A DNA stretch of 64,000 bases. Source: an uncultured Ignavibacteria bacterium. Its GTDB lineage: Bacteria > Zixibacteria > MSB-5A5 > CAIYYT01. The notes under the pieces are model-generated. The model worked only from the letters and a program-made list of their open reading frames with translations. It ran no database searches and was not told where the DNA came from. The translations under genes were made by a program, and so were the position numbers. This document shows positions 1 through 64,000 of the stretch, in pieces. Numbering within the stretch: the stretch's first letter is position 1; each line of letters begins with the position of its first letter. The DNA is taken from assembly GCA_964592145.1 (NCBI GenBank), contig CAZQBX010000003.1:78137-142136 (forward strand), read 5' to 3'.

Positions 1-65
1 CGAACTGAAACGAACGTTTCAATAGTAGTTTCGATTTGACGAAGTGCAATTAGAACGGAGACTTG

Positions 66-100
66 CAGCCTGCTCCCGACAAGGAGCAGGCTGTTGTCAT
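66..100 (+). terminator. Intrinsic terminator-like hairpin (11-bp stem cagcctgctcc/ggagcaggctg, loop cgacaa) followed by ttgtcattt
   Basis: Perfect inverted repeat read directly; T-containing tail; lies upstream of a second terminator. Confidence 0.4.
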
Positions 101-232
101 TTAAACTGTTAACTTGGTTCAAGAGGGCGTTGGATGTTCGGCACGGAAGTTGCAGATGTACGGGTCAAGAGCATCAAAGGGGCGCCAGTGATGATATCGG
201 ATTCTCTGGCTCAAAGGGGAGAAGGTCCGTCC

Positions 233-273
233 GTGTTGAAGCTAAGTTGGGGAGCTTCAACACGGTTTTTTTT
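233..273 (+). terminator. Strong rho-independent terminator (11-bp perfect stem gtgttgaagct/agcttcaacac, 9-nt loop, then TTTTTTTT)
   Basis: Perfect stem plus 8-T run seen in sequence; precedes the trmB promoter. Confidence 0.6.
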
Positions 274-307
274 GCATCTGACCTGTATTTGATTTCCACC
301 TAGTCTA

Positions 308-336
308 TTGACAATGCCGACTTTGACCGCTATTCT
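308..336 (+). promoter_or_regulatory. Sigma70-like promoter candidate for trmB (TTGACA, 17-nt spacer, TATTCT)
   Basis: -35 TTGACA at 308-313, 17-nt spacer, -10-like TATTCT at 331-336, about 40 nt upstream of the trmB ATG. Confidence 0.3.
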
Positions 337-375
337 GGCACTCCCAAGTGCTGGAAATGGAATTAGGATGCGTCT

Positions 376-1017
376 ATGCCAAAGAAGAAACTGATACGCT
401 TCGCCGAGATTGCGACCTTTCCGCATGTCATTCAGATGATGACGGACATGAGGGGACGGTGGCATAGTGAGTTTTTTCACAATGACAACCAGATAACGTT
501 AGAACTCGCGTGCGGCAAAGGCGAGTATACGGTAGCGATGGCACAGATGTATCCTAACCGGAACTTCGTTGGCGTAGATCTCAAGGGGGCAAGGATGTGG
601 ACAGGCGCCAAAGCGGCATTAAACCTGAAGCTCACGAATGTTGGGTTTCTGCGTATGCCGATCGAAAGGATCGCCGACTGCTTCGGAACGGATGAAGTAG
701 CCGAAATTTGGATCACCTTTCCGGACCCCTATTTGAGTCAGTGCCGAGCGAAGAAACGGCTCACATCGCCCGATTTTGTCAGTCTTTACAGGAGAATACT
801 GCGTCCTGGCGGATTGATTCACTTGAAGACTGACGAACCGAATTTGTTTGCCTATACGCAGAAAATGATCATCAACAACGGCGGTCACTTAGTTGACAAA
901 GTGGACGATGTATACGGCAGTTCGACAAACAATGAGCTCCTGAAAATACAGACTGCTTATGAGAAGCGGCATATCGCAGATAACCGCACTATTCGTTATC
1001 TCTCATTCCATCTATAA
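376..1017 (+). CDS. trmB: tRNA (guanine46-N7)-methyltransferase
   Basis: 213 aa; TrmB-like motifs (LELACGKGEYTVAMAQMYPNRNFVGVDLKG, WITFPDPY); start codon follows the promoter. Confidence 0.85.
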   Translation: MPKKKLIRFAEIATFPHVIQMMTDMRGRWHSEFFHNDNQITLELACGKGEYTVAMAQMYPNRNFVGVDLKGARMWTGAKAALNLKLTNVGFLRMPIERIADCFGTDEVAEIWITFPDPYLSQCRAKKRLTSPDFVSLYRRILRPGGLIHLKTDEPNLFAYTQKMIINNGGHLVDKVDDVYGSSTNNELLKIQTAYEKRHIADNRTIRYLSFHL

Positions 1018-1099
1018 GTTATAATAGTACAAGCACGCCAATTGTGGGCTTAACATATCCGAGATTGTGAAAAAAGTAACAAAATCACTCAATTTTCGC

Positions 1100-1134
1100 T
1101 TGACAGTGTCGATTCTGTTAGTTAGCGTTAACTA
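1100..1134 (+). promoter_or_regulatory. Promoter (-35 TTGACA) overlapping a palindromic operator candidate TAGTTA-gcgt-TAACTA in front of the tetR-cytochrome operon
   Basis: Perfect 6-bp inverted repeat with 4-bp spacer at 1119-1134, about 50 nt upstream of the TetR start; typical position for TetR autoregulation. Confidence 0.35.
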
Positions 1135-1181
1135 CAACGTCGCCCACTTAGTCGAATATACACTGGGTTGATGGAGGAGAG

Positions 1182-1793
1182 ATGAAGTTAGCAGCCGAAG
1201 ACAGACGCCACCAAATACTTGAGGAAGCCACGAAGCTCTTCTCGGTTGAAGGTTACGACAAGGTTACAACCAAGCGATTGGCAGCTGCCTGCGGCGTAAC
1301 CGAGCCGGCGCTTTATCGTTACTTTGCGTCAAAGGAACTGATTTACGACGCTGTGCTGGATTCACTCGAGAGCCGTTTGCAATGCGACGATATCTATCCG
1401 GAATTAGCTGTCGAGAACGATATTGAGCTGCTTTTGTCGCGTTTAGCTACGCAGTTGCTTGACTGCTCGCAGAAGCATCAGGAAGTTTACCGACTTCTGC
1501 TTTATTCCGCCCTGGGAGGTCATGTAAAGGCGAGAGCTGTCTATCAGTCGATTCGCGGCCGGCACGCCAAGTTTCTGCAAGCTCAACTCGATCGACTTCA
1601 GCAACAGGGTCTGATTTCGGATTCAAACACGGAAATAACTGCCCGCAGTTTCATGGGTATGATCTTTGACTGCTCGTTGGGATTGACACTTTGGAAGAAC
1701 TCGCAAGGGCGTGTTTACCGGTGCGAGGAGTTGGTCGCCAATAATGTACCGATCTTCGCTGCGGGTCTTTGTCGGGCACTTCCCCAAAAATGA
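1182..1793 (+). CDS. TetR/AcrR-family transcriptional regulator
   Basis: N-terminal TetR HTH signature (ILEEATKLFSVEGYDKVTTKRLAAACGVTEPALYRYFASKE); 203 aa; RBS GGAGGAG upstream. Confidence 0.8.
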   Translation: MKLAAEDRRHQILEEATKLFSVEGYDKVTTKRLAAACGVTEPALYRYFASKELIYDAVLDSLESRLQCDDIYPELAVENDIELLLSRLATQLLDCSQKHQEVYRLLLYSALGGHVKARAVYQSIRGRHAKFLQAQLDRLQQQGLISDSNTEITARSFMGMIFDCSLGLTLWKNSQGRVYRCEELVANNVPIFAAGLCRALPQK

Positions 1794-1810
1794 AATCTAC
1801 TAATGAGGAT

Positions 1811-4441
1811 ATGGCAATGTCAGTGAAACAAATTATCAACGGCCACTTTCGCCTGCTGTTAATTTCCATAGTAGCGGCAATGACTCTCTTATTGAGCGGC
1901 CGCGCGCTGGTTTACGCCCAGGATGAAAGTGCAGTAAAGACGGACAACCAGCTGTGCTTGGATTGCCATTCGGATGAGACTCTCGAATCAGAGTCTGGTA
2001 AGTCGGTGTTTGTCAGCAGCGACAGCTTGCACAGTTCGGTTCACAAGAATATGGCGTGCCTGGATTGCCACAAGCAAGAAGGCGCGAACTTCGAGGATGT
2101 GCCCCACTTCACGCAGTATCAGCCGGTGCAGTGCGAGCCATGCCACAAGGTTGTAAGTGCGACCTGGATGGAGTACTTCTACAAGATGCTCAAGGGCAAG
2201 GGCAAGCAGGATATTCCCGACTGCAAAGAGTGTCATGGGACACACACGGCACAAAAAGAGCTAAGCATGAAGATCGTGTGCGAGCGTTGCCATCCCAAGC
2301 AAGCGACGGAATACAGGCAGAGTTATCACTTCCAGAAATATCAAGAGGATAACCGCAACTATCCGATTTGTACCACTTGTCACGATGCGCACTTCAAGTC
2401 CAAAAAAGAAGTCATGACGGAGACGGAGTACAAGCAGGAGATCGTCGATATTTGTTCCAAATGTCATCAACGCGACATTGAAACTTATGTTCACTCTCGG
2501 CATTTCCATGAAATGGAAGGCGGTAACACCAAGGCGCCGGTTTGCACAAGCTGTCACGAGAAGCACGATATCCGCAAGCCGTCCGATCCGAAATCACGAG
2601 TCGGCACGGCAATGATATCGGATGTGTGCAACAACTGTCACCCGGGGCACAAAGAGAGTCTTCATCGGGCTCCCGGAGTTGATCCCGGAACAATCTCGTG
2701 CGCCTCATGTCACACGGGCCACCAGACAGATATGGCTTCTATCAATGAGGCGATTTTCAAAGAGGGTGGAATTGCTAATCAGTGCAATATCTGCCACTCG
2801 GGCGAGCGACATACGAAGGAGAACCTGGCGCACGGACAGTTGATGATGTTAAACGCCGACGGTTCCGAAGCCAACTGCACAAAGTGTCATACCTACCATT
2901 GGAACTTGCCGGGATTGGACAATGATGACGTCAAGCATCGCCGGACAGAGTGCATCAATTGTCACGCAGAGGAGAATCGGCAGTACAAGCAGTCGATTCA
3001 TGGCCGCGCCCGCGCTCAAGGTATTATGGAAGCACCAACCTGTACCGATTGCCACGGCGAGATTGATATCAAGAAAACGAAGGAGCAGTTCACACCGGAG
3101 GGTGTGGTTGCTCTTTGCTCAAGGTGTCATTCGGACAAGGACAAGATGCTGAAGTTTCAGATCAATCCATATGTCGTCGAAGGCTACAAAGAAACCTATC
3201 ACGGTAAGCTTTTTGAAACCGGCACCGACGAAGTCAAATTCGCAGTCTGCACCAACTGCCATGGTTCACATTCGATCCAGGAACCGGCTGATTCGACCTC
3301 ATCGGTAGCGCGCGGACATATCGTCGAGACGTGCAAGCAGTGTCATCCCCGAGCCAACGATCGGTTTGTATCGTATCTGGTTCACCCCGTAAAACCGAGT
3401 TCGGCGGAATTGCAGGCTGGACTGGCGAGTGCCCGGGAAGACAGCGTTCTGACGTCGCTGGAACGCGATAGTAAAGACGAGGGTCGACAACTGACGGGCG
3501 GCTGGGGCAAATTCAACAACCTCGTCACAGGAATGATGACGGTTCTGTTGATCGCAGTATTGGGTGCATTTGGATTCCATACCATGTTGTGGTTCCAACG
3601 GGGAATCAGAACCCGGGTAGTCAAGAAGGAAGTCTACTATGGAAGAATTGACGGGTTCCACCGCTTCCTTCATATTCTGGTCAACATCAGTTTCCTGACC
3701 CTGGCGTTCACGGGCCTGCCTCAATCATATGCGCATACCGATCTGGCGAAATGGTTGTTTGCCAACGTGATGTCACTGCAGTCGGCACAGACTCTGCATT
3801 ACATCGCCGCAGCCATCACGGGATTCTACTTTCTTGCGCACCTGGTCTTCCTCGTGTTCAAGTTACGCAAATCGAGCATTCGCGAGATGTTGACCGGGCC
3901 GAATACGCTGATGTTCCGCAAGAAAGACTTGACTGACTTCGTGACACATCTGAAGTGGTTCTTCAACAAGGGTGCGCATCCGCAATTCGACCGTTGGACT
4001 TACTGGGAGAAGTTTGATTACTTCGCGGTTTTCTGGGGTGTGTTTGTCATCGGCCTCTCGGGTTTATTGAGATGGAAAGAGGAGTTCTTCGGAAACCTGT
4101 TGGGTGGCGGCGTTATCAGTCTCGCTGACACTGTTCATAAAGAAGAAGCGTTGTTGGCAACAGCCTTCATTTTCATAGTGCACTTCTTCAATACTCATTT
4201 GCGCGCCAGCAAATTCCCGATGGATGTGTCAGTCTACACCGGCCGGATATCGGAGAAGGAAATGATGGAAGAGCGTCCGTTGGAATACGAGCGACTTCGG
4301 GAAGCCGGCGAGTTGGAGCAACATCAGAAGAAGCCGCTCGGGCTGGTGTTGTCGATCATCTCGTATGTTTGGGGAACGATTGCGCTGTTGACAGGATTCT
4401 TCTTGCTGTTCTTGATCATACTGGGTCACCTGACGGCGTAG
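1811..4441 (+). CDS. Multiheme cytochrome c (17 CxxCH) fused to a C-terminal b-type-cytochrome-like membrane domain; CbcL-like quinol-oxidising cytochrome candidate
   Basis: Signal peptide after M1811/M1817. 17 CxxCH motifs counted (CLDCH x2, CEPCH, CKECH, CERCH, CTTCH, CSKCH, CTSCH, CNNCH, CASCH, CNICH, CTKCH, CINCH, CTDCH, CSRCH, CTNCH, CKQCH). C-terminal about 300 aa has several His-rich TM helices like HydC/FdnI cytochrome b. The ORF-track start at 1769 overlaps tetR, so the start was moved to the ATG with an RBS. Confidence 0.8.
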   Translation: MAMSVKQIINGHFRLLLISIVAAMTLLLSGRALVYAQDESAVKTDNQLCLDCHSDETLESESGKSVFVSSDSLHSSVHKNMACLDCHKQEGANFEDVPHFTQYQPVQCEPCHKVVSATWMEYFYKMLKGKGKQDIPDCKECHGTHTAQKELSMKIVCERCHPKQATEYRQSYHFQKYQEDNRNYPICTTCHDAHFKSKKEVMTETEYKQEIVDICSKCHQRDIETYVHSRHFHEMEGGNTKAPVCTSCHEKHDIRKPSDPKSRVGTAMISDVCNNCHPGHKESLHRAPGVDPGTISCASCHTGHQTDMASINEAIFKEGGIANQCNICHSGERHTKENLAHGQLMMLNADGSEANCTKCHTYHWNLPGLDNDDVKHRRTECINCHAEENRQYKQSIHGRARAQGIMEAPTCTDCHGEIDIKKTKEQFTPEGVVALCSRCHSDKDKMLKFQINPYVVEGYKETYHGKLFETGTDEVKFAVCTNCHGSHSIQEPADSTSSVARGHIVETCKQCHPRANDRFVSYLVHPVKPSSAELQAGLASAREDSVLTSLERDSKDEGRQLTGGWGKFNNLVTGMMTVLLIAVLGAFGFHTMLWFQRGIRTRVVKKEVYYGRIDGFHRFLHILVNISFLTLAFTGLPQSYAHTDLAKWLFANVMSLQSAQTLHYIAAAITGFYFLAHLVFLVFKLRKSSIREMLTGPNTLMFRKKDLTDFVTHLKWFFNKGAHPQFDRWTYWEKFDYFAVFWGVFVIGLSGLLRWKEEFFGNLLGGGVISLADTVHKEEALLATAFIFIVHFFNTHLRASKFPMDVSVYTGRISEKEMMEERPLEYERLREAGELEQHQKKPLGLVLSIISYVWGTIALLTGFFLLFLIILGHLTA

Positions 4442-4509
4442 TTCTGGTTTTGGAGTAATCGCACATTAGTTCGAATTTGTTTGGTTTTAGATATAACGGA
4501 GAGATCATC

Positions 4510-6489
4510 GTGAGACATATCAAGCGAGTTTGGGAGATGCCCCGGTTAACGGAGGCTCTGTTGGCCATCGCGCTGTTACTAAGCCTCCCGGCAATGCTGC
4601 CGGCGTCGAACAACGATGCGTGCATGGAGTGCCATTCGGATAATACTTTGACAGGGACAGACCGCGAAGGCAAAGAAGTCAGCATGTATGTGCATCTCGA
4701 TTCACTCGGCGCATCGCTGCACAGCGGACTTGACTGCGTGGATTGCCATGCCGACTTAGCCGGTGTAACCGACTACCCGCACGCAGATGCGCTGAAACCG
4801 GCGCAGTGCATAACCTGCCACGAGGATGTCAACACGGTGTTCATGACTTCGGCACACGGGTTGGCCCTGGACAATCCGAATTCACCAAACTGTCAATCGT
4901 GTCATGGCAGCCATAGTATCTTGCCGCAGTCGAATCCGGCATCATTGACTTCAGCGAAGAACTTGCCGCATACCTGTGCAACCTGCCATCACCGGATTGC
5001 GCTTAAGGCGGACCCGGATATTCGGATTGCGGATTCCTTTGACCGTTACATACGCGGTATTCACGCTGAAGGAATTCAGAAGGGAATTGGCTCAGCGGCC
5101 TCCTGCAATGATTGTCATGGCACACACGACATCAAGAAGGCTTCCGATCGCACTTCGATGGTCAACAAGCAGAATCTCCCCAAGACTTGCGCGAAATGCC
5201 ATAACGACATCAGCATTCAGTATTTTCGCGGGATCCACGGCAAGGCGCTGGAGGCTGGTATTCTCGACGCGCCGAATTGCACGGACTGTCACGGTGAGCA
5301 TGAGATTCGCCGCATCGGGGATCCCGATTCGCCGGTGAATCAGTCGAACTTAGCCGACTATGTGTGCGCCAAGTGCCACAATGATCCGCAGTTGATGGAG
5401 AAATTCGGGTTTACCGAAGGACGATTCACGTCTTATCAGGACTCATATCATGGTCTGGCGATTCGCGGCGGATCGATCAAGGCGGCGAATTGTGTTTCGT
5501 GTCATCGCGCGCACGATGTTCTGCCTTCGACAAATCCGGCGTCATCAGTCAGCAAAGAAAACATTGTCGAAACGTGCCAGACATGCCATCCGAAAGCGAA
5601 TCTGGCGTTTGCTACCAGCTACACTCACAAGACGGCGCAACAGGAGTTTAACCCGATCGATCGTTGGGTGCGGTTTGCTTACATACTCGCGATTGTGCTG
5701 GTCATCGGCGGCATGTTGGCGCATAACGGGATCATTCTCGGAGCCTTTGTTGTCCAGAAGCATCGGCAGAACAAGGCGCAGCCGACGGTGATGCGTTTTA
5801 CGGGCAACATGGTCTTTCAACACTTGGTGCTGACGGTCGCATTTATCACCCTGGTTATAACCGGTTTCGCACTGCGCTTTCCAGATTCCTGGTGGGTGGG
5901 AGTTCTCAACTTCTTCGGGATTTATGAAGATGCTCGTAGCGTGATTCATAGGATAGCTGCGGTGTTCTTGATCTACATCTCGATTCATCACGGCCTGTTC
6001 CTGTTCTTCTCGCAGCGCGGCAAAGAACAACTGCGCGGGCTGATGCCGGTGAAGCAGGACATAACTGACATTTTCCAGAATGTGAAGTTCCATCTGGGAA
6101 TGACGGACAAGCGCCCCGAATATGATATGTATGACTATACCGAGAAAGCCGAGTACTGGGCATTGGTGTGGGGTACGGTCGCGATGGTTCTCACTGGATT
6201 CGTGCTGTGGTTCCCGACGTTCTTCACGGGCTTCCTGCCGGCATGGGTTGTCAAGGTATCGGAGACCATTCATTATTATGAAGCGTGGTTGGCGACGTTG
6301 GCGATCGCGGTATTCCATTTCTTCTTTGTGATTTTCCATCCCGAGCAGTATCCGATGTCATTTGCCTGGATAACAGGCCGGGTGACCGAAGAATCGGTCA
6401 AACACCACCATCCGAAATGGTATCGCCGGATGTTCATGAAAAAGAACGGCGAGGCAAACAGTGTTGACGGTAAGAACGAAGAGAAATAG
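4510..6489 (+). CDS. Multiheme cytochrome c (11 CxxCH) fused to a C-terminal b-type-cytochrome-like membrane domain; paralogue of the upstream gene
   Basis: Signal peptide (MPRLTEALLAIALLLSLPAMLPA). 11 CxxCH motifs (CMECH, CVDCH, CITCH, CQSCH, CATCH, CNDCH, CAKCH x2, CTDCH, CVSCH, CQTCH). C-terminal TM helices with conserved His. GTG start at 4510 with RBS GGAGAG; alternative ATG at 4537. Confidence 0.8.
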   Translation: MRHIKRVWEMPRLTEALLAIALLLSLPAMLPASNNDACMECHSDNTLTGTDREGKEVSMYVHLDSLGASLHSGLDCVDCHADLAGVTDYPHADALKPAQCITCHEDVNTVFMTSAHGLALDNPNSPNCQSCHGSHSILPQSNPASLTSAKNLPHTCATCHHRIALKADPDIRIADSFDRYIRGIHAEGIQKGIGSAASCNDCHGTHDIKKASDRTSMVNKQNLPKTCAKCHNDISIQYFRGIHGKALEAGILDAPNCTDCHGEHEIRRIGDPDSPVNQSNLADYVCAKCHNDPQLMEKFGFTEGRFTSYQDSYHGLAIRGGSIKAANCVSCHRAHDVLPSTNPASSVSKENIVETCQTCHPKANLAFATSYTHKTAQQEFNPIDRWVRFAYILAIVLVIGGMLAHNGIILGAFVVQKHRQNKAQPTVMRFTGNMVFQHLVLTVAFITLVITGFALRFPDSWWVGVLNFFGIYEDARSVIHRIAAVFLIYISIHHGLFLFFSQRGKEQLRGLMPVKQDITDIFQNVKFHLGMTDKRPEYDMYDYTEKAEYWALVWGTVAMVLTGFVLWFPTFFTGFLPAWVVKVSETIHYYEAWLATLAIAVFHFFFVIFHPEQYPMSFAWITGRVTEESVKHHHPKWYRRMFMKKNGEANSVDGKNEEK

Positions 6490-6515
6490 GCTCAATCAAA
6501 TCTGAGGCGGAGACC

Positions 6516-6558
6516 AAAGGCCCTATCGGCATTATGCCGACAGGGCCTTTTCTTTGCC
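6516..6558. terminator. Bidirectional terminator hairpin between convergent genes (17-bp stem with one mismatch, AAAGGCCCTATCGGCAT/ATGCCGACAGGGCCTTT)
   Basis: Inverted repeat with T-run on the plus side and A-run on the other; sits between the cytochrome gene (+) and the M16 peptidase gene (-). Confidence 0.55.
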
Positions 6559-6574
6559 GTGAATACAGGGGTCG

Positions 6575-9500
6575 CTATTTGCTGACCATCCAGAAATCGC
6601 GTGGATACAACCGATAGAGCCTTGCACCCGGCTCAACGCTTTGAAGGTAGCGCTCGTACGACTCGAATTGCTTTTCCGGACCCACGACGAAATTGACCGC
6701 ATTGTACTTGGTCACGGATTCCAATCCGCTTGGACCATAGTCGGGCAATAACAGACCGTAAACTGCTTCCATTCGACCCTGGACGCGGTCGTAAAAGTCA
6801 GGTTGTTTACGAAGTTCGAGAATGCCTTGACGAAATTTGGCAACGCTCTGGGCAGGAATATTATCAGCCAGGTCGCGTGCGATCGCCTCCCCACGCACTT
6901 CGTAAGTCATTGCCGCCCGATTGGCATTGAATGCCTGCGCAATCGTATATTCGCCGAGCGCCGGATCATGCGGGGCTCGCTTTAGTTCGCCGACAACAAA
7001 CTGCATTGTCTGGGCGAGATCGGGACAACGTTCGGCATAGTAGACAATTCTTCCGGTTGATTCGCGGCTGCGCAGGCCGTTGGAATAGGCGAGTCCGGCG
7101 CCCCAGGTCTTCATGAACATGCTGTGCGCACCGCCACCTCCGTAGAGTCGAGCGGCGAGGAAATCGATCAGGCCATCGGGCGTGTGTTCGGCGAAGCGCG
7201 CACAATCAGCGGTGTTGACAAAGACGCCTGATCGGGTGTTTTCGTTAACAAGACCGACATAAACCGGTGTGCCGGTATCGGAGGCGCGCTCACGCAATCG
7301 ATTGGTTACCAGTGGTTCGGTGCTGTACTGCTGACGTACAGAAGGCTTGGGGTCAAGCTTACCAATGATCCCGGCAAGGCGTGGCATCAATGCATCCTTG
7401 GTGGCGGAACTGGAGATCATAAATGCGCGGACATTGTCGGTATGACGAAGCTTCTCAAGTACTCCGCGAATTTGAGCCAGTGCAGTGTTGTCATCCATTG
7501 AGGCATCTCGTGCCGTTTGCCAACAAAGGAACTGCCAGTCGGTCGCAAGAGACGCATCGGGAATGTCGCTCAACACGCGCTGCATATCGCGGGCGACCTC
7601 CTGAATCAGTCCAGCATTGCGCGGATCGGCGATCAGGTGCTTAGCCGTGAGTTCCACGACGATGGCGGATGACCAGGCAAACTTCTGGTCACCCGAGATC
7701 GTCGCCAGAAGCTCGCTGAGTTGTTTGCGATCAAGTCCTGCGCCTTTGGCGGCCAGCGACTCCATAAACTTTACGAAACTGTCGGGTTTATTCGGGTCAC
7801 CGGCATCCTTGAGCATCCATTTAATGCGATAGAGATTGAATGCTTTGGTCATGAAGCAATCAGTCGCCAGTAACAGCGGAACATCCTGACGCCAGTATGC
7901 GTCGGCCGGGCCTTCGACCCAGGACTCTTCGGAGCCGCGCATGGTGCTGCGCAGACCGGAGAGGGTGTAGTCGATAGCGTCGCGAATTCGGGGCAGATTT
8001 TCCGGCTCGAGATATGCATCAAAGAGAACGTCGTCAAGCCAATCAAGTGCCGCGAGTCCCTCGGCTTGCGTGCTTCCCGATGTGCGCACGACCAGTTCAG
8101 CGCGCTGGGTACGGTAATTGACACTGGTATAGGCAGAAAGCCCGGAGATCTCCGACCGCAGGCGACTTTGCATTTGGTCGAAGGTCAGTTTGCCGCTGTC
8201 GGAGATCACGCCGATGTCAGTCAAGACTGTTGGAAGAGCAGAGATATAGATCAATTCGTTTTCCGGAACGACATCGAGGTTGAAAGCCAAGCCGACGGTG
8301 GCATTGGTGATGTTTTCAAACTTGGAGGCCACGACCTGGACTTTGCCGGCAATCGTATCAACAGCATACTTGAGCGGATCATCGAGAGTCATCGGCGGAT
8401 TCTCGACGAAACCAGGCATTTGAATCGTTGCGGCGACCGAGTCGAGTTCAGCGGTTTGTGCATCATACTCGGCTTTGAATTGCTGAATCGCCTCATCTTC
8501 CGATGAAACCGAGTAAATAGTCTTAAGGTTGGCGATGTAGGCATCCAGGCGTGCCTGCCGCTCCGCTTCTTGGCGTCCGATGAGTTCTGGATTGGCGACC
8601 GCGGCAACGGCATAGGGAGGAGTCTCAATCAGTCGCCATGCGGCGATGTAATCGCGCCAGATATTCTTGCTGTTGCCGAGCTGTTGGCGCGCGAAGGCGA
8701 TTTCATCGGCAAACGCCAGTGAACGGCGGAAGCCACCCGTCTTGTGCAGACGCTGGGTGTTGGTCATCCATTGCGCACCGGAACTCCGTTCGCCGAAGCG
8801 CGGTGGCGAGTTAAGGAAGGTGCGCGTTGCGCGCTCGCGCGAGGTCACGCGTTCAAGTGCGCGTCGGTTGAATTCCTGCAGTTCGGAAGAGCCATCCGGC
8901 AGAGCAGCGATCTTGCCGATTTCGTCAAGAATGACCTTCCGAATCGAGTCAATCATCTTGGGAGTACAAGATTCGCGTTTGATTTCATCGAAATAGATAT
9001 GGATCGGGTTGCCCTTCTCATTGCTCACCCAGCTCCCGATGCCGGCGGCGCCGACGTCTATCTGGCGCGTCTGCGAGTCAATGAGCCGATTGTGCAGGCG
9101 CGAAGTCTGGTCGCCGGAGAGGTTTTGCACGAGCAGCTCCAGCAGGTAGCGATCGTTATTACCAAGGTTGAACTGCGCCGGCCAGGAATAGACAAGCAAG
9201 CCCGGATCGCTGGGAAGTTGAGCCGGGAAATCGACCAGTTTGATCGTTCCAGGTTCAGCGGCGGCAGGAGCAGGAACTCTGTCGTTCAATGAAGCCGGGT
9301 CATCAATCATGACAGCATCCGGCTCGATGCGGCTTAGGATCTGCGAAAGTCGTTCAAGGCAAGTGGAGATCGAAATATCATCGGCGATTGAAATAATTGC
9401 ACCCATGTTGTTGAGGTGGTAGGACCCCTCTTGAAAGCGACGGAGGTCGGCGGGAGTCATCGTGCGAATCGCCGGGGGATACCCACCCGATTCGTAGGAA

Positions 9501-10156
9501 AGCGGATGATTTTCGCCGTAGACCATCCTTGCCAGCTGCAGCATCAGGTCACCCCAGGGACTTTCAAAGGAACGGACCATCTCGTTGTAAACGGTGCCCT
9601 TCTCTTCAAGCCCGATGACACCGGAAGCCTGGTCGATAGTCAAACCAACGTGGCAGACTTCACGGCGGATTTCTTCATCAGAATAGTTGGGATGAACCAG
9701 CGCGTCGAGTTTCGTTTCGAATAGTTTGAAGAAATTCTCGGTACCGGAACCGCAGTTGAAATGGTAACAGGTCTGGAGTTGCATTGTGAAAGCCGAGCTC
9801 TCGCCGAGCAGCATGTCTTCCATGGATGCGACATAACGACCCTTGGTGCCCTTCCCCAACAAGAGATGTTCGCAGGTATGCGGTTCACCCTGATCGGACG
9901 GCGGGAGGGTATTGAACCACATAAAGGCCTGTGGGAGGGACTGAATCGTGAAGAGATCGGCGACAAATCCGGAGGGAATATGGCGAAAGCGCGCGCCGAT
10001 TGCGGTTCTCGCCTCGTTTTCGTAGATACATTCTGTGCGGAATTGACCGAATTTTTGATCCGGTTTGAGATCGCTGTAGCCAGCGGCAAATGCAGCACTG
10101 GAGAGCAGCAGTATCGTTGCTGTCAATAAAATGGCGGTTAGTTTCCTGTTGTACAT
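6575..10156 (-). CDS. Secreted M16-family (pitrilysin/insulinase-like) zinc metallopeptidase, very large (1193 aa)
   Basis: Signal peptide (MYNRKLTAILLTATILLLSSAAFA); inverted zinc motif HxxEH (HTCEHLLLG) near the N-terminus. Confidence 0.7.
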   Translation of the reverse strand: MYNRKLTAILLTATILLLSSAAFAAGYSDLKPDQKFGQFRTECIYENEARTAIGARFRHIPSGFVADLFTIQSLPQAFMWFNTLPPSDQGEPHTCEHLLLGKGTKGRYVASMEDMLLGESSAFTMQLQTCYHFNCGSGTENFFKLFETKLDALVHPNYSDEEIRREVCHVGLTIDQASGVIGLEEKGTVYNEMVRSFESPWGDLMLQLARMVYGENHPLSYESGGYPPAIRTMTPADLRRFQEGSYHLNNMGAIISIADDISISTCLERLSQILSRIEPDAVMIDDPASLNDRVPAPAAAEPGTIKLVDFPAQLPSDPGLLVYSWPAQFNLGNNDRYLLELLVQNLSGDQTSRLHNRLIDSQTRQIDVGAAGIGSWVSNEKGNPIHIYFDEIKRESCTPKMIDSIRKVILDEIGKIAALPDGSSELQEFNRRALERVTSRERATRTFLNSPPRFGERSSGAQWMTNTQRLHKTGGFRRSLAFADEIAFARQQLGNSKNIWRDYIAAWRLIETPPYAVAAVANPELIGRQEAERQARLDAYIANLKTIYSVSSEDEAIQQFKAEYDAQTAELDSVAATIQMPGFVENPPMTLDDPLKYAVDTIAGKVQVVASKFENITNATVGLAFNLDVVPENELIYISALPTVLTDIGVISDSGKLTFDQMQSRLRSEISGLSAYTSVNYRTQRAELVVRTSGSTQAEGLAALDWLDDVLFDAYLEPENLPRIRDAIDYTLSGLRSTMRGSEESWVEGPADAYWRQDVPLLLATDCFMTKAFNLYRIKWMLKDAGDPNKPDSFVKFMESLAAKGAGLDRKQLSELLATISGDQKFAWSSAIVVELTAKHLIADPRNAGLIQEVARDMQRVLSDIPDASLATDWQFLCWQTARDASMDDNTALAQIRGVLEKLRHTDNVRAFMISSSATKDALMPRLAGIIGKLDPKPSVRQQYSTEPLVTNRLRERASDTGTPVYVGLVNENTRSGVFVNTADCARFAEHTPDGLIDFLAARLYGGGGAHSMFMKTWGAGLAYSNGLRSRESTGRIVYYAERCPDLAQTMQFVVGELKRAPHDPALGEYTIAQAFNANRAAMTYEVRGEAIARDLADNIPAQSVAKFRQGILELRKQPDFYDRVQGRMEAVYGLLLPDYGPSGLESVTKYNAVNFVVGPEKQFESYERYLQSVEPGARLYRLYPRDFWMVSK

Positions 10157-10359
10157 GAGTATTCCTCTATGAAGCCGCGACCATACTGAATCTGCGGGAT
10201 CGTGATACTAGTTCGTTGTCAATGTTGCGCCAAGATAACAGTCGAAGGATGATTCGACAACGGGATTTGTGCGAGTGCGGGACTTGCGGCAGCCCCGGGA
10301 TAGAGACGCCAAGCTAAGTGTTGACGAGAAGGATTTGTTTCCTCATACTTGCAGAGGCT

Positions 10360-10884
10360 ATGTCAACGATCGCTGAAGGTAAAGTCAGGATTCGTCCGCT
10401 AACGGAAGCGGATTCACTTGAGGAGCTCACTGATTTATTGCATCGGGCTTATCGAGTACTTGCCGACATGGGACTGCGGTTTCTCGCGACACATCAGGAT
10501 GTGGCAACCACTCGAAGTCGAGTCTCCTCAGGGCATTGCTTCGTTGCTGAACTCGACGGCAAGGTAGTCGGAACGATCTGTTATTATGAGCCGAGCCGCA
10601 AGACAGGCTGCGACTACTACAAGAAGAAGGGCGTAGCGCATGTCGGTCAATTGGCGGTTGAGCCGCTGCAGCAACGACTGCGGATTGCAACGAAGTTGAT
10701 GAAGCACGCGGAGGACTTTGCGCGCACGCGCGGAATGCGCGAGCTGGCGTTGGATACTGCGGAACCTGCCCTCCATCTAATCGAATGGTATGCCCGAATC
10801 GGATACCGGATCGTTGGGCACCAGCAGTGGGAAGTTACCAACTATCGCAGCGTGGTCATGAGTAAGGTGTTGCGGGACAGCTAA
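10360..10884 (+). CDS. GNAT-family N-acetyltransferase
   Basis: Acetyl-CoA binding motif region (VGQLAVEPLQQRLRIATKLMKHAEDFARTRG); start moved to ATG 10360 with AGAGG RBS. Confidence 0.7.
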   Translation: MSTIAEGKVRIRPLTEADSLEELTDLLHRAYRVLADMGLRFLATHQDVATTRSRVSSGHCFVAELDGKVVGTICYYEPSRKTGCDYYKKKGVAHVGQLAVEPLQQRLRIATKLMKHAEDFARTRGMRELALDTAEPALHLIEWYARIGYRIVGHQQWEVTNYRSVVMSKVLRDS

Positions 10885-10951
10885 TAAACGAGAACTCTAC
10901 TGCGGCGGCTGGGGACTAATAATATTAGCCTGACAGAGAAATTGCTTGGCT

Positions 10952-10963
10952 ATTTGGCCAAAT
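10952..10963. promoter_or_regulatory. Perfect 12-bp palindrome ATTTGGCCAAAT, operator candidate for the downstream ArsR/SmtB-family regulator
   Basis: Seen directly; shares the ATTTGG half-site with the palindrome at 11329-11352. Confidence 0.35.
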
Positions 10964-10992
10964 CACCGATATTAGGTTTGGAAGGAAAGGCG

Positions 10993-11313
10993 ATGGATAA
11001 GAAATCACAGGCACTATTCGAAGCACGCGCCAGGGTCATCAAAGCGATGGCGCATCCGACGCGATTGTTCATAGTCGACCAATTGTCAAAAGGTGAACGC
11101 TGTGTCTGCGAACTCACGGATATGATCGGGGCGGACACGTCGACGGTATCGAAGCACTTGTCGATTCTCAAGAATGCAGGAATCGTCTCTATGGAAAAGC
11201 GCGGATCGCAGGTGTTTTATCAGTTGCGGGTTCCCTGCATACTCAATTTCTTCGGGTGCGTTGAAGGTGTGTTGAAATCATCCGCGCGCGATCAGTTGCT
11301 GCTGGTGAAGTAG
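10993..11313 (+). CDS. ArsR/SmtB-family metalloregulatory transcriptional repressor
   Basis: HTH signature (HPTRLFIVDQLSKGERCVCELTDMIGADTSTVSKHLSILKNAGIV); ELCVCEL-type metal-site cysteines; start at ATG 10993 with GGAAAGG RBS. Confidence 0.75.
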   Translation: MDKKSQALFEARARVIKAMAHPTRLFIVDQLSKGERCVCELTDMIGADTSTVSKHLSILKNAGIVSMEKRGSQVFYQLRVPCILNFFGCVEGVLKSSARDQLLLVK

Positions 11314-11328
11314 TATTTTTTTGTGAAA

Positions 11329-11352
11329 TCATTTGGCGATTTGACCAAATGA
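11329..11352. promoter_or_regulatory. Inverted repeat TCATTTGG-N8-CCAAATGA, operator candidate between the arsR-family gene and the permease gene
   Basis: Perfect 8-bp arms seen directly; same ATTTGG half-site as the 10952 palindrome. Confidence 0.35.
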
Positions 11353-11383
11353 CGGACAAAGAGGATTCAGTTAGGCGATTATT

Positions 11384-12691
11384 ATGACTGTGACCTGGAA
11401 AGCGGAGTGGAAGGTGCTGGCGCTGATCGCGGCGGTATTCTTGGCGTTCTACTTTCTTCCGGTCGATGCACCGCGAGTGGGAAAATCACTTCAGGAGGCG
11501 CTGGCGCTGACCCAGTGGTATGCGCGGGAGCATGTGCTGCTCTGCCTGATACCGGCTTTCTTCATTGCCGGGGCGATCGGTACATTCGTGCGCCAGGAGT
11601 CGGTCATGAGGTATCTTGGCGCTAAAGCCAACAAGATGCTGGCGTATGGAGTGGCTTCAGTATCCGGAACAATTCTGGCCGTCTGCTCCTGCACGGTTCT
11701 CCCGCTATTCGCAGGAATCTACCGTATGGGTGCGGGGATCGGGCCGGCCTCGGCATTCTTGTATTCCGGGCCGGCGATCAACGTGCTGGCGATTATCCTG
11801 ACCGCGAGAATTCTCGGATTGGAGCTTGGAATTGCCCGGGCAGTCGGTGCGGTGGTGTTCAGCATCCTGATTGGACTGGCAATGCATTTCATTTTCCGCA
11901 AAGATGAAGCAGCCCGCAGTCAGATACAGATGCAATTGTCGGAATCGCAGGCGAGTCGGCCGCTGTGGCAGACGGCGACATTCTTTGCCCTACAGATTCT
12001 GATATTGATATTTGCGACTTGGAGCGCGCCGCAGGAAGGCGTTGGATTCTTTGCAGCGGTCTATTCAGTCAAGTGGAAGTTGACTGGAGTGGCAGCGATT
12101 GGACTCGGAGTTGTATTAGTGCGTTGGATGCAGGTTGCTCTCTGGAAAGTTGTTGCGGGAGGAGCAGTAGTATTGGCGGTATCGTTGATCTTCCGCGAGC
12201 ATCCCTTATTTGCGTTTGTGTCCGGGGTGTTAGTGATCTCGATATTGACAGCGATGGATAAAGGCGAGGGCGGCGAGTGGTTTGCACAGACGTGGGGATT
12301 CGCCAAACAGATTCTGCCACTGTTGTTTTTCGGTGTGCTGGCGGCAGGATTTCTGCTCGGTCGTCCTGGTGAAGAGGCGTTGATCCCGCCGGAATGGATT
12401 AGCTCGGCGGTGGGCGGTAATTCGGTGTGGGCAAACTTGTTTGCGTCGGTGGCAGGCGCATTCATGTACTTCGCAACCTTGACCGAGGTACCGATTTTGC
12501 AGGGACTGATTGGGTCAGGCATGGGTAAGGGGCCGGCGTTATCACTCCTGCTGGCGGGACCGGCTTTGTCATTGCCGAGTATGCTTGTACTTAACGGGAT
12601 CATGGGAGCGAAGAAGACTGTCGTTTATGTGCTGCTCGTCGTAGTGATGTCGACTGTGACGGGATTGTTGTTTGGATTGGTTTATGGATAG
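11384..12691 (+). CDS. Putative permease of the DUF318/ArsP-like family (two-domain, 10-12 TM)
   Basis: Hydrophobic throughout; conserved CSC-x-LP motif (GTILAVCSCTVLPLF) as in ArsP-type organoarsenical permeases; classical ArsR-permease-thioredoxin gene order. Confidence 0.65.
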   Translation: MTVTWKAEWKVLALIAAVFLAFYFLPVDAPRVGKSLQEALALTQWYAREHVLLCLIPAFFIAGAIGTFVRQESVMRYLGAKANKMLAYGVASVSGTILAVCSCTVLPLFAGIYRMGAGIGPASAFLYSGPAINVLAIILTARILGLELGIARAVGAVVFSILIGLAMHFIFRKDEAARSQIQMQLSESQASRPLWQTATFFALQILILIFATWSAPQEGVGFFAAVYSVKWKLTGVAAIGLGVVLVRWMQVALWKVVAGGAVVLAVSLIFREHPLFAFVSGVLVISILTAMDKGEGGEWFAQTWGFAKQILPLLFFGVLAAGFLLGRPGEEALIPPEWISSAVGGNSVWANLFASVAGAFMYFATLTEVPILQGLIGSGMGKGPALSLLLAGPALSLPSMLVLNGIMGAKKTVVYVLLVVVMSTVTGLLFGLVYG

Positions 12692-12700
12692 GAGGAAGAT

Positions 12701-12934
12701 ATGAAGTTAGTTCAAGTGCTCGGAACAGGTTGTCCCAAGTGCAAGAAACTTGAGGAAATGACCAGACAGGCTGCGAAAGAAGCCCATGTCGAGTGCGAGG
12801 TGCTGAAGGTCACTGATATCAACGCTATCGTCAACATGGGCGTGATGGTGACTCCTGCCCTGGCGGTCGATGGTGTGGTCAAGGTTTCTGGGCGCGTTCC
12901 GTCAGTTGACGAAATCAAGGCAATGATTCAGTAG
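12701..12934 (+). CDS. Small thioredoxin-fold protein (redox-active disulfide protein 2 type)
   Basis: 77 aa; CxxC (GTGCPKCKK) near the N-terminus; strong RBS AGGAGGAAG; follows the DUF318 permease as in known operons. Confidence 0.7.
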   Translation: MKLVQVLGTGCPKCKKLEEMTRQAAKEAHVECEVLKVTDINAIVNMGVMVTPALAVDGVVKVSGRVPSVDEIKAMIQ

Positions 12935-12961
12935 CGGAAGTACAAGCGAGGAGATCAGGAG

Positions 12962-13429
12962 ATGAGCATTAAGTCGATCATAACAGTAGCACTGTTGATT
13001 TTTGTCGCGGTGAGTTTGACCGTGGTTGTGATGCGCAGCACCTCGGCACCCGCAGTCGGAACGTCGCAGGGTTCTGAGATTGCCGCTGACGGCGACAAGA
13101 TCGTTGCCTACTATTTCCACCGTACGCAGCGCTGCCCGACCTGCAACCGAATTGAAGCGTTAACGCATGAGATCATCCATCAGAACTTCGCGGAAGAGTT
13201 GTCGTCAGGCAAACTTGAGCTGCGCGTCGTCAACGTGGAAAGTCCCGGCAACGAGCATTTTGAAACTGATTTCAATCTTGTTTCACAATCGATCATTCTT
13301 GTAGACTTCAAGACCGGCAAACAGATGAAGTGGAAGAATCTCGATCAGATTTGGGAGTTGATCGGGACCGAAACAGAATTTCGTATTTATGTTGAGTCGG
13401 AAATTCGCGGTTTTATGGGAGCTTCGTAA
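12962..13429 (+). CDS. Membrane-anchored thioredoxin-fold protein (CPTC motif)
   Basis: N-terminal TM helix; CxxC (RCPTCNRIE); function is inferred only. Confidence 0.4.
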   Translation: MSIKSIITVALLIFVAVSLTVVVMRSTSAPAVGTSQGSEIAADGDKIVAYYFHRTQRCPTCNRIEALTHEIIHQNFAEELSSGKLELRVVNVESPGNEHFETDFNLVSQSIILVDFKTGKQMKWKNLDQIWELIGTETEFRIYVESEIRGFMGAS

Positions 13430-14124
13430 TGGACGGAATCTTTGTGGCCATGTCGACAGCGCTGTGGCTGGGGATTCTGACATCGATTAGCCCTTGCCCG
13501 CTGGCGACCAATATTGCCGCAGTGTCGTTTATTGGAAGGCGATTGGACCGACCTTCGCTGGTGGTGGCTTCGGGTGCGCTTTATACGCTTGGACGGACCA
13601 TTGCCTACGTCAGTCTCGGGGCAATCATCGTCGGTGGCGCCTTATCTGTTCCGGAGCTTTCACGATTTCTGCAGAAGTACATGAATCAGATTCTCGGGCC
13701 CCTGCTGATAATTGCCGGGATGTTTCTACTAAACTTGATCAGCTTCACGAACTCCGGATCAGCGGCGGGAGAACGTCTGCAGCAACGAATCGGCGCGATG
13801 GGAATCTGGGGCGCCGTACCGCTGGGAATGCTTTTTGCCTTGTCATTCTGTCCGATCTCGGCGGCGCTCTTCTTTGGTAGTCTCATTCCTCTATCTATCG
13901 AACGGGAATCTGCGGTGCTGTTGCCGTTGGGCTATGGAATTGGAACGGCGCTTCCGGTGATGGCGCTCGGCGTAGTGCTCGGCGTTAGTGCGCGTTCCAT
14001 CGGCGGATTGTTTAAGCAACTAACGCGGATTGAAAAGTGGGCGCGGCTGATTACAGGAATTACATTCCTGCTTGTGGGGCTTTATTTGAGTCTGGCTTAC
14101 ATTTTCCGAGTTACTTTTTTCTAA
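13429..14124 (+). CDS. CcdA/DsbD-transmembrane-domain-like thiol-disulfide transporter
   Basis: 6 TM; conserved Cys-Pro in TM1 (ISPCPLATN) and Cys in TM4 (FCPISAALFF), typical of the DsbD_2/CcdA family; start overlaps the upstream stop (TAATGG). Confidence 0.6.
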   Translation: MDGIFVAMSTALWLGILTSISPCPLATNIAAVSFIGRRLDRPSLVVASGALYTLGRTIAYVSLGAIIVGGALSVPELSRFLQKYMNQILGPLLIIAGMFLLNLISFTNSGSAAGERLQQRIGAMGIWGAVPLGMLFALSFCPISAALFFGSLIPLSIERESAVLLPLGYGIGTALPVMALGVVLGVSARSIGGLFKQLTRIEKWARLITGITFLLVGLYLSLAYIFRVTFF

Positions 14125-14175
14125 AAACAATTGACAGCATGAAACCCACTGCTATATTTCGCCATATAACGAATT

Positions 14176-14550
14176 ATGAGCGATGAATTTAACAATTTGA
14201 CGGAGATTGCCCAGGCGCTTTCGGATAGCGGCCGGGTACGAGCATTGATGTCGCTGCGCAAGCAAGAGCTTTGCGTGTGCCAGTTAATTGACCTGCTGGA
14301 TTTGGCGCCGTCGACAGTATCGAAGCATATGGCAATACTGAAGCAGGCTGGTTTGGTTGAGACCCGCAAAGAGGGGCGTTGGGTGTATTATCGACTAAGC
14401 GAGCCTGAGAAGGGATCAGCGGCGGCACAGGCACAACAGTGGGTTCAAGAAGCACTGTCACGCTCCCCGCAAATTCGTGAAGACGACCGTCGGTTGCGCG
14501 AAATACTCGCGACCGAGCTTGAGGTGATCTGCTGCAGGATAAGGTCTTGA
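14176..14550 (+). CDS. arsR: ArsR-family arsenic-responsive repressor
   Basis: ELCVCQLIDLLDLAPSTVSKHMAILKQAGLV HTH with CVC metalloid site; first gene of the arsR-arsC-acr3 operon. Confidence 0.8.
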   Translation: MSDEFNNLTEIAQALSDSGRVRALMSLRKQELCVCQLIDLLDLAPSTVSKHMAILKQAGLVETRKEGRWVYYRLSEPEKGSAAAQAQQWVQEALSRSPQIREDDRRLREILATELEVICCRIRS

Positions 14551-14978
14551 AATTGAAAGTCCTGTTTTTGTGTACCGGTAATTCGTGCCGATCTCAAATG
14601 GCTGAAGGCTGGGCGCGGCAGCTTAAGGGCGCCACCATTGAGGCATATTCAGCCGGAACAAAGGCACAGGGTCTGAATCCGCTTGCAGTCAAAGTAATGG
14701 CGGAAGCGGGCGTAGATATTTCCGGACATCGTTCCAAGCACGTGGCGGAACTGATGCATGTCGACTTCGATTATGTGGTTACAGTCTGCGATCACGCTCA
14801 GGAAGCGTGTCCCATATTTCCCGGCAAAGCAAAGGTCATTCATCGCGGTTTCGATGACCCGCCGCGCCTGGCTGAAGGTGCGAAGTCGGAGGAAGAAGCA
14901 TTGAGACACTACCGCCGCGTCCGCGATGAGATTCGCGATTACATCCTCACTGTTCCGGAGGCGCTCCTTGCCCGTTGA
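14547..14978 (+). CDS. arsC: Arsenate reductase, LMW-PTP/thioredoxin-coupled type
   Basis: P-loop [14 protein letters not shown] at the N-terminus plus downstream Cys residues; 143 aa; 4-nt overlap with arsR. Confidence 0.8.
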
Positions 14979-16041
14979 ATGCAATCCGACCAAGCGGCTC
15001 GGTTTTGTCGATCGATATCTGACGCTGTGGATATTCCTGGCGATGGGGGTCGGTGTGGGGATTGGCCACTTCTATCCCGGCGTTGAAGGGTTCATTAATC
15101 AATTCCAGAACGGCACTACGAACATTCCAATCGCGATCGGGCTGATTCTGATGATGTATCCGCCGTTGGCCAAGGTGCGTTACGAAGAACTGGGCAAGGT
15201 ATTTCGCAATTGGCGCATTCTCGGTCTCTCGCTTCTGCAAAATTGGGTCATCGGTCCGATATTGATGTTCGCTTTGGCGATCGTATTTCTGGCCGGATAT
15301 CCCGAGTACATGACCGGTTTGATCATGATCGGTCTGGCTCGCTGTATAGCCATGGTAATCGTTTGGAATGAATTAGCTGACGGCGATACTGATTATGCGG
15401 CAGGATTGGTGGCGTTCAACTCGATTTTCCAGATTCTCTTCTATAGTGTTTATGCATGGATATTCATCACCGTTCTGCCCGGCTGGTTCGGATTACAGGG
15501 CAGTGTCGTGGAAGTTTCGATGGGACAGATTGCCGAGAGTGTCATGATCTATCTCGGAATTCCATTCTTCGCAGGCATGATTACGCGATTTGTATTGGTC
15601 AGAGCCAGAGGCAAGGAATGGTATCACAGAGTTTTCATTCCGAAGATCAGTCCAATCACGCTGGTTGCACTGCTGTTTACAATCCTGGTGATGTTCAGCC
15701 TCAAGGGAAACATGATCGTTCAGATTCCGCTGGACGTGGTGCGAATTGCCATTCCATTGTTGATCTACTTCGTCGTGATGTTCCTGGTCAGTTTCTATAT
15801 GGGCAGGCGCGTCGGAGCCGACTATTCCCGGACGGCGACGTTGTCATTCACGGCAGCCAGCAACAATTTCGAGTTGGCGATTGCCGTGGCGGTGGCGGTG
15901 TTCGGCGTCAATCATGGCGCCGCCTTTGCGGCAGTAATCGGTCCCCTGGTTGAAGTGCCAACTTTGATTGGACTGGTTAGTGTTGCTTTATATTTCCGTC
16001 GCCGCTTTTTTGCAGTGCCGAAGTCTCTGCAGCCGAGTTAG
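14968..16041 (+). CDS. acr3: Arsenite efflux transporter, ACR3 family
   Basis: [27 protein letters not shown]-terminal signature; about 10 TM. The ORF-track start at 14926 overlaps arsC by 53 nt, so the start was moved to TTG 14968 after a GGAGG RBS. Confidence 0.85.
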
Positions 16042-16080
16042 CTCGCTCTCCCCGACTCAAAAGCTCTAGGACAATGAGGT

Positions 16081-17028
16081 TCAATTTTCCGAGTTGTGGC
16101 CACGCAGGCGGCCAAGCTGTTGACGCAATTCGCTAAGATTCTTCACGTGGAATATCCGCAGGCGCATCAATTCACCGGCATAGCTGGCCGATGATTCGCC
16201 GCCGACGATGATATCGATCTTGTCGGTCAGCATCTGTCGGATACGTCTCAACTCCTCGGCAGTGCGCGGGTCGTCAGGTGGGTAGATAATGCTGATACCG
16301 ACGGCGCGGGCCTGACTTTTCTGAACTGCCATAGCAAACTCGCTGGCCGGTGTTTCGACACCGAGATAAACGACCTTCCAGCCTGCAGCGAGTGCGGTTA
16401 CGGTTGCAAGCACACCGCCAAGTTCGTGCACTTGCCCCGGGGGTGTTCCGATTACGATAGCAGGAGCGTTTTGTGCCACACGATAACCGGATGCAAGCGT
16501 GCCAAGGAAGTTTCGGACCATGGCAGACGCAAGGTGCTCATGTGCGACCCGTAGCCGACCTTCTTCCCAGTGATCGCCCACTTGGCGCATGAGAGGGACG
16601 ATCACTTCCTCAAGCAGAACGGGCTGGGTAAAAGCCACTGATGCTTTCCGAAAACAAAGGTCGAGTCTTTCACCGTCAAGCTGCTCAATTGCAGTGAGAC
16701 ATTCTTGAATATGGAAGTTTATCACTGTAGGAGATTCGTTACCGCTCTTGAGGCTCGCTCTTCCAGCCGAGTTGGTATCGGCAGAAATCAACTTCTGGAG
16801 CTCTTCGTCAGGCAGTGTGGCAATTTGTCCAATATTATGGCCGGTTTCAGTCGCGCGTTTGAGCAGAATCAATCTCTCAATGTCAACGTCGCTGTAAAGC
16901 CGACGATTTGTCGCGCTGCGCTGCGGTTCGAGTGCGTTGTAGCGTTTTTCCCAAGCACGAATCACATGAGTGGAAAGCCCGGTCCGCCGGGCAACTGCCT
17001 TGATCGGGTGTTTTCCTGTAGTCTCCAT
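16081..17028 (-). CDS. MerR-family regulator with C-terminal cobalamin (B12)-binding domain (CarH/LitR-like light- or B12-responsive regulator)
   Basis: N-terminal MerR HTH (IKAVARRTGLSTHVIRAWEKRYNALEPQRSATNRRLY). C-terminal Rossmann-like region with GxxHxxG-type motif (PPGQVHELGG) and SII...VGG, as in B12-binding domains. Confidence 0.6.
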   Translation of the reverse strand: METTGKHPIKAVARRTGLSTHVIRAWEKRYNALEPQRSATNRRLYSDVDIERLILLKRATETGHNIGQIATLPDEELQKLISADTNSAGRASLKSGNESPTVINFHIQECLTAIEQLDGERLDLCFRKASVAFTQPVLLEEVIVPLMRQVGDHWEEGRLRVAHEHLASAMVRNFLGTLASGYRVAQNAPAIVIGTPPGQVHELGGVLATVTALAAGWKVVYLGVETPASEFAMAVQKSQARAVGISIIYPPDDPRTAEELRRIRQMLTDKIDIIVGGESSASYAGELMRLRIFHVKNLSELRQQLGRLRGHNSEN

Positions 17029-17081
17029 ATCTACCTAACTACAACCTTGTCTATTAAATGTCAATATTATTTCCATGTTTT

Positions 17082-17112
17082 TTGTCACGACAGAGTCACA
17101 ATTCGCTATGAA
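17082..17112 (+). promoter_or_regulatory. MerR-type promoter candidate: TTGTCA, 19-nt spacer, TATGAA, with imperfect dyad TTGTCAC-N6-GTCACAA over the -35 and spacer
   Basis: The 19-bp spacer is the hallmark of MerR-regulated promoters; lies in the 280-bp AT-rich gap between the MerR-B12 gene (-) and the DUF1772 gene (+). Confidence 0.3.
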
Positions 17113-17307
17113 ATCACTCCACAGCAGGGGGGACGCCTGTCAACGCACGACCATAAACTTATCTTGTTGAATTACATTACATTATGACGCTGGTATGTGC
17201 GTCACGATACTATCACCGAGAGACAAGAAAATCTTAGACAGACAATTGATAGTGATCAACGTCCTGGTTCTAATGTTTAGTATAATGAAGATCGGAAGTG
17301 AGTTCTG

Positions 17308-17760
17308 GTGAACCTGTTAGAGACCATATTAATCGCTAACTTCTTGAGCAGTTTAATGATGACAGGAATAATCTGGTTCGTCCAGATCGTTCACTATCCA
17401 CTCTTTGCAAAGGTCCCTACGAATCTACTTGTCGAGTATGAAAGATCGCATTCGCGTCGAACAGGGGCAGTTGTGGTTCCCCTCATGCTGGTTGAACTTT
17501 TGACAGCAGTTCTGTTATGCCTTCCTATGTTCAACCAAGAGGACTCACCATTGCCTGAGATCGGTGCCGCAATCTTGGCTGTCGTGTGGATGTCTACTTT
17601 TGCGATCCAGCTACCTTTGCACAAAATGCTATCTAAAATTGGTGATTACGTTACTGTGTACAGACTGGTGAATACGAATTGGATTCGCACTCTTGGCTGG
17701 AGTGCCCGCTCGGCGGTTGCTACATTAATGCTGTATTCAAACGGAGGCTTTGTTGGATAG
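17308..17760 (+). CDS. Small integral membrane protein, DUF1772-like (anthrone-oxygenase-like fold)
   Basis: 150 aa, 4 predicted TM; IIWFVQIVHYPLF motif resembles DUF1772; GTG start with GGAAG RBS. Confidence 0.4.
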   Translation: MNLLETILIANFLSSLMMTGIIWFVQIVHYPLFAKVPTNLLVEYERSHSRRTGAVVVPLMLVELLTAVLLCLPMFNQEDSPLPEIGAAILAVVWMSTFAIQLPLHKMLSKIGDYVTVYRLVNTNWIRTLGWSARSAVATLMLYSNGGFVG

Positions 17761-20062
17761 TCGGATGAAACGTGCGTTGCGTGTGATACTGGGTCTACTT
17801 CTCGTCACTACGGGTACGATTGACGTATTGGCGGCGGACAGTTCTTCCAAACCTGCCGGTAGATTGACGGGCCAGGTCATAAACTCGGTTACGCGTGAAG
17901 CGCTAATTGGCGTTTCAATTCAAATCGAAGGTACGAAACGCGGCGCCACAACCGACATCAACGGCGAATTCGTTCTGTCCGATTTGCCGGTCGGCGAGTA
18001 TCGACTTCGGGTGTCGGCAATCGGTTATGAAACGCAAATAGTCACGGATGTGGTAGTTGCGAATGTCAGGCCAGCGAATCGTCTTGTGACATTGGTTCCA
18101 ATTCTCATCGAGACTGAAGGAGTGATTGTCCGGCCTGATTACTTCCCCCAGACATCAGAAGTGCAGATCAGCAGTAATTCCCAGTCAGCAGAGGAAATTC
18201 GCCGGCTTCCGGGAGGATTCGAGGATGTGGTACGAGCCGTTTCGATTTTGCCGGGGGTTGCACAAGCTGAACCGGGCCGCAATGACTTAGTGGTTCGCGG
18301 CGGCGCGCCATCGGAGAATTTGTTTTTGATCGACAATCTCGAAGTACCCAACATCAACCACTTCGGAACGCAGGGTGCCACCGGCGGACCGCTTAGCATC
18401 ATCAACCTGGACTTTGTTTCCGGCACAACTTTCTCAACCGGAGGATTTGGCGCTCGCTACGGTGACAAGTTGTCAAGTGTGCTGGCTTTGGAGTTGCGCG
18501 ACGGTCGAAGTGATCAACTCGGCGGCAAGGCAACGATCTCGGCCTCGCAATTCGGACTGAATCTGGAGGGACCGATTGGTCGGGGCGGATCGTTCATAGC
18601 GTCTGCACGACGGAGCTATCTGGATCTGATATTCAAGGCCGCTGGGTTTTCGTTCGTGCCGGAGTACTGGGATTTTCTGGCCAAAGCGGACTATCGACTG
18701 GATCGCAAGAATCGTGTGAGTCTTCTCGGCATTGGAGCAATCAACAATGTCAGACAGTTCAACGACGATGCCGAGGACCGCTTTGACAATTCGCGCGTGC
18801 TTGCCAATGACCAGAACCAAACTATTGGCGCGCTATCGTGGCAACACTTGTTCAGATCGGGCTATGCGACATTGACAGCTGGCCAGACATATGTCGAGTA
18901 CAATTACCGCCAGAATGACTCCCTGTTGAACCCGGTGTTTCGGAATGATGCCATTGAGCACGAGTCGTCCTTGCGTGGCGACTTGGTAGTACAGTTATCA
19001 CCGCAAACAAAGTTCACCGGTGGACTCCAGGGGAAGTTGATTCGATTCTCTGCAGATGTTGTTGTGCCGCGATTCACTGATAGTTACGGCAGCGAAATTG
19101 AGATCAACAGACAGATTGATACGACGGCACAAAAGGCTTCGGGCTATGTGCAATTGGCACAGACTCTGGGTCGAGTTAATCTTACTGTAGGTGGGCGCGT
19201 GGACTACTTCAGTCTGATTGCGGACAATGTTGCCTTGTCCCCGCGGTTCAGCGGGGCGTTCCGCTTGGCCGAAAGAACAGCTCTGAACGCAAGCGTCGGC
19301 AGATATTACCAGTCACCTTCATACATTTGGTTGGCGGCATACGAAGAAAACCGGCAATTGGAGTTCGTGGGAGTAAACCAGTATATTGTGGGAGTTGAAC
19401 GAATTGCACGTGACGATACCCGTATTACGTTAGAGGCATATCTGAAAAGCTACTTCGACTATCCAGCCAGCAACTCCCGGCCCTATCTTGTTCTTGCCAA
19501 TACCGGCGGTGGATTTGGCGGCAAGGATGAAGGATTTGCGTCGTTCGGGTTTGACCGATTGGTAAGCAAGGCTACAGGGAGAACACGCGGAGTGGAGCTG
19601 TCGGTGCAGAAGAAACTTTCGGAGATTCCGTGCTATGGGACATTGTCTGTAAGCTACAACCAATCGGAATTCACGGCACTCGATGGGATCAGGCGGCCCG
19701 GCAGCTATGATCAAAGATGGATACTGAACATTGGCGGGGGTTACCTATTCAATGAGACGTGGGAATTGGGAACGAAGTTCCGGTTCGCATCAGGCTCACC
19801 ATACACACCCTTCAACAGCGATGGAACGCAGTCTCCGGACTTGTATAATTCGAGTCGTCTGGAAGCTAATCACAGTCTTGACGTCCGACTCGACCGGCGG
19901 TGGTTTTTTAATGGCTGGACGATGATCACGTATATCGATATTCAGAATGTATATAATCACGCATTCCATCAAGTACCAAGGTGGAATGAACGAGAGCGAA
20001 CAACTGATGAAGATGAATCAATCGGGCTGCTACCGACTATTGGTCTAAGTGTGGAGTTCTAG
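17750..20062 (+). CDS. TonB-dependent outer-membrane receptor with N-terminal carboxypeptidase-regulatory-like domain
   Basis: Signal peptide; CarbopepD_reg-like segment (GVSIQIEGTKRGATTDINGEFVLSDLPVGEYRLRVSAIGY); plug region (DLVVRGGAPSENLFLIDNLEV); C-terminal beta-barrel ending in F. Confidence 0.7.
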   Translation: MLDSRMKRALRVILGLLLVTTGTIDVLAADSSSKPAGRLTGQVINSVTREALIGVSIQIEGTKRGATTDINGEFVLSDLPVGEYRLRVSAIGYETQIVTDVVVANVRPANRLVTLVPILIETEGVIVRPDYFPQTSEVQISSNSQSAEEIRRLPGGFEDVVRAVSILPGVAQAEPGRNDLVVRGGAPSENLFLIDNLEVPNINHFGTQGATGGPLSIINLDFVSGTTFSTGGFGARYGDKLSSVLALELRDGRSDQLGGKATISASQFGLNLEGPIGRGGSFIASARRSYLDLIFKAAGFSFVPEYWDFLAKADYRLDRKNRVSLLGIGAINNVRQFNDDAEDRFDNSRVLANDQNQTIGALSWQHLFRSGYATLTAGQTYVEYNYRQNDSLLNPVFRNDAIEHESSLRGDLVVQLSPQTKFTGGLQGKLIRFSADVVVPRFTDSYGSEIEINRQIDTTAQKASGYVQLAQTLGRVNLTVGGRVDYFSLIADNVALSPRFSGAFRLAERTALNASVGRYYQSPSYIWLAAYEENRQLEFVGVNQYIVGVERIARDDTRITLEAYLKSYFDYPASNSRPYLVLANTGGGFGGKDEGFASFGFDRLVSKATGRTRGVELSVQKKLSEIPCYGTLSVSYNQSEFTALDGIRRPGSYDQRWILNIGGGYLFNETWELGTKFRFASGSPYTPFNSDGTQSPDLYNSSRLEANHSLDVRLDRRWFFNGWTMITYIDIQNVYNHAFHQVPRWNERERTTDEDESIGLLPTIGLSVEF

Positions 20063-20070
20063 TTCACGTA

Positions 20071-21513
20071 ATGAAGATCTTAGTTACAGGCGCCACGGGA
20101 TATATCGGCGGACGACTTCTGAAAGCGCTCGAAGCGGGCGGGCATCAAGTGCGATGCCTGGCGCGCAAGCCGGAATACCTGAAATCGAAGGTCGCCCAAA
20201 GAACCGAAATTGTTGAAGGCGACGTCGCCGACAAGGAGTCACTGCAAAAGGCGCTTGTGGGCGTTGATGTCGCATACTACCTCGTGCATTCGATGGCGGC
20301 CGGCGATGAGTTTGCGAGCCGCGATCGACAAGGCGCCGAGAACTTCGCCGTGGTTGCAAAAGAGTGCGGCGTAGGGCGAATCATCTACCTCGGAGGCCTG
20401 GGGAGCGATCGAGAGCTCTCAAAACATCTGTCAAGCCGTCAAGAGGTCGGAGAGTGTTTACGCAGCACCGGCATAACGACAATCGAGTTTCGCGCATCGA
20501 TCATCATCGGTTCGGGAAGTTTGTCTTTCGAGATGATTCGCGCTTTGGTGAGCAAGTTGCCAGTCATGGTTACACCGCGCTGGACAAGAACGCTTTCACA
20601 GCCAATCGCGGTAGAGGACGTAATCGAGTACCTCATCGCCGGACTGGACGTTAAGTGTCGCGAGAGCACCGTCGTTGAATTCGGCGGTGCTGACAAGGTG
20701 TCCTATCTGGATATCATGAAGGAATTCTCCCGCCAGCGAAACCTTAAAAGGATCATCATACCAGTGCCGATTCTCTCGACCTACATTTCGAGTTTATGGC
20801 TGGGCTTTGTTACGCCGGTTTACGCTGGAATCGGCCGGAAGCTGATTGATAGCGTGCGCAATGAGACCGTGGTAACAAACAATCTGGCCGAGAGGATGTT
20901 CACAATCCGTCCACGCGGCATCCGCCAGGCTGTGGAGCGTGCACTGAAGTATGAAGACCAGAGTTTTGCGCAGACGCGCTGGAGTGACGCGCTGTCCTCG
21001 ATACCCGCCCGCCGACCCTGGGGCGGAATCAAGTTTGGCTCACGGCTCGTCGACTCACGCAGCATCACTGTGCATTGTACTCGCGAAGAGGCTTTTGCTC
21101 CAATCCGCCGCATCGGTGGAAAGACCGGCTGGTACTACGGCAACTGGTTACGGAGACTGCGCGGCCTAATGGACATTCTGGTGCGCGGTGCCGGTCTTCG
21201 TCGCGGCCGCCGCAACCCCGAAGAATTGGTTGTCGGCGATACTGTTGATTTCTGGCGCGTGGAAGCATACGAGCCTGGCCATTTGCTGCGGCTTTCTGCT
21301 GAAATGAAGGTTCCTGGGCGGGCATGGCTGCAATTCGAAGTCAGCGGTGATGGAGACAGTTCAGTCATCAGACAGACAGCGTTGTTCGATCCGGCCGGAG
21401 CATTCGGACTACTCTATTGGTACACGCTCTATCCAATTCACGAATTGGTGTTTAAGGGGATGCTCAATCGAATAGCGCGAAGCGCAAGCCAGCAAGGCAC
21501 CCGCTCCTGTTGA
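20071..21513 (+). CDS. NAD(P)H-binding NmrA/SDR-like protein fused to a DUF2867-like C-terminal domain
   Basis: MKILVTGATGYIGGRLL Rossmann motif; 480 aa two-domain architecture. Confidence 0.7.
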   Translation: MKILVTGATGYIGGRLLKALEAGGHQVRCLARKPEYLKSKVAQRTEIVEGDVADKESLQKALVGVDVAYYLVHSMAAGDEFASRDRQGAENFAVVAKECGVGRIIYLGGLGSDRELSKHLSSRQEVGECLRSTGITTIEFRASIIIGSGSLSFEMIRALVSKLPVMVTPRWTRTLSQPIAVEDVIEYLIAGLDVKCRESTVVEFGGADKVSYLDIMKEFSRQRNLKRIIIPVPILSTYISSLWLGFVTPVYAGIGRKLIDSVRNETVVTNNLAERMFTIRPRGIRQAVERALKYEDQSFAQTRWSDALSSIPARRPWGGIKFGSRLVDSRSITVHCTREEAFAPIRRIGGKTGWYYGNWLRRLRGLMDILVRGAGLRRGRRNPEELVVGDTVDFWRVEAYEPGHLLRLSAEMKVPGRAWLQFEVSGDGDSSVIRQTALFDPAGAFGLLYWYTLYPIHELVFKGMLNRIARSASQQGTRSC

Positions 21514-21544
21514 CATCCGGCGCGATTAGCGGTATGATGGAATA

Positions 21545-22459
21545 ATGCAGTTTGAACTACCCGCGGAGTTTCTCCAGCGCTACGAATCTCTTTCCGATGA
21601 ACCCGAGAAATTCTTTGACGCTTTGTTGCGGCCGTTGCCGCGATCGTGCCGCGTCAACACTCTTAAGGCAGAAGTACAACATGTACGGGAGCGCTTTGAA
21701 GGGTACGGAATTCCGCTGCATGCCTGTCCATGGTACGAACACGCTTTCAGTTCGAACGATGTGCGACTTGGAGCGACGCTGGAGCATTTCATCGGTGCGA
21801 TTTACATTCAGGATTTGACCTCGATGCTACCGCCTCTCGTGGTCCGTTCGGAACTTACCGGTGCAAAGTCGGTGCTCGATGCCTGCGCGGCGCCCGGCTC
21901 CAAAACGACTCAACTGGCGGCATTGATGAATAATCGCGGCACCATCGTCGCGAATGATCTGGAATATGATCGCATCCGGGCACTCAAGTTCAATTTGGAG
22001 AAGACCGGTGCGCTGAACACGGTGGTTACGAATTACGATCTCCGCAATTTTCCCGAGACGGAATTCGACATCGTCTTGTTGGATGCACCGTGTACCTCCG
22101 AAGGCACAATGCGAAAAGACCGCAAACTATTCATTTGGTGGTCGCCAAAACGAATTCCGGCAAGCGCGAATCGTCAGAAGCAGCTTATCACGAAGGCGTT
22201 TGATTTGTTGCGCGTCGGCGGTACGATGGTCTATTCGACCTGCACTTTTGCCCCGGAAGAGAACGAAGAGATTATCCAGCACTTGCTGGAAAATCGGCCG
22301 GCGGAATTGGAGCCGATTGAGATCCCGGGATTGACGATGACAAACGGATTGACCTCGTGGCAAGGCAAGGATTTCGATCCGCGATTGGCCAATACAAAGC
22401 GCATATTTCCGCATTTTCATGATACCGGCGGATTCTTCCTGGCAAAGGTGCGCAAGTGA
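21545..22459 (+). CDS. RsmB/RsmF (NOL1/NOP2/Sun)-family RNA cytosine-C5 methyltransferase
   Basis: SAM-binding DACAAPGSKTTQLA, catalytic DAPCTSEGTMRKD and TCT/FAPEENE motifs. Confidence 0.75.
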   Translation: MQFELPAEFLQRYESLSDEPEKFFDALLRPLPRSCRVNTLKAEVQHVRERFEGYGIPLHACPWYEHAFSSNDVRLGATLEHFIGAIYIQDLTSMLPPLVVRSELTGAKSVLDACAAPGSKTTQLAALMNNRGTIVANDLEYDRIRALKFNLEKTGALNTVVTNYDLRNFPETEFDIVLLDAPCTSEGTMRKDRKLFIWWSPKRIPASANRQKQLITKAFDLLRVGGTMVYSTCTFAPEENEEIIQHLLENRPAELEPIEIPGLTMTNGLTSWQGKDFDPRLANTKRIFPHFHDTGGFFLAKVRK

Positions 22460-22914
22460 TCGACTACTGCGAACCGGAAATTCGCGATCAGGTCCTCGAT
22501 TATCTGGAACTGCGATTTGGACTTGTCCGGACGCTGTTCGATGACTTCGGGTTTTACGCCGGCCCCAAAGGACGGGTGATAGTCGGTCCGAAGCAATATG
22601 ATGAAACGATTGTACCGGATACTGCCGGTTTGCTTATCGCTCGCGTCCACAAGAGCGTCAAACCGACGACCAATTTACTGCAAATTTTCGGCGCACTGGC
22701 GACGCGCAACACGATTACACTGTCGCGAGCACAGACCCTGAAGTATCTTCAGGGTTTGGATATCAAGCCGACCGAGGATGATATTGTGGATGCCACGAAT
22801 GGTTATGTGCTGTTGCGCTATGATCGCTATGCGCTCGGGTGCGGACTTTTTCAAGATGGCCAGGTGAAGAACATGTTGCCACGTGCCAAGCGGATTGAGC
22901 TGGAGTATCTGTAG
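22456..22914 (+). CDS. Hypothetical protein, possibly a detached C-terminal accessory domain of the RsmB/F-family methyltransferase
   Basis: 4-nt overlap (ATGA) with the upstream gene; 152 aa; no catalytic motifs recognised. Confidence 0.35.
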   Translation: MIDYCEPEIRDQVLDYLELRFGLVRTLFDDFGFYAGPKGRVIVGPKQYDETIVPDTAGLLIARVHKSVKPTTNLLQIFGALATRNTITLSRAQTLKYLQGLDIKPTEDDIVDATNGYVLLRYDRYALGCGLFQDGQVKNMLPRAKRIELEYL

Positions 22915-23023
22915 CGAAACAATGAGCCTTGACAGATCGCGGCAATCACATTAGTTTTGATAATTAAGTAACTGCTTACCGAATGCCGGTTCGGCGAGTC
23001 TACGTCAGATCAGGAGAACAACC

Positions 23024-24850
23024 ATGTCCAATGTCAGTACTTCGACCAAAGCGAAGGCTTCCTCACCACAATGGGAGCTCGATTCGATATTTCCCGGGGG
23101 GAGCGCCTCGCCGGAGTTCAGAAAATTCTGCGACGCAATCCGCAGCGATCTGGAGAAGCTTGCCGCCGATGTAAAGGCTCTGCCGGCGGTGCTGAACGAT
23201 TCGAGTCGGGCGCAGTGGATTTCTGCCATCCTGGAGTTTCAACGACTTGGTGCGCACATTGAGATGGCGCGGTCGTTTGCGCATTGCCTGACCTCGCAAA
23301 ACGTTAAGGATGATCCTGCGCATGCACTTGAGGGCGAAGTCGACAACTATATCGCTTCATGGCTGAATCTGCGTACCGGATTCGAAGCCAGTTTTGCCGG
23401 TCACACTGATGTCGAATGGGAGAGATTGACTGCGGACGGACAGGTAGCCGAGATCAAGTTCCCGCTGGACGAAATGCGGCGCATGGCGAAGCACAAAATG
23501 GCGCCGCAGCTCGAGGCGCTGGCGCAGGAATTGGCGGTCAACGGTTATCACGGCTGGTCGCGGCTGTATGACAAGATTTCCGGGGAGATCGCTGTCGAGT
23601 TTGCCGAGAGCGATACAGTGGAAACGATGTCGGTCGGACAGCTCTCGAACAAATTCCAGCATCCTGACCGCGATGTCAGACGCCGCGCATTCGCGACCTT
23701 TGAGAAGGTCTGGGCGAATGAAGCAAGTGTCTGCGCATCGGTCCTGAATGCCCAGGCGGGATTCCGGCTGGCATTGTATCGCAATCGCGGCTGGAAGAGC
23801 GCCCTGGTCGAACCGTTGATGCTTAACCGCAGCCAGCAGGAAACGTTGGATGCAATGTGGAGCGCGGTAAAGTCGGTTATTCCTGATCTGAAACGTTACA
23901 CAGATGCAAAAAAGAAATTGATGGGGACGGACAAATTCTGCTGGTACGATCAATTTGCTCCGGTAGGACATCTCGACCTGGAATTCACTTATGATCAGGC
24001 GGCCGATTTCATTGTCAAGCATTTGGGTTCGTTCTCGGAAGAGATGGCGAAGTTCTCGCGGATGGCGATTGACAAACGCTGGATTGAAGCCGAGGATCGA
24101 GCCGGCAAAGCCGACGGCGCCTATTGCACTGGGTTGAACCTGAAGGGTGAATCGCGGGTGTTCATGACGTATTCCAATGATTACAGCAGCATGTCGACAC
24201 TCGCGCACGAATTGGGCCATGCTTACCATCAGTGGGTCCTGAAGGACACGCCGCAATTGGCCACCGAGTACCCGATGGGATTGGCGGAAACCGCTTCAAT
24301 TTTCAATGAACTTCGCGTTGGCAGCGCCGCTTTGCAGGAGGTCAGCGATCGACAGGGCAAGTTGTTGCTGATTGACCAGGAACTGCAGGGCACGTTGATC
24401 CTCTTCTGCAACATCTATGCGCGTTATCTATTTGATAGGCGCTTCTATGAAGAGCGGGCCAGCGGAATTGTCGGCAAGAATCGTCTCGACGAAATGATGC
24501 TCGCCGCACAGAAAGACGCCTTTGGTGATATCCTTGATCCAAAGGAAGGGTATCATCCCCTATTCTGGGCATCGAAACTTCATTTCTTCATTACCGATGT
24601 GCCGTTTTACAATTTCCCGTATACGATGGGATTCTTGTTTGCGGGCGGTGTCTATGAGCGCGCAGAGCAGGAAGGCAAAGGTTTCGCAAAGAAGTACCGC
24701 AGTTTGCTTGAGGATACCGGCAAGATGACGACGGAGCAGGTGGCTAAGAAGCATCTGGGTGTCGATTTGACCAAGGATGAATTCTGGCAATCGGCAGTTC
24801 AACGAGCGACAGCCCGGATTGACGAGTTTGTCCAGCTTGTCAATAAATAG
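23024..24850 (+). CDS. pepF: Oligoendopeptidase F (M3B family)
   Basis: HELGHAYHQ zinc motif, about 600 aa, typical PepF length. Confidence 0.8.
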   Translation: MSNVSTSTKAKASSPQWELDSIFPGGSASPEFRKFCDAIRSDLEKLAADVKALPAVLNDSSRAQWISAILEFQRLGAHIEMARSFAHCLTSQNVKDDPAHALEGEVDNYIASWLNLRTGFEASFAGHTDVEWERLTADGQVAEIKFPLDEMRRMAKHKMAPQLEALAQELAVNGYHGWSRLYDKISGEIAVEFAESDTVETMSVGQLSNKFQHPDRDVRRRAFATFEKVWANEASVCASVLNAQAGFRLALYRNRGWKSALVEPLMLNRSQQETLDAMWSAVKSVIPDLKRYTDAKKKLMGTDKFCWYDQFAPVGHLDLEFTYDQAADFIVKHLGSFSEEMAKFSRMAIDKRWIEAEDRAGKADGAYCTGLNLKGESRVFMTYSNDYSSMSTLAHELGHAYHQWVLKDTPQLATEYPMGLAETASIFNELRVGSAALQEVSDRQGKLLLIDQELQGTLILFCNIYARYLFDRRFYEERASGIVGKNRLDEMMLAAQKDAFGDILDPKEGYHPLFWASKLHFFITDVPFYNFPYTMGFLFAGGVYERAEQEGKGFAKKYRSLLEDTGKMTTEQVAKKHLGVDLTKDEFWQSAVQRATARIDEFVQLVNK

Positions 24851-24883
24851 CCTAAGAGATCTTCTTGTCATAAACTAACTCCA

Positions 24884-24910
24884 AGCGCCCGATTGTTGTC
24901 GGGCGCTTTT
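24884..24910 (+). terminator. Rho-independent terminator after pepF (stem agcgcccga/tcgggcgct, loop ttgttg, then TTTT)
   Basis: Seen directly, 34 nt after the stop. Confidence 0.55.
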
Positions 24911-25017
24911 CCGTCGCGTTACCATGCCATTAATGAAGAAGCCATCAATAGACTTGACTTCGATGCGATCCAAAGGTTGATTGGGTGATTATTAGGTCAT
25001 TCTTTCGGGAGGATTAA

Positions 25018-27612
25018 ATGTCGTTTCGTCGCTTTATCGCAGTACTGCTTTTCGTTACACTTTCCACCGCCGCTTATGCGGGCTTGCCGTCCACCAAGGT
25101 TACGCTTGAAAACGGACTTGAGGCAATCTTTGTCGAGAATCACTCGTCGCCGATGATTACATCGATTGTCTTTGTCAATGCCGGTGCACGATACGAGAAC
25201 CAGTTCAATAACGGCGCCACGCATTTCCTCGAACATCTGCTGTTTGACGGTACGAAGACCAAATCACAGTCTGAACTGGACGACCTGATCGAGCGACACG
25301 GAGGATACATTAACGCGTTTACGCGCAAGGACCTGACTGCTTACCTCGTTCTGATGCCAACCGACTACATCGATTACGGTCTTGACGTGCAGTCCGACCA
25401 GCTATTCAATTCAATTCTCCCCGAAGACCAATTTCCGAAAGAACGTAAGGTCGTAATCGAAGAGATTCGGCAGAGCCATGATCGCATTGACGACCTTGTC
25501 GATGACTTGCATCAGTCCGTTGTCTTTGCGGGCACTCCCTATGCGCGGCCGGTGTTGGGCTATGAGAATCTCATCAACACCGTGACGCGGCAAGAAATTC
25601 TGGACTACTATCAGACATACTATGCGCCAAACAACATGGTGGCGCTGGTGATCGGTGATTTCAACACAGCCGACATGGTCAAAAAGTATAAGCAGTACTT
25701 TGGCTCTGCACCGGCGAAAGCGATTCCAGCGGTGCCGCAGTTTGCCGTGAATCTTCCGAATGAGAAGAAAATCGTGAAGCAGGAAATGGAAAGCAAGAGC
25801 TGCTACCTGAACTTCACTTCCCGCGCACCGCTGTGGTCAGATCCCGATTACTTCGCCTTCTACATCCTCAATGATCTGCTCAATACACAGGGTGTTTCGC
25901 CGCTGCTGAAGGCGATATCGGGTCCGGATGGCAGCTTGACACAATCGGTGTCGGCTTCAGTCAATACACAGAAGGACTTCAGCACTTATGACATTTCGAT
26001 CAAGACTGACTCCATCCAGAACGTGCAGAAGGTGATTGACCTGTTGAATCAGGCAATGGAACAGACAGTCGCGACGTGGGAGCCGAGCGAGGCCGATATC
26101 AGATCGGTCATTACTTCGGCGAAGACGAGCGATATCTACCTTAAGGAAAAATTGCATTACTACGGATTCCAGGTAGCTCCGCTGATGGTCGCGACCGGGT
26201 ACGACTTCATCGACAACATGACGGCCAATATGGAGAAGGTGAAACCGGCGGATGTCAAGCGGGTGGCGGCGAAGTACTTCAAGCAATACAATTATATTGC
26301 GACCGTCGTTACGCCGTTTGCTGAGACAAAAACCTCGGCGGCGGCACAGATCAAGAGCAAGTACCTGCACGAAACGCTGCCAAATGGACTGGAAGTGATC
26401 ATCAAGTCGAATCCATACTCGCAGGTCCAGGCCTTCATGGTGCTGGGCAAAAACCGGGCGGCGATGGAACCACAGGGCAAGGAAGGCATCACTGATTTTG
26501 TCAACCGCATGCTCACTCACGGGACGAAGAATTACAGTACCGAGGCGATGTCGCGGGCGCTGGCAGCGATTGGCGCAAATTTAACGACGAATGACAATCC
26601 ATACATCCCCTATGATGATCGCTACACATCGCGGCAGTTCTCCTTCCTGAAACTGGAGACAATCTCGGACTTTACCGACAAGGGGATTGAGTTGCTCGCG
26701 GAGATGGTAAAAAACGCCACATTCCCGGAGAGTGAAGTTGAACAGGTGCGCGGCGAAGTCATGGGTATCCTCGGGATGCAATCGGGATCGACATCTGATC
26801 TGGCGAAGAACATATATTATGACTTGCTCTTCAAAGACACGCGCTTCACCAGCCCCGAGACCGGAACCATGCGATCCGTAGGCGGTTTCACGGCGGAGGA
26901 TTTAAGAGCACACTATTCTAAGTTCTACGCAGCGAATAATGTGATTCTGTCGGTCTGCACCGACCTGGAACCAGAGCAGATGCTCTCGAAGATCAGGAGC
27001 GCGTTCGGAGATCTGCCGAAGGTGGATCTCGGGACTGTCCCGGCTGTTGCGCCAAGACTGATCACAGGAGAACTCAAAGAGAACAAGCCGATGGAAAAAA
27101 AGCAGGCGTACATGTACATCGGCAACGCAGTATGCGGCGCTTCGAGCCCTGATGCGGTTGTGATGCGGGTCGCGGTTGACATACTCTCAACACGTCTCGG
27201 AAAGGTCTTGCGCGAGCAGCAAGGATTGGCTTATCGCGTAGGCGCTGGTGTCGGATTTGACCGCGACTTCGGCTGGTTTTCGGCGGCAATGGGTACCGGA
27301 GTTGAGAACTATGCGGTCGCAAAAGCCGGGATCTTACATCTGATTGATTCAATGCGAACTGTGGAAGTTTCTGCCGAGGAACTTGAACGTTCGGTCAATT
27401 CACTCTGGGGATCGCAGTTGACGGCGCGCCTCTCGCGGATCAACCAGGCTTACTATATGGCGGTGAATCAATTTCTCGTTGGGAAATATGATGTTGAGGA
27501 TGATTTGATCACCGCAATGAAAGCGGTTACAGCCGCTGATGTCAAGCGCGTGGCGGAGAAGTATTTTGACACAAAGAACTATGTGGTCGCTACCGTCGGA
27601 GCGCCGGAGTAA
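25018..27612 (+). CDS. Secreted M16-family zinc peptidase (tandem active/inactive domain pairs)
   Basis: Signal peptide (MSFRRFIAVLLFVTLSTAAYA); HxxEH motif (HFLEHLLFDGT); 864 aa. Confidence 0.8.
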   Translation: MSFRRFIAVLLFVTLSTAAYAGLPSTKVTLENGLEAIFVENHSSPMITSIVFVNAGARYENQFNNGATHFLEHLLFDGTKTKSQSELDDLIERHGGYINAFTRKDLTAYLVLMPTDYIDYGLDVQSDQLFNSILPEDQFPKERKVVIEEIRQSHDRIDDLVDDLHQSVVFAGTPYARPVLGYENLINTVTRQEILDYYQTYYAPNNMVALVIGDFNTADMVKKYKQYFGSAPAKAIPAVPQFAVNLPNEKKIVKQEMESKSCYLNFTSRAPLWSDPDYFAFYILNDLLNTQGVSPLLKAISGPDGSLTQSVSASVNTQKDFSTYDISIKTDSIQNVQKVIDLLNQAMEQTVATWEPSEADIRSVITSAKTSDIYLKEKLHYYGFQVAPLMVATGYDFIDNMTANMEKVKPADVKRVAAKYFKQYNYIATVVTPFAETKTSAAAQIKSKYLHETLPNGLEVIIKSNPYSQVQAFMVLGKNRAAMEPQGKEGITDFVNRMLTHGTKNYSTEAMSRALAAIGANLTTNDNPYIPYDDRYTSRQFSFLKLETISDFTDKGIELLAEMVKNATFPESEVEQVRGEVMGILGMQSGSTSDLAKNIYYDLLFKDTRFTSPETGTMRSVGGFTAEDLRAHYSKFYAANNVILSVCTDLEPEQMLSKIRSAFGDLPKVDLGTVPAVAPRLITGELKENKPMEKKQAYMYIGNAVCGASSPDAVVMRVAVDILSTRLGKVLREQQGLAYRVGAGVGFDRDFGWFSAAMGTGVENYAVAKAGILHLIDSMRTVEVSAEELERSVNSLWGSQLTARLSRINQAYYMAVNQFLVGKYDVEDDLITAMKAVTAADVKRVAEKYFDTKNYVVATVGAPE

Positions 27613-27617
27613 ACTCA

Positions 27618-28163
27618 CTAACGGCCGACTGCGCGCAGTGCTTCGAGATGTTCGGGCCAATAACGAGCGATGTCGGATTCAGTAACGAGTCGTCCGGACA
27701 ACGACAGCAACACGAAGGAATCGCCGGTATCGTGATACCAACCGGCAGTTAGTGCGCCAAGAAATGAAATCGGGCCAACGCTGATGAGTCTCGGTTCCGG
27801 GTCGATCACGCCTTGCTCATCCATCTCGAAGCGGGCGCCCTCGGTGGAAAAAAGATTGAGCTTGAGCGTTTTGACGTTGGATTTCGAACAGATTTCCGTG
27901 ACTGAATTGCGCTTCGGGTCATCGCGATAAACGGAGACGAGAACACCGTTTCGAATCACAGGGACAATCAAAAAATCCTTAAACTTCTCTCCATAGCCAG
28001 CCACTCGCAAAGCAGCGCCGACTGAATCACCGGCAGCGCCAGCTGTTTTCAGTTCCGCCGAGACCATTCGACGCATTTGATCCGGTGTGATTTCATCAGC
28101 CGGTGCGACAGCGAACAAACTGAACACAATTGCAGCAACGGCAGTCAACTTAATCAGGTTCAT
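27618..28163 (-). CDS. Hypothetical exported protein
   Basis: N-terminal signal peptide (MNLIKLTAVAAIVFSLFAVAPA); no motif recognised. Confidence 0.4.
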   Translation of the reverse strand: MNLIKLTAVAAIVFSLFAVAPADEITPDQMRRMVSAELKTAGAAGDSVGAALRVAGYGEKFKDFLIVPVIRNGVLVSVYRDDPKRNSVTEICSKSNVKTLKLNLFSTEGARFEMDEQGVIDPEPRLISVGPISFLGALTAGWYHDTGDSFVLLSLSGRLVTESDIARYWPEHLEALRAVGR

Positions 28164-28695
28164 TAAACGATCCTTTGGGCTGGCGTTTGATGGTCGTGTG
28201 CTCGAGTCGTTGATCAGTCTCGAGCCCGAATCCGGAAATCATATCGCCGCCGCGATAGATTTCGACATAGCCTTCGGTCTCGATGCGCTCGGTCTTGGCG
28301 TTCCAGCGGAGCGAATCGGCAACGAGGCGACGGTTATCTTCTGTCCAAGCCTTGACGTGGCCAAAGACCGACATGGTGCTGGCGCGCTGACTGACTCTGG
28401 AGGAGTCAGCAGTGAGGGTCGACGTGTGGTTGCCGGAACTGTCGAAGAATAATACTTCCACCTTGTAGAGTAGAGTCGTATCGATTCGCGCATAGGTCAT
28501 CAGCGTGTCGGATTTGATCGTCGCTTTGCGCTTGCCGCCGCTGGTAAGGTAGATCTCGGAATTGGTCATCACCTGATCCGGCGCGTCGCTGACGGTGGTT
28601 TTGGCAGGTGGAGTCTCAGTTGTGTCGGCGCCGCAGGAAATGATCGTTGCGGCGACGCAGGCGTAAATCAGACACAAGCGGCAGATTTGTTTCAT
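28150..28695 (-). CDS. Hypothetical lipoprotein, possibly LptC/OstA-N-like
   Basis: Lipobox (ATIISCG); beta-rich; weak resemblance to the LptC fold; 14-nt overlap with the downstream gene. Confidence 0.3.
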   Translation of the reverse strand: MKQICRLCLIYACVAATIISCGADTTETPPAKTTVSDAPDQVMTNSEIYLTSGGKRKATIKSDTLMTYARIDTTLLYKVEVLFFDSSGNHTSTLTADSSRVSQRASTMSVFGHVKAWTEDNRRLVADSLRWNAKTERIETEGYVEIYRGGDMISGFGLETDQRLEHTTIKRQPKGSFNEPD

Positions 28696-28784
28696 CGCAT
28701 TATTATACGATATTGCAACAAACTAAGCAGTTGATTTTGGAATTTTCGCAAACCGTTCCAGACGCTCTCGCTAGCTACTGTCTC

Positions 28785-29264
28785 CTAGCTATTTACGTAG
28801 TCCTGTCGATAGCTGCGTTTGACATCATTACTACGGAGATCGATTCCATGCTCGAGATAGCTCTTTAGATTTGTCAGGAAGAACGTCCAACCCTGTATAC
28901 AACCCCGGTGCATTGACCATTTGGATTCCGGATCGGTTTTCATGTTATATTGCTTGAGTTCGCAAAGGGTGCCCTTACCATCCTTCTTGAAGACAACCGA
29001 AACCTCGGTGCCGTCTTTGCCAAATGGAAATACAAACTTCTTGTTTTTGACAATCTGCTTGACCTTGTCATCGAGTTTATCGCCGGCGAGCCATTCGAAG
29101 TAGAGGCGGCCGCCCTTGCGGGGTTCAATCACCGTCTTCTGCGTAAACCATTTAGAGACGACTCTGTCATCAGTCCACGCTTGAAAGACCTTCTCCGGTT
29201 TGGTGTTGATGTAAACCCGTAAGACAAACTGCGACCAATCGTGTTTCTTACTTTTTGCTGCCAT
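28785..29264 (-). CDS. SRPBCC-superfamily protein (AHSA1/Aha1-like)
   Basis: VYINTKPEKVFQAWTDDRVVSKWF N-terminal signature. Confidence 0.55.
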   Translation of the reverse strand: MAAKSKKHDWSQFVLRVYINTKPEKVFQAWTDDRVVSKWFTQKTVIEPRKGGRLYFEWLAGDKLDDKVKQIVKNKKFVFPFGKDGTEVSVVFKKDGKGTLCELKQYNMKTDPESKWSMHRGCIQGWTFFLTNLKSYLEHGIDLRSNDVKRSYRQDYVNS

Positions 29265-29412
29265 CTCGTTCCTCCAGTGAATGGTTGTCGCTGCAAAAGT
29301 AGCCTATTTCTCGCGATTTTGTCAATCACCGATTAGTTAGACCGCTGCCACAACTATCGTGCTTACGAGCGTATAATCGGGTGGGTTGAATTGGAAACGA
29401 AGGAATCACAAG

Positions 29413-30036
29413 ATGAAGATCACAGCAGTAGGCTTATCGGCAGCCCTGATTGTCAGTATTGCATTGGCAGGGACACCGGCTCCCGATGCAAAGAAAGAAT
29501 CGAAGACGGAGAGCACCATGACGGAACAAACAGCAATCGAGTACCGGGCGATACCTTTCAAGACAATTGATGGCGAAGCGATCAGCCTCAAGGCCTTCGA
29601 AGGCAAGGTGGTGCTGATCGTCAATGTCGCGAGTCATTGCGGCTACACCAAGCAGTACACGGGTCTTGAAGCGCTGTACGACAAGTACAAGAATCAGGGT
29701 GTTGTGGTTGTCGGGTTCCCAGCGAATAATTTCGGCGGGCAGGAACCGGGAACAGATGAAGAAATCAAGGAATTCTGCACCACCAAGTTTGATGTATCAT
29801 TTCCGATGATGTCAAAGGTTAGTGTCAAGGGGGACGACATCCACCCGTTGTTCAAGTACCTGACACAGACTTCAAATATTCCCGGGGAAATCGCCTGGAA
29901 CTTCAGCAAATTCTTGATCGACCAGAAGGGCAATCTCGTGGCGCGCTGGCCATCTAAAGCTGAACCGATGGGTGAAGAGATTACCGGCAAGATTGAAGAA
30001 CTATTGAAGGCGTCCAAGAGGGAAAACAAGTCTTAA
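29413..30036 (+). CDS. Glutathione peroxidase (Cys-type, exported)
   Basis: VVLIVNVASHCGYTKQY active-site motif with Cys (TGC), so no selenocysteine; FPANNFGGQEPG and WNFSKFLID motifs; signal peptide from M29413. Confidence 0.85.
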   Translation: MKITAVGLSAALIVSIALAGTPAPDAKKESKTESTMTEQTAIEYRAIPFKTIDGEAISLKAFEGKVVLIVNVASHCGYTKQYTGLEALYDKYKNQGVVVVGFPANNFGGQEPGTDEEIKEFCTTKFDVSFPMMSKVSVKGDDIHPLFKYLTQTSNIPGEIAWNFSKFLIDQKGNLVARWPSKAEPMGEEITGKIEELLKASKRENKS

Positions 30037-30054
30037 CGTAAAGGCTCCAAAAAT

Positions 30055-30092
30055 GAAAAAGTGCGGCCGTCGATTTCGATAGCCGCACTTCT
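30055..30092. terminator. Hairpin (gtgcggc/gccgcac, 14-nt loop) flanked by an A-run; terminator for the convergent minus-strand operon
   Basis: On the minus strand the hairpin is followed by CTTTTTCATTTTTGG. Confidence 0.45.
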
Positions 30093-30111
30093 GATTCCCA
30101 CTCCCTCGCTA

Positions 30112-33100
30112 TTACTTTTCTCCGAAAACCTGCGACAATTTGGCATCGGTGCGTTCATCAAGAACGAGCACATTGGGGTACTTCACTTCGGTGGCCTTGA
30201 CTAATGTTGGATACACTTCGAAGTTAGCCCTGCCGCCAGGAGCAGGAAACGTCTGGCCGAATTTCGCCGCATTGTCGACTTTCTGATCCCGTTCGGGCAG
30301 CAGCTTGTGCATCTCCTTGGCAAGGAACTCGTGCGAATATGATGCGCCGTGAACACCACCATCGGCAGACTGCATAATCCGTGCGATAATATCAATGTTG
30401 CTGTGGCCGGTAAGTGATTTGCCCAGAGGTTTCAATGACTGCCGCAAGCCCTCCCAATTCGTCATAGTACCTTCATCTTCGACATAGCTGTTGAGCGGAA
30501 GGACAACGTCAGCGAGTTTAGCGGTTTCGGTCATGAACAAATCGGCAACGACCAGAAACTCGAGTTTCTCCACGCGTTTATACCAATCGGGATCGATAGC
30601 GGGATTTTCACCGAGGATGACTGCACCTTTGAGTTTGCCATTCTCAAAATCAGTGCGGAAGTCACCGCCCTCACCGTTCTTCAAGCAGTCAAGATCGTGA
30701 TTCCACAACGTCGATAGCTTCGCAAAACTCTCGGGGGTGATCAGTGCGCCGCCCGGTAACAGCCGTTGATCGAAGCCGGCGATTTGCATGCCACGGGTAT
30801 TCGCTTGGCTTGACAACAGAATCATTCCGCTTCCGTCGGTGCCGATTCGTCCGGTCATAAGCATCAACGAGGCCAGTGCTTTGAGGTCGTTCGGTGAGCG
30901 GTCGCGACGGCTGTCCAGGTTGTAAATGGCGACGACTTTGCGATCTTTGGCGGAAAGCAATCGGGCGCATTCTTCAATTTTAGCGGCCCGGACGCCGGTT
31001 ACCGATGAGACCTCGTCGGTATCGATGACTTCAATGTATCGACGGAAGCGTTCGTAGTTCTTGGTGCGCGAGTCGAGGTAGGACCGATTCTCTTCGCCCT
31101 GTCGAATGACCTCGGCCATCAATCCATTAAGCAGCAAGGTTGCTGTTCCGCGGCGCGGATCAAGCCACTGCGTGGCATAACGGTTGATTCCAATGTCTGC
31201 GGAATTGACAACGATGGCTTGCTTTCCCTTCTTGAGCATGCGTTTGAGCCGCCAGCCCAGGACGGGATTCTCGGTAAAGGGATCGCAATTGACGAGCAAG
31301 ATCAGATCTGCCGATTCCAACTCGGTTGTTCCGCAGGTAGACACTGTTGCGCCCAACAAACCGTCGAGCGCGTGATAGTCGGCCTCGGTCGCCAAGTGCT
31401 GGAAACTGCCAATGGCATTGGTTTCAAGGGTGACGCGGGCGAGCTTACCTGCAAGGTAGAGTTCCTCATCGGTGAGTTTCGGCGACGCCGACACCATCAT
31501 TGCCTTACGCCCGTACTCGAGGCGGAGATCTTTTGCGCCTTGCTCGATTCGCTCCCAGGCTTCTTCCCAAGTTGCCGGTACCAGATCGCCGCCCTTGCGG
31601 ACGTATGGCTTGCGCAGGCGTTCGTTGCCGAGAAGCTGCTGATAACCGTATCTGCCTCGAACGCACAACTCACCGAAGTTTGGTTCGCCCTCGAAAGAGC
31701 CGGAGACATAGAACAGGTCGGCGGTCTTGGCGTTGATCTCAACGTTACAGCCGATAGAACAGAAATTGCAGACGTTCTTGATGCGGTGCATCAGCCACGG
31801 ACCAGAACGACCGAACGGCAGTTTGTTGACGATTGCTCCAGTTGGACAAACGTCGACGCAGTTGCCGCACGAGACGCAGTTGGTTTCGGCGAGGGCTTTT
31901 TCGAGGGCCGGCTTGACCATGGTGCGGAAACCGCGATTAACGAAGCCGAGCGCAGAGACATCGAGGATGTCGGCACAGGTTCGCACGCAGCGGCCGCAGT
32001 TGATGCATTTGTTTGCGTCGAGTGTGATGTAGGGATGGCGCGTATCGATCTTGTAGCGGTTGAATTCACCGACAAAACGCGTCTGGTCGGCGCCATACTC
32101 ACCACAGTAGTCTTGCAGCTTGCATTCAAGTGCAACCTGACAGCCGCACTCCATACAGCGGCAGGCTTCGAATTTTGCCTGTTCTTCTGTAAGCCCAAGT
32201 TCAACTTCTTTAAAAGAGCGGATTCTCTCGGCGACCGGCAATTCCGCGATGTGAGTTCGTTCGCTGGTCTTCGGATCGCAGAAGTCTTCGGTGGTAAAGT
32301 CCTTAAGATTGTCTTTGCGGCTGGCGAAGAGCGGCTTGAGGCGTTCGTAGTGGCCGGTTTCAATAAAACGTTGAATCGCATAGGCCGCTAGACGACCGGC
32401 TGCTACGGCATCGATAGCGTCAGCAGGACCAGTGACGACGTCGCCACCGGCGAAAACACCAGGCCGATTTGTCTTGAAAGTACCTTCGGCCGCGATGATT
32501 GTATGCCACTTGCTAAGTTCAATTTCGTTCTCATCCGAATCGCCATTTTGGACGCCGGCAAGGTCGGCCTCCTGACCAATGGCAGAAATCACAAAGTTGC
32601 AGTCCAGCGTGTAGTTAGAGCCCTTCTTTTCGACCGGACGGCGACGACCCGATGCATCTGGTTCGCCGAGTTCCATTTCGATGCATTCCATTGATTGAAG
32701 CACGCCGTCTTTGGAATTGATCTTGGTCGGAGCCGCCAGATACTTGAAAACGATGCCCTCTTCCTCTGCGGCGACGATTTCCATTTCGTTTGCCGGCATT
32801 TCTTTGCGTGTGCGGCGGTAGAGCAGGATGACTTCGTCGGCACCGAGGCGAAGCGAAGTTCGGGCGGCGTCAATAGCCGTGTTTCCGCCGCCGACCACAA
32901 CCACGCGGCCCTTGATCGCCGGTGCGTTGTTCATCGTCACGTCGCGCAAGAAGTCAACACCGCCGAGCACGTTCGTTACCTGCTCATTGGCAATACCCAT
33001 GCTCTTGGCGAGTTGAGCGCCGAGGCCAACAAACACGGACTTGTAGCCTTGTTCAAAGAGCCCGTCAATAGTGATGTCGCGCCCGAGTCTCGTGTTGGTG

Positions 33101-33873
33101 TGGACATCGACACCTAAGTCAGTGATCCATTTGATTTCTTTATCGAGAATCGCCTTCGGCAGACGGTATTCCGGTATACCGTAACGCAGCATGCCGCCGA
33201 GTTCGGGCAGCGCTTCGAACACCGTCGGCTCGTAGCCTTCGAGTGTCAGGTAGTAGGCGCAAGTCAATCCGGCCGGACCGCCGCCGATGATTGCGACTTT
33301 CTTGCCATTACGAGGCTTCGGAACTGGAGTCCACATGTCGTCGAGGTCTTTGTCTGCGGAGAATCGTTTCAAGTAGTCGATTCCAACTGCATCATCGATC
33401 AATTTTCGGCGGCATGACAGCTCGCATTTGCGAGTGCAGACCCGGCCGCAAACCGACGGGAATGGGTTCTTTTCCTTAATAAGTTGGACGGCTTCGTGGT
33501 ATTTGCCCAGATATGTCAATGAAAGGTAGCCCTGAATATCAACGTCCGCAGGACAGTTCAGGCGACAAGCGCCGAAACAATCGGCATAGTGGTTGGAAAC
33601 CAGCAACTCCAGGCACGTCTTCCGCGCATCGACAACTTTCGGCGAGCGCGTTTGCAGCACCATGCCGTTCCACGGCTTGGTGGCGCAGGACGGTACGAGC
33701 TTGCTCATGCCTTCGACTTCGACGACACACAAGAAGCATGAACCGAACGGTTCGAGCTTTCGGTCGTAGCACAAGGTTGGGATCGAGTCGAGTTTTTGAT
33801 CGTGAACGATTTCGAGAATGGTTTTACCGGGATCAGCGGTGACTTGTTTGCCGTTTATGGTAATCGTAATCAT
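30112..33873 (-). CDS. Fused iron-sulfur flavoprotein: [2Fe-2S] ferredoxin, GltD-like NAD(P)H FAD oxidoreductase, 2x[4Fe-4S], and a molybdopterin-oxidoreductase-like domain lacking the Mo-ligand Cys/Sec (SfrA/SfrB-like fusion rather than a true formate dehydrogenase)
   Basis: N-terminal NuoG/FdhA-like 2Fe-2S (CYDRKLEPFGSCFLCVVEV). GltD signature (NPFPSVCGRVCTRKCELSC; KKVAIIGGGPAGLTCAYYL...GGMLRYGIPEYRLPK). Two CxxCxxCxxxCP ferredoxin motifs. MopB 4Fe-4S (CNFCSIGCNV). In the region aligning to FdhF ARVUHGPSV the sequence is AIGSFQHLATE with no Cys. No in-frame TGA. Confidence 0.7.
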   Translation of the reverse strand: MITITINGKQVTADPGKTILEIVHDQKLDSIPTLCYDRKLEPFGSCFLCVVEVEGMSKLVPSCATKPWNGMVLQTRSPKVVDARKTCLELLVSNHYADCFGACRLNCPADVDIQGYLSLTYLGKYHEAVQLIKEKNPFPSVCGRVCTRKCELSCRRKLIDDAVGIDYLKRFSADKDLDDMWTPVPKPRNGKKVAIIGGGPAGLTCAYYLTLEGYEPTVFEALPELGGMLRYGIPEYRLPKAILDKEIKWITDLGVDVHTNTRLGRDITIDGLFEQGYKSVFVGLGAQLAKSMGIANEQVTNVLGGVDFLRDVTMNNAPAIKGRVVVVGGGNTAIDAARTSLRLGADEVILLYRRTRKEMPANEMEIVAAEEEGIVFKYLAAPTKINSKDGVLQSMECIEMELGEPDASGRRRPVEKKGSNYTLDCNFVISAIGQEADLAGVQNGDSDENEIELSKWHTIIAAEGTFKTNRPGVFAGGDVVTGPADAIDAVAAGRLAAYAIQRFIETGHYERLKPLFASRKDNLKDFTTEDFCDPKTSERTHIAELPVAERIRSFKEVELGLTEEQAKFEACRCMECGCQVALECKLQDYCGEYGADQTRFVGEFNRYKIDTRHPYITLDANKCINCGRCVRTCADILDVSALGFVNRGFRTMVKPALEKALAETNCVSCGNCVDVCPTGAIVNKLPFGRSGPWLMHRIKNVCNFCSIGCNVEINAKTADLFYVSGSFEGEPNFGELCVRGRYGYQQLLGNERLRKPYVRKGGDLVPATWEEAWERIEQGAKDLRLEYGRKAMMVSASPKLTDEELYLAGKLARVTLETNAIGSFQHLATEADYHALDGLLGATVSTCGTTELESADLILLVNCDPFTENPVLGWRLKRMLKKGKQAIVVNSADIGINRYATQWLDPRRGTATLLLNGLMAEVIRQGEENRSYLDSRTKNYERFRRYIEVIDTDEVSSVTGVRAAKIEECARLLSAKDRKVVAIYNLDSRRDRSPNDLKALASLMLMTGRIGTDGSGMILLSSQANTRGMQIAGFDQRLLPGGALITPESFAKLSTLWNHDLDCLKNGEGGDFRTDFENGKLKGAVILGENPAIDPDWYKRVEKLEFLVVADLFMTETAKLADVVLPLNSYVEDEGTMTNWEGLRQSLKPLGKSLTGHSNIDIIARIMQSADGGVHGASYSHEFLAKEMHKLLPERDQKVDNAAKFGQTFPAPGGRANFEVYPTLVKATEVKYPNVLVLDERTDAKLSQVFGEK

Positions 33874-33881
33874 TATTCACC

Positions 33882-35645
33882 TTAGTCCTTGATAACCGCG
33901 TCCTGATTGCAGACAGTAAAACACTTCCCGCACTGGATACACAGATCCTGCAGAATCTTGTGCGGCATCTTCTTTTCGCCGATGATGGCATCGGTCGGAC
34001 AGGAGCGCGGACAGAGCATGCAGCCGTTGCACTTTTCCTGGTCAATCGTGTAAGTCAACAACGGACTGCAAACATGCGCCGGGCACTTCTTCTGACGAAT
34101 GTGCGCTTCGTATTCATCGCGGAAGTAGCGCAGAGTAGACAAGACCGGATTCGGCGCCGTCTGGCCGAGCCCACATAGTGATGCGATTTTTATCTGCTCG
34201 CCGAGTTGGTCGAGTGTGACGAGATCTTCTTCCTTGCCCTTGCCTTCGGTGATACGCTCAAGAATCTCCAGCATGCGCTTGGTGCCGATACGGCAGAAGG
34301 TACACTTGCCGCAGGATTCCGCTTGTGTAAATGCGAGGAAAAATTTGGCAACATCGACCATACAGGTGGTTTCGTCCATCACGACCATACCACCCGAACC
34401 CATAATTGCGCCGGTCTTATTGATCTGCTGATAATCTATCAGCGTCTCGCCGAGCGAGGCCGGTATACAACCACCGGATGGTCCGCCCATTTGGACGGCT
34501 TTGAACTTCTTATCGTTGATGATGCCGCCGCAGATCTTGAAGATGATATCGTTGATACTCATCCCCATCGGGACTTCGACCAAGCCAGTGCGCTTGACTT
34601 TGCCTGCCATGGCAAAGACCTTTGTGCCCTTGCTGTCTTCAGTGCCATAGGCGGCATAGGCAGCGCCGCCATTGAGAATAATCCACGGAATATTGGCAAA
34701 GGTTTCGACGTTGTTGATGTTGGTCGGTTTTCCCCACAAACCTTGCTGGGCCGGAAATGGCGGGCGGAACCGCGGCATGCCGCGACGACCTTCGATTGAG
34801 GCTATCAGCGCGGTTTCTTCGCCGCAGACGAAAGCGCCTGCGCCTTCTTTGACTTTGATACTAAAGTTGAAGTTGCTGCCGAAGATATTGTCGCCCAGAA
34901 GTCCCTGTTTTTTTGCCTGCGAGATAGCGAGGCGCAGACGGGCAACAGCTTTGGGATATTCTGCACGGCAATAGATGTATGCTTCATCGGCGCCGATCGC
35001 AAAACCAGCGATCATCATCCCTTCAAGGACGGAGTGTGGATCGCCCTCGAGAACTGAACGATCCATAAATGCGCCGGGGTCACCCTCGTCGGCATTGCAG
35101 ATGATGTATTTCTTGTCCGAAACGCTAGCACGAGTCAGTTCCCATTTCTTTCCTGTCGGGAATCCACCACCACCGCGCCCGCGTAATCCGGAAATCTGGA
35201 CTTCCTTGATGACTTGCTCGGGTGTCATCTCTTTGATGACTTTCTCGACGGCTTTGTAACCACCGCTCTGCAGATATTCCTGAAGCGAACTCGGATCGAT
35301 CACACCGCAGTTGCGGAGCACAATCCGCACTTGCTTGTCGAAAAAACCGACTTCTCGGTCGGCGCCGGAAACCAACCACTCGTCAATCGGCTTGTCGTTC
35401 TGAATATGGTCAGCGACGATTCGCTTTACGCGATCCGGGGTGACTTCGCCGTATAAGTAAGATTCCTGGTTGCCATTGGAAATCGAGACGAGCACCTCCC
35501 GGTAGCACATTCCAACGCAGCCGGTCTCACGGAGGACAAAGTCGGCGCCGTTCTGAAGCTCTTTCTGGAATGCCTCATAGACTTTTTCGCCGCCGGCAGA
35601 GATGCCGCAAGTAGCCAATCCGACCATTACAGTTTTTATAGCCAT
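33882..35645 (-). CDS. NuoF/HoxF/HydB-like NAD(P)H-binding FMN iron-sulfur subunit with an N-terminal thioredoxin-like 2Fe-2S domain and a C-terminal 2x[4Fe-4S] ferredoxin
   Basis: GGAGAFVCGEETALIASIEGRRGMPRFRPPFPAQQGLWGKPTNINNVETFANIPWI (51-kDa subunit signature); C-terminal CxxCxxCxxxCP x2. Confidence 0.85.
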   Translation of the reverse strand: MAIKTVMVGLATCGISAGGEKVYEAFQKELQNGADFVLRETGCVGMCYREVLVSISNGNQESYLYGEVTPDRVKRIVADHIQNDKPIDEWLVSGADREVGFFDKQVRIVLRNCGVIDPSSLQEYLQSGGYKAVEKVIKEMTPEQVIKEVQISGLRGRGGGGFPTGKKWELTRASVSDKKYIICNADEGDPGAFMDRSVLEGDPHSVLEGMMIAGFAIGADEAYIYCRAEYPKAVARLRLAISQAKKQGLLGDNIFGSNFNFSIKVKEGAGAFVCGEETALIASIEGRRGMPRFRPPFPAQQGLWGKPTNINNVETFANIPWIILNGGAAYAAYGTEDSKGTKVFAMAGKVKRTGLVEVPMGMSINDIIFKICGGIINDKKFKAVQMGGPSGGCIPASLGETLIDYQQINKTGAIMGSGGMVVMDETTCMVDVAKFFLAFTQAESCGKCTFCRIGTKRMLEILERITEGKGKEEDLVTLDQLGEQIKIASLCGLGQTAPNPVLSTLRYFRDEYEAHIRQKKCPAHVCSPLLTYTIDQEKCNGCMLCPRSCPTDAIIGEKKMPHKILQDLCIQCGKCFTVCNQDAVIKD

Positions 35646-35661
35646 TGTCCCAATACCTTCC

Positions 35662-36141
35662 CTATTTCCGCTTCAAGTCGCGCACGAGCTTGCGTGTTTT
35701 CTGAGGGGTCAAGCGGCCAAAGGTTTCGTTGCTGACCATAACGACCGGAGCTAACGAGCAACAACCCAGACACGCAACGGAGACCATGCTGAATTTCCCG
35801 TCTTCGGTCGTTTCTTCGTAGTTGATGCCAAGTTCGTCTGTCAAGGTATTGGCGATTTCCTTGACGCCATTGACATGGCAAGCAGTACCGTTGCATACCT
35901 TGATAACTTTTTCACCAAGGGGCTTGGTCCGAAATTGCGCGTAGAAGGTAACGACACCATAGATTTCTGCCGGAGGAACTCCGGTTACGTGACTGATGTA
36001 GTCAATGGCGCGTTCGGATACATAACCGTATGTATCTTGCGCTGATTGCAGCAGCGGTATAAGAGCTCCGGCGTGGCCGTCATACTTCCAAATATCTACA
36101 TTAAAGGGTTTGAATTCTTTATCATTCGTCTCCATGGTCAT
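35662..36141 (-). CDS. NuoE/HoxE/HydC-like thioredoxin-like [2Fe-2S] ferredoxin subunit
   Basis: VCNGTACHVNG...SVACLGCCSLAPVVMV 24-kDa subunit motif. Confidence 0.8.
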   Translation of the reverse strand: MTMETNDKEFKPFNVDIWKYDGHAGALIPLLQSAQDTYGYVSERAIDYISHVTGVPPAEIYGVVTFYAQFRTKPLGEKVIKVCNGTACHVNGVKEIANTLTDELGINYEETTEDGKFSMVSVACLGCCSLAPVVMVSNETFGRLTPQKTRKLVRDLKRK

Positions 36142-36324
36142 GTCTCCTGATGTAGAGCGGCGAGACGATCACACCACAAACTTGTTCGGTGTCGGTCGAC
36201 AGGCTTTTCCATTGCCAAACCTATGTCTTTGTGAAAAAAATCGCAAGCAAAATCGTCCTGTTTCTGCATTTTTTCCATTTCAATCACTAATTTATGAGAT
36301 AATTTATCCTGTATTAGTGTCGGC

Positions 36325-36876
36325 TTAGAAGCCCGCGAGCTTAATAATGCGATTTTCCTTTGCTCGCAGCACGCCGGGGAGGGGACGAATCCTATCATTA
36401 ATCAGCTTGTCCAAGGAGTCAAAACTGGTGGCCTCTATACGCAGGACGAGTGAGAATTGGCCGCTGGCGACTTCGCAGGAAGTCACAGAGCCTAAGACAC
36501 TTAGGGTGCTGAAGATGTCCTCAAAATGACGACGGTCGGTCTCGAGAAACAGGTAGCACTCGGCGCTGGGCTTGGTAGATTTAGTTGACTGCTCGTTGCC
36601 GTCATTGGCACCCTCGACGGCCAATTCGACGTGGCAGATATCAACTTCCTTCACACCCTTCAGAATTCGGATCGTGTTACTGACGAATTGATCGATATTG
36701 GCGCCCGGCAGATCTCGAATGAGAAGAATGATATCGTAGTCGCCGTCAACAGCGTCGGAAGCGAGAACCTGATCAAAACCAGCCAGGGCTTGCATGACTT
36801 CCAAACGATCTTGACGGTTGTGTACCTTGAGGAGTGCGTAACTGCCGGTGGGTCTTTCATTAGTGTCGAAGTCCAT
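36325..36876 (-). CDS. Hypothetical protein with two tandem Lrp/AsnC-type C-terminal (RAM) domains and no HTH
   Basis: Two about 75-aa halves with beta-alpha-beta-beta-alpha-beta-like pattern (YALLKVHNRQDRLEVMQALAGFDQV... and CYLFLETDRRHFEDIFSTLSVLGSV...); first gene of the nuoE/F-like operon. Confidence 0.35.
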   Translation of the reverse strand: MDFDTNERPTGSYALLKVHNRQDRLEVMQALAGFDQVLASDAVDGDYDIILLIRDLPGANIDQFVSNTIRILKGVKEVDICHVELAVEGANDGNEQSTKSTKPSAECYLFLETDRRHFEDIFSTLSVLGSVTSCEVASGQFSLVLRIEATSFDSLDKLINDRIRPLPGVLRAKENRIIKLAGF

Positions 36877-37062
36877 TTGTGCTCCTGTGCTCAGGCGGGT
36901 CGAAAGAGATTGTAAGTGGACGAAGTTAACGCCTGTTCACTTGAAATATATTAGTGGAACGGCCAATATTAAAGATATTTCTTGGCGAAGTTAGATAAAT
37001 TTGTTCACTTTTTTGCTCCCGCAAGCAGCTTGTTCAACGCTCAATTCTGACTTAGATTACCC

Positions 37063-40000
37063 TTGATGAAAGCAAGCACATCCGGAAAATGCCTTGGAAT
37101 CCCCTGGCTAATTGTATTGGCGATCATGACTTTAGTTGGATTAGTCGCCAATCCAGGATTCTCCGCGGATACGGGAGAAGAGCAGACCAAAGTTGACTCC
37201 CTTGAATTTGACAGTCGATTTGCGCTGTATCGATACCTGCAGCGCGGATTCGAAGAGTACTTCGACAAAGGTGATGTGAGCCGTTTAGCGGATTTGGAGC
37301 TTGCTGCCCGATATGTAAGTGAAACGTTTGGCGATGATTTCTATCTTCGGCAATGCGACAAGTTCAAGAACTGGCGGGAAAACTACCTCACAAAGCGTAG
37401 GCAACTGAAGGTCGAATATTCGCTGAATCAGCAAGGGCTGAATCAAGTAGACGTTCCTGCAGACACCTATTGCGATCAGATGATGAAATTGGCCGATGCG
37501 TTCCTTGAACTTGGAGACTCGGCCTCGGCAGTTAACTGTCTGCAAGTAGCCGGCGCAATGGGAGCGGGAAGAACCAGTTCGGATAACATAAGGGGATTGT
37601 TATCGAAATCGCTGGCCATCAGCCGAGCGATTGGCGACCTCGATGGGCTGTCGCGAAGTTATAATCTTACCGGAAGATTCCACGAGCAACGTGCCGAGTT
37701 CATAAAGGCGGGCGCCTATTTCGATTCGGCGCGCGTCATCAAATTCGAGCTTGGCGATCTCGCCGGTAGTGCCGACGCCCTGAACAACATCGCCTCGGTC
37801 TACCTCTCAATTGGCGACAAGGCAAATTCGTTGCGGTTTGCCGAAGAAGCACTGCAACAGAGGCGCGAACTTGGCGATTCAACGCAAGTTCTGCAATCGC
37901 TGTTGATGATAATCCCGGCCTTTGCCCGCGATGTTCCGGATTCGACTGCCCAACAATGGCTCAATGAGGCAGATCGACTTTCGCGCCTGCAATCGGAACC
38001 ACAACCGATGGAGCGACTTGCCTACAGCCGAGGAGTAATAGCCGAGTTGGGCGGCGAACTTGATTCGGCACTTAGTCAGTATTCGCAAGCCCTCGCCATT
38101 GCCACCGGTTCGAAAAATCACCGTCTAGCGCTCGCCATACTTCAGAACCTTGCCGCTCTCGAGTCGTCGATGGGACGTTTTTCGGAGTCTGTAGCTCATT
38201 ACGTTGCGGCACAGGAGCTTGCGACAAACTCCCGCAATAGTGCGGCGCTGGCGACTATCTACCACAATCTTGGCTCTTTGCACCAACGACTGGGTGATCT
38301 CGAGTTGGCGAGCGACTACTACCGCCGTGCTTTGGAAATCCGTCGCCAATTGGATATGAGAATTCAATCTGCAGAGACTTTAGGCAATTTGGCAGAGCTG
38401 TATTTGACGACCGGTGACCCTGCAACAGCGGAGGTGTATATCCGTCAGGCGATACAAGTCGCGCAACTTGCCGGCGATCGACGACGTCTCGCCTCAGCGC
38501 TCACACGATTGGCGCACCTCAGGCAATTAAATAAGGACTACGTCGGAGCAATGGCAGAGCTTGACAGTGCAGAGGCGGTTGAATCGGAATCACAAACTCC
38601 ACAGCGCCGGATCGATTATCTTTGCCTGCGGGCAGAGTTTTCACGCCAGGCACAAGAACTGGCACAGGCTGACAGATATCTCTCGGACGCTTACCGAGTC
38701 CTCGACTCATGTGCAACCTATACCAATCGCCAAAGGGTTGATATCATCAGAGCCGAATTGGCTGCCGACCGTAAGCGCTGGCGGGAGGCATACACCAGTT
38801 TGGCAACGGTCATTGCTCGCTCCGAACAGTTGCGCGGAAGTATTCCCAATCCGCAGCTGCGGACGAGTTTTCAGGGACGGTCGCGTTTTGTTTATGAGCA
38901 CATGGTCAAGACGCTGTTCAATCTTCGAAAGTCCGGCGAGTTTTCCGGAGGGGACGACTCTTTGCTGGCATATACTGAAAAGGCCAAATCGCGAGGTCTG
39001 CTGGACGCCGTGTATGGAATGGACGGACCGAACGATTCGCGGCAATGGGCGCATATGCGGTCGGAAGAGTCAAATCTGCTTCGAGAAGTTGAACGTGTTG
39101 AGCAATCGCTCGCAGACGACGGCGATGCCCAGTCGATCAAGCGCAAGATATCGTTGCTGGCGAATCTCGAAACGCGGTTGACCGACTTGCGGCTCAAGCA
39201 AGGCGCGGCGATTTCAACATCAGCCCGAATCTACAGTCCCCAACCGATTTCGATCCGGAAGATTCAGTCATCTCTACCAGACGAACGCACCGCGTTGATT
39301 TCATTTCTGCTTACACCTGAATCAAGTTACGTCATTCTCCTGGATCGTCGGCGGTTTACCGTTGAAGAGATTCCGGGTCGCAGCGAGATATCCGCCCGAG
39401 TTGCTGAATTTGCACGATTGATCCAGGTCTCGATCAAGGATGAGTCGCTTCTGGACAGCCTGGATGCAATTGCCGAATTGCTGGGCAAACAACTCCTCCC
39501 ACGGGAGTTGTTCGCGCAAGGCAACTACAATCATCTGCTGATTTGTGCAGATGGCATACTAAGCGTTCTTCCATTTGAAGCACTGCGTTTCAACGACAGA
39601 TACTTGATTGAAAGTTCGGCGATCGCTTCTGTGCCCTCGCTGTATCTGTACGGTTCAGGCAGCAGCAATTCGCAGCCACCTAAGGCGACGCGTCTACTTG
39701 CGCTCGCCGATCCACGCAACAACTCACAGTTGAGACAATTGCCGTTCAGCGCCAGAGAGGTTGACTGGATCAGCGAAGCCTTCGGCAAATCAAATTGCAC
39801 GATCCTGACTGCAACACGAGCCACCAAATCCGAATTGTTACGGCTGAATTTGTCTGATTACGGTATTGTCCATGTCGCGACGCATTCGACAATTAACTAC
39901 ACCGATCCACGACGATCCAAGATCTGGCTTTCGGCTGATTCTTCTCTGATTGATGGCGAAAGCATCCTCTCGTTGGCGGAAATCGGTGAACTCGAACTTT

Positions 40001-40302
40001 CGGCAGATCTGGTTGTCTTGTCATCCTGTGAATCCGGAGGCGGAAGTCTTGACATCGGTGAGGGCCTCGACGGCTTTGCCAAAGCATTCTTACAGGCCGG
40101 AGCGGGCAACTTGGTCGTTTCACTCTGGGAAGTCGAGGACTTCACCACAGCGGCATTCATGAAGACTTTTTATAATAACCTCAAGTCCGGATATGCTGAT
40201 GCTCTACGGACGGCAAAGTTGGAAATGATAACTTCGCCACGACTGCGGCACAGGCATCCCTACTACTGGTCACCATTCAAGCTGATTGTCGGTCGCAATT
40301 AG
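37063..40302 (+). CDS. Exported TPR-repeat protein with C-terminal CHAT (caspase-like) protease domain
   Basis: Signal peptide or TM (IPWLIVLAIMTLVGLVA). About 700 aa of TPR-like repeats (NLAALESSMGRFSESVAHYVAAQELA...). CHAT catalytic dyad context (IVHVATHS ... ADLVVLSSCESGGG) and CHAT C-terminal signature PYYWSPFKLIVG. Confidence 0.8.
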   Translation: MMKASTSGKCLGIPWLIVLAIMTLVGLVANPGFSADTGEEQTKVDSLEFDSRFALYRYLQRGFEEYFDKGDVSRLADLELAARYVSETFGDDFYLRQCDKFKNWRENYLTKRRQLKVEYSLNQQGLNQVDVPADTYCDQMMKLADAFLELGDSASAVNCLQVAGAMGAGRTSSDNIRGLLSKSLAISRAIGDLDGLSRSYNLTGRFHEQRAEFIKAGAYFDSARVIKFELGDLAGSADALNNIASVYLSIGDKANSLRFAEEALQQRRELGDSTQVLQSLLMIIPAFARDVPDSTAQQWLNEADRLSRLQSEPQPMERLAYSRGVIAELGGELDSALSQYSQALAIATGSKNHRLALAILQNLAALESSMGRFSESVAHYVAAQELATNSRNSAALATIYHNLGSLHQRLGDLELASDYYRRALEIRRQLDMRIQSAETLGNLAELYLTTGDPATAEVYIRQAIQVAQLAGDRRRLASALTRLAHLRQLNKDYVGAMAELDSAEAVESESQTPQRRIDYLCLRAEFSRQAQELAQADRYLSDAYRVLDSCATYTNRQRVDIIRAELAADRKRWREAYTSLATVIARSEQLRGSIPNPQLRTSFQGRSRFVYEHMVKTLFNLRKSGEFSGGDDSLLAYTEKAKSRGLLDAVYGMDGPNDSRQWAHMRSEESNLLREVERVEQSLADDGDAQSIKRKISLLANLETRLTDLRLKQGAAISTSARIYSPQPISIRKIQSSLPDERTALISFLLTPESSYVILLDRRRFTVEEIPGRSEISARVAEFARLIQVSIKDESLLDSLDAIAELLGKQLLPRELFAQGNYNHLLICADGILSVLPFEALRFNDRYLIESSAIASVPSLYLYGSGSSNSQPPKATRLLALADPRNNSQLRQLPFSAREVDWISEAFGKSNCTILTATRATKSELLRLNLSDYGIVHVATHSTINYTDPRRSKIWLSADSSLIDGESILSLAEIGELELSADLVVLSSCESGGGSLDIGEGLDGFAKAFLQAGAGNLVVSLWEVEDFTTAAFMKTFYNNLKSGYADALRTAKLEMITSPRLRHRHPYYWSPFKLIVGRN

Positions 40303-40365
40303 TGATAATGGGTTGAATCAAGACTTGCTGAACAAGTGATAGAAAGACGAAGCTTCCGGGAACGG

Positions 40366-41247
40366 CTATTCTTTCACCGAGACGTTGAAGTAAAACTCAT
40401 ACTCGGCCGGTACGATGCTGACGCCTTCGGGAAATTCTTCCTTGATCGATAGCGAGAAGCTTCCGCCTTCTTTAAGAGTATTGAGGGCATTCTGGTCGGT
40501 GACTTTGAGCTCACATTGATTGATGAATTCGGTCGGAAGGCACTCGAGTTGCTGGCCTTCGAGTTTAAGTGATTCGCCGCCACGGCGGATGAGATCGATA
40601 TTGTAATGATAATCGGGGAGTTCGACTCGATCGGTCGGGAATGCAAAAATCAGTTCGCGAGTGTTCTTCTGCAATGCGACCTGCATTTCCCGAACTTGTC
40701 CTTCATCCGCAATCGAGCGTTTTTCATTTTGCATTGAAAGTGAGACACGCACAATCAGCGAATCTTCGCCGGGTCGATTGAGCATAACCACGGCGCTGAG
40801 AACCAGAATCAAGGCAAGTGCAACGGGCGCGACAAATCTGGAGATTGCGGTGGAGCCGACCAGTTGCGAGAGCCAGCCTGGTTTCGCCACCGGCGCGACT
40901 GAAGCTGATTCTTCGGGGATATGCTTAACTGCGAGGCGGAGAAGTTCGACGTCCGCAGCACAAGATTGGCACTGCTGCAGATGACCGGCGATTTCCGAAT
41001 ATTCCGAGGAGAGTTTATTGATTCGTTCAAGTGCGAACCTGTCGAGAGTTTCAACGGCGGGATGCCCCGAAAAGTCGAATTTCGGCATCGAGCGGCGGAT
41101 CGAGTAGATTCCCTGCCAGAACGCGAATTCGGCCTGCAAACTTTCGGAGCTGGCAATTTCGGCTTCAATGCGATCTGCTTCTTCCCTACTCAATTTGCCC
41201 TGCACAAGCAGCGGGATCATTTCGATTATCTCGTTGTTGACACTCAT
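40366..41247 (-). CDS. Membrane-spanning anti-sigma factor candidate (ZAS-like HxxxCxxC) with periplasmic C-terminal domain
   Basis: HLQQCQSCAADVELL motif; single TM (VAPVALALILVLSAVVML); immediately downstream of and co-oriented with an ECF sigma gene. Confidence 0.55.
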   Translation of the reverse strand: MSVNNEIIEMIPLLVQGKLSREEADRIEAEIASSESLQAEFAFWQGIYSIRRSMPKFDFSGHPAVETLDRFALERINKLSSEYSEIAGHLQQCQSCAADVELLRLAVKHIPEESASVAPVAKPGWLSQLVGSTAISRFVAPVALALILVLSAVVMLNRPGEDSLIVRVSLSMQNEKRSIADEGQVREMQVALQKNTRELIFAFPTDRVELPDYHYNIDLIRRGGESLKLEGQQLECLPTEFINQCELKVTDQNALNTLKEGGSFSLSIKEEFPEGVSIVPAEYEFYFNVSVKE

Positions 41248-41301
41248 CGCCGAGGTCTCCTTTCACAGAGAACTGTCGACAGGCTCTTCGCGTGGTTCAT
41301 T

Positions 41302-41880
41302 CTAAATCAGCTTTTCTTTCATTTCCATAGCCGTTTTCTTGCACTCGTGGACTTTGCGCTTGACGGTGCCTTCCGGAAGGCCTAACTTTCCGCCTATCTC
41401 CTTGTAATTCAACGACTCCGAAAAGACCATCCGCCACAGTTTTTGACATTCCGGATCAATAGAACGGAATATCTTCTGGAAGATTTGATATTCTACCGAA
41501 CGTTCGTGAATGATATCGGGGGCTTCAGAACCGCTCGGTGCCGGCAGATCCTCCGGATCGGCATCGCGTTGAACGCGTTGACTTCGGACCTGATCGATAC
41601 AGGTATACCGGGCGACCCGTTGGACGTATGTGCGAAAAGTCGATTCACCGCGGAACTTGGCGGCTTTCAGAGAAGAGAACAATTTGAGATGCACGATGGA
41701 ATTGGTGTCTTCCGTCTCTTCGACAAAATGCCAAATTGACAGGCGCGTGACCTGATTGATCCAATTGTCGACTTGACGGTACACGTCTCGCTGGCCGGCG
41801 ACGTAACGCTTGGCGAGTTCAATTTCCTGTTCGGGTGTGGACTGCTTGAACTTGTCGATGATTGCCAGCATGACCGGCAA
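41302..41880 (-). CDS. ECF-subfamily RNA polymerase sigma-70 factor
   Basis: Region 2 (FRTYVQRVARYTCIDQVR) and region 4 HTH (ESLNYKEIGGKLGLPEGTVKRKVHECKK). Confidence 0.75.
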   Translation of the reverse strand: MPVMLAIIDKFKQSTPEQEIELAKRYVAGQRDVYRQVDNWINQVTRLSIWHFVEETEDTNSIVHLKLFSSLKAAKFRGESTFRTYVQRVARYTCIDQVRSQRVQRDADPEDLPAPSGSEAPDIIHERSVEYQIFQKIFRSIDPECQKLWRMVFSESLNYKEIGGKLGLPEGTVKRKVHECKKTAMEMKEKLI

Positions 41881-41995
41881 TTTATTTGACTATTGAAGTT
41901 TCGACAACTACAAACTATGTAGAGATTAATGACCGGAGGGATCATCTGGAGTTGCAGTGGAAATCTTAGAGAGAAAACGGTAGTTACCTGATCAT

Positions 41996-43300
41996 ATGAA
42001 GTTAGCAATCATCTCGGACACCCATTTCGGCGATCCAGATTGCCTGCTGGCAGCTTATCGAGATCAGTCGTCGCGAAGCGATCCAACAATTGGTTCGCGA
42101 TATGAGCAGTTTCGTGAAGCTGCGGGAGCCGACAATGACTTCTTAATCGTGCTTGGCGATATTCTGGATTTCTCGGTCTGCAGCTATCGCGAGACCTTCG
42201 AAGTTGCCCGGACGTTCTTTCGACAAGTGCAGGCAGATCGGATCGCGGAGAGTATCATATACGTCCCCGGCAATCATGATGCCGATGTATGGCATCTTTA
42301 CGAGTACGAAGTCAATATTATTCGGCGCATAGCGGCAGGAAAGAAAGCAAGCGACTTCCGCTACTCGATTCCCGGGATTATCGATGGACGCCGCGAGACC
42401 ACCGGACCACGGTTTCGATTGCACGGAGTAAAATCGTCGCCAAGGTACCGGTACGGTTATGGTGGAACATTCCTGGACAACCTGACTCTGGACTCATTGA
42501 AAGATGGATCGCGTTCCCAGGATTCGCTGACTTTCGCGCTGGCGTATCCCAATCTCTATTTGTTGACGGATCAGGAATCGATTCTGCTGACGCACGGACA
42601 CTATCTTGAGGAATATTGGTCGATGTTGGGTGAGTGGGCGATAGAGATTGCAGGAAGTGACATGGGCATTACCGGCACGCCAACAATCCGGGAGCTGGTT
42701 CAGATCAATTTTCCGTTGAATCAACTGGCGTGCAGCGGCGCCGGACAGGCTGGATTGTTGACTGAAAAAGTGATTCTGCCGCTGCAGCGTGAAACGCGCA
42801 ACCGCAACAGCCGCCGGGCCGAACGCTATCTTGACGGTATTCTTGAGCGGCTCGATAGGTTGATTCCCGGAAGGTACCTGATTGACGAACTCGTCAGTGA
42901 CGCATTATTGCAGAAACTGCGTTCACGAATTGTTGAAGCCATCCGCAGCGCGGAGCCGACGCGATATAACGACAAGTTCGTTCACGAGTCGCATGTGCAA
43001 GAGCGGTTTGCAAGGTACTTCCGATCATGTTGTACCGAGTTGACGGAGATTAGGCAGCCGGTACTGCCGGAACCAAAGAGCTTCGTGTTTGGCCACACGC
43101 ATCGTCCGATTCCCTGGCAAGACCGGTTTGGCACCGGAACGCCGGCTTTTGCAGCTGAAAACGGGAAACTCGTAAGATACTGCAATCTGGGAGGCTGGTT
43201 GAAGCGTCCGCAAGAAGACGTAACTCAAGAGTTTTGCGGCGCAGAAGTGTTAACTTTTGACTCAACAACTCAACGGATGGTGTCGCACCACGTATCGTGA
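41996..43300 (+). CDS. Calcineurin-like metallophosphoesterase
   Basis: LAIISDTHFG, GDILD, VPGNHDADV, LLTHGH metal-binding motifs; 434 aa. Confidence 0.75.
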   Translation: MKLAIISDTHFGDPDCLLAAYRDQSSRSDPTIGSRYEQFREAAGADNDFLIVLGDILDFSVCSYRETFEVARTFFRQVQADRIAESIIYVPGNHDADVWHLYEYEVNIIRRIAAGKKASDFRYSIPGIIDGRRETTGPRFRLHGVKSSPRYRYGYGGTFLDNLTLDSLKDGSRSQDSLTFALAYPNLYLLTDQESILLTHGHYLEEYWSMLGEWAIEIAGSDMGITGTPTIRELVQINFPLNQLACSGAGQAGLLTEKVILPLQRETRNRNSRRAERYLDGILERLDRLIPGRYLIDELVSDALLQKLRSRIVEAIRSAEPTRYNDKFVHESHVQERFARYFRSCCTELTEIRQPVLPEPKSFVFGHTHRPIPWQDRFGTGTPAFAAENGKLVRYCNLGGWLKRPQEDVTQEFCGAEVLTFDSTTQRMVSHHVS

Positions 43301-43337
43301 TACGCCAGGAGTGAACCTCTTCTGACTAACTGGTTCC

Positions 43338-45398
43338 TCAGTGACGCTGAGATCGCAAGAAACTTGAAAGATTGGCTGACGTTCCTCCGATCTTCAGTTT
43401 CTTGCGAATCTTTTGGCGGAATTTTCCGACTGTCTGCGGAGAGATATTGAGAATATCGGCAATCTCTTTCGATCGCAGGCCGTTCTTGATGTGGTTGCAG
43501 ATTTCCATTTCTCGCGGCGTCAGATTTACGAACTGCTTTCCGATTTCGGTGATGAATGGCGAGGTGACTTCATCAAGCGCTGATTCCAGTGCGTCCAACT
43601 GGATGCGACCTCGCTCACCAAAGGCAGCGCGAAGCTTCAACAGAGTGGGCTTGACGATTCGTTCGATGTTTTGGGCGATTTGTTGTTTTGTTGTGTCGCT
43701 TTCATCCTGATGTTGCTTGAGCACGATGCGCAATGCAATGTTCCTTTCTTCGAGCTGCTGTTGTTCCAGCTTGAGCTTCTCGTTCGCTGCAATCAACGCC
43801 AATTCCATTTGCTTAATCTCGGTTATGTCTTGAAACGTCCCGATTAGTCTGACTACCCGGCCGTCTTCATGGATAGGTTTGCAGATGGCACGGGTAAAAA
43901 GACTCCGCCCAGTGGCGGTTGAAAAACGCAGTTCCAGATCAAACGCAGTTCCGTGATTGATAGCGTTTTCCAGCGCCTGCTCAAGAATCGGCCGATCTTC
44001 AGGGTGGTAGAAATTGATCGCATCTTTGAGGGTAGGCTTCTGGTCGAAAGGCACTTCATGAATTCGATACGTTTCTGCGGTCCATGTGAGTGCTTTGGTC
44101 CTGGTGTCCAATTCCCAGCCCCCGACCCTTGCCATGCGTCCTGCGGCATCGAGAAGTGCTTCGCTTTCCTTAAGCGACTGCTCAGCCAAACGGCGTTCGG
44201 TCATGTCAGTGTGCGTCCCGACAATTCGGACTGGTTGACCGTCGGCATCGCGTGCTACGACCCTCCCTCTTGCCAAAATCCATTTGTAGGAGCCGTCCTT
44301 GCAACGAATTCGATGTTCGCAATGGTAGAGAGGCGCTTTGCCCTTGAAATGACGTTCGAGTTCGAGATAACACTTTGGTAAATCATCCGGGTGGACGCGA
44401 CTTGCCCACTCGCTGCCCAGAGGTTTGATCTCATGATCCTCGTAGCCCAGCATCGCCTCCCACCGCCGGGAGAAGAACGCCTCATCCGTTTTCGGATTCC
44501 AGTCCCAAAGACCGTCGCCGGCGTTTTCAAGCGCGAATTGCCACCGCTCCTTGCTGATGCGAAGTTCTTCCTGAATTCGTTGACGCTCGGTGATGTCGAG
44601 CAGTACACCCGACATCTTAACCGCGTTGCCGCCGGAGTCATATTCAACTTCGAAGCGGGCATGAACCGCTACGGGCGTACCGTCCGATCTTAGCAAGCGG
44701 AATTCCGCCTGAAAGTCTTGAACAATTACATTCGGATCGGCTGTGAGTACTCCCAGGTGCACCTTTCCAATTCTCTCCCGATCATCCGGGTGAATTATTT
44801 GTGTGAATGAATTCTGGTTGAGGGTCAGACTTTGCGGCTCCAAGCCTACCATGCGATAAAGATTATCGGACCAGTAGCCCCGATCCTCTTTTACGATCCA
44901 ATTCCAGCTGGCAAGGCCGCCGAGCTTCTCCGCTTTCTGCAATAACTCATCACGCCGCCGAAGTTCGTCTTCGCGGTTCTTATGTTCCGTAATGTCTTGG
45001 ACGTTAACAAAAAAGTAAAGTGGAACGTTGTTGGAAATTGGAACAACCCGAGCATGTAACCAGCGGTTTCCTGGGCCATTGCGAGTCGCGAACTCCATCG
45101 TTTGCGCCTTCTTCGCAGCATAGGCGCGCGTGAAGTCTTCCCAAGTTTCTTTGTTTAGCGGATCGAGTGCCTGCAGGACATTATGTCCGACTTCGATACC
45201 CGGCACGAGTTTCTTAAAGGGCTGATTGCAGTAGTGAATTATTGAATTAGCGTCGACGACAGCAACCGGTTCATCGGAGCTGTCAATCGTGCGTTTCCAG
45301 TGATCCCAGTCTTGAGATATTATTCGTTTGTCGGAATGTTCACTTGTCACGAAATCTGCCCTCCCAAACTGCCAGTGCGTTATGCCTAATTCGAACAC
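43338..45398 (-). CDS. Multi-PAS/PAC sensor with C-terminal LuxR-type HTH (one-component regulator; no receiver or kinase domain seen)
   Basis: Four PAS-like repeats plus a coiled coil (MELALIAANEKLKLEQQQLEERN); C-terminal LTPREMEICNHIKNGLRSKEIADILNISPQTVGKFRQKI. Confidence 0.7.
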   Translation of the reverse strand: MFELGITHWQFGRADFVTSEHSDKRIISQDWDHWKRTIDSSDEPVAVVDANSIIHYCNQPFKKLVPGIEVGHNVLQALDPLNKETWEDFTRAYAAKKAQTMEFATRNGPGNRWLHARVVPISNNVPLYFFVNVQDITEHKNREDELRRRDELLQKAEKLGGLASWNWIVKEDRGYWSDNLYRMVGLEPQSLTLNQNSFTQIIHPDDRERIGKVHLGVLTADPNVIVQDFQAEFRLLRSDGTPVAVHARFEVEYDSGGNAVKMSGVLLDITERQRIQEELRISKERWQFALENAGDGLWDWNPKTDEAFFSRRWEAMLGYEDHEIKPLGSEWASRVHPDDLPKCYLELERHFKGKAPLYHCEHRIRCKDGSYKWILARGRVVARDADGQPVRIVGTHTDMTERRLAEQSLKESEALLDAAGRMARVGGWELDTRTKALTWTAETYRIHEVPFDQKPTLKDAINFYHPEDRPILEQALENAINHGTAFDLELRFSTATGRSLFTRAICKPIHEDGRVVRLIGTFQDITEIKQMELALIAANEKLKLEQQQLEERNIALRIVLKQHQDESDTTKQQIAQNIERIVKPTLLKLRAAFGERGRIQLDALESALDEVTSPFITEIGKQFVNLTPREMEICNHIKNGLRSKEIADILNISPQTVGKFRQKIRKKLKIGGTSANLSSFLRSQRH

Positions 45399-45590
45399 AT
45401 CCGGTTACGCCAGACCCGTCCAAGAACTGAAAATAGCAGTGAAGTCTCGTGTTACCCACCCATTTAACTACAGGTAAGATAGGGCTAATGTTGAAGACTG
45501 TCAAGTATTTGACACCGGATTTCCGTAAGAAACTCAATCTTTGTTAGGAGTGCCAGATGATTGTCGAGTTAGTGGGTCCCGGATTAGCGG

Positions 45591-46763
45591 TCAAACGAAG
45601 TCTGGCAGAAGCGACGAGGCAATGAGATCGGAGCGAAACATTCCTTGCGTAGTCAATCGGAGCCGACTGCAATCTTGCGTGATGTCGCCTTCATCCTGCA
45701 GTCGATTTATGAGTTCACGACGGACGACGGAAATATTGTAGCCGTATTCCGAAAGCAAGCGTTGCATATCGAGACCATCCGAAAGGCGCAGCGCCAGCAT
45801 AATGGTTTCGATCAAACGCTTCGAGGCCGTAACCTGCTCGCGATCGGCAACCGGTAGCTTTCCATGAGCGAGATTCTTGACATAGCGATAAATGTCTGGT
45901 TCGTTCTTGTAGCGCTGATCGCCAATTGTACCAACGGCGGCGGGACCGAAGGCGATGTAGTCCTGTTGGCGCCAATAGGCGAGGTTATGACGGCAGAGCT
46001 GATTGTTGCGCGCGTAATTGGAAATCTCGTAGTGTTCGAAGCCGCTCTCTGAAAGGAAGTAAACCGCCCGTTGATAACGGTCTGCAACCAGGTCATCAGG
46101 AGGCAGCGGCACCTCGCGCCGTTCGACTTGATAGCGCAACGGGACACTCCCTTCCAGCATTAATGAGTAGAAGGAGATGTGCTGGGGAGTCAAACCGACA
46201 ACTGATCGCAGGTCGATATCGAGGGAAGCGTCGGTTTCATCAGGAAGGCCATACATCAAGTCGATCGAGATGTTATTGAATCCGGCGTTTCGCGCGGTAG
46301 CTACCGCAATCCCAATTTGTTCGGCGTTGTGCAGACGCCCGAGCCGCTCGAGATTGGCCGAACTGAACGACTGGGCGCCGAAGGAAATGCGATTTGCGCC
46401 CAGAGAGCTGAGCAGCGAGAGCTTCTCGGCGGTTGCGGATTCCGGGTTGGCTTCGGTAGTGAATTCAATCTCGGGTGATAATCTAGTATGCGACTTCAAG
46501 TGATTAACGAGTTTTGACCACGAGTCAGCGGATAGTACTGTGGGGGTCCCGCCGCCGAGATATACTGTATCCAACTCGATCTCCCCGGCGTGGCCGCCAG
46601 AACTCGTATTACACCGCAGTTGCTCAAAGCGAATGTCCATTTCGTTGCAGATGGCGTCCACATAACGAGTTTCCCATACGGGGTCATGCACGATGCGATA
46701 GAAATCGCAGTAGGTGCAGATTCGAGCGCAGAACGGTACGTGAATGTAACAAGAGAGTTTCAC
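45591..46763 (-). CDS. hemW: Radical SAM HemW/HemN-like protein (heme chaperone / oxygen-independent coproporphyrinogen oxidase family)
   Basis: CxxxCxxC (VPFCARICTYCDF) at the N-terminus; 390 aa, consistent with HemW rather than HemN. Confidence 0.75.
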   Translation of the reverse strand: MKLSCYIHVPFCARICTYCDFYRIVHDPVWETRYVDAICNEMDIRFEQLRCNTSSGGHAGEIELDTVYLGGGTPTVLSADSWSKLVNHLKSHTRLSPEIEFTTEANPESATAEKLSLLSSLGANRISFGAQSFSSANLERLGRLHNAEQIGIAVATARNAGFNNISIDLMYGLPDETDASLDIDLRSVVGLTPQHISFYSLMLEGSVPLRYQVERREVPLPPDDLVADRYQRAVYFLSESGFEHYEISNYARNNQLCRHNLAYWRQQDYIAFGPAAVGTIGDQRYKNEPDIYRYVKNLAHGKLPVADREQVTASKRLIETIMLALRLSDGLDMQRLLSEYGYNISVVRRELINRLQDEGDITQDCSRLRLTTQGMFRSDLIASSLLPDFV

Positions 46764-46847
46764 GGCATTAAGATAATGCCTGTGAACGACGGTTGAAAGG
46801 ACAAACGATGCGCCGGGCGTTCGACCAGGCGCTGCAATTCAACTTGA

Positions 46848-49049
46848 TTGGGATGCGCTGATTCGATATTATTGATGCCGATGGCAAAGCGAAGTCAGGA
46901 TCTGGCAATTACAACTAAAGACCGCGTAGTCGCGTCGGCTATCGTCTTTGTAGTTGCTCTGGCGCTGCGGCTAATCTATCTCAATGCAGCCGAGAGCATA
47001 CCGACTTTTGGTTATCTCACTTTTGATTTGCTGCACTTCCACAACTTAGCAGTAGCGATGATTAAAGACGGATTGATCGGCCACGAGGCGGTATTCAAGG
47101 CTCCCCTTTATTCCCTGGCATTGGCGCAGATCTACAGTATTTCCAGTAATCCTATTTTCCAGACTCTGGTTCTCCAGTGCATCCTGGGCTCGATGTCGGC
47201 TGTTCTGATTTATTTGATCTCAAGCCACTATTACTCGCAACGTTTGTCGTTGACAGCCGGGATGATTGCCGCGTTTTACGGTACTCTCATTTATTATGAC
47301 ACTGAATTGCTTCCGGTCAGCCTGACCGTTTTTCTGATACTGGCGGCAATCTACTTGTTGTTAAGGTACGAACAGGTCCACAGGATAATATTCATCGCGG
47401 GCGCCGGGGTTGCATTGGCGTTGGCCGGAGCCGCCACTCCAGAGACACTGATTCTCTTGCCCGTGGCGGGATGGTGGATCTATCGCGATGGTGCGGAGAA
47501 GAAGAAGTTCCGCGGACGTCATTGCCTGATTCTCGCGTTGACGGTGGCGTTAGCGACCGTACCGTTCATCATTCGGAATAATGCGCTGGGCGGTGAGACT
47601 GTTCCTTATGTGACGGACATTGGCGTACGCACGGCGATCGCCAATCAAGCCGGAGCTGATGGACGAGCCTTTGCGTTGCCAAATGGGATTCGTGAGTCGG
47701 GACAGAGCTATGTGAATGCGCACGAAGCCACACATCGCACTCGCGGCAACGAGGCGGCAACATCCGAGATGGGTGGATTCTGGCTAAGACACGCTCTCGG
47801 ATATGTATTGAGTAATCCGATTGATTGGGTCACGCTTGAGTTGCGGAAACTTGCATGCTTTATCAGCGGCTACGAGATTTCAACTGATCGGCCCATCTAC
47901 TTCATGGCAGGTGAGCGAATGCCGCTGCGGGTGTTGCTCTTTGACAAATTCATCTCTATCCCGTTCGGCTTGATTCTACCATTTGCCTTGCTGGCGCCGT
48001 TGGTGGCAGGTGATCCGAAGCGCCGGCAGAGACTGCTGATCTGGTCAATGGTTGCGCTGTTGGGGGTGTCGATGCTATTCAACGCGTTTGCTTATCAACG
48101 AATTTTACTTGTGCCATTTGTGATCATCTGGGCGGCGGCCGGATTCTGGGGGTTGGTGACACTTTATCGGAAGCAGGAATTTCGCCGGTTCTACACGTGG
48201 TTAAGCGTACTGGTTACTGCGATAGTAGTGGTGAACGGTATCGCCAAAATTCCGGGACTCGTGCCCACGATTAACTCGGAGTTTGAGGGCAAGATGTATA
48301 CGGCAAACGCTCTGTTGACAGCTAACCGTCTTGATGAAGCCAAGGACAATTATGAAGCGGCGTTACGCATTGATCCGCGTTCTCCGCGTCCCTACAACAG
48401 CCTGGCAAATATCTACAGCCAGAAGGGCAATGATTCGCTGGCGACAGTGTTTTACAATCGCGCAATCGGCGTCGACCCGGCCGATGACCGACCCCTTCGG
48501 AGTTTGGCAAATCTCTTGAAACGACGCCAGAAGTTGGGTGAATTGAATCATCTACTTGTTGGTGTGATGCGGCAGTTTCCGAAAGCGAACTGGGCATACC
48601 ATGAATATGCTCAACTGCATATCAAATTGAAAGAGTTCACGCAAGCGGCGGACATTTACGAGCGCTCATTTGCGGCCGATTCAACGGACTTCGAGTCAAT
48701 CTTTCTGAAAGGTGAGACGTACTTGATGGCTGATATGCGCCAGGAAGCGGAAGCGGAATTCCTGCGTTACCTGCAATATGCCCCAAACTCTGTGCCGGCC
48801 CGGGCTAATCTCGGCCAGGTTTATGCTCGCCAACAGCGAATCGACGAGGCGCGCCGCGAGTTTGAGTTTGTTCGCGAACAACAACCGGGTAATCCGGCAA
48901 CTTACTTCAATCTGGCTTCGCTCTTCTATCAGACTAACGAACTGGCACGCGCGGCAAGTTATCTGGACACTGCAGCCGCGATGGACCGCAGTTTCCCGGG
49001 GCTTGAGGAAATGCGCAGGATGATTGACTCCGCGCGAGTCAGTCAATAA
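46848..49049 (+). CDS. Integral membrane glycosyltransferase-family-39/ArnT-like N-terminal domain fused to C-terminal TPR repeats
   Basis: About 12 TM in the first 450 aa; C-terminal TPR motifs (ANLGQVYARQQRIDEARREFEFV, NLASLFYQTNELARAASYL). Confidence 0.5.
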   Translation: MGCADSILLMPMAKRSQDLAITTKDRVVASAIVFVVALALRLIYLNAAESIPTFGYLTFDLLHFHNLAVAMIKDGLIGHEAVFKAPLYSLALAQIYSISSNPIFQTLVLQCILGSMSAVLIYLISSHYYSQRLSLTAGMIAAFYGTLIYYDTELLPVSLTVFLILAAIYLLLRYEQVHRIIFIAGAGVALALAGAATPETLILLPVAGWWIYRDGAEKKKFRGRHCLILALTVALATVPFIIRNNALGGETVPYVTDIGVRTAIANQAGADGRAFALPNGIRESGQSYVNAHEATHRTRGNEAATSEMGGFWLRHALGYVLSNPIDWVTLELRKLACFISGYEISTDRPIYFMAGERMPLRVLLFDKFISIPFGLILPFALLAPLVAGDPKRRQRLLIWSMVALLGVSMLFNAFAYQRILLVPFVIIWAAAGFWGLVTLYRKQEFRRFYTWLSVLVTAIVVVNGIAKIPGLVPTINSEFEGKMYTANALLTANRLDEAKDNYEAALRIDPRSPRPYNSLANIYSQKGNDSLATVFYNRAIGVDPADDRPLRSLANLLKRRQKLGELNHLLVGVMRQFPKANWAYHEYAQLHIKLKEFTQAADIYERSFAADSTDFESIFLKGETYLMADMRQEAEAEFLRYLQYAPNSVPARANLGQVYARQQRIDEARREFEFVREQQPGNPATYFNLASLFYQTNELARAASYLDTAAAMDRSFPGLEEMRRMIDSARVSQ

Positions 49050-49076
49050 TAAGCGTTGCCAGTCGACGAACCAGCG

Positions 49077-50183
49077 TTAGTCGGCTTTCCAGCCGATTCC
49101 CCAGGAGTCCAGCCCAACCTCAATTGAGTCGATGACTTTAAGCGTCGCAATATCAATTTCGTACATGTACCCGTGTTTGGGCGGTTGTCCGGAGGCGGCG
49201 ACGTAGATGCGTTTGTCATCGCCAGACAAAGCCACGCCAAAAGGATGGCCGGCGCCAATCGGAATTTCGGCGGCTACACGGCGCTGAACGAGATCGACAA
49301 TCACAACCGTGTTACCCCATTTGGTCGTCAAGAACAGGTAGTTGCCGTTGTGCGAATGGTGGATCATCGCCGGACCGGAAGTTGAGATTCCGGGCGTCAC
49401 TGGTATATCAATCGAATCGATGATCTGCCGCGAGTAGATGTCGAGAATGCGGACCTGGTGGGCGTAAAGGCAGGAGATGTATGCCTTCTGCAAATGATGG
49501 TCGACAGCGACGCAATAGGGTCCATAGCGTGGATTTGCCGGGTCTGATTGCTGGCCGGGATCGATCGGCACGAACGTGACGGAGTCCTCGTCGGTGTAGA
49601 TTAGGGTGATGTCATCAGAACGCAGATTGCAGGCGACGATTACCTTGCCATCGGTTGTGCTTAGTATCTCATGCGTCTGTGCGCCGGATTGGATCTTCTT
49701 CTCAACTGCCATCGTGGCGAGATTTACTTTATAGATATGTCCGCGCTCGGTACCGGCAGTGTAGTCACACATGTAGCCGTATTGACCATCGGTGGTGATG
49801 CACATTCCGGCCGGAATGACGCTGCGCTGATTGGCAAAGACGGCCTTGGCTGCGGAAGTCAGATCGAAGTCAGAGATGAACTCATCGGTGGCAGCATCGA
49901 ATTTCGCAATCTTGCCGGAGAGGTCGACAGTCATGATGTAGTAATATTGTCTGTCGGGCGTGAAGGAAATGTAGTGCGGCTTGGCGATGTGGGAATCGAC
50001 AGTTTTGATTTTGGTCATAGTCTTGGTGTCGAATACGTAGATAGTGGCGTCCGCCTGGTTCAGGACATAGAGTTTGCCGGCAGGGCCAAGTACCGGGTCC
50101 GGGCTGTCGCTCCCCTTGTCGCCACATCCGATGATTGCCGTCAAGGTTAACAAAAAGGTGAAGATCGAAAGTGAATAGCGCAT
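49077..50183 (-). CDS. Lipoprotein with YVTN-type beta-propeller repeats
   Basis: Lipobox (LTAIIGCG); repeated GKLYVLNQADATIYVFD / KRIYVAASG-type blades. Confidence 0.45.
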   Translation of the reverse strand: MRYSLSIFTFLLTLTAIIGCGDKGSDSPDPVLGPAGKLYVLNQADATIYVFDTKTMTKIKTVDSHIAKPHYISFTPDRQYYYIMTVDLSGKIAKFDAATDEFISDFDLTSAAKAVFANQRSVIPAGMCITTDGQYGYMCDYTAGTERGHIYKVNLATMAVEKKIQSGAQTHEILSTTDGKVIVACNLRSDDITLIYTDEDSVTFVPIDPGQQSDPANPRYGPYCVAVDHHLQKAYISCLYAHQVRILDIYSRQIIDSIDIPVTPGISTSGPAMIHHSHNGNYLFLTTKWGNTVVIVDLVQRRVAAEIPIGAGHPFGVALSGDDKRIYVAASGQPPKHGYMYEIDIATLKVIDSIEVGLDSWGIGWKAD

Positions 50184-50246
50184 CAGTAACTGACTCCAAA
50201 TTGAGGATTGTTGCACTCTATGTTATACGCCGCAGCTGGGGATTTG

Positions 50247-52280
50247 TCAAGTCCCGGCGCAAGTCGCGCAAGGCGCCGGTCCGCCGGCAAAAATATAATT
50301 GATGAGAAAGACAGCATCAGAAATGTTGACCGATCCAGTGCAATTCGCGTCGCCGCTCAATATCGGCGCCGGCGCGGTTCCGCCGCCAAAGATGTAATTG
50401 ATAATGCGAACAGCATCGGAAATGGTGATCAAGTTTGTGGCATCGGCGTCCCCGGCGAGGTACTGAACTCCGCCATCCTTGCGGAAGAAATTGACACCGC
50501 CGTCTTCTTCGCCAAGGATTAGATCCAGATCACCATCGGAGTCGAGGTCGCCGCGTGACATGGCGGTTCGCCAACCGACATCGCTTCCGGGTATCAGGTC
50601 GGGTTGTATCAGCAGAGTAAGCGAGTCGGGGAAGGTGTTTCCCATCGCAATATTCCGGTACCACGTGAGCCCGAGGAGGCGGTTGCCAACGATTAGGTCG
50701 ATCTTGCCATCCTGGTCCCAGTCGGCGGCACTGGGTATGGTAAAATCACGAGCCGACTTCTTTATCAGAAATTTCGTGACCAAGGTCAGAGCGGGGTTTC
50801 CCACCGAGCCGGTGTTTTCGTACAGCTGGATGTTGGCGGAACCATTGAAGTCCCATTCACCGACGACTAAATCCTTCAGCCCATCATTGTCAAGATCGAC
50901 CGGTACCGGCACAGCAAGCTGGTCGGTCTTAATTCCAGCGAGCTGACTGGTAACGACAACAAAGGCCGGGGTGCATTCATCGCCATCGTTGCGCCAATGT
51001 TGAATGAATCCATTTTCGTTTCCGATCAGTAAATCCAGGTCACCATCGGAGTCCCAGTCGACAAATGCCGGCATCGCCGAAAGTCCGACGTCGATGCCGC
51101 CGAAATTGGCAGTCACGCGAGTCAGCACGGGTTGCTGGCGGCTGCCGGTGTTTTCAAAAAACGCGATCATACCATCGCCACCACCCACAAACAGGTCCAA
51201 ATCGCCATCGCCGTTGATATCCGCCAGTGCGGGAAAGGCACTTCGACCGACGTCGATATTGTCAATCAGGTTCTGTTGTTCCAATACGAAGTTGGCGCTG
51301 GCGGCAGAGCCGGTATTCCGAAGAAATTTCAAATTGTCGATGAACTCGCCATTTGCCGGCGCCAAAATCATATCGAGGTCGCCATCGTTGTCGACATCGG
51401 CCAGCGGAGCATGATTAAACCCGATCGTTGAATAGACCGGAGAGAGATAGCTGTCGGTTTGATAAGTGAAATCCGAGAGCGCCGGGGTGCCGAGGTTCTC
51501 GAACAAGTAGAGGTTCGTATTGAACAGGTCGCCCCAGATTAAGTCATGATCGTTATCGTTATCAATATCGGCGAAGTTGATTGCGCTGAACCCGTGTTGC
51601 GGTTGCGTCGGTTTGTTGAGACCACCGCCTCCTCCTGGGAAGGCAAGGATGCTGTCATAGAACGTCGACTGAAGAGAAAACTGCGGTACAGCTGCGGAAC
51701 CGATATTACGGTAGAAGACCAGCTGCCCGCCGGGGTCGCCGACAAAGAAATCGAGGTCGTTGTCATTATCAATGTCAACCAGCGCAGGGGTGTTATTGAC
51801 ACCGGTGGTAATGCTATCCAGATCTGAATCGACTGCAACAAAGTCAAGATTGCTGCCGACGCTTTGATTGCGATACAGAACCACACCATTGCTGTTGTTG
51901 TCGCACAGCAGATCAAGGTCACCGTCGTCGTCGATGTCGGCCAATCGATGCCAAGTGCCAATATTGATGCCGGCAAAGCGATCGGTCACTGGTGTCCAGC
52001 TTGGAACTGTCGGAGAACCGGTATTGCGTAAGTAACAGAGTTTTCCGCTGGCTTCGCCAATGAACAAGTCGATGAGGAGGTCTTGATCGAAGTCTACCAA
52101 TGATGGTTTAGGATTATTGATGCCGCCCCAGAAGGGGTACAGAAGAGTGTCGCCACCAAGGATGACGGGAAAAGGATTAGTCTCTTGGGAGTATTGGGCG
52201 GAGAGATTTCCAAAAGTCACCAGCAACCAGGTGATAGTCAGAAGACTGCAATACTGGAGTCGGGTAATAGTCGTCCTCAT
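50247..52280 (-). CDS. Secreted FG-GAP/VCBS (integrin-alpha-like) repeat protein with C-terminal dockerin-like double Ca-binding module
   Basis: At least 7 DxDxDGxxDxxxG loops (DIDNDNDLDFFVGD, DVDNDGDLDMILA, DINGDGDLDLFVGG, DWDSDGDLDLLIGN...). C-terminal GDADATNLITISDAVRIINYIFGG + GDANCTGSVNISDAVFLINYIFAGG resembles dockerin type I. Start set at MRTTI, which gives a signal peptide. Confidence 0.7.
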   Translation of the reverse strand: MRTTITRLQYCSLLTITWLLVTFGNLSAQYSQETNPFPVILGGDTLLYPFWGGINNPKPSLVDFDQDLLIDLFIGEASGKLCYLRNTGSPTVPSWTPVTDRFAGINIGTWHRLADIDDDGDLDLLCDNNSNGVVLYRNQSVGSNLDFVAVDSDLDSITTGVNNTPALVDIDNDNDLDFFVGDPGGQLVFYRNIGSAAVPQFSLQSTFYDSILAFPGGGGGLNKPTQPQHGFSAINFADIDNDNDHDLIWGDLFNTNLYLFENLGTPALSDFTYQTDSYLSPVYSTIGFNHAPLADVDNDGDLDMILAPANGEFIDNLKFLRNTGSAASANFVLEQQNLIDNIDVGRSAFPALADINGDGDLDLFVGGGDGMIAFFENTGSRQQPVLTRVTANFGGIDVGLSAMPAFVDWDSDGDLDLLIGNENGFIQHWRNDGDECTPAFVVVTSQLAGIKTDQLAVPVPVDLDNDGLKDLVVGEWDFNGSANIQLYENTGSVGNPALTLVTKFLIKKSARDFTIPSAADWDQDGKIDLIVGNRLLGLTWYRNIAMGNTFPDSLTLLIQPDLIPGSDVGWRTAMSRGDLDSDGDLDLILGEEDGGVNFFRKDGGVQYLAGDADATNLITISDAVRIINYIFGGGTAPAPILSGDANCTGSVNISDAVFLINYIFAGGPAPCATCAGT

Positions 52281-52397
52281 TCTGGTTAGTGTTTCGGCAC
52301 AAGCGGTCGAGTAAGCAAGTAAGTTATACCAATATAGTCGATCTTGGTGATTTGTCAATCGGGGGAGTTGCACGTCAAGCGAACTCCCCCAGGACTA

Positions 52398-53178
52398 TTA
52401 GAATATTTCCGCGAAGAAGTCTTTCATCGCCTGCCAGGAGCGCTTGTCAGCTTTCTCATTGTAGGCGGCGCCTTTGGAATTGTCGTTTCCTGCTTCGTTT
52501 TGTGTGAACGCGTGAACGGCACCGCTGTAGGCAATAAACTGATAGTCGGCACCGGCTGCTCGCATCTCGTCCAGAAAACCTTCGACGTCTTTCATAGGAA
52601 CAAACGGATCGTCGGCACCATGACAAACAAGGATCTTTGCGGGGATTCTGCCGGCCGTCGCGGGCAAAGTGGTGGTGAGGCTGCCATGGAAGGAAACGAC
52701 GCCGGCAATGTTCGCGCCACTGCGTGCAAGTTCCAGGGCTGCGCCGCCTCCGAAGCAGTAGCCGATCGCAGCCACGCGTTTCGGATCGACGTTTGGATTT
52801 TTGAGCAGGATTTGTAGCCCGGCATTAATTCGTTCACGAAAGAGCGGCAGGTCCTTGCGATACTTACCAGCTTCGGCACCGGCTGCGCTGCTTTCTTTGG
52901 GTCTGATACCCTTGCCGTAAATATCAACGGCGAAAGCGACATAACCTAATTCCGCCAGCATGTTGGCGCGCATCTTCTCATTATCGGTCAAGCCCAGCCA
53001 TTGGTGGATCACGAGAACACCGGGGCGCTGTCCCTTGATCGCGTCGTCATAGACGAGGTAACCTTCCAGAACGGTCTCGCCCTGCTTGTATTCCACAAAT
53101 TCGCTCTTAATCGCTGCTGCAGTAGGAATTGACAGAATTGCCGCCAGTCCCAGGGCTAACATCATGATTTTCATCATT
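52398..53178 (-). CDS. Secreted dienelactone-hydrolase-family alpha/beta hydrolase
   Basis: Signal peptide MMKIMMLALGLAAILSIPTAAA after a GGAGGA RBS; nucleophile elbow IGYCFGGGAALELA; VLVIHQWLGL; catalytic His near the C-terminus (HAFTQ). Confidence 0.7.
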
Positions 53179-53278
53179 CCTCCAAAAAAATACTCTTCCA
53201 TGTAACCAATTTCCCGTAATTTCGTCATAGCTTGTACGATAGAAGTTGAGGAGTTGTAGCATATACATGGAGCAACAA

Positions 53279-53770
53279 ATGCGACTTTTAGGTTATTGCA
53301 TATTCGCCCTGCTAATTGCATCTTCGACAGCAGTGGCCGCTGAGAAGACGGCACTGGCGAAGCCGTCGCAGACGGCCTTGCTGAACTTGTCGTGGCTGAT
53401 CGGAAGTTGGAAGTCGACGATGGGAAGTAATTCTGTGTACGAGTCGTGGCAAGCGGACTCGGCCGGGAGATATCGAGGAATGGGATTCAGCTTGAATGGC
53501 AAGGATACGGTGATATCGGAACGTCTGGCGATTGCAGCGACAGATTCAGGACTGTACTACATTTCCGATGTCGCGCACAATCCGGCGCCGGTCTATTTTA
53601 AGATGACCCGCCAGGATTCCGCGACAACGGTGTTTGAGAACCCAAAGCATGATTTTCCGACGCGTATTATCTATCACCAGATTACGGCAGATTCGTTGCA
53701 CGCCAGAATCGAGGGCTTGCGCAAGGGGAAAGAAGCCGGCGTTGATTTTGTATTTGGGCGCGTGAAGTAA
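53279..53770 (+). CDS. Hypothetical exported protein
   Basis: Signal peptide MRLLGYCIFALLIASSTAVAA; GGAG RBS 6 nt upstream; no family recognised. Confidence 0.4.
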   Translation: MRLLGYCIFALLIASSTAVAAEKTALAKPSQTALLNLSWLIGSWKSTMGSNSVYESWQADSAGRYRGMGFSLNGKDTVISERLAIAATDSGLYYISDVAHNPAPVYFKMTRQDSATTVFENPKHDFPTRIIYHQITADSLHARIEGLRKGKEAGVDFVFGRVK

Positions 53771-53816
53771 CGTAGACAAAACGCTCCCGTGCGACTATCT
53801 TGTAGCCGGCCCGCTG

Positions 53817-54461
53817 GTGGGCAAGATGTTACAGGCTTCAACTACTCTGGCTCGGAAGGCAATTTTGGCAGGACAGAAACGAACAAACAAGAAGGCAAAA
53901 TCGGCACCAACGCGCACTCAGCGACCAGGGCTGAAGCGCTACCTGATTCTTGGTGCGATCGGGATTGTCGGCGCGGTCGCGGTGGTTTTCCTCACGCGCG
54001 ATAATGGCAAGTCCGGAATTTCGACTAGTACAGGCAGACAGGAAACGGGAATTCAGGCTCCGATGCGAACGGAGTTTCTCAAAGAAGGGATACTCTCATT
54101 CTATACTGCAGAGGGAGAGTACATCGCGACCATTGATATAGAGCTGGCAGAGGCATTTGAAGAACGGCGCTTGGGGATGATGTTTCGAACCACAATGGAA
54201 GAGAATCAAGGCATGTTTTTTATCTGGCCAACCGATGTCCAACAATCCTTCTGGATGAAGAACACGATTCTGCCACTCGATATGATTTTCATTAATTCAA
54301 ACAATGAAATTGTCACGATTCATAAGAATACAACGCCTTATGCAGAGACGCAGTATCCCTCAACACGTCCGGCGCAATTTGTTCTTGAAGTGAACGCGGG
54401 GTATTGTGACAGAGTCGGCATCAGTGAAGGTGGCAAAATCGGTTGGATGCGCACCAATTAA
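53817..54461 (+). CDS. DUF192-family protein (membrane-anchored)
   Basis: MFFIWPTDVQQSFWMKNTILPLDMIFINSNNEIV...QFVLEVNAG core typical of DUF192/COG1430. Confidence 0.65.
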   Translation: MGKMLQASTTLARKAILAGQKRTNKKAKSAPTRTQRPGLKRYLILGAIGIVGAVAVVFLTRDNGKSGISTSTGRQETGIQAPMRTEFLKEGILSFYTAEGEYIATIDIELAEAFEERRLGMMFRTTMEENQGMFFIWPTDVQQSFWMKNTILPLDMIFINSNNEIVTIHKNTTPYAETQYPSTRPAQFVLEVNAGYCDRVGISEGGKIGWMRTN

Positions 54462-54475
54462 AGCGAGGTGGTATT

Positions 54476-55099
54476 TTGGCAAAAACAGACCCAAGAGTTG
54501 ACGCATATATCTCCAAGTCGGCGGATTTCGCCAAGCCGATTCTGAAGCATCTGCGCCGGCTGGTTCATCAAGCATGCCCGGATGTCCAAGAAACGATGAA
54601 GTGGAGCTTTCCGCATTTCGAGCACAAGGGGGTACTTTGCTTCATGTCAGCATTCAAGCAACATTGTGCTTTCGGGTTCTGGAGATCCAGTGTGTTGTCG
54701 GAAACGGCTGCGAAGGTCAATTCAAGTAATACCAAAGCCATGGGGCAGTTCGGCCGGATCACAAGTTTGGAGGATCTACCGAGTGACCGGCAAATGCTGT
54801 CACTAATCAAGCAGGCAGTCAAGTTCAATGAATCGGGTTTAAAGGCGAACCGGCGTGTCGTCAAGTCGGCATCCAAGCCGGTCAAAGTGCCTGACTATTT
54901 TGTCGCGGCATTACGGCGAGACAAGAAGGCATTGACGGTGTTTCAAAATTTCAGTCCAAGTCACAAGCGGGAATACATTGAGTGGGTGACCGGGGCAAAA
55001 AGCGACGAGACGAGGGAACGGCGTTTAGCTCAGGCAATTGAGTGGATGGCGGAAGGCAAGTCGCGAAACTGGAAATACACTCGACGCAAAGCGACTTGA
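54476..55099 (+). CDS. DUF1801 (YdhG-like) plus YdeI/OmpD-associated C-terminal domain protein
   Basis: DPRVDAYISKSADFAKPILKHLRRLVHQACPDVQETMKWSFPHF (DUF1801); C-terminal PDYFVAALRRDKKALTVFQNFSPSHKREYIEWV. Start moved to TTG 54476 after an AGGTGG RBS, because the 54443 TTG lies inside the upstream gene. Confidence 0.55.
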   Translation: MAKTDPRVDAYISKSADFAKPILKHLRRLVHQACPDVQETMKWSFPHFEHKGVLCFMSAFKQHCAFGFWRSSVLSETAAKVNSSNTKAMGQFGRITSLEDLPSDRQMLSLIKQAVKFNESGLKANRRVVKSASKPVKVPDYFVAALRRDKKALTVFQNFSPSHKREYIEWVTGAKSDETRERRLAQAIEWMAEGKSRNWKYTRRKAT

Positions 55100-55118
55100 G
55101 GACCAATAAGTCCGTAGC

Positions 55119-56321
55119 CTAAACCAGATGCTTGCCGCCGTCGAAGTAACCCTTGACGGCGCTGCGATTGGCCTGCAACCACGCGGGATCCCACTTTACA
55201 ATACCGAACGCTTCCGACATGAACTCTTCGCGCGCCCCGCGGATCTTATCATCATCTTTAGCGGCTTCAGCCTTGGTCCTTTCATCCCGCGAATATGGAG
55301 TGACGGTAGCCTGACCTTTTGATGCTGTCTTGAATTCCTTCATCATCTTCGTTTCCTTGATGTCGGTGAAAGCCTTGTTCGTCTTCTGCGCAGCATCCAT
55401 TTTCGATTCGAGATCCTTGACGTCAGCTTTGAATTTCGTCTTATCCGTTGCCGAGAGGCCGGCTTCGGTCGTGGTGAAGCTGAATGAACCGTCGGCATTT
55501 GTGGTCTCCGAATAATTGTTCGGGAACGTACTGCGCAGATGCGCGCGCTGGGCATCGATATCACGCTGCGCCTGTTGATCTTTCTGTTCAAGTTGCCGCA
55601 CTTCGAGAAAGGCGAGTACGTGGGCGGCCTCGTGAAAGATGACGTGGCTGCAGTTCGGCAGCAGTTTTGCAGGATCGGGACCGAGACACAAAAGTGCGCC
55701 ATTGACCATGCCCTCGTTGAAAACCTCGACGGTATGGGCCGACTGATCGTAATGCCCGCCGACATCATTGCCGGTTCCAGTGGTGCCGCGGGACACTTTC
55801 AGGTCTTTCATCCGCTCGAGTTCTTTATCAGTCAGAACATTAAGAGACATTTTGACGGCGGACGCCTCGTCTCCGCTGAAGCCGTTGACAGAGATGTTGA
55901 AGCCGTTGAGGCGCTTGTCGATTGCCGTGATGGCGGCACTGTCGGGAAGGCTGTTCGTCGGTGCGCCGACCTTGATCAGGTCGATTTCATTATTCGCCTT
56001 GAGAACGCCGGTACAGATGAAGGTGGTCAGAGTAGGACTGCCTTTACCACCTGTAGCGGGAGTCTCGATGATAATGTGGAAGGTTCGGCGCAGGTTGACC
56101 GGTTTGTCAGTCGGTTTCGAGAAGCAGAATTTTGCCAGAAGCTTCTCTTTGTCAGTGAAGCTTGTTCCGATGAAGTTGACTTTGGCGCCGAAGGTCACAT
56201 CGCTGGGTAAGGAACTTTCCTCTACCTTGCCGGAACTGATCACCGAGGTAGCGACCATCGGAGGATCGACCGTGACTTTTGTGTTTGATCCTGATTTGCC
56301 TTGTCCGTCTTCGCCAGCCAT
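55119..56321 (-). CDS. Hypothetical protein with HExxH zinc-metallopeptidase motif (HEAAH); possibly a DUF4157-like toxin-associated peptidase domain
   Basis: NCSHVIFHEAAHVLAF preceded by HTVEVFNEGMVNG; Lys/Glu-rich C-terminal half; last gene of the PAAR-led co-directional cluster. Confidence 0.4.
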   Translation of the reverse strand: MAGEDGQGKSGSNTKVTVDPPMVATSVISSGKVEESSLPSDVTFGAKVNFIGTSFTDKEKLLAKFCFSKPTDKPVNLRRTFHIIIETPATGGKGSPTLTTFICTGVLKANNEIDLIKVGAPTNSLPDSAAITAIDKRLNGFNISVNGFSGDEASAVKMSLNVLTDKELERMKDLKVSRGTTGTGNDVGGHYDQSAHTVEVFNEGMVNGALLCLGPDPAKLLPNCSHVIFHEAAHVLAFLEVRQLEQKDQQAQRDIDAQRAHLRSTFPNNYSETTNADGSFSFTTTEAGLSATDKTKFKADVKDLESKMDAAQKTNKAFTDIKETKMMKEFKTASKGQATVTPYSRDERTKAEAAKDDDKIRGAREEFMSEAFGIVKWDPAWLQANRSAVKGYFDGGKHLV

Positions 56322-56347
56322 CTATCTTCCTTGAGATTGGTGAGTCG

Positions 56348-57220
56348 TCATTCTTCCAGAATCGTTAGCTTGTATGGCCCGGGCGGCATGTCGTCGAAGT
56401 GCGCACGCCCTTCATCGTCAAGTGTTCCGTTTTCGCTGGCGCCATTGGGAAGATCGATCTTGAATCTGCGGTTGCTTAGCGGTGTTCCGTCGTTAAAAGT
56501 CACGAGCAGGTCAATATGATCTTTGAATTTGAGGAGCCCTGACTCTTGTTTTTTGCCGATTTCTGTTTCGCCGATCTTTACCGTGAAGAAGTATTCTGGG
56601 AAACGATAAGCACCGCCGAACTTGGACATATCTTCATCGGTCGCAATATCGTCGGTGTCTTCGCTGTATTGGTATTCCCAGAGGATGTCGATCTTTTCGG
56701 ATTTGACGCGGACCGGAATCTCGACGATTCTGTCGTGAGCGCCATCGGCATCAAATTCGTAGATCGTGATCAGGGCGTCGGTATCATCGATAGCATTGCG
56801 AATATCTGCTTTGATGTTCACGAAGTCGCCGCGACGGGCCACGTCGCTGCCCCACTGCAAACCGGAGACTTTGATTTCCGGCATTACCATGATCTTGAAT
56901 GAGTCGCCTTTGAGTCCGTGCTTCGGCAAGCTTGCTTCGAAGTAGATCATCTCGTCGGTTTTGGCAGAAGCCGGAATGTTCACTGTCCCGCGGAACTTAT
57001 TTCTAATGATCAGTCCTTCTGACTTGCCGAGCGTTTTGCCCTGGTCTGACTTGGCGGTAATCTTCACAGGCGCGCCGTCGCCGACGCAAAGCGTGCCGAC
57101 CTCAAGACCAGCCTGCATACCGGCATAAGCGATCTGCTGTGTCCATTCGGCATATATAAATGCTGACTCGAGCTTGATCTGGTGTTTTTGATCCGATGAC
57201 TTTGAGAATTTCAAATCCAT
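56348..57220 (-). CDS. Hypothetical protein (beta-rich, acidic)
   Basis: No motif recognised; co-transcribed position inside the PAAR cluster. Confidence 0.4.
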   Translation of the reverse strand: MDLKFSKSSDQKHQIKLESAFIYAEWTQQIAYAGMQAGLEVGTLCVGDGAPVKITAKSDQGKTLGKSEGLIIRNKFRGTVNIPASAKTDEMIYFEASLPKHGLKGDSFKIMVMPEIKVSGLQWGSDVARRGDFVNIKADIRNAIDDTDALITIYEFDADGAHDRIVEIPVRVKSEKIDILWEYQYSEDTDDIATDEDMSKFGGAYRFPEYFFTVKIGETEIGKKQESGLLKFKDHIDLLVTFNDGTPLSNRRFKIDLPNGASENGTLDDEGRAHFDDMPPGPYKLTILEE

Positions 57221-57233
57221 ATTTCGTGCCCGG

Positions 57234-57662
57234 CTACTTGCCGATCAACAGCGATTCCAGCGCCTGATTGAATGCCGCCTGACTTATCGCTCGTGAGGCG
57301 TGGTCGGAACGGCACTGTAAAGTGTAACCAACGCCATTTTCGATGAAATACGCCAGCCGGCCGTAATTGGCGGCGGCACCGGAGCCACTACGATAAGCAA
57401 ACTCGTAGACTTCACGGCCCGAGCTTAGCTTGCGTGCCTGCTCGAGGAGGACTTCAGAGTCGGTTGAAGAATCGATGATTTGCGCCGATCGCAGTCTCGC
57501 GTATTCCTCGAGCGAAGCAGCATTAGCGGCGGACGGATCAATCGACACTGTAATAATGCTTCTCCGGCCGGCGCGCTCTGGACCGAGGAAACTGAAGATG
57601 GTGCCGTCCTCCCATCCTTCGGGGAGAAGTATCGTCAGCTGATGATTCTTAGTTCTTGCCAT
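57234..57662 (-). CDS. DUF1795-like (Eag-type T6SS effector chaperone-like) protein
   Basis: 142 aa, no signal peptide; N-terminal LTILLPEGWEDGTIFSF...RRSIITVSID pattern resembles the EagT6/DUF1795 signature (LxxPxGWxDxS...SxxIxRD). Confidence 0.4.
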   Translation of the reverse strand: MARTKNHQLTILLPEGWEDGTIFSFLGPERAGRRSIITVSIDPSAANAASLEEYARLRSAQIIDSSTDSEVLLEQARKLSSGREVYEFAYRSGSGAAANYGRLAYFIENGVGYTLQCRSDHASRAISQAAFNQALESLLIGK

Positions 57663-57674
57663 ATTTCTCTATCG

Positions 57675-58901
57675 TTACTCAATGCAGTAAAGAGTGTGTT
57701 TACCGGAGACCAGAATTTTGCCGTTACCAGAGACTGCAGTCGGTGTCGCATAGACATCGCCCTCTTGCGGGCACTTGAATTGCCTGAGAATCTTGCCCGA
57801 GGAAGCAAAGGTTGTGATTGCCGCAGAGTCAGTGACAATTATCTCGCCGGCAGTAGTCGTGTTGAGCCAGCTTCTGCCGCTATATACATGAGGAACGCGC
57901 CACGATTCTGTACCATCAACAAGGCAAGACAGAAAGCCGGAATCCAGGAAGTAGATTTCACCCTTTGCACCACAGGCAGGTTGGTGATGGGTCATCGCTT
58001 GCAGCAAGTTGAATTCCCAATTCACCTGCCCTTCCGGCGAATAAGCTCTTATGAGCGGTCGAGTAACCTCGCCGTCAAGTTTATCGCCGAATAGTACGAG
58101 CTCGTTGTTGGTATTGATCATCGCAGCTCGAACGGTACTCAATTCTGTCGGGAAGTTGCCCGAGTCCTTTCCGTCAGTAATATCATAGACTTGCACGCTA
58201 TCCTGCCCGACCAAGAACAGCTTCTTGTCATCGCTCGTAACCAGTGCCTGAGTAACGACCCCGACACGTTGGTCGATCCAATCCCAAGCGGACTTGCCAA
58301 ACGACATCCGATAGACGGAGGATCCTGCAGGAGTGTTTCTTACGGGCAATCCGCTGAAGTGCTGAATCACTGCCAAGAATTCGTTTCCCAGCGGATAGAG
58401 TAGCCGCAGACGACTGCGATCGTCGAGCAAGGGCACGGCGTGGCCGTCGATGATTAATTTTCCGTCGTATTTTCTGCACGACAATTGCCGGTTTGGCGTG
58501 ATCCAACAATACGAATCGATGCCGAACGCGGCTAGTTCGCCATCGGCGAGCAGCTCCTGCCTGATGAACGTGCCATCGATGTCATAGAGCAGCAGGTCCT
58601 CCTGCAAGACTACTCCGACGAGGTTACCGTCCAAAAGCACTCTTTGCGGTGCCGGCTGCAACAGGGAGTCGACCTTCGAGTAGTGGCGCGCCCAAGCCAA
58701 TTTGCCGCGTGTCGTAGGCGACATAGGAATCAGCCCGTTTGCCTGCAGATTGCCGGACATGATCGTCTGAACAGTTCCACGACTGTCAATGAGTCTTGTC
58801 TCAAGATCAGTTGTCATGCTCGCCTTGGAACAGCCGTTGATGACTAGCCAAAGGAGACAGACTGCAATTCCGGGAAGTCTGTGCATTCTCATAAATCTCA
58901 C
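57675..58901 (-). CDS. Lipoprotein with probable beta-propeller repeats (immunity or accessory candidate)
   Basis: Lipobox LWLVINGCS; repeated GxxxYxxD / KLFLVGQDSVQVYD-like blades. Confidence 0.4.
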   Translation of the reverse strand: MRFMRMHRLPGIAVCLLWLVINGCSKASMTTDLETRLIDSRGTVQTIMSGNLQANGLIPMSPTTRGKLAWARHYSKVDSLLQPAPQRVLLDGNLVGVVLQEDLLLYDIDGTFIRQELLADGELAAFGIDSYCWITPNRQLSCRKYDGKLIIDGHAVPLLDDRSRLRLLYPLGNEFLAVIQHFSGLPVRNTPAGSSVYRMSFGKSAWDWIDQRVGVVTQALVTSDDKKLFLVGQDSVQVYDITDGKDSGNFPTELSTVRAAMINTNNELVLFGDKLDGEVTRPLIRAYSPEGQVNWEFNLLQAMTHHQPACGAKGEIYFLDSGFLSCLVDGTESWRVPHVYSGRSWLNTTTAGEIIVTDSAAITTFASSGKILRQFKCPQEGDVYATPTAVSGNGKILVSGKHTLYCIE

Positions 58902-58919
58902 AATTCTTCATCATGCCTC

Positions 58920-61900
58920 TCAAAAGCTATCTTTGAAATCGAAATTTGTGTTGCCGAGTTCTGATCTCATGAAATCGCGCAGAAATGTCAGATCAGTAAT
59001 CTTGAGACGTTTATCGGCCGGCATCAGGGCGATGGTGGCTTCTGTGGCGCCATCATCCTTGCCAAGGACATAGTTTGCGACCCAGACTTTGGACGTGTCG
59101 TTGCCGACTTCCAAAGACTTACCCGAGCGCTTGGATATTTTGGCATCATCGCGCAGCACGACCCGGATGTCGTAGTGCGTGACGGAAGATGCGATATTTA
59201 TGCGACCGAGCGCGATGATCGAAAACAACGTTCGCTGGAATGCCCGATCACTCTTGCCGGCATCCCCAGTGCGAAGCTTGTCATCCGGTAACAACATAAA
59301 CCCTGTACCGTTCAGGCCGCCAATCTCTTTTACCAAATCGGTAACCCAGGCCTCCCGAAGCGCCTTCGTCCATTTCTTGGACTTGTTGGTCGGATGGTCG
59401 ACGAATTCAAAGCCAAGTTTGAAGTATGCCGAGAGAATTCCGTCAAATGGTTTCGAGGTTCGCACTCCCTTGACCCTGATGAGATGGGCCGTTTCGTCAT
59501 GACCGATCTTATACAAGTTCAGATCGACAGCTCCGGTTGCAAGCGTAAATGGTTCCTTTGTCTTGAACGCGCGATAGATGTCACGGAAATCATCAATGAT
59601 GTGATAGGACAACTCCTTAACTTTCGAGATTCCCGCGTCGGTGAATTTAAAGAAGAACCGAACACGAAACTGCCGTCCGTTCAACACCGGCTTGAGTTTG
59701 TTGTCGTCCTTGGCAGCATCGTTAAGCCAGTTGACGAAATTCCACCAATAGCGCATTCGCGGAAGCGACATTGAATCGTTCATCATTGCGCGGCGCTCTC
59801 CACCGAGAGGCGCTCCGGGAATCGGTTGGCGAAACGCCGTCTGCGGCGACTTGAAATCTTCGCGGCGTTCGATGTATTCGTCGGGTTTACCGCAAGCGTG
59901 TCCGATTTCGTGTCCGACTACCAGATTGCTGGCTTCGACTGAATCGAGCGGATCGGTTTCTTTGCCGCCGCTGTCGGCGCGGGTCGCAAAGTCGCTGCGG
60001 TGCATTTGTGAATCGGTGAAGCCCATGAATGCAACATCGGGATTATTACTGACACTGACAATGCACTTATGTTGTCCGCCGCGGTTAGTCAATTTCGGTT
60101 CGAAGTAAAATACGGGCGAGACTTCCAGTGCCGGAGGATTGTCGGCGTCGAGCGGCTCTATCGTGTAGTCTTTGCGTTCCCAGTGAGTTTTGGCATTGCG
60201 AAATCCCTCCAAGGCGAACTTGCGAATTTCCGCCGCTGTCACCGCTGCTTTGTCGGTCAACTTGGGATCGGGATCAAAATGGGCTTTGAACCGGGCGCTC
60301 CAATAGATTAACAGAAAATGTCGCTCGAGATCGCCGAGCATCGTCCCGCGACGAATGTAGTGCGCTTCAAAATTCCCGGTGTTGAAATCCGCATACGGGA
60401 GCGATTTGGGATCACCCTTCTTGTTTGGTTGGAGAATGATTTCGGAAAAACGGACGTCGCGGTCGTTTAATACCGCGGCTCGTGCACCGATCACATCTTT
60501 TGCGCCCTGATTGCCGCCGGCCGGCAGTTTTGTGCGCTTGTCCCAGATGTCGAAGAAACCTGTGGAAACCTTGCGCGATGGCGCGCCCGGCGAGCTAACT
60601 GTCGCTTCGCCGGTCGCGAAAATCAACAGCCGCGGCTCTTGCGGTGTTTTCATAATCAGGTTTTCCGTGAGTGCTGTTGCCGTGTGATGCAAGAGTTGTG
60701 AATCCGGATCGAAGAGCAGAAGACGATTGTCGACGATGTGGAACAGTGCATAGCGTGAATCCTTGGACAGGGCGATGTCTTTATTACCGGTATCGCGATC
60801 ACCGATGTTCTGCCCGCCATTGGCATCAACCAGGACAATATCGTCAAGAGAGAATGTCAGTGGAAACTGCGAATCGGTAACAGTCGGCCCGAATGGTTTG
60901 ATCTTCTTGCGCTCCTTCATGACGGTTTCATATCGGTCGCCACTGTCCATGCTGCCGTCAAAACGCGTCCAGTAGTTCTTCGATGACCAGCGTTCAGGCA
61001 AGTCATAGAATTGCAAGCGTTCCTTGAGCGGGAGTTTTTCGATCTCGACGCGAGTCATGAAGATGATAGTCCCGCCGGATTTGTTCATTTTGATCCACGA
61101 ATCAGAAGTCTCGAATTCAAAGTGGATTTTCTTGCGCCGGTCGTCGTCGCGAACCTTGACGACATAGTTGCCACCGCTAAAAGATGTGCGAGCCTCGATG
61201 CTCTTGCCACTTTCGTCGAAGGCTTTGATGGTAAGGCCTTCCGGTACCGGGGTGATTGCCTGGGCAATCCGATTGAAGAAGACAAATTTCAGATGATAGC
61301 TGATAGCGAATAGATCAAAGGCATCGACATAGATGCGGTCAAAAAATGTCGTGGCAAAAATCGGAACGACTTCACTGTTCAGTTTCTTGGTGAAGCCGGT
61401 AGTAATGTTGATGTCGGGCAAATCACCGCCGTTGAAGAACAGGATCTCGACGCGACGATTCATTTGCGATTTGAAGTTGTCCTTCTGGCTGGCCTGAATC
61501 GGAAATGACTCGCCACAAGGAAGGATCTTTCGTTCGGTATTCGCGAAGCGCAGCTTGTCGCGTTTGTTGATTTTCGGCGTTCTCTGCGGATTGGGACTCG
61601 AGCAGGTTAAGCGCTTTTCGGGTCCTTTGGGGCCGCTCGACGAGCCGCGTGACAGAAATTCATCGATCTCCTTGTCATATAGATCAAACACCGCAATCCA
61701 GGCGACGATCGGCCATTTGTGTTGTGAGTCATTCTTGACTTTCGCCGCTTGCGAGTCGTCAATGCCGTTCGCCTTGAAGAAGTTGACAGTAGCTTCATGA
61801 GTCTTTGCGGTGTAACTATTGTTGATTTCGCCCGGATCGCAGTTGAACTCGGGACGCTTCTTGTTGTAGTGCGCCATGATCTGCTGATAGTCCTCGATGC

Positions 61901-62354
61901 GGTGCCGCTTGTGAGACAAGTCCGCCCACTCTTCCCGTCGTTGCTCCAGCAGGAACAGGACATTATTGCAGCGTTGCTCCGAGAGAATGAAGTTCATCTC
62001 CAGACCGCCGGAGGTATCGGTGTGGCCGGTAATCAGAACTCCGAGCGTGTGATGCTCTTCGAGGACAATGTGCGTGACGGCAATCGTCTGAAGGCCGCTG
62101 AGTTGGTTCTGCAGTTCCTGGCGATCCTTTTCTTCTTGCGTCATGTCGGGATCGGCAGCGGCATCCTGTGAAGAAGCACCCTTGGGCCCGGAGGGCATCA
62201 CCACGCAGCTGTCGAGATGGAAAAGAACATCTTCCATCTCGACAACCTTGACGAGAGGTCGGCGCAACATTAAATCGGCAGGACTCCCGGTGAATATTTG
62301 GCGGCGCTGCTTAAGTTCGCCGAAGCTCAATTGCTGTGGTTCGTTGATTGCCAT
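58920..62354 (-). CDS. Large (1144 aa) protein with N-terminal OmpA/MotB-like peptidoglycan-binding motif and a HExxH zinc-metallopeptidase motif; putative effector/toxin
   Basis: VLITGHTDTSGGLEMNFILSEQRCNNVLFLL matches the OmpA_C signature (GHTD...N..LSE.R...V); LVVGHEIGHACGKPDEY at about residue 830; no signal peptide; starts 12 nt after the PAAR gene stop. Confidence 0.5.
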   Translation of the reverse strand: MAINEPQQLSFGELKQRRQIFTGSPADLMLRRPLVKVVEMEDVLFHLDSCVVMPSGPKGASSQDAAADPDMTQEEKDRQELQNQLSGLQTIAVTHIVLEEHHTLGVLITGHTDTSGGLEMNFILSEQRCNNVLFLLEQRREEWADLSHKRHRIEDYQQIMAHYNKKRPEFNCDPGEINNSYTAKTHEATVNFFKANGIDDSQAAKVKNDSQHKWPIVAWIAVFDLYDKEIDEFLSRGSSSGPKGPEKRLTCSSPNPQRTPKINKRDKLRFANTERKILPCGESFPIQASQKDNFKSQMNRRVEILFFNGGDLPDINITTGFTKKLNSEVVPIFATTFFDRIYVDAFDLFAISYHLKFVFFNRIAQAITPVPEGLTIKAFDESGKSIEARTSFSGGNYVVKVRDDDRRKKIHFEFETSDSWIKMNKSGGTIIFMTRVEIEKLPLKERLQFYDLPERWSSKNYWTRFDGSMDSGDRYETVMKERKKIKPFGPTVTDSQFPLTFSLDDIVLVDANGGQNIGDRDTGNKDIALSKDSRYALFHIVDNRLLLFDPDSQLLHHTATALTENLIMKTPQEPRLLIFATGEATVSSPGAPSRKVSTGFFDIWDKRTKLPAGGNQGAKDVIGARAAVLNDRDVRFSEIILQPNKKGDPKSLPYADFNTGNFEAHYIRRGTMLGDLERHFLLIYWSARFKAHFDPDPKLTDKAAVTAAEIRKFALEGFRNAKTHWERKDYTIEPLDADNPPALEVSPVFYFEPKLTNRGGQHKCIVSVSNNPDVAFMGFTDSQMHRSDFATRADSGGKETDPLDSVEASNLVVGHEIGHACGKPDEYIERREDFKSPQTAFRQPIPGAPLGGERRAMMNDSMSLPRMRYWWNFVNWLNDAAKDDNKLKPVLNGRQFRVRFFFKFTDAGISKVKELSYHIIDDFRDIYRAFKTKEPFTLATGAVDLNLYKIGHDETAHLIRVKGVRTSKPFDGILSAYFKLGFEFVDHPTNKSKKWTKALREAWVTDLVKEIGGLNGTGFMLLPDDKLRTGDAGKSDRAFQRTLFSIIALGRINIASSVTHYDIRVVLRDDAKISKRSGKSLEVGNDTSKVWVANYVLGKDDGATEATIALMPADKRLKITDLTFLRDFMRSELGNTNFDFKDSF

Positions 62355-62365
62355 GATTGCAGCTC

Positions 62366-63490
62366 TTACTTACCCTGCTCGGGGTCTTCGATCTTGATAA
62401 ACACCACTTCGTGACGCCCGGCGATGATATCGAGAACTTCGGCACACCCATCATCGCCCAACTTGCCTTGGCGAATTTCGCCGTTGCAGAGATGCAGGCG
62501 GAACTCGGAATTCGCAAGCGAGATAGCCTCTTCGGTAGTGAGCTTGATTCGAACGTCATCGGTCACAACGAGAGGACCGGAACGGGCGGTATATTCGTGA
62601 ATATCAATTGTGAAAAAGTAGTACGGGCAGGTGAACCCGCCCTTCTTGGCAACTTCGCGCTGTTCTTCGATGGCGTGGTCGTTGCATTCGGCAATCCAGG
62701 ATTCTGCAACCTCGTTGTTATCGATCGTTATCTCCCAGCGTCGAATCAGGTGCGGTGCGAAACTGCGATCGCGAACAAGTAATTCCATTGTCGCTTTGGT
62801 CCCCGGAGCAAGTCCGGCAGTTTGAACCTGCATTTGTACCTCTTCGCCGATCTTCACTCTCGGTGACGACCAACCTATCTTCGTAATACCAAAGAGCTCA
62901 ATCTCTGTCGTCCCGGCGCTTTCAAGAGAAGCGTGGACTGCACTGCTTGTCTTCCCAGTGATTGTCTGATTGTCCGGAGTGACGGCCTTGTATCCGAGTT
63001 CGCTAATCGGATATCCGGCTTTATCGACGAATGCGGCATGGACGAAGTGGCCTTCAAATTCACTGGTTTGTGGCGATTGCGACCCCGGCTCGTGTTCACC
63101 GACCTCGGTCTCCTCCGCTGAACTGTCGGCACCTTCGGCTTGCGCGCTGCCGGTCGATCCAGACCCACCACCCGCACCGGCGCCGCCGGCACCAATCAAA
63201 ACGGTGGGACATCCGGGCGGGGCTATCGTGTCGGGGGGGCCGGCACAAGTGAGCATATCACCGACACAAGCAGCCGGCTGACCGCCGATGAGCACTGTCG
63301 GCACGCCCGGCGGCATGATTGGCCCGCCGACGTGCGGCGGGGGAGGAGTCCCGGGATTGACCATCGGGCAGACGTGCATATCACCGACTCGGGCGGCCGG
63401 CATACTGCCAATGAGAACCATTGGAAATCCGGCGACGATGCTGCCGCCGTGAACGGTCAAGTCTCCCAATCGAGCTGCCGGTTTTCCCAT
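62366..63490 (-). CDS. PAAR-domain protein with glycine-rich linker and about 240-aa C-terminal extension of unknown function
   Basis: Three PAAR repeats (PAARLGDLTVHGG, PAARVGDMHVCP, PAACVGDMLTCAGP), each followed by VLIGG/VLIGA; GAGGAGAGGGSGSTGS linker; C-terminal domain without recognisable motif. Confidence 0.8.
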   Translation of the reverse strand: MGKPAARLGDLTVHGGSIVAGFPMVLIGSMPAARVGDMHVCPMVNPGTPPPPHVGGPIMPPGVPTVLIGGQPAACVGDMLTCAGPPDTIAPPGCPTVLIGAGGAGAGGGSGSTGSAQAEGADSSAEETEVGEHEPGSQSPQTSEFEGHFVHAAFVDKAGYPISELGYKAVTPDNQTITGKTSSAVHASLESAGTTEIELFGITKIGWSSPRVKIGEEVQMQVQTAGLAPGTKATMELLVRDRSFAPHLIRRWEITIDNNEVAESWIAECNDHAIEEQREVAKKGGFTCPYYFFTIDIHEYTARSGPLVVTDDVRIKLTTEEAISLANSEFRLHLCNGEIRQGKLGDDGCAEVLDIIAGRHEVVFIKIEDPEQGK

Positions 63491-63719
63491 CGATCTCCAG
63501 TACTTTCGACGAATTGCAAAAATGGACTGTTTCAGTATACGCTATTCAAACCCTGGTGTCAACCAAATGGGTTCCACTGCAATAGAACACTGGTCGAGTC
63601 AGCAAGTGCTGGGTTCAAAACGCTTGCTCAGGCGAGCCCTGCGGTGAAGACTCAAAGGCAGCGCGGAACACCAAGTTGGTTGTAATGCAGTTGATAGAAG
63701 CCCTGAACCGACAGATTTG

Positions 63720-63754
63720 GCCAATAGTCCGGAAATCAACTCCGGACTATTGGC
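63720..63754. repeat. Perfect 14-bp inverted repeat GCCAATAGTCCGGA-aatcaac-TCCGGACTATTGGC (hairpin or protein-binding palindrome)
   Basis: Seen directly; lies 18 nt downstream of the stop of the truncated minus-strand gene and 230 nt upstream of the PAAR gene. Confidence 0.5.
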
Positions 63755-63772
63755 TTGTGAGATGGTGATTTG

Positions 63773-64000
63773 TTAGCGGCCGGAGTATCGGTAGGGATAA
63801 TAACGCGGTATCCACATGGCGCCGCGAATCAGTTCAGCAAGTTTTTCGTCAGAAGCCGCCATACCGAGTCCATCTTCACGTGCTTGCTTGGCCACCGCGA
63901 AGGCGACAGTGAATGACTCGTTACGTATGTCGGTCAATGGGGGCAGAAGGCATCCTTTGGATCGCAGGTCTGCGCCTACCATATCGGAAATTGCGCAGGT
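63773..64000 (-). CDS. 3' end of a minus-strand gene whose N-terminus lies beyond the window; function unknown
   Basis: The reading frame stays open to the window edge upstream of M63982; C-terminal sequence ...WIPRYYPYRYSGR; no family recognised. Confidence 0.35.
   Translation of the reverse strand, partial: TCAISDMVGADLRSKGCLLPPLTDIRNESFTVAFAVAKQAREDGLGMAASDEKLAELIRGAMWIPRYYPYRYSGR

What the first reader, a model, noticed from the sequence alone, without database searches (positions are those of the whole stretch)
1100..6489. TetR-controlled tandem of two CbcL-like multiheme cytochrome c / cytochrome b fusion proteins (17 and 11 hemes)
Both genes encode a periplasmic multiheme c domain (17 and 11 CxxCH motifs counted by eye) fused in one polypeptide to a C-terminal polytopic His-containing b-type-cytochrome-like domain. 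This is the architecture of Geobacter CbcL-type inner-membrane quinol oxidases that feed extracellular electron transfer. Two paralogues of different heme number under one TetR regulator is unusual. A palindromic operator candidate lies in the promoter. The pair might represent redox-potential-tuned alternative conduits.
Basis: partly seen in the sequence, partly recalled or inferred. Interest (0 to 1): 0.55.

Follow-up and report, generated by a model that had tools for sequence, protein, structure and literature searches.

The report
TetR operon with paired CbcL-type cytochromes
A Zixibacteria operon encodes a TetR repressor and two inner-membrane proteins that each fuse a long chain of c-type hemes to a two-heme cytochrome b; both are relatives of the Geobacter quinol oxidase CbcL, and this long/short pair turns out to be an old, widespread unit, not an oddity.

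Summary
TetR (1182-1793), gene A (1817-4441, 17 CxxCH) and gene B (4510-6489, 11 CxxCH) form one unit, with a promoter upstream and a strong terminator downstream. Every cysteine in A and B lies in a heme motif.

Both C-terminal halves adopt the FdnI cytochrome-b fold. All four heme-b histidine ligands are present, and they are invariant in 117 relatives. A is a true CbcL-clade protein: it has the CbcL core (9 hemes, b domain, sixth helix) plus an internally duplicated 8-heme extension. B belongs to a sister clade with five helices.

The claim that the pairing is unusual does not hold. Long A-type genes have a B-type neighbour in 42-48% of adequately flanked metagenomic loci, in all gene orders, and the two co-diversify. 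Canonical 9-heme CbcL genes stand alone.

Only the TetR link is specific to this Zixibacteria clade. The palindrome TAGTTA-N4-TAACTA overlaps the likely -10 box and is conserved in four orthologous loci.

Heme-number variation (3-23) in this family was published in 2018. Redox-potential tuning and the direction of electron flow remain untested. This is a modestly interesting variant of a known kind.

The parts
1065..1084 (+). Conserved A-rich block TTGTGAAAAAAGTAACAAAA, 15-35 nt upstream of the -35 box. Possibly an UP element or a second regulator site.
   Evidence: Nearly invariant in the four orthologous Zixibacteria promoters, while the surrounding intergenic DNA has diverged. Function not tested.
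1100..1105 (+). -35 hexamer TTGACA
   Evidence: A perfect consensus hexamer. TTGAC is invariant in all four orthologous loci; the sixth base differs in L003.
1119..1134 (+). Candidate TetR operator: palindrome TAGTTA-GCGT-TAACTA
   Evidence: The only match in the 64-kb window. Identical in the window, L001 and L002. L003 keeps both half-sites and changes only the spacer (TAGTTA-GTGA-TAACTA). Binding not tested.
1123..1128 (+). Probable -10 hexamer TAGCGT, 17 nt after the -35 box and inside the operator
   Evidence: Read from the sequence. Inference only; the promoter scan did not list it because the hexamer is weak.
1182..1793 (+). TetR-family regulator, 203 aa, first gene of the operon
   Evidence: PF00440 TetR_N at 58.2 bits against a 24-bit cut-off. 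The C-terminal domain matches no family above cut-off. Orthologues sit directly upstream of gene A in L001-L003.
1817..4441 (+). Gene A: 874-aa CbcL-clade fusion protein. Order: signal/anchor, 17-heme c domain, linker helix, FdnI-type di-heme b domain, extra C-terminal helix. Alternative in-frame starts at 1790 and 1769.
1955..3346 (+). Periplasmic c-type domain of A with 17 CxxCH motifs. Hemes 1-8 are an internal duplicate of the CbcL-like nine-heme module formed by hemes 9-17.
   Evidence: Motif positions. N-terminal versus C-terminal halves give 23-29% identity, E about 1e-13. CbcL residues 37-598 align to the second half of the heme domain plus the membrane domain. All 17 motifs and 14 further His are invariant in 37 relatives.
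3521..4441 (+). Membrane domain of A: six helices. Heme-b ligands are His619, His661, His774 and His789 (874-aa numbering). Extra conserved His588 (linker helix) and His675.
   Evidence: 43-52% identical to Geobacteraceae, Desulfuromonas and Ignavibacteria CbcL b-domains, E about 1e-55, including the last helix. The four ligand columns are His in 117 of 117 sequences. The AlphaFold model matches FdnI 1KQF_C with target TM 0.73.
4510..6489 (+). Gene B: 659-aa sister-clade fusion protein. Order: signal peptide, 11-heme c domain, linker helix, FdnI-type di-heme b domain. No sixth helix; the C-terminus HHHPKWYRR resembles that of FdnI.
4621..5589 (+). Periplasmic c-type domain of B with 11 CxxCH motifs: two N-terminal hemes plus a CbcL-like nine-heme module.
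   Evidence: CbcL residues 31-567 align to B residues 85-630 (650-aa numbering). All 11 motifs and 11 non-motif His are invariant in 37 relatives, consistent with bis-His ligation.
5683..6489 (+). Membrane domain of B: five helices. Heme-b ligands are His438, His480, His588 and His603 (659-aa numbering). Extra conserved His405 and His493.
   Evidence: phmmer against E. coli FdnI 1KQF_C gives E=2e-10, with His aligned to FdnI His18, His57, His155 and His169. PF01292 at 51.8 bits. The model matches 1KQF_C with target TM 0.80.
6508..6556 (+). Intrinsic terminator: a G+C-rich hairpin followed by UUUUCUUU. It lies between convergent genes and closes the operon.
   Evidence: RNA fold gives -29.4 kcal/mol, z = -6.3, and 0 of 200 shuffles fold as well. 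The simple terminator scan missed it.

Best explanation
This is a three-gene operon, tetR-A-B, running from a sigma-70-type promoter (-35 at 1100-1105) to an intrinsic terminator (6508-6556).

TetR is the first gene. It most likely represses its own operon by binding the 16-bp palindrome that overlaps the -10 box, and releases it on an unknown signal (inferred).

A and B are two self-sufficient inner-membrane oxidoreductases that link the menaquinone pool to the periplasm. Each has three elements:
- a Sec-exported chain of bis-His c-type hemes in the periplasm (17 in A, 11 in B);
- one linker helix that returns the chain to the cytoplasm;
- an FdnI-fold four-helix bundle that holds two b hemes stacked across the membrane.

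By analogy with FdnI and CbcL, the quinone site lies near the cytoplasmic-side b heme. Menaquinol oxidation would then release protons inside the cell and send electrons outward through heme bC, heme bP and the c-heme wire to periplasmic or outer-membrane partners. The reverse direction, reducing quinone with periplasmic electrons, is equally possible for this fold.

A is a deep member of the CbcL clade whose nine-heme module was doubled by internal duplication. B belongs to a sister clade that lacks the sixth helix. The two are an ancient, co-inherited pair. In this Zixibacteria lineage they have been placed under one TetR-controlled promoter.

Shown: anatomy, homology, ligand conservation, synteny, operator conservation, terminator. 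Inferred: repression, quinone-site location, direction of flow, partners.
For: - Heme motifs and helices.
- A/B paralogy: 28% identity, E=1e-63, across both domains.
- FdnI alignment with all four ligand His, which are invariant in 68 CbcL, 26 A-type and 23 B-type sequences.
- FdnI is the only significant solved-structure match for both models, TM 0.73 and 0.80.
- Full-length homology to Trichlorobacter thiogenes CbcL and to Geobacteraceae b-domains.
- The b-domain tree separates a CbcL-type clade (9, 17 and 19 hemes) from a B-type clade.
- TrmB-TetR-A-B synteny in three further Zixibacteria contigs with differing downstream genes.
- Operator, -35 box and A-rich block conserved within otherwise diverged intergenic DNA.
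- Terminator.
- Published model of CbcL as a menaquinol oxidase with a cytoplasmic-side quinone site (PMC9129911).
- The most conserved A/CbcL motif, RWTYWEKFDYFAVFWG, lies in the cytoplasmic loop leading into the third helix of the FdnI-type bundle. From memory of the 1KQF structure paper, which I did not re-check, this region contributes to the HQNO/menaquinone pocket in FdnI.
Against: - No expression, binding or biochemical data exist for any part.
- The window holds no other CxxCH-containing ORF of 90 aa or more, so no outer-membrane porin-cytochrome conduit or periplasmic cytochrome sits nearby and the electron partners are unknown.
- A's b domain falls just under the Pfam cut-off and alone gave no sequence hit in the PDB. 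Its assignment rests on homology to B and CbcL and on the fold match.
- The palindrome has only 6-bp arms and is not significant by itself.
- The -10 hexamer is weak.
- The AlphaFold heme domains are apo models of moderate confidence.
Confidence: 0.62

Rival explanations
1. A and B are alternative conduits tuned to different acceptor redox potentials, like ImcH, CbcL and CbcBA in Geobacter, and each is used in its own potential window.
For: - Geobacter uses several inner-membrane quinol oxidases according to acceptor potential, and CbcL itself is gated by potential after translation.
- A and B have different membrane domains and heme-chain lengths.
- In other lineages CbcL-type genes cluster with further quinol-dehydrogenase types, namely NrfH/NapC-domain multiheme proteins.
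- 11 of 30 pairs are convergent or divergent, so in those genomes the two genes can be regulated separately.
Against: - Here both genes share one promoter and one terminator, so any switch could not be transcriptional.
- Nothing in the sequence reports heme potentials.
- Persistent adjacency and co-diversification suggest the two are needed together, which fits poorly with an either/or choice.
Confidence: 0.25
2. A and B are subunits of one heteromeric complex. Their b-domains associate in the membrane and their c-domains together form a 28-heme periplasmic assembly.
For: - A B-type gene lies within 3 kb of 13 of 31 well-flanked long A-type genes, and within the locus in 15 of 31. Random placement would give well under 1% by my estimate.
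- Tandem gaps are often short.
- A and B b-domain distances correlate across 31 loci: r=0.54, with 0 of 2000 permutations reaching it.
- Heme numbers are sharply conserved in each partner.
Against: - Each protein has a complete set of b-heme ligands and its own heme wire, so neither needs the other.
- About half of long A-type genes have no B-type neighbour.
- 11 of 30 pairs are not co-directional, which is unusual for obligate subunits.
- Canonical CbcL works alone.
- No multimer prediction could be run.
Confidence: 0.18
3. The pair works in opposite directions. One member reduces menaquinone with electrons from periplasmic or extracellular donors, conserving energy as in Fdn-N. The other oxidises menaquinol toward acceptors. 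Together they give a two-way, cytochrome-only link between the quinone pool and the periplasm.
For: - Homologues of this family occur in both Fe(III) reducers (CbcL, MtrH) and Fe(II) oxidisers (MtoC), and no sequence feature distinguishing direction was found.
- B's membrane domain, including its C-terminus, is closer to the quinone-reducing FdnI than A's is.
- Fe(II) oxidation was considered more likely than Fe(III) reduction for the Zixibacteria RBG-1 Mtr-like cluster.
Against: Purely inferential. Both proteins keep the same ligand geometry and the same predicted quinone-site side, and if both sites face the cytoplasm a loop between them conserves nothing. No donor-side or acceptor-side enzymes are linked to the operon.
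Confidence: 0.1
4. The proteins feed periplasmic reductases (for example nitrite, tetrathionate or metalloid reductases) and have no role in extracellular electron transfer.
For: - In Ignavibacteria, Bacteroidota and Chlorobiota, 9-heme CbcL-type genes lie about 2 kb downstream of an 8-heme gene; the one tested (L053) belongs to the octaheme tetrathionate-reductase family (553 bits).
- L006 embeds the pair in a cluster with NrfC/NrfD-like genes and cytochrome c biogenesis genes.
- No outer-membrane conduit is present in this window.
Against: - No reductase gene is linked to the operon in any of the four Zixibacteria loci.
- A 17-heme wire is longer than needed to reach a soluble periplasmic enzyme (inference).
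- Zixibacteria genomes do carry MtrAB-like clusters elsewhere.
Confidence: 0.25

Closest known systems
CbcL (GSU0274) of Geobacter sulfurreducens and its Desulfuromonadia orthologues
   Same: Same order of parts: signal peptide, periplasmic bis-His multiheme c domain, linker helix, HydC/FdnI-type di-heme b domain and, for A, a sixth C-terminal helix. A aligns to a cultured CbcL orthologue over CbcL residues 37-598 (33% identity, E=3e-101). Its b domain is 43-52% identical to those of CbcL-family proteins and shares the motifs RWTYWEKFD(Y/F)xAVFWG and EALLATxFIFxVHFFNTH.
   Different: CbcL has 9 hemes and about 615 aa, and stands alone in about 70 loci with no B-type partner and no orthologous TetR. 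A carries 8 extra N-terminal hemes from an internal duplication. B has 2 extra hemes, lacks the sixth helix and falls outside the CbcL-type clade.
CbcL/MtrH/MtoC family as surveyed by Zhong & Shi 2018 (PMC6295460)
   Same: That survey reports homologues in 15 phyla, 416-1034 aa long, with 3-23 CxxCH motifs and mostly six helices. Its supplementary table lists 19-heme proteins of about 920-950 aa (Ignavibacteria, Handelsmanbacteria, Gemmatimonadetes, Omnitrophica) and 11-heme proteins. Gene A fits this family.
   Different: No Zixibacteria CbcL-type protein is listed there; only an ImcH homologue of RBG-1 appears. The text describes no paired long/short arrangement, no separate five-helix sister clade and no TetR linkage.
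FdnI, the gamma subunit of E. coli formate dehydrogenase-N (PDB 1KQF chain C); HyaC/HydC more distantly
   Same: Same four-helix di-heme b fold. It is the only significant solved-structure match for both models. All four His ligands align. B also shares the C-terminal HHPxWY motif.
   Different: FdnI receives electrons from a separate iron-sulfur subunit (FdnH) whose own helix packs against it. Here a fused multiheme c domain and a fused linker helix take those places. There is no molybdopterin or iron-sulfur partner in the operon.
TetR-family autoregulated operons (TetR/TetA, AcrR/AcrAB type)
   Same: An N-terminal TetR HTH domain and a 16-bp palindrome in its own promoter overlapping the -10 box, conserved across orthologues.
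   Different: The regulator is co-transcribed as the first gene instead of being divergently transcribed. The ligand domain matches no characterised TetR C-terminal family above cut-off. The target is a respiratory module, not an efflux pump.

Membership tests
CbcL/MtrH/MtoC family (fused multiheme c / di-heme b quinone-pool oxidoreductases) | N-terminal export signal followed by a periplasmic domain with multiple CxxCH motifs (3-23 reported) | tested here: met
   A has 17 motifs and B has 11. Both have hydrophobic N-terminal signal segments.; family range.
CbcL/MtrH/MtoC family (fused multiheme c / di-heme b quinone-pool oxidoreductases) | C-terminal HydC/FdnI-type cytochrome b domain with conserved heme-b His ligands | tested here: met
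   All four FdnI ligand columns are His in A, in B and in 117 of 117 relatives. Fold match to 1KQF_C: TM 0.73 for A and 0.80 for B. Pfam PF01292: B 51.8 bits (passes), A 28.8 bits (just under the 30.1 cut-off).
CbcL/MtrH/MtoC family (fused multiheme c / di-heme b quinone-pool oxidoreductases) | Significant full-length sequence homology to a bona fide CbcL | tested here: met
   Trichlorobacter thiogenes CbcL orthologue (listed as a CbcL homologue in the PMC9129911 supplement) against A: 33% over 617 columns, E=3e-101. Against B: 30% over 578 columns, E=1e-69. G. sulfurreducens GSU0274 itself was not retrieved.
CbcL/MtrH/MtoC family (fused multiheme c / di-heme b quinone-pool oxidoreductases) | Six transmembrane helices after the heme domain (linker, four-helix bundle, C-terminal helix) | tested here: inconclusive
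   A has six, and its last helix is colinear with that of CbcL. B has five and a hydrophilic C-terminus. So the feature is met for A and not met for B. The 2018 survey also lists a few five-helix homologues.
CbcL sensu stricto (Desulfuromonadia orthologue group) | Nine c-type hemes, about 615 aa, placement within the 9-heme clade | tested here: not met
   A has 17 hemes and B has 11. In the b-domain tree A lies in a 17-heme group outside the 9-heme clade, and B lies in a separate clade (neighbour-joining, no bootstrap).
CbcL sensu stricto (Desulfuromonadia orthologue group) | Required for reduction of acceptors below about -0.1 V; potential-dependent inactivation | not testable with these tools
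   These are physiological properties known from Geobacter genetics and electrochemistry.
FdnI/HydC cytochrome b (PF01292) | Four-helix bundle with one His on helix 1, one on helix 2 and two on helix 4 | tested here: met
   A: His619, His661, His774, His789. B: His438, His480, His588, His603. Helix assignment follows the alignment to FdnI and the hydropathy profile.
FdnI/HydC cytochrome b (PF01292) | Works with a separate periplasmic iron-sulfur subunit and a catalytic subunit | tested here: not met
   No such genes are in the operon or its conserved neighbourhood. A fused heme-c domain takes that place.
TetR-family repressor with operator in its own promoter | N-terminal TetR HTH domain | tested here: met
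   PF00440 at 58.2 bits against a 24-bit cut-off.
TetR-family repressor with operator in its own promoter | Palindromic operator overlapping promoter elements and conserved in orthologous promoters | tested here: met
   TAGTTA-N4-TAACTA at 1119-1134 overlaps the candidate -10 box. The half-sites are invariant in four loci while the flanks diverge. It is unique in the window.
TetR-family repressor with operator in its own promoter | Demonstrated DNA binding, and release by a ligand | not testable with these tools
   Needs EMSA or footprinting and a ligand screen. The C-terminal domain matches no known TetR_C family above cut-off.
NapC/NirT/CymA/ImcH-type quinol dehydrogenases | NapC/NirT-type (PF03264, NrfH-like) membrane-anchored tetraheme module | tested here: not met
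   No PF03264 match at E<=0.01 for A or B. The NrfH model gives only marginal partial hits, 16-17 bits against a 134-bit cut-off. Such proteins occur as neighbours in other lineages.

The most novel reading that the evidence does not exclude
The long A-type and short B-type fusion cytochromes are an obligate two-part machine. They would act either as one heteromeric complex with 28 c hemes and 4 b hemes reaching far across the periplasm, or as an opposed pair (quinone reductase plus quinol oxidase) that gives many little-studied and uncultured phyla a cytochrome-only, two-way link between the quinone pool and the outside. Persistent adjacency through many gene rearrangements, co-diversification and sharply fixed heme numbers do not exclude this.
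Probability: 0.15. Interest if true: 0.65.

Novelty: new variant of a known kind. Interest (0 to 1): 0.38.

Why it matters
How bacteria outside the Proteobacteria and Desulfuromonadia connect their quinone pool to periplasmic or extracellular redox partners is largely unknown. Zixibacteria and neighbouring candidate phyla are abundant in sediments where iron and sulfur cycling matter.

This locus shows three things:
- CbcL-type oxidoreductases in these phyla usually carry doubled heme wires.
- They frequently travel with a sister-clade partner that has not, to my knowledge, been singled out.
- Standard annotation often misses the cytochrome b half of the long form, which scores below the Pfam cut-off and is named "cytochrome c3 family protein".

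The compact TetR-operator-A-B unit is small enough to synthesise and test in Geobacter or Shewanella mutants. That would address whether heme-chain length or membrane-domain type sets the direction or the potential window. If the pair proves to be an ordinary redundancy, the value is limited to better annotation.

Tried and rejected
- **G. sulfurreducens CbcL itself.** I tried to obtain it by searching with OCR fragments of a published alignment. G. sulfurreducens was not among the 80 loci returned.
- **A's b domain against the PDB.** phmmer alone found nothing. The fold search did find FdnI.
- **Heme domains against the PDB.** Only weak NrfB, MtrC or HAO hits, and no structural match.
- **Simple scans.** The repeat finder, promoter scan and terminator scan all missed the operator, promoter and terminator. 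These were established by alignment and folding instead.
- **ATGA overlap.** I considered the overlap of the TetR stop with an ATG of gene A as evidence of translational coupling. I rejected it because the better start is 1817 and the overlap is absent in L002 and L003.
- **Link to the arsenic-resistance genes.** Rejected, because that neighbourhood is shared only with L001.
- **TetR as a general partner of CbcL-type genes.** Rejected. Only distant, differently placed TetR-like genes appear, in about 6 of 160 other loci.
- **Other checks.** Rfam found nothing in the window. Literature searches found no description of the pair, but the library is limited to open-access papers and preprints.


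Full report
**What is there**

Three co-directional ORFs occupy 1182-6489 on the + strand.
- The first is a 203-aa TetR-family protein (PF00440, 58 bits).
- The second (gene A) has exactly 17 CxxCH motifs, which use all 34 of its cysteines.
- The third (gene B) has 11 motifs, which use all 22 of its cysteines. There are no variant motifs in either.

Gene starts needed correction.
- A most likely begins at ATG 1817. GAGGA lies 7 nt upstream, and the 94%-identical orthologue P0121 is annotated from the same Met. This gives 874 aa.
- B most likely begins at GTG 4510. GGAGAG lies 6 nt upstream, giving a standard signal peptide, MRHIKRVWEMPRLTEALLAIALLLSLPAMLPA|SNN, and 659 aa.

Downstream of B, a hairpin of -29.4 kcal/mol (z = -6.3) followed by UUUUCUUU closes the unit. 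The closest homologues are named Candidatus Zixiibacteriota.

**The membrane domains are real di-heme cytochromes b**

- B matches PF01292 above its cut-off. A falls just below it (28.8 against 30.1 bits).
- B aligns to E. coli FdnI (1KQF chain C, E=2e-10), with His opposite FdnI His18, His57, His155 and His169.
- A and B are full-length paralogues (28% identity, E=1e-63), with the same four His aligned.
- In an alignment of 68 nine-heme CbcL-type, 26 A-type and 23 B-type b domains plus FdnI, those four columns are His in every sequence.
- AlphaFold models (pLDDT 75.5 and 77.7 overall, 80-93 in the membrane parts) have FdnI as their only significant solved-structure match, with target TM 0.73 and 0.80. 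HyaC is a distant second.

Two further His are conserved: one near the cytoplasmic end of the linker helix in all three groups, and one on helix 2 in the A and B types. Their role is unknown.

**Relation to CbcL**

CbcL is described as a nine-heme periplasmic domain (residues 30-279) joined to a six-helix, di-heme b domain. I recovered genuine CbcL-family sequences by two routes. The first was partial proteins found with fragments of a published alignment. The second was 80 genomic loci found with one of those proteins.

- A's b domain is 43-52% identical to those of Geobacteraceae, Desulfuromonas and Ignavibacteria (E about 1e-55). It is colinear through the extra C-terminal helix. B's is about 36% identical (E about 1e-21).
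- The full-length CbcL orthologue of Trichlorobacter thiogenes (615 aa, 9 hemes) aligns to A residues 280-865 (33%, E=3e-101) and to B residues 85-630 (30%, E=1e-69).
- So both proteins contain a CbcL core of nine hemes plus the b domain. A adds eight N-terminal hemes, and B adds two.
- A's extension is an internal duplicate of the nine-heme module (E about 1e-13).
- A neighbour-joining tree of b domains rooted on FdnI separates two clades. One is a CbcL-type clade holding the 9-, 17- and 19-heme forms, including A. The other is a B-type clade. The tree has no bootstrap support values, so branch order within clades is tentative.
- B lacks the sixth helix and ends like FdnI, with HHHPKWYRR.

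**The pair is not unusual; the TetR link is**

TrmB-TetR-A-B is conserved in three other Zixibacteria contigs whose downstream genes differ. Outside that clade, long and short fusion genes also lie together:
- tandem in a Hydrogenedentes MAG;
- convergent in L004;
- tandem behind NrfCD-like genes in L006;
- in B-then-A order in another Zixibacteria MAG and in an Ignavibacteria MAG.

An unbiased metagenome scan with an A-type alignment gave 71 long A-type loci.
- Of the 31 with at least 3 kb on both sides, 13 have a B-type gene within 3 kb and 15 have one within the locus.
- Orientations among all 30 pairs: 10 A-then-B, 9 B-then-A, 9 convergent and 2 divergent.
- Distances between A b domains and between B b domains correlate across 31 paired loci (r=0.54; 0 of 2000 permutations reach it).

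In contrast, none of about 70 nine-heme CbcL-type loci has a B-type neighbour or an orthologous TetR. The pairing is therefore old and frequent, though not universal. Only the TetR arrangement is particular to this Zixibacteria clade.

**Regulation**

The intergenic region holds a perfect -35 box (TTGACA, 1100-1105). After a 17-nt spacer comes a weak -10 box (TAGCGT, 1123-1128), which lies inside the palindrome TAGTTA-GCGT-TAACTA (1119-1134).

Alone the palindrome is unremarkable. Aligned with the three orthologous promoters, it is identical in two. In the third it keeps both half-sites and changes only the spacer, while the surrounding DNA has diverged. The -35 box and an A-rich block at 1065-1084 are also conserved.

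This is the expected signature of a TetR operator that blocks the promoter. Binding and the releasing signal are untested, and the ligand domain matches no known family.

**Likely mechanism**

By homology with FdnI and CbcL, each protein passes electrons between a quinone site near the cytoplasmic-side b heme and a periplasmic heme wire. I take the FdnI site from my memory of the 1KQF structure paper.
- Outward flow (menaquinol oxidation) would release protons inside the cell and be helped by the membrane potential. This suits low-potential acceptors.
- Inward flow would conserve energy, as in formate dehydrogenase-N.

The family includes members from both iron reducers and iron oxidisers, with no known sequence marker of direction.

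The window contains no other CxxCH-containing ORF of 90 aa or more, so the partners are unknown. A Zixibacteria genome has been reported to carry an MtrAB-like cluster elsewhere. In other lineages, CbcL-type genes sit beside NrfH-domain multiheme proteins, and in L053 beside an octaheme tetrathionate-reductase-family gene. A role in periplasmic respiration is therefore a live alternative to extracellular electron transfer.

**Novelty and score**

Zhong & Shi (2018) already reported CbcL/MtrH/MtoC homologues in 15 phyla, with 3-23 heme motifs and lengths of 416-1034 aa. Their table includes 19-heme and 11-heme proteins, but no Zixibacteria CbcL-type protein.

I found no description of four things: the recurrent long/short pairing, the five-helix sister clade as a separate group, the internal duplication in the long form, or the TetR operon. 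The searchable library is incomplete.

I rate this a new variant of a known kind, with interest 0.38. It would not surprise a specialist much, but it offers a compact, testable natural pair.

Noticed in passing
window 30112-36141 (- strand): NuoE-like (159 aa) and NuoF-like (587 aa) genes, followed by a 1253-aa fusion of 2Fe-2S, GltD-like flavoprotein, NuoG-type iron-sulfur and molybdopterin-oxidoreductase domains. It looks like a soluble NAD(P)H-linked formate-dehydrogenase-like or SfrAB-like complex in an unusual single-chain form.
   Followed up: partly
window 1065-1084: The A-rich block TTGTGAAAAAAGTAACAAAA upstream of the -35 box is conserved in all four Zixibacteria promoters. It could be an UP element or a second regulator's site.
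   Followed up: partly
L001 12734-14676: In the closest relative (A is 94% identical), the B orthologue is spread over three reading frames at 94-96% identity over most of its length, which implies two frameshifts. This is either a pseudogene or assembly indel errors.
   Followed up: partly
L087 4798-7669; L134 294-3218; L163 5570-8506: The 19-heme domain and the CbcL-type b domain are separate adjacent ORFs here (about 670-680 aa plus about 280-300 aa). These are either natural unfused versions of the A-type protein or frameshifts.
   Followed up: no
window 10942-16041 (+ strand): An arsenic-resistance cluster: ArsR, ArsP-type permease, DsbD-like protein, a second ArsR, a low-molecular-weight-phosphatase-type ArsC and an ACR3/SBF transporter. 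It is shared with L001 only.
   Followed up: partly
window 16081-17028 (- strand): A MerR-family regulator fused to B12-binding domains, resembling the CarH light-responsive regulator.
   Followed up: no
window 58920-63490 (- strand): A PAAR-motif protein (374 aa) is followed by a 1144-aa ORF with no Pfam match, possibly a secreted toxin or effector module.
   Followed up: no
window 6575-10156 (- strand): A 1193-aa secreted protein, convergent with gene B, has only a faint M16-peptidase hit and no NCBIfam match. It is conserved next to the operon only in L001.
   Followed up: no
L004 14851-16830; L088 11135-13201: 17-heme proteins of about 660-690 aa with an N-terminal NrfH/NapC-like module lie beside the A/B genes. 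They represent a third type of long-wire quinol dehydrogenase clustered with the pair.
   Followed up: partly
L053-L063, L075 (about 2 kb upstream of 9-heme CbcL-type genes): An 8-heme gene of about 480-550 aa recurs upstream of the 9-heme CbcL-type gene in Ignavibacteria, Bacteroidota, Chlorobiota and Myxococcota loci. The one tested (L053) belongs to the octaheme tetrathionate-reductase family at 553 bits.
   Followed up: partly
L073 4630-5244; L089 6067-6774; L129 2711-3319; L156 12748-13341: Distantly related TetR-like genes lie near CbcL-type or B-type genes in a few other lineages, in different arrangements. This could be chance, given how common TetR regulators are.
   Followed up: no
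window 3578-3580 and 3839-3841 (A His588, His675); 5722-5724 and 5986-5988 (B His405, His493): Two conserved His residues have no counterpart in FdnI: one in the linker helix and one on helix 2, both near the cytoplasmic face. They might contribute to the quinone site or bind an additional cofactor.
   Followed up: no

Follow-up and report, generated by a model that had tools for sequence, protein, structure and literature searches.

The question raised by this locus was which enzyme is encoded by a minus-strand run of four co-directional genes at positions 30112-36876 of the window (the whole 64,000-nt stretch of DNA analysed). Open reading frames and Pfam domains confirmed the gene order given in a preliminary description of the sequence: a double-RAM protein (RAM2, 36325..36876, 183 aa), a NuoE-like thioredoxin-like [2Fe-2S] subunit (StnA / NfnC, BfuC; 35662..36141, 159 aa), a NuoF-like FMN/NAD(H) subunit with extra Fe-S domains (StnB / NfnB, BfuB; 33882..35645, 587 aa) and a single 1253-aa fusion protein devoid of internal stops (StnC / NfnA, 30112-33873), separated by 183, 16 and 8 nt, respectively. 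As judged by homology, the operon very probably encodes an electron-bifurcating StnABC / NfnABC complex (Nfn-Bfu, Type 1 Bfu), with the upstream double-RAM protein as a clade-specific, co-inherited partner. This agrees with the bifurcating or confurcating NADH/NADPH/ferredoxin oxidoreductase put forward in the preliminary description. [quoted passage not shown]

This assignment was based on all three redox subunits having their best matches in the same three solved complexes (8OH5, 9BOV and 9N5U), with E-values as low as the 1e-266 scale. StnA contained the NuoE-type 2Fe-2S_thioredx domain (E 3e-51) and matched 9n5u_C (NfnC, 5e-49), 9bov_C (2e-48) and 8oh5_A (StnA, 3e-43). StnB (Complex1_51K, SLBB and NADH_4Fe-4S domains) matched 8oh5_B (StnB, 3e-266), 9bov_B (2e-258) and 9n5u_B (3e-244), and aligned end to end with its solved homologues over residues 6-584 (579 residues in the case of 8oh5_B). 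Together, StnB and StnA form the bifurcating core. StnB also carried a thioredoxin-like N-terminal domain (residues 17-77) and, at its C-terminus, a 2x[4Fe-4S] domain (532-584, with CxxCxxCxxxCP and CxxCxxCxxxC motifs at 538-583), both absent from the non-bifurcating NuoF, FdsB and HoxF homologues (PMC9304861); by that criterion, the presence of both counts in favor of the bifurcating type. In the NuoF-like subunit, the N-terminal site was modelled with [2Fe-2S] in Sporomusa ovata and is a Zn site in Caldicellulosiruptor saccharolyticus and Thermococcus sibiricus; the three-Cys pattern of the window StnB is that of both the S. ovata and C. saccharolyticus proteins and fits either cofactor. Gene order and tight spacing also agreed with the stn operon. 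Counting against the assignment, the operon contains no ferredoxin gene. At least 587 stn loci were counted in a one-genome-per-species collection using clade-specific peptide patterns, which the window protein does not share with S. ovata StnC, and the stnA-stnB-stnC order was kept wherever a locus had sufficient DNA upstream.

The large subunit displayed the Fer2_4 (residues 1-77), Fer4_20 (102-177), Pyr_redox_2 (191-493), Fer4_Nqo3 (614-681), Molybdop_Fe4S4 (695-747) and Molybdopterin (752-1152) domains, and matched 9bov_A (3e-256), 8oh5_C (1e-228) and 9n5u_A (5e-194). Its N-terminal [2Fe-2S] ferredoxin-like domain (residues 1-101, 33571..33873, delimited by Fer2_4 and alignment to 8oh5_C and 9bov_A) is followed by an NADPH:FAD module that resembles GltD/NfnB(L) and has two [4Fe-4S] clusters (residues 102-565, 32179..33570), which harbored the FAD motif GxGxxG (G197-G-G-P-A-G202) and the NADPH motif GxGxxA (G328-G-G-N-T-A333). 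A Cys-rich linker and a NuoG-type 2x[4Fe-4S] ferredoxin domain come next (residues 566-689, 31807..32178), with cysteines invariant in the homologue alignment. The HxxxCxxxCxxxCP (H95-P108) and CxxCxC...C (573-584) motifs named for StnC (PMC7483475) were both present. In the HMMER alignment to 8oh5_C, Lys169 and Arg237 corresponded to the cluster ligand K170 and to R239 of S. ovata StnC, two residues tested there by mutation (PMC10482914), and were retained in 197 and 198 of 198 homologues, respectively.

The remainder of the protein (residues 690-1253 plus stop codon, 30112..31806) is a formate-dehydrogenase (FDH)-like domain of 564 aa, in line with the approximately 560 aa first estimated. 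Its AlphaFold2 model (pLDDT 92.9) matched FDH catalytic subunits with TMq values of 0.82-0.88 in Foldseek (0.81 for C. saccharolyticus NfnA and 0.78 for S. ovata StnC), and the fold of domains I-III is shared with Mo/W-bis-pyranopterin FDHs (E. coli FdhH 1AA6/1FDI, M. extorquens FDH1 7VW6, F420-dependent FDH 9T1S). When aligned to E. coli FdhF (from NC_000913.3), the domain retained the four [4Fe-4S] cysteines (8/11/15/42, here C702/C705/C709/C737), and motifs such as GENP and VV-D-F-TETA-ADVVLP were also common to FDHs. The active-site residues were all replaced: selenocysteine U140 by Ala828 (codon 31390-31392), His141 by Thr829 and Arg333 by Ser1021. The same Ala was obtained in HMMER alignments to Sec- and Cys-containing FDHs (9t1s_L and 7vw6_A), and none of the 198 homologues displayed a Cys in this column, in which V, L, A, T or I occurred; such variability indicates that no active-site constraint is acting there. 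The protein ends at about FdhF residue 585, so that the pterin-capping domain IV is missing, and Molydop_binding (PF01568) was not detected in StnC by Pfam. The loss of the Mo ligand, as initially noticed, was thus upheld, but not its implied novelty, since a pterin-free FDH-like domain is already published for both bacterial structures: the S. ovata domain was described as "catalytically inactive", with off-pathway clusters C1/C2 and required for tetramer assembly (PMC10482914), and pterin density was absent from C. saccharolyticus NfnA (PMC11829005). The window domain thus appears to be a vestigial, catalytically dead remnant. It exceeds its counterparts in the solved bacterial enzymes by about 75 residues, and may keep some residual function, as the domain alone gave stronger scores with true FDHs (3e-55 to 1e-44) than with C. 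saccharolyticus NfnA (6e-42) or S. ovata StnC (3e-36).

Many database records name the homologues "formate dehydrogenase major subunit" or "formate dehydrogenase H", and a real formate dehydrogenase, possibly NADP-linked or bifurcating (Fdh-Bfu type), was accordingly weighed. With the Sec/Cys ligand, the catalytic His and Arg and domain IV all missing, no fdhD or molybdopterin-biosynthesis genes adjoining the operon in the window or the compared loci, and pterin absent from the solved homologues, this reading is extremely improbable, in agreement with the preliminary description. The latter had also seen the large subunit as a fused SfrA+SfrB. The resemblance is fair and already published: SfrAB likewise combines a GltD-like NADPH/FAD subunit (SfrB) with a NuoG/FDH-like Fe-S subunit (SfrA) that does not work as a molybdoenzyme, and the N-terminal and C-terminal parts of S. 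ovata StnC (not of the window protein) are 39.9% identical to SfrB and 27.8% to SfrA, respectively (PMC7483475). An SfrAB-like function, with the FDH-like or cluster branch as its putative acceptor site, could further draw on the archaeal homologue NsoC, originally reported as a sulfur oxidoreductase (cited in PMC7483475), and on the reduction of viologens with NADPH by the large subunit alone in characterized enzymes (PMC10482914). Two fusions of multihaem cytochrome c and cytochrome b are also encoded at 1769-6489 of the window, so that the organism may carry out metal or extracellular electron transfer. The classification did not hold, since SfrAB consists of two separate polypeptides and lacks NuoEF, whereas a complete BfuBC core is translationally close-coupled here and conserved in every locus. 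Moreover, Nso is proposed to be in reality an Nfn-type enzyme (PMC7483475), bifurcation was demonstrated for the T. sibiricus homologue (PMC9304861, PMC12018979), and the cytochrome genes are separated from the operon by more than 23 kb and show no synteny with it in the other loci. This second reading was therefore considered improbable too, if less so than the first.

The [2Fe-2S]-GltD-NuoG/FDH-like fusion beside NuoE/NuoF-like genes, initially termed an unusual architecture, is the defining layout of StnABC / NfnABC. With S. ovata StnABC (Sporomusa-type Nfn; PDB 8OH5/8OH9; PMC7483475, PMC10482914), the window shares the three genes and their order, the accessory domains of StnB, and the large-subunit succession of [2Fe-2S] domain, GltD-like FAD/NADPH module, Cys-rich linker, 2x[4Fe-4S], Molybdop_Fe4S4 and pterin-free FDH-like domain. 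The window large subunit is longer (1253 vs. 1172 aa, the surplus being in the FDH-like domain), and Cys114 of S. ovata is replaced by Ile113 (Ile or Val across the window clade). The best overall match to the large subunit was NfnA of C. saccharolyticus (9BOV/9BP5; PMC11829005), aligned over residues 2-1031 and 1077-1213. In this protein, too, the cluster branch is a dead end and the pterin site is incomplete. NfnA of the T. sibiricus NfnABC (9N5U/9N5V; PMC12018979, PMC9304861) has only 963 aa, being much shorter, and part of its FDH-like domain is missing. The BfuBC core of the window is that of NfnABC, in which an FMN-[4Fe-4S]-[2Fe-2S] "flavobicluster" is the proposed bifurcation site. Characterized members (Firmicutes, Thermococcus) are distant relatives of the window clade, and the Wood-Ljungdahl link of S. 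ovata does not carry over to an uncultured, probably Zixibacteria-like host that is not an acetogen.

By analogy with the solved homologues, hydride from NADPH would be transferred to the FAD of the GltD-like module, and single electrons would then reach the FMN of the NuoF-like subunit by way of the Lys-ligated [4Fe-4S] and the chain of NuoG-type clusters. Bifurcation would take place at this FMN together with the neighbouring [4Fe-4S] and the NuoE-type [2Fe-2S], one branch reducing NAD+ at the FMN and the other reducing ferredoxin through the mobile NuoE domain and the C-terminal 2x[4Fe-4S] domain. The FDH-like domain, with its clusters off-pathway, would probably have a structural role in oligomerization. 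The reaction would be reversible, and NADPH could be formed in vivo from NADH and reduced ferredoxin.

RAM2 encodes two RAM modules (Lrp/AsnC ligand-binding, beta-alpha-beta-beta-alpha-beta), matched by AsnC_trans_reg in two stretches, and no helix-turn-helix was detected by Pfam. In its AlphaFold2 model (pLDDT 80.6), a disordered linker (88-101) connected two beta-alpha-beta-beta-alpha-beta modules, with Foldseek matches to stand-alone RAM modules and to the RAM pair of NirDL. Each half resembles the RAM module of stand-alone RAM proteins and Lrp/AsnC regulators such as S. tokodaii STS042 (2ZBC; sequence E 7e-6) and P. horikoshii DM1 (2E1A), with TMt values of 0.8-0.93 for single modules. Unlike these proteins, RAM2 carries both modules in one chain and no DNA-binding domain, and it belongs to a sharply delimited family next to stn genes (42 hits in the profile search, all E < 1e-28), and all three members looked up in reverse adjoined NuoE/NuoF/StnC genes. 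A RAM2-type ORF, or a version fused to a receiver domain (as in a sister clade, where the same RAM pair is joined to a response-regulator receiver domain), was found directly 5' of stnA in 52 of 72 assessable loci, from Zixibacteria, Ignavibacteria/Bacteroidota, Chlorobi-like bacteria, Verrucomicrobia, Acidobacteria, Aminicenantes, Syntrophorhabdales and others. This synteny and the reverse context suggest that RAM2 would be a dedicated regulatory partner of the enzyme, most likely, as far as synteny tells, a sensor of small molecules that would regulate the enzyme or its expression.

Alternatively, RAM2 could be a mere neighbour (an amino-acid-responsive regulator or an unrelated small protein) of a plain three-gene stn operon. 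The S. ovata and C. saccharolyticus enzymes are active as heterotrimers (PMC7483475, PMC11829005), the S. ovata stn genes lie between metVF and pabAB with no RAM2 gene beside them (PMC7483475), RAM2 is missing from 17 of the 72 loci, and no RAM2-specific indel, signature or co-varying column was found in StnA, StnB or StnC. The 183-nt RAM2-stnA spacer also has its own conserved, promoter-like block. It comprises a palindrome (TTGCGA-TTTTTT-TCACAA, minus strand, 36229..36246) of the CRP/FNR-like type TGNGA-N6-TCACA and, 6 nt downstream of it, TAGGTTTG, similar to a Bacteroidota-type -7 box. This block was almost invariant in eight loci whose StnC was 67-95% identical to that of the window, the strict palindrome motif occurred only once in the whole 64-kb window, and no Rfam family matched the spacer. 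The block is probably an internal regulated promoter for stnABC. Against a mere neighbour, RAM2 keeps its strand and position across phyla although the flanking genes differ, its gap to stnA shrinks to about 10 nt or a 4-nt overlap in a clade 56-59% identical to the window, and the family is confined as described above. Such a fortuitous vicinity was thus deemed unlikely, while retaining more weight than either rival reading of the enzyme.

The association of RAM2 with stn genes goes beyond the published stn/nfn descriptions consulted here. The locus belongs to a family with solved structures, in which electron bifurcation keeps NADH, NADPH and ferredoxin in balance, and its only undescribed feature is the small sensor-like RAM2 gene that accompanies the operon in many phyla.

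The operon lay on the minus strand and comprised the genes for a 183-aa double-RAM protein (RAM2, 36325-36876, minus strand), a NuoE-like protein of 159 aa (stnA, 35662-36141, minus strand), a NuoF-like protein of 587 aa (stnB, 33882-35645, minus strand) and a large fusion of 1253 aa (stnC, 30112-33873, minus strand), separated by intergenic gaps of 183, 16 and 8 nt, respectively. A divergent TPR-CHAT gene (37063-40302, plus strand) and a convergent glutathione-peroxidase-like gene (29386-30036, plus strand) marked its two boundaries. Pfam searches displayed, in the 183-aa protein, two stretches of RAM (AsnC_trans_reg) without an HTH, a NuoE-type thioredoxin-like [2Fe-2S] domain in the 159-aa protein, and a DUF1636-type thioredoxin-like stretch (residues 17-77) along with Fer4 (532-584) in the NuoF-like protein. 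The 1253-aa protein encompassed, in this order, Fer2_4, Fer4_20, Pyr_redox_2 (the GltD-like module), Fer4_Nqo3, Molybdop_Fe4S4 and Molybdopterin. The four-gene order and every domain named in the preliminary description were thus recovered from ORFs and Pfam.

The flanks of the operon (25018-30036 and 37063-40302) were syntenic with those of L001, the stn locus of a relative 85% identical and named Candidatus Zixiibacteriota; the syntenic genes encoded an M16 peptidase, an LptC-like protein, AHSA1, glutathione peroxidase and the TPR-CHAT protein, as well as an unannotated 181-aa ORF (27618-28163). These flanking genes were not syntenic with the more distant stn loci, so that only the four-gene unit was conserved.

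Sequence search against all solved structures identified the complex. The large fusion matched best the NfnA of Caldicellulosiruptor saccharolyticus (9bov_A, 3e-256), the StnC of Sporomusa ovata (8oh5_C, 1e-228) and the NfnA of Thermococcus sibiricus (9n5u_A, 5e-194). The NuoF-like protein matched StnB/NfnB (3e-266 to 3e-244) in a full-length, gap-poor alignment, and the top matches of the NuoE-like protein were NfnC and StnA. StnABC, also known as Sporomusa-type Nfn, NfnABC or Nfn-Bfu, has been shown in purified form to oxidise NADPH while reducing NAD+ and ferredoxin at the same time, and cryo-EM structures of complexes in this family are available (PMC7483475, PMC9304861, PMC10482914, PMC11829005, PMC12018979). 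Further hallmarks of the family are that NADPH reduces ferredoxin only in the presence of NAD+, that the reverse reaction also proceeds, and that the heterotrimers assemble into a tetramer.

The sequence features that define this family were found in the window. The genes for the NuoE-like protein, the NuoF-like protein and the GltD-NuoG/FDH-like fusion were adjacent and co-directional. [quoted passage not shown] In StnC, the GltD/NfnB-like module came after the N-terminal [2Fe-2S] domain and before the NuoG-type clusters, and the C-terminal FDH/NuoG-like domain kept its Fe-S clusters and had no functional pterin site. Its translation contained the FAD motif GxGxxG (G197-G202), the NADPH motif GxGxxA (G328-A333), and the motifs HxxxCxxxCxxxCP (H95-P108) and CxxCxC...C (C573-C584), all of them named for StnC (PMC7483475). 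Alignment to 8oh5_C equated Lys169 and Arg237 with S. ovata K170, a ligand of the first [4Fe-4S] cluster, and R239, located at the FAD site, both of which matter according to mutagenesis (PMC10482914); Lys169 was kept in 197 and Arg237 in all 198 of 198 homologues. Judged from its sequence, the window operon is a new, uncharacterised member of the known and structurally solved StnABC/NfnABC family. The earlier proposal of a bifurcating NADH/NADPH/ferredoxin enzyme was therefore right in substance, the top solved-structure match of each subunit being the cognate Stn/Nfn subunit. The "unusual architecture" claimed along with it did not hold, as the published large subunit, in which a GltD/NfnB-like NADPH-FAD module lies inside a NuoG-like protein with an FdhF-like C-terminal part, matches that description exactly.

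[quoted passage not shown] When taken alone (30115-31806, minus strand), this domain matched genuine FDHs (E 3e-55 to 1e-44) better than the corresponding domains of C. saccharolyticus NfnA (6e-42) and S. ovata StnC (3e-36). Its FDH fold was predicted with high confidence, it kept the motifs GENP and VVxDxFxTETAxxADVVLP, and it was about 75 residues longer than in the solved bacterial enzymes. Alignment of E. coli K-12 FdhF to StnC residues 690-1253 displayed the four cluster cysteines as conserved, but replaced Sec140 by Ala828, His141 by Thr829 and Arg333 by Ser1021; StnC ended around FdhF residue 585 of 715, where domain IV would begin, and no Pfam match to this pterin-capping domain (PF01568, Molydop_binding) was obtained in StnC. 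The same alanine occupied the ligand position in HMMER alignments to the Sec-containing F420-dependent FDH and the Cys-containing tungsten FDH, and positions 31381-31401 translated to QHLATEA, as initially read. None of 198 homologues had a cysteine in the ligand column, which varied freely among V, L, A, T and I. The FdhF alignment, the alignments to FDH structures and the census of 198 sequences all agreed with the preliminary description on the loss of the Mo-ligand Cys/Sec, and a formate dehydrogenase was rejected on them, three of its defining features (Sec/Cys, the His141 and Arg333 pair, and domain IV) being absent. The domain is read as a remnant that has decayed less than its counterparts in the solved enzymes, and not as evidence of catalysis. 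In S. ovata, the FDH-like part has been described as "catalytically inactive" (PMC10482914), and the pterin site of the C. saccharolyticus enzyme as "incomplete", with pterin density absent (PMC11829005). The two clusters of the published FDH-like part lie on a dead-end branch, and tetramer assembly requires them in S. ovata (PMC10482914).

The large subunit had also been seen as a fused SfrA+SfrB. SfrAB, the soluble NADPH:Fe(III) oxidoreductase of Geobacter, consists of an FDH/NuoG-like SfrA and a GltD-like SfrB, and the likeness to the window protein follows from published identities of the StnC halves to SfrB (39.9%) and SfrA (27.8%) (PMC7483475). This resemblance stands, and had already been noted for StnC in the same paper; membership in SfrAB does not, given the subunit organisation. 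SfrA and SfrB are separate proteins without a NuoE/NuoF module, whereas the window encoded a fused polypeptide in an operon with NuoE- and NuoF-like genes.

For the StnABC complex of the window, homologues suggest an electron path in which the FAD of the large subunit would take electrons from NADPH, and the FMN of the NuoF-like subunit would receive them singly by way of the Lys-ligated cluster and then the NuoG-type chain. Bifurcation would occur at this FMN, together with the neighbouring [4Fe-4S] cluster and the NuoE [2Fe-2S] cluster, one branch leading to NAD+, while the other would reach ferredoxin by way of the mobile NuoE domain and the 2x[4Fe-4S] domain at the C-terminus. In vivo, the enzyme would probably run in the direction that balances the pools of NADH, NADPH and ferredoxin.

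The spacer between RAM2 and stnA (36142-36324) contained a palindrome (36229-36246, minus strand), TTGCGATTTTTTTCACAA, of the CRP/FNR-like form TGNGA-N6-TCACA, followed by TAGGTTTG. This block (TGCGA-N6-TCACA and TAGGTTTG) was near-invariant in eight loci with StnC 67-95% identical to that of the window, and no such spacer was present in the more distant clade, where the gap between RAM2 and stnA was about 10 nt. The strict half-site pattern occurred once in the window, in the stn spacer only; two further candidate copies (465-482 and 1065-1082, with 3 mismatches) failed the stricter pattern, and one of them lay inside a methyltransferase ORF. The conserved block hints at an internal promoter between RAM2 and stnA that would be under CRP/FNR-type control. 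An 86-aa ORF overlapping the spacer (36138-36398) was rejected as a gene, with no Pfam hit and with spacer indels that were not multiples of three. An Rfam scan of 29500-37500 (E up to 1) returned no RNA element in the 183-nt spacer, only a chance snoRNA match in a coding region, and simple promoter and terminator scans across the operon gave counts not above those of shuffled sequence.

RAM2 is hardly an incidental neighbour of the stn genes. In 52 of the 72 loci with enough upstream DNA, spanning many phyla, a RAM2-type ORF immediately preceded stnA in the same orientation (the window, 36325-36876, minus strand; loci L001-L059, L087 and L088). Within the closest group, formed by 24 full-length StnC at least 56% identical to that of the window and by two loci with StnC cut by the contig end (L048, L054), RAM2 stood alone in all 26 assessable loci, and stnA often began about 10 nt after it or overlapped it by 4 nt. 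In 25 loci at 40-52% identity, the RAM pair was fused to a response-regulator receiver (REC-RAM2, about 336 aa), as in Syntrophorhabdus aromaticivorans UI (L028, 2419-3477); this clade includes L005 and L028-L047, and the fusion was confirmed by Pfam in six of the 25 loci, weakly so in L059. In L005, the Pfam domains on record placed a PAS histidine kinase downstream of stnC, together with a response regulator of the sigma-54 type, and a similarly sized receiver-containing ORF had the same position in about 20 of the REC-RAM2 loci. Such a cluster would be a two-component system in which a RAM pair takes the place of a DNA-binding output domain. Of the more distant loci, 17 (39-47% identity) lacked the RAM2 gene, as does S. 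ovata at stn (PMC7483475).

The RAM2 family was sharply delimited, its profile matching only 42 database proteins, all at E < 1e-28, and NuoE, NuoF and StnC genes followed in the three members examined. Canonical Lrp/AsnC regulators combine an N-terminal winged HTH with one RAM, whereas RAM2 had two RAM and no HTH; its NCBIfam matches (LysM, LrpA1) covered the RAM part only and fell far below cut-off. In the predicted structure, a disordered linker joined two beta-alpha-beta-beta-alpha-beta modules, and the structure was closest in Foldseek to stand-alone RAM modules and to the RAM pair of NirDL; as to function, Foldseek gave just generic ferredoxin-like and dimeric alpha+beta-barrel matches. 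Faint sub-threshold NapD signals (17 bits, where the cut-off is 28, for the protein of locus L079; a precomputed PF03927 on the protein P0144) would most simply reflect a shared fold. No indels or columns separated RAM2-linked from RAM2-less StnA, StnB or StnC in a crude test confounded by phylogeny, so that a physical interaction between RAM2 and Stn stays putative. The literature searched yielded no description of a RAM/AsnC partner of Bfu enzymes, and the S. ovata paper (PMC7483475) does not mention one. We tentatively propose, as a possibility that we hold to be rather doubtful, that a large, multi-phylum clade of Stn/Nfn-Bfu has RAM2, or in a sister clade REC-RAM2 together with a PAS histidine kinase, as a dedicated fourth component, which would sense a small metabolite or phosphorylation and control the enzyme post-translationally or act as an assembly factor. 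One route of control would be docking onto the otherwise "useless" FDH-like domain.

Further genes were noted elsewhere in the window. Two adjacent large proteins (1769-4441 and 4477-6489, both plus strand) harbored many CXXCH motifs of multihaem cytochromes c (Cytochrome_C7, Paired_CXXCH_1) and ended in a cytochrome b561-type membrane domain (Ni_hydr_CYTB), the second one also with an MtrC/MtrF-like domain; a TetR-like ORF (1182-1793) lay just upstream. This pair (1769-6489) is a possible module for extracellular or metal electron transfer. Genes for an ArsP-type permease (11384-12691, plus strand) and for an SBF (Acr3-like) transporter (14926-16041, plus strand) lay near each other and may mark a region for arsenic resistance. 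Four minus-strand ORFs had no Pfam match at E <= 1e-5: 6575-10156 (1193 aa), 55119-56321 (400 aa), 57675-58901 (408 aa) and 58920-62354 (1144 aa).

The nearest StnC proteins (85-95% identity) came from MAGs, one of them (P0002, 85%) named Candidatus Zixiibacteriota, and GTDB records at 79-95% identity were titled "uncultured Ignavibacteria". More distant full-length homologues were distributed among Bacteroidota, Acidobacteriota, Verrucomicrobia, Aminicenantes, Syntrophorhabdales and others. With peptide patterns specific to the window's clade only, a one-genome-per-species collection yielded at least 587 related loci. Public records label StnC and many of its relatives as "formate dehydrogenase major subunit", "formate dehydrogenase H" or "molybdopterin-dependent oxidoreductase".

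The RAM2/REC-RAM2 partner, like the longer FDH-like domain and the spacer palindrome, goes beyond the literature found. It is a modest, testable lead on how Bfu enzymes might be regulated, a subject that the papers cited here leave aside. Were the fourth-component reading true, allosteric or signalling control would be described for the first time in a Bfu-type bifurcating enzyme. The main value of the finding lies in annotation. The formate dehydrogenase labels on StnC and its relatives are wrong, and these proteins should be annotated as the subunit of a bifurcating transhydrogenase that binds NADPH. Re-annotation alters how the metabolism of Zixibacteria, Ignavibacteria, Aminicenantes, Syntrophorhabdales and further uncultured anaerobes is reconstructed: a predicted formate-oxidising step drops out, and the pools of NADH, NADPH and ferredoxin become linked.

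Follow-up and report, generated by a model that had tools for sequence, protein, structure and literature searches.

The TPR-CHAT protein

The window, that is, the whole 64-kb stretch of DNA analyzed, contains a gene for an exported TPR-CHAT protein that is convergent with an operon encoding an ECF-type sigma factor and a membrane anti-sigma factor. The TPR-CHAT ORF occupies positions 37063..40302 of the plus strand. Its likely start is ATG 37066, which gives 1078 aa (1079 in the first-pass annotation); TTG 37063 is a less likely start, and the start assigned by NCBI (M22) cuts into the signal peptide. This signal peptide (37066..37167, plus strand; aa 1-34) has recognizable n, h, and c regions and a predicted cleavage site after FSA, the N-terminus being MKASTSGKCLGIPWLIVLAIMTLVGLVANPGFSA followed by D, with cleavage predicted between the two. 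The region is modeled with low confidence by AlphaFold2 (AF2; pLDDT <50 at aa 1-11 and aa 28-45). A Sec-type signal peptide was found in 15/15 orthologues examined (e.g. P0009, MKKMTLLFATTLTLLSAASSASA cleaved before S). Because it stands at the N-terminus of every orthologue, export is well supported, and the sequence predicts a periplasmic location.

The exported part consists of two regions. A TPR-like helical repeat solenoid extends over 37213..39210 (plus strand; aa ~50-715, ~660 aa) according to both Pfam and AF2. Pfam matches several TPR families (TPR_12, TPR_1, TPR_8, TPR_MalT, and others) over aa ~230-590, and the model resolves ~33 consecutive helices (H51-H715) at pLDDT ~90. The CHAT caspase-like domain follows at 39460..40302 (plus strand), matching PF12770 over aa 800-1076 with 211.7 bits and E 2e-62 (gathering cut-off 24). 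The two His/Cys contexts named in the first-pass annotation are present on the plus strand: HVATHS at nt 39871-39888 (aa 936-941) and LSSCESGG at nt 40018-40041 (aa 985-992). Across 31 homologues, H936 (39871-39873) and C988 (40027-40029) are invariant, and H940 (39883-39885) is nearly so (at least 90%). The catalytic dyad motif is intact by sequence, and the predicted dyad histidine is H936 or H940.

The AF2 model of the full protein (pLDDT 84, pTM 0.77) shows a solenoid and, C-terminal to it, a caspase-like alpha/beta fold, as expected for a TPR-CHAT protein. Its best Foldseek matches are separase (9hma, 2.5e-15), Csx29 (8eey_B, 1.3e-14), and DdvA (8rw5 and 8rot_A, 2.6e-14 and 6e-14); matches to these three proteins span E 1e-13 to 2.5e-15. 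Among the top PDB matches, DdvA has the highest identity (14-15%).

A promoter-like element lies at 37030..37058 (plus strand): TTGTTC, a 17-nt spacer, and TAGATT, ending 7 nt 5' of ATG 37066. This distance suggests that the mRNA may be leaderless or near-leaderless. A TAGATT/TAGAAT box also lies ~6-9 nt ahead of the CHAT start in L001 (corrected ATG), L004, L006, L007, and L015. The element is absent from the listing of a generic promoter scan, which missed it because its -35 box is weak.

The ECF sigma factor and its anti-sigma factor

The anti-sigma gene (40366..41247, minus strand, 293 aa) ends 63 bp from the TPR-CHAT gene. It was recognized from its translation, a weak zf-HC2 match, a family alignment, and an AF2 model (pLDDT 81). 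Read from its N-terminus, the minus-strand product comprises a three-helix segment at aa 2-52 (AF2); a ZAS three-helix segment containing H62, H89, C93, and C96 (nt 41067-40960; alignment and hhalign); a single predicted TM helix at aa ~135-155 (nt ~40845-40774; AF2); and an Ig-like beta-sandwich ectodomain of ~130 aa with conserved C236/C245 (aa 164-291, nt 40758-40369), for which Foldseek returned generic Ig folds only. The zinc motif H89xxxC93xxC96 is kept in 27/29 aligned family members (30-member alignment) and is lost in the L018 lineage; H62 is the likely fourth ligand of the predicted zinc site. In hhalign comparisons, this motif aligns with the ZAS motifs of other CHAT-linked anti-sigma factors. 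The topology supports a shared compartment for the ectodomain and the exported TPR-CHAT protein.

The sigma gene (41302..41871, minus strand, 189 aa) lies immediately 5' of the anti-sigma gene on the same strand, 54 bp away. ATG 41871 is its likely start and TTG 41880 a less likely one. The product has sigma regions 2 and 4 only, as is typical of ECF factors, and matches TIGR02937 (sigma70-ECF) with 71.9 bits and E 4.6e-20 (cut-off 42.9). In Pfam, Sigma70_r2 falls under its gathering score, Sigma70_r4 barely reaches it (24.2 bits, cut-off 24.1), and zf-HC2 of the anti-sigma factor stays under its cut-off (20.5 bits against 22.2). With zf-HC2 and Sigma70_r2 subthreshold, the assignment rests on TIGR02937, the zinc motif, and topology; by these features, the two proteins are predicted partners of a class I ZAS anti-sigma/ECF sigma pair. 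The convergent operon described in the first-pass annotation, with its HxxxCxxC motif and periplasmic domain, is thus confirmed in coordinates, family match, alignment, and model.

A putative operon promoter lies at 41879..41907 (minus strand): TTGTCG, a 17-nt spacer, and TAAATT, ending 7 nt 5' of ATG 41871. Similar TTGnnn-16/17-TATATT boxes stand 8-9 nt ahead of the sigma start in L015, L016, and L018. No ECF-type autoregulatory promoter was recognized in the sequence upstream of the operon. The promoters of the CHAT gene and of the sigma operon both look like the housekeeping type and thus reveal no regulatory tie at this level.

Conservation among Zixibacteria-type relatives

The sigma, anti-sigma, and CHAT genes are kept within 0-5 kb of one another in ten Zixibacteria-type lineages (loci L001, L002, L004-6, L009-15, L018, and L101). 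The whole block Fdh-NuoF-NuoE-AsnC-CHAT...sigma is syntenic in this linked clade, and conservation there therefore cannot separate function from inheritance. In L018 and L101, the far flanks differ on the sigma side and the adjacency of CHAT and the pair is kept. Elsewhere the genes occur apart. L007 and L008 carry CHAT orthologues (~40% identity) without the sigma pair: L007 has CHAT alone, and L008 has the order AsnC-CHAT-u161-S8. Conversely, L099 and L100 carry anti-sigma orthologues (47-49% identity) with no CHAT gene in the flanks retrieved (in L099, 8 kb on the downstream side and 4.7 kb on the upstream side; in L100, 8 kb on either side). Both keep the order sigma-anti-sigma-TatD, and L099 also keeps the divergent metallophosphoesterase found in the window. 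Linkage in the window's own family is partial. The co-occurrence anticipated from the first-pass annotation stands for one clade, where it coincides with whole-block synteny, and fails in these four loci.

Most relatives carry two further genes between CHAT and the anti-sigma gene, one for a secreted protein of 158 aa and one for an S8 peptidase. They are co-directional with CHAT, which suggests that they may be its primary partners. Both genes are retained in L009, the window's closest relative (anti-sigma identity 94%), and the 63-bp juxtaposition in the window is explained by their loss.

Association of TPR-CHAT genes with ECF/ZAS pairs in metagenomes

The wider association was assessed in 80 distant metagenomic TPR-CHAT loci, whose CHAT domains show 30-44% identity. 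An ECF-like sigma factor and/or a zinc-motif anti-sigma factor occurs in 38/80 of them (L034-type pairs included). An ECF-like sigma gene lies within 1.5 kb of CHAT in 24/80 loci (24 in 168 kb), and in 13/28 when the count is restricted to loci whose flanks reach at least 1.6 kb on each side. Sigma genes thin out steeply with distance from CHAT. Their density is 1.43 per 10 kb in the first 1.5 kb and 0.26 between 1.5 and 3 kb, and the 195 kb covered at 3-8 kb contain none. TIGR02937 confirmed 21/28 sigma candidates of the distant loci at E <1e-5; among control ORFs at least 1.5 kb from CHAT, it matched 3/124, the same three as the sigma model used for the survey. The gene after sigma encodes an HxxxCxxC motif and one TM helix in 19/25 loci with such an ORF, and ZAS-like ORFs are enriched next to CHAT (18/111 flanking against 6/353 elsewhere; Fisher p 8e-8).

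The association is strong and independent of gene order. Observed arrangements include CHAT convergent with a sigma/anti-sigma operon (as in the window); sigma, anti-sigma, and CHAT in one direction; CHAT, sigma, and anti-sigma in one direction; and sigma divergent from CHAT. It covers at least four unrelated anti-sigma families and 21/52 CHAT clusters, and nearly all sigma-linked CHAT proteins have signal peptides. In P0072, which is homologous to the TPR-CHAT protein of the window, the motif HVAGCGTC, a TM helix, and TPR-CHAT follow one another in a single polypeptide. Because many unrelated bacteria share this trio of genes, the window locus probably represents a split counterpart of Myxococcus DdvA, the one anti-sigma factor known to have such a protease as its outer domain; DdvA is a ZAS-TM-TPR-CHAT fusion with a periplasmic TPR-CHAT part (PMC11506125). 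A functional link between TPR-CHAT proteins and sigma/anti-sigma pairs is likely; the tie suspected in the first-pass annotation gains support from the 80-locus association and from the fusions DdvA and P0072.

Proposed mechanism and alternative explanations

Together with the domain identities, export signal, His/Cys motif, and topology established above, this recurrent association points to a three-component envelope module in which CHAT would cut the anti-sigma factor; the probability of this reading is put at about 0.4, and the interaction, signal, and regulon it involves are likewise putative. In a Zixibacteria-type host with two membranes, the zinc-motif anti-sigma factor would hold the ECF sigma factor at the inner membrane, its Ig-like ectodomain facing the periplasm. 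The signal peptide would send TPR-CHAT to the same compartment, where the solenoid may bind either a cue (a protein or a peptide) or the ectodomain itself. Binding would switch on CHAT, which would act as site-1 protease on the ectodomain or the short juxtamembrane linker; sigma would then be released by a site-2 protease of the RseP type together with proteases of the cytoplasm. The scheme follows the arrangement proposed for DdvA, except that protease and anti-sigma factor are two polypeptides. Counting against cleavage, the periplasmic linker of the anti-sigma factor is only ~8 residues long.

The three genes might be linked without CHAT cutting the anti-sigma factor, which is judged somewhat unlikely. 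CHAT could be an output of the sigma factor, as a regulon member or an effector protease on other envelope or secreted substrates. Alternatively, it could be an RseB-like, non-cleaving co-sensor or protector on the ectodomain, with the site-1 cut made by another protease. A second secreted protease, of the serine type, is found along with CHAT in two lineages (S8 in the Zixibacteria, S41 with anti-sigma family II), and S41/Prc-type enzymes are known to serve as site-1 proteases for other anti-sigma factors. In many distant loci, CHAT is contiguous and co-directional with sigma and anti-sigma, as fits an autoregulated operon whose third gene is either regulator or target, and genomic context cannot distinguish the two (Casas-Pastor et al., PMC7826278). 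The housekeeping-type appearance of the CHAT promoter in the window's clade argues weakly against CHAT as a sigma target. The strictly conserved dyad speaks against a purely structural role, and the fusion of TPR-CHAT onto the anti-sigma factor in DdvA and P0072 is easier to understand if the protease acts on or with that factor than if it is a mere target.

Inherited synteny without any functional tie is unlikely. It would have CHAT work, or once have worked, with the 158-aa protein and the S8 peptidase in extracytoplasmic proteolysis, and the sigma pair would be a separate stress switch, one that may be connected with the divergent metallophosphoesterase. The separate occurrence of the two parts in L007/L008 and L099/L100 favors this, as does the origin of the 63-bp juxtaposition by gene loss. 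Against it, the strong, order-independent link of unrelated exported TPR-CHAT genes with unrelated ECF/ZAS pairs makes a chance neighbor unlikely, and the layout of the window is exactly the commonest architecture. In L090, a relative of the window sigma factor (28% identity, E 3e-25) is divergent from an unrelated TPR-CHAT gene, and L018 and L101 keep the adjacency despite their different sigma-side flank. A Craspase-derived, CRISPR-independent antiviral module, in which a cytoplasmic CHAT protease cleaves a Csx30-like inhibitor to free an RpoE-like sigma factor, would fit the Csx29-like fold and the RpoE-type sigma factor of type III-E loci (PMC10028731). Topology effectively refutes it, leaving it highly improbable: the signal peptide puts CHAT outside the cytoplasm, and the anti-sigma factor is a membrane ZAS protein, not Csx30. 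The likeness to Csx29 is also no greater than that to separase or DdvA.

The genomic context agrees. No CRISPR array, tandem repeat, or Rfam match was found in the 64-kb window, and its large ORFs gave no Cas or PADLOC matches. Near the CHAT/sigma locus, PADLOC found no defence system; it gave only generic TPR matches and a weak one to BovA. The first-pass annotation was right that gRAMP/Cas7-11 and an array are absent; these absences and the conserved signal peptide rule out membership in type III-E Craspase. Membership in the DdvA type is also ruled out, as ZAS-TM and TPR-CHAT are two genes on opposite strands and CHAT has its own signal peptide; the locus is DdvA-like at most in function.

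Comparison with known systems

Craspase (Cas7-11/gRAMP, the TPR-CHAT protein Csx29, Csx30, Csx31, and RpoE) shares with the window the TPR-CHAT fold and a protease tied to release of an ECF-like sigma factor. It is cytoplasmic and RNA-guided, is switched on when Cas7-11 has bound target RNA, and cleaves Csx30, whereas the window has an exported CHAT protein, no Cas7-11, no array, and a membrane ZAS anti-sigma factor as putative substrate. The "Craspase-like" logic of the first-pass annotation thus named the wrong nearest analogue. Given the lack of a CRISPR array and of defence-model matches in the window, Myxococcus DdvA/DdvS is the closer analogue. In both systems, the ECF sigma factor is encoded immediately upstream of its cognate anti-sigma factor, which has a cytoplasmic zinc-motif domain and a single TM helix, and the conserved His/Cys dyad belongs to a TPR-CHAT part in the periplasm. 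The same logic is proposed as well, with CHAT acting in a site-1-like step ahead of RseP; cleavage by DdvA itself is only proposed. The two also differ: in DdvA, TPR-CHAT is the anti-sigma factor's own C-terminal domain, acts in trans within the dimer, and lacks a three-helix motif; in the window, a secreted protein of its own provides the protease, and the ectodomain of the anti-sigma factor is small and Ig-like. A CBASS/CRISPR defence island is under the control of DdvA; near the window locus, no defence genes were seen.

Regulated intramembrane proteolysis (RseA/DegS/RseP, RsiW/PrsW, FecR-like/Prc) likewise involves a single-pass anti-sigma factor whose ectodomain is removed by a dedicated periplasmic site-1 protease. 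The site-1 enzymes described to date are serine proteases or metalloproteases; the candidate enzyme in the window belongs to the caspase-fold cysteine proteases and has a large TPR sensor. In Actinobacteria, CHAT and subtilase domain proteins are conserved beside ECF54 sigma factors, and proteolytic control has been proposed; the group is described as having no anti-sigma factor (PMC8999054). The Zixibacteria relatives resemble this context in having CHAT and an S8 subtilase near sigma; the ZAS anti-sigma factor in the window and the metagenomic modules argues, by description, against ECF54 membership.

DdvA-like fusions were reported in Myxococcota and one Comamonas only (PMC11506125). What is new here is the split form of such a module, with the protease apart from the anti-sigma factor, and its wide distribution in metagenomes. 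It is possible, and is put forward tentatively, that a large share of the TPR-CHAT proteins exported by bacteria act in the periplasm as free site-1 proteases of the caspase-like type, activated by a ligand, in a widespread, undescribed three-component ECF system (sigma, ZAS anti-sigma with a small ectodomain, and secreted TPR-CHAT); DdvA would then be a rare fused derivative and the window its Zixibacteria example.

Architecture and predicted export of the TPR-CHAT protein

The TPR-CHAT reading frame occupies positions 37063–40302 on the forward strand, with ATG 37066 as its likely start, and is the only gene of its kind in the 64-kb window. The domain architecture read from the sequence in the first-pass annotation is borne out by Pfam, in which the CHAT family matches aa 800–1076 (E 2e-62) and many TPR families match aa ~230–590; the protein belongs to the TPR-CHAT family. 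The HVATHS and LSSCESGG contexts assigned to the catalytic dyad are also correct, and the dyad is intact: across 31 homologues neither H936 nor C988 varies and H940 hardly does (residues counted from ATG 37066). An identical protein (P0001) and one 81% identical (P0002) are deposited.

The AlphaFold2 model (pLDDT 84, pTM 0.77) consists of ~33 helices over aa 51–715 followed by an alpha/beta domain. Sequence searches of the PDB were uninformative, since TPR proteins dominated the output for the full protein and for the 31-sequence alignment A2, and phmmer with the CHAT region alone returned no match; fold comparison with Foldseek was therefore used. Its top PDB matches were separase (9hma, 2.5e-15), Csx29 (TPR-CHAT) of Craspase (8eey_B, 1.3e-14) and the Myxococcus anti-sigma DdvA (8rw5, 2.6e-14; 8rot_A, 6e-14).

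The N-terminus, MKASTSGKCLGIPWLIVLAIMTLVGLVANPGFSA|D, resembles a Sec signal peptide, and clear signal peptides of differing sequence begin all 15 orthologues examined. The protein is accordingly predicted to be exported, as had been proposed. A periplasm is to be expected in this lineage, because Lpt proteins and an outer-membrane receptor of the TonB type are found in the window and its relatives, and the CHAT domain would thus share a compartment with the anti-sigma ectodomain. The deposited calls for P0001 and P0002 begin at Met22 (window 37063–37128), a start that drops the signal peptide, so that the protein would look cytoplasmic. On contig CAVOPW010000004.1 (L011:13048–14055 and P0011), TPR-CHAT apparently occurs in two pieces, one of 792 aa with the TPR portion but no CHAT and the other a ~336-aa CHAT ORF; frameshifting, pseudogene formation or misassembly could account for this.

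The sigma/anti-sigma operon

Convergent with the CHAT gene lies the operon described from the sequence alone, and profile searches and modelling uphold that description. The anti-sigma gene (40366–41247, reverse strand; 293 aa) terminates 63 bp past the CHAT stop codon, and the sigma gene (41302–41871, reverse strand; 189 aa) ends 54 bp upstream of the anti-sigma start. The 189-aa protein scores 71.9 bits against TIGR02937 (sigma70-ECF; cut-off 42.9) and is the only ECF sigma factor in the window. The anti-sigma carries the zinc-type motif H89LQQC93QSC96, and in profile–profile comparison exactly this stretch lines up with Cys/His-HxxxCxxC motifs in other anti-sigmas, so that the two proteins form an ECF/ZAS pair. 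In the AlphaFold2 model (pLDDT 81), two cytoplasmic three-helix segments (aa 2–52 and 64–108) precede a TM helix (aa 135–155), a linker of ~8 residues and a beta-sandwich ectodomain (aa 164–291), for which a PDB fold search gave generic Ig-like matches only (E ~4e-4).

The anti-sigma family has only 32 members (40–91% identity). In a 30-member alignment, H62, H89, C93 and C96 are kept in all lineages but one. The exception (P0145, P0149; L018:10001–10882) has all four putative ligands replaced (H62K, H89K, C93N, C96L), and its anti-sigma gene nevertheless directly adjoins CHAT.

Linkage in homologous loci

In L001 (81% CHAT identity), L004/5 (54%) and L006 (51%), the order runs Fdh-NuoF-NuoE-AsnC, then CHAT, a gene for a ~160-aa protein (u158) and an S8 peptidase gene in the same direction, then the anti-sigma and sigma genes facing them, a metallophosphoesterase and PAS-LuxR. 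In L002 (61%), as in the window, u158 and S8 are absent and the anti-sigma directly abuts CHAT. The closest relative, L009, whose anti-sigma is 94% identical to that of the window, retains u158 (and, by its position, S8) between CHAT and anti-sigma, so the exact 63-bp juxtaposition in the window is recent; no u158 or S8 remnant is present at 40303–40365. Among loci recognized by their anti-sigma, L101 (63% anti-sigma identity) and L018 (45%) keep the pair convergent with and directly adjacent to CHAT with different sigma-side flanks, and in L015 (59%) four genes separate the pair from CHAT.

In more distant members on both sides the linkage is absent. L008 (40% CHAT identity) has AsnC, CHAT, u161 and S8 followed by unrelated genes, the sigma pair being absent, and in L007 (40%) CHAT follows chemotaxis genes with neither partner. 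In L099 (47% anti-sigma identity) and L100 (49%), sigma and anti-sigma are followed by TatD, with no CHAT in 8 kb downstream and 4.7 kb upstream in the former or within ±8 kb in the latter. In L016/17 (49%) a C25 gingipain-like peptidase lies upstream of the pair, and the contig ends 1 kb downstream, too soon for a CHAT gene further on to be seen. The conserved co-occurrence that a functional association called for thus stands within one clade and fails in L007, L008, L099 and L100. As the whole block is syntenic in the linked clade, conservation there is ambiguous, and taken alone it is weak evidence.

Association in distant metagenomic loci

Metagenome contigs scanned with a 5-sequence CHAT-domain alignment (A3) yielded 80 loci whose CHAT domains are 30–44% identical to that of the window and fall into 52 clusters at 60% identity. 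Their ORFs were searched with an ECF profile built iteratively from the sigma family of the window; an unrelated 158-aa family (one borderline match, E 7.7e-5) was excluded before the profile was rebuilt, and the results were cross-checked with Pfam and NCBIfam. An ECF-like sigma gene has its nearest edge <1.5 kb from CHAT in 24 of the 80 loci; the same is true of 13 of the 28 loci flanked by 1.6 kb or more on each side. Per 10 kb, sigma genes number 1.43 at 0–1.5 kb and 0.26 at 1.5–3 kb, and none occurs in the 195 kb of flank at 3–8 kb. As a control, NCBIfam found TIGR02937 in 3 of 124 ORFs (130–330 aa, at least 1.5 kb from CHAT), the same three as the profile, so the far-flank depletion is real. 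TIGR02937 matches 21 of 28 sigma candidates at E <1e-5, and Pfam Sigma70_r2 matches 16 of 28.

In 19 of 25 cases the gene after sigma encodes HxxxCxxC at aa ~30–120 and a single TM helix ~25–85 residues past it; these genes (227–332 aa) often overlap sigma by 3–27 nt. A further group, typified by L034, has a 350-aa sigma-like protein and a 420–447-aa zf-HC2 protein convergent on CHAT. Sigma-like and/or ZAS-like ORFs occur in 38 of the 80 loci, and the share of ZAS-like ORFs within 400 bp of CHAT is 11-fold higher than elsewhere (18/111 versus 6/353, p 8e-8). Signal peptides begin nearly all sigma-linked CHAT proteins.

The window-like convergent order recurs in L027, L029, L051, L053, L054, L056, L091 and L094; elsewhere sigma and anti-sigma precede CHAT or follow it in the same direction, or sigma is divergent from CHAT. 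In L090, a sigma factor 28% identical to the window's (E 3e-25) with the same unusual motifs is divergent from a distant TPR-CHAT. At least four anti-sigma families take part, sharing no recognizable similarity beyond the zinc motif: BLAST found no homology between the window's ectodomain and those of other CHAT-linked anti-sigmas, and hhalign aligned the ZAS motif alone. An association that outlasts rearranged gene order and exchanged partners is a hallmark of functional modules, and the association here persists across both gene orders and anti-sigma families. In L021:6168–14481, L025 and L072:1949–8049, two TPR-CHAT genes flank or follow one sigma/anti-sigma pair.

Accompanying peptidases

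In most relatives CHAT is followed by co-directional genes for a secreted ~160-aa protein and an S8 subtilase (L001:9286–11279, L004:9319–11285, L006:9330–11344, L008:9302–11289, L015:13718–15720). The two genes stay with CHAT even without the sigma pair (L008); in the window, L002, L018 and L101 they are absent, with no remnant. Decay of the L001 S8 gene, suggested by a short gene call, was rejected because tblastn shows it intact. The ~160-aa protein has no match in Pfam or NCBIfam; the 158-aa form may resemble a subtilisin I9 propeptide.

A second instance of a secreted serine protease accompanying CHAT is found in one distant module family, where a C-terminal processing (S41, PDZ-containing) peptidase gene follows CHAT (L061, L067, L070, L071, L082, L084 at 4035–5378, L088, L092, L094, L096). 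In L016:4355–9250 and L017:323–5218, a 1631-aa C25 gingipain-like peptidase with dockerin and the clan CD caspase fold is encoded directly upstream of the orthologous sigma/anti-sigma pair (49% identity), with no CHAT visible there.

Promoters and neighbouring genes

A -10-like box, TAGATT, stands 7 nt before ATG 37066 on the forward strand with TTGTTC 17 nt further upstream, a layout conserved in relatives. At both the CHAT and the sigma operon starts (window 37030–37065 and 41872–41907), a TAGATT/TAAATT/TATATT box lies only 7–9 nt ahead of the start codon and no Shine-Dalgarno sequence is present, as at the same positions in L001–L018; leaderless mRNAs may be common in the lineage. The sigma and CHAT upstream regions hold only housekeeping-like -35/-10 boxes, with no ECF-type autoregulatory promoter or shared motif, and so give no evidence for CHAT in the sigma's regulon.

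An AsnC-family regulator gene (36325–36876), divergent from CHAT, is the most constant neighbour among the orthologues. The intergenic region between them carries a conserved motif, AAATATAT...GCCAATATTAAAG (window ~36930–36990), with equivalents in L001–L018, which may be an AsnC operator or promoter. Divergent from sigma across 124 bp, a calcineurin-like metallophosphoesterase (41996–43300, forward strand) may be a target of sigma; it also occurs in L001, L002, L004 and L099 (2553–3965), the last without CHAT. Further away, 1769–6489 (+), 6575–10156 (-) and 58920–62354 (-) hold multihaem genes and long unmatched ORFs. Two adjacent genes there fuse multihaem cytochrome c domains to a cytochrome b561-type membrane domain, and two window ORFs of >1100 aa have no Pfam match at E 1e-5.

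Proposed mechanism and competing explanations

A functional tie between the CHAT protein and the sigma/anti-sigma pair of the window is favoured, at roughly two chances in three. Under the proposed mechanism, the TPR solenoid would sense a protein cue and/or dock the anti-sigma's Ig-like ectodomain, the CHAT domain would then cut that ectodomain or the linker, and site-2 and cytoplasmic proteolysis would release sigma. The specific role of CHAT as site-1 protease of this anti-sigma is put forward tentatively, at somewhat less than even odds.

Three main rivals must be weighed against this mechanism. The adjacency might be mere synteny, as the loci without full linkage (L007, L008, L099, L100) would suggest; the persistence of the association across gene orders and anti-sigma families in the distant loci carries the signature of a functional module instead. 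Alternatively, the genes are linked, with CHAT serving as an output or as a co-sensor that does not cleave; the cut might then fall to a serine protease (S8 here, S41 in anti-sigma family II), or a cascade might form. The strict conservation of the catalytic dyad tells against a purely structural role. A Craspase-like cytoplasmic defence switch, the logic to which the locus had been likened, is essentially excluded by the signal peptide and by the lack of Cas7-11 and of an array: direct-repeat and tandem-repeat scans agree with the first-pass annotation that the window has no CRISPR array, and the 64 kb gave no tandem repeat, Rfam or PADLOC defence match.

The interest lies in the general pattern more than in the single locus, as close to half of the distant exported TPR-CHAT genes sampled belong to sigma/anti-sigma modules. 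Bacteria encode many CHAT-domain proteins, and to our knowledge a substrate has been identified for almost none of them. ECF sigma factors count as the "third pillar" of signalling in bacteria, and in most ECF groups we know of no established activating protease and signal. If correct, the proposed mechanism would explain what a large class of secreted caspase-like proteases does and add a cysteine-protease route to anti-sigma regulated proteolysis. Protease-to-sigma wiring is known from Craspase and CalpL/CalpT/CalpS, both within CRISPR systems; the split module, if it works in this way, would suggest that such wiring is used by bacteria in general and is not peculiar to defence.

Comparison with known systems

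Craspase is built on Cas7-11, whereas the window has neither Cas7-11 nor an array and its CHAT protein carries a signal peptide; the locus is not a Craspase. A link between ECF factors and CHAT has been glimpsed previously: according to a review, the conserved neighbourhood of ECF54 sigmas, which are described as lacking anti-sigmas, includes proteins with CHAT, subtilase and carboxypeptidase domains (PMC8999054). Full-text searches for CHAT domains together with ECF or anti-sigma factors yielded DdvA and CRISPR papers only, and no description of a split three-gene module was found (ECF Hub group descriptions lay outside this scope).

The closest parallel is DdvA of M. xanthus, a ZAS anti-sigma with a ~900-aa periplasmic TPR-CHAT domain, for which the CHAT domain has been proposed to clip the linker in trans, licensing RseP, a step its authors call unproven (PMC11506125). 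Such fusions are reported to be confined to Myxococcota and one Comamonas (PMC11506125). P0072 (1308 aa), a homologue of the window CHAT protein with HVAGCGTC, a TM helix and then TPR-CHAT, is a DdvA-like fusion that may or may not fall within that range. DdvA is a single polypeptide, whereas the window encodes the corresponding parts in separate genes and so has no DdvA-type protein; the window locus plausibly works like DdvA. Simpler two-protein systems, with protease and substrate separable, would then be available for the CHAT-as-site-1-protease model that is unproven for DdvA. The window locus is therefore probably a split counterpart of the DdvA arrangement.
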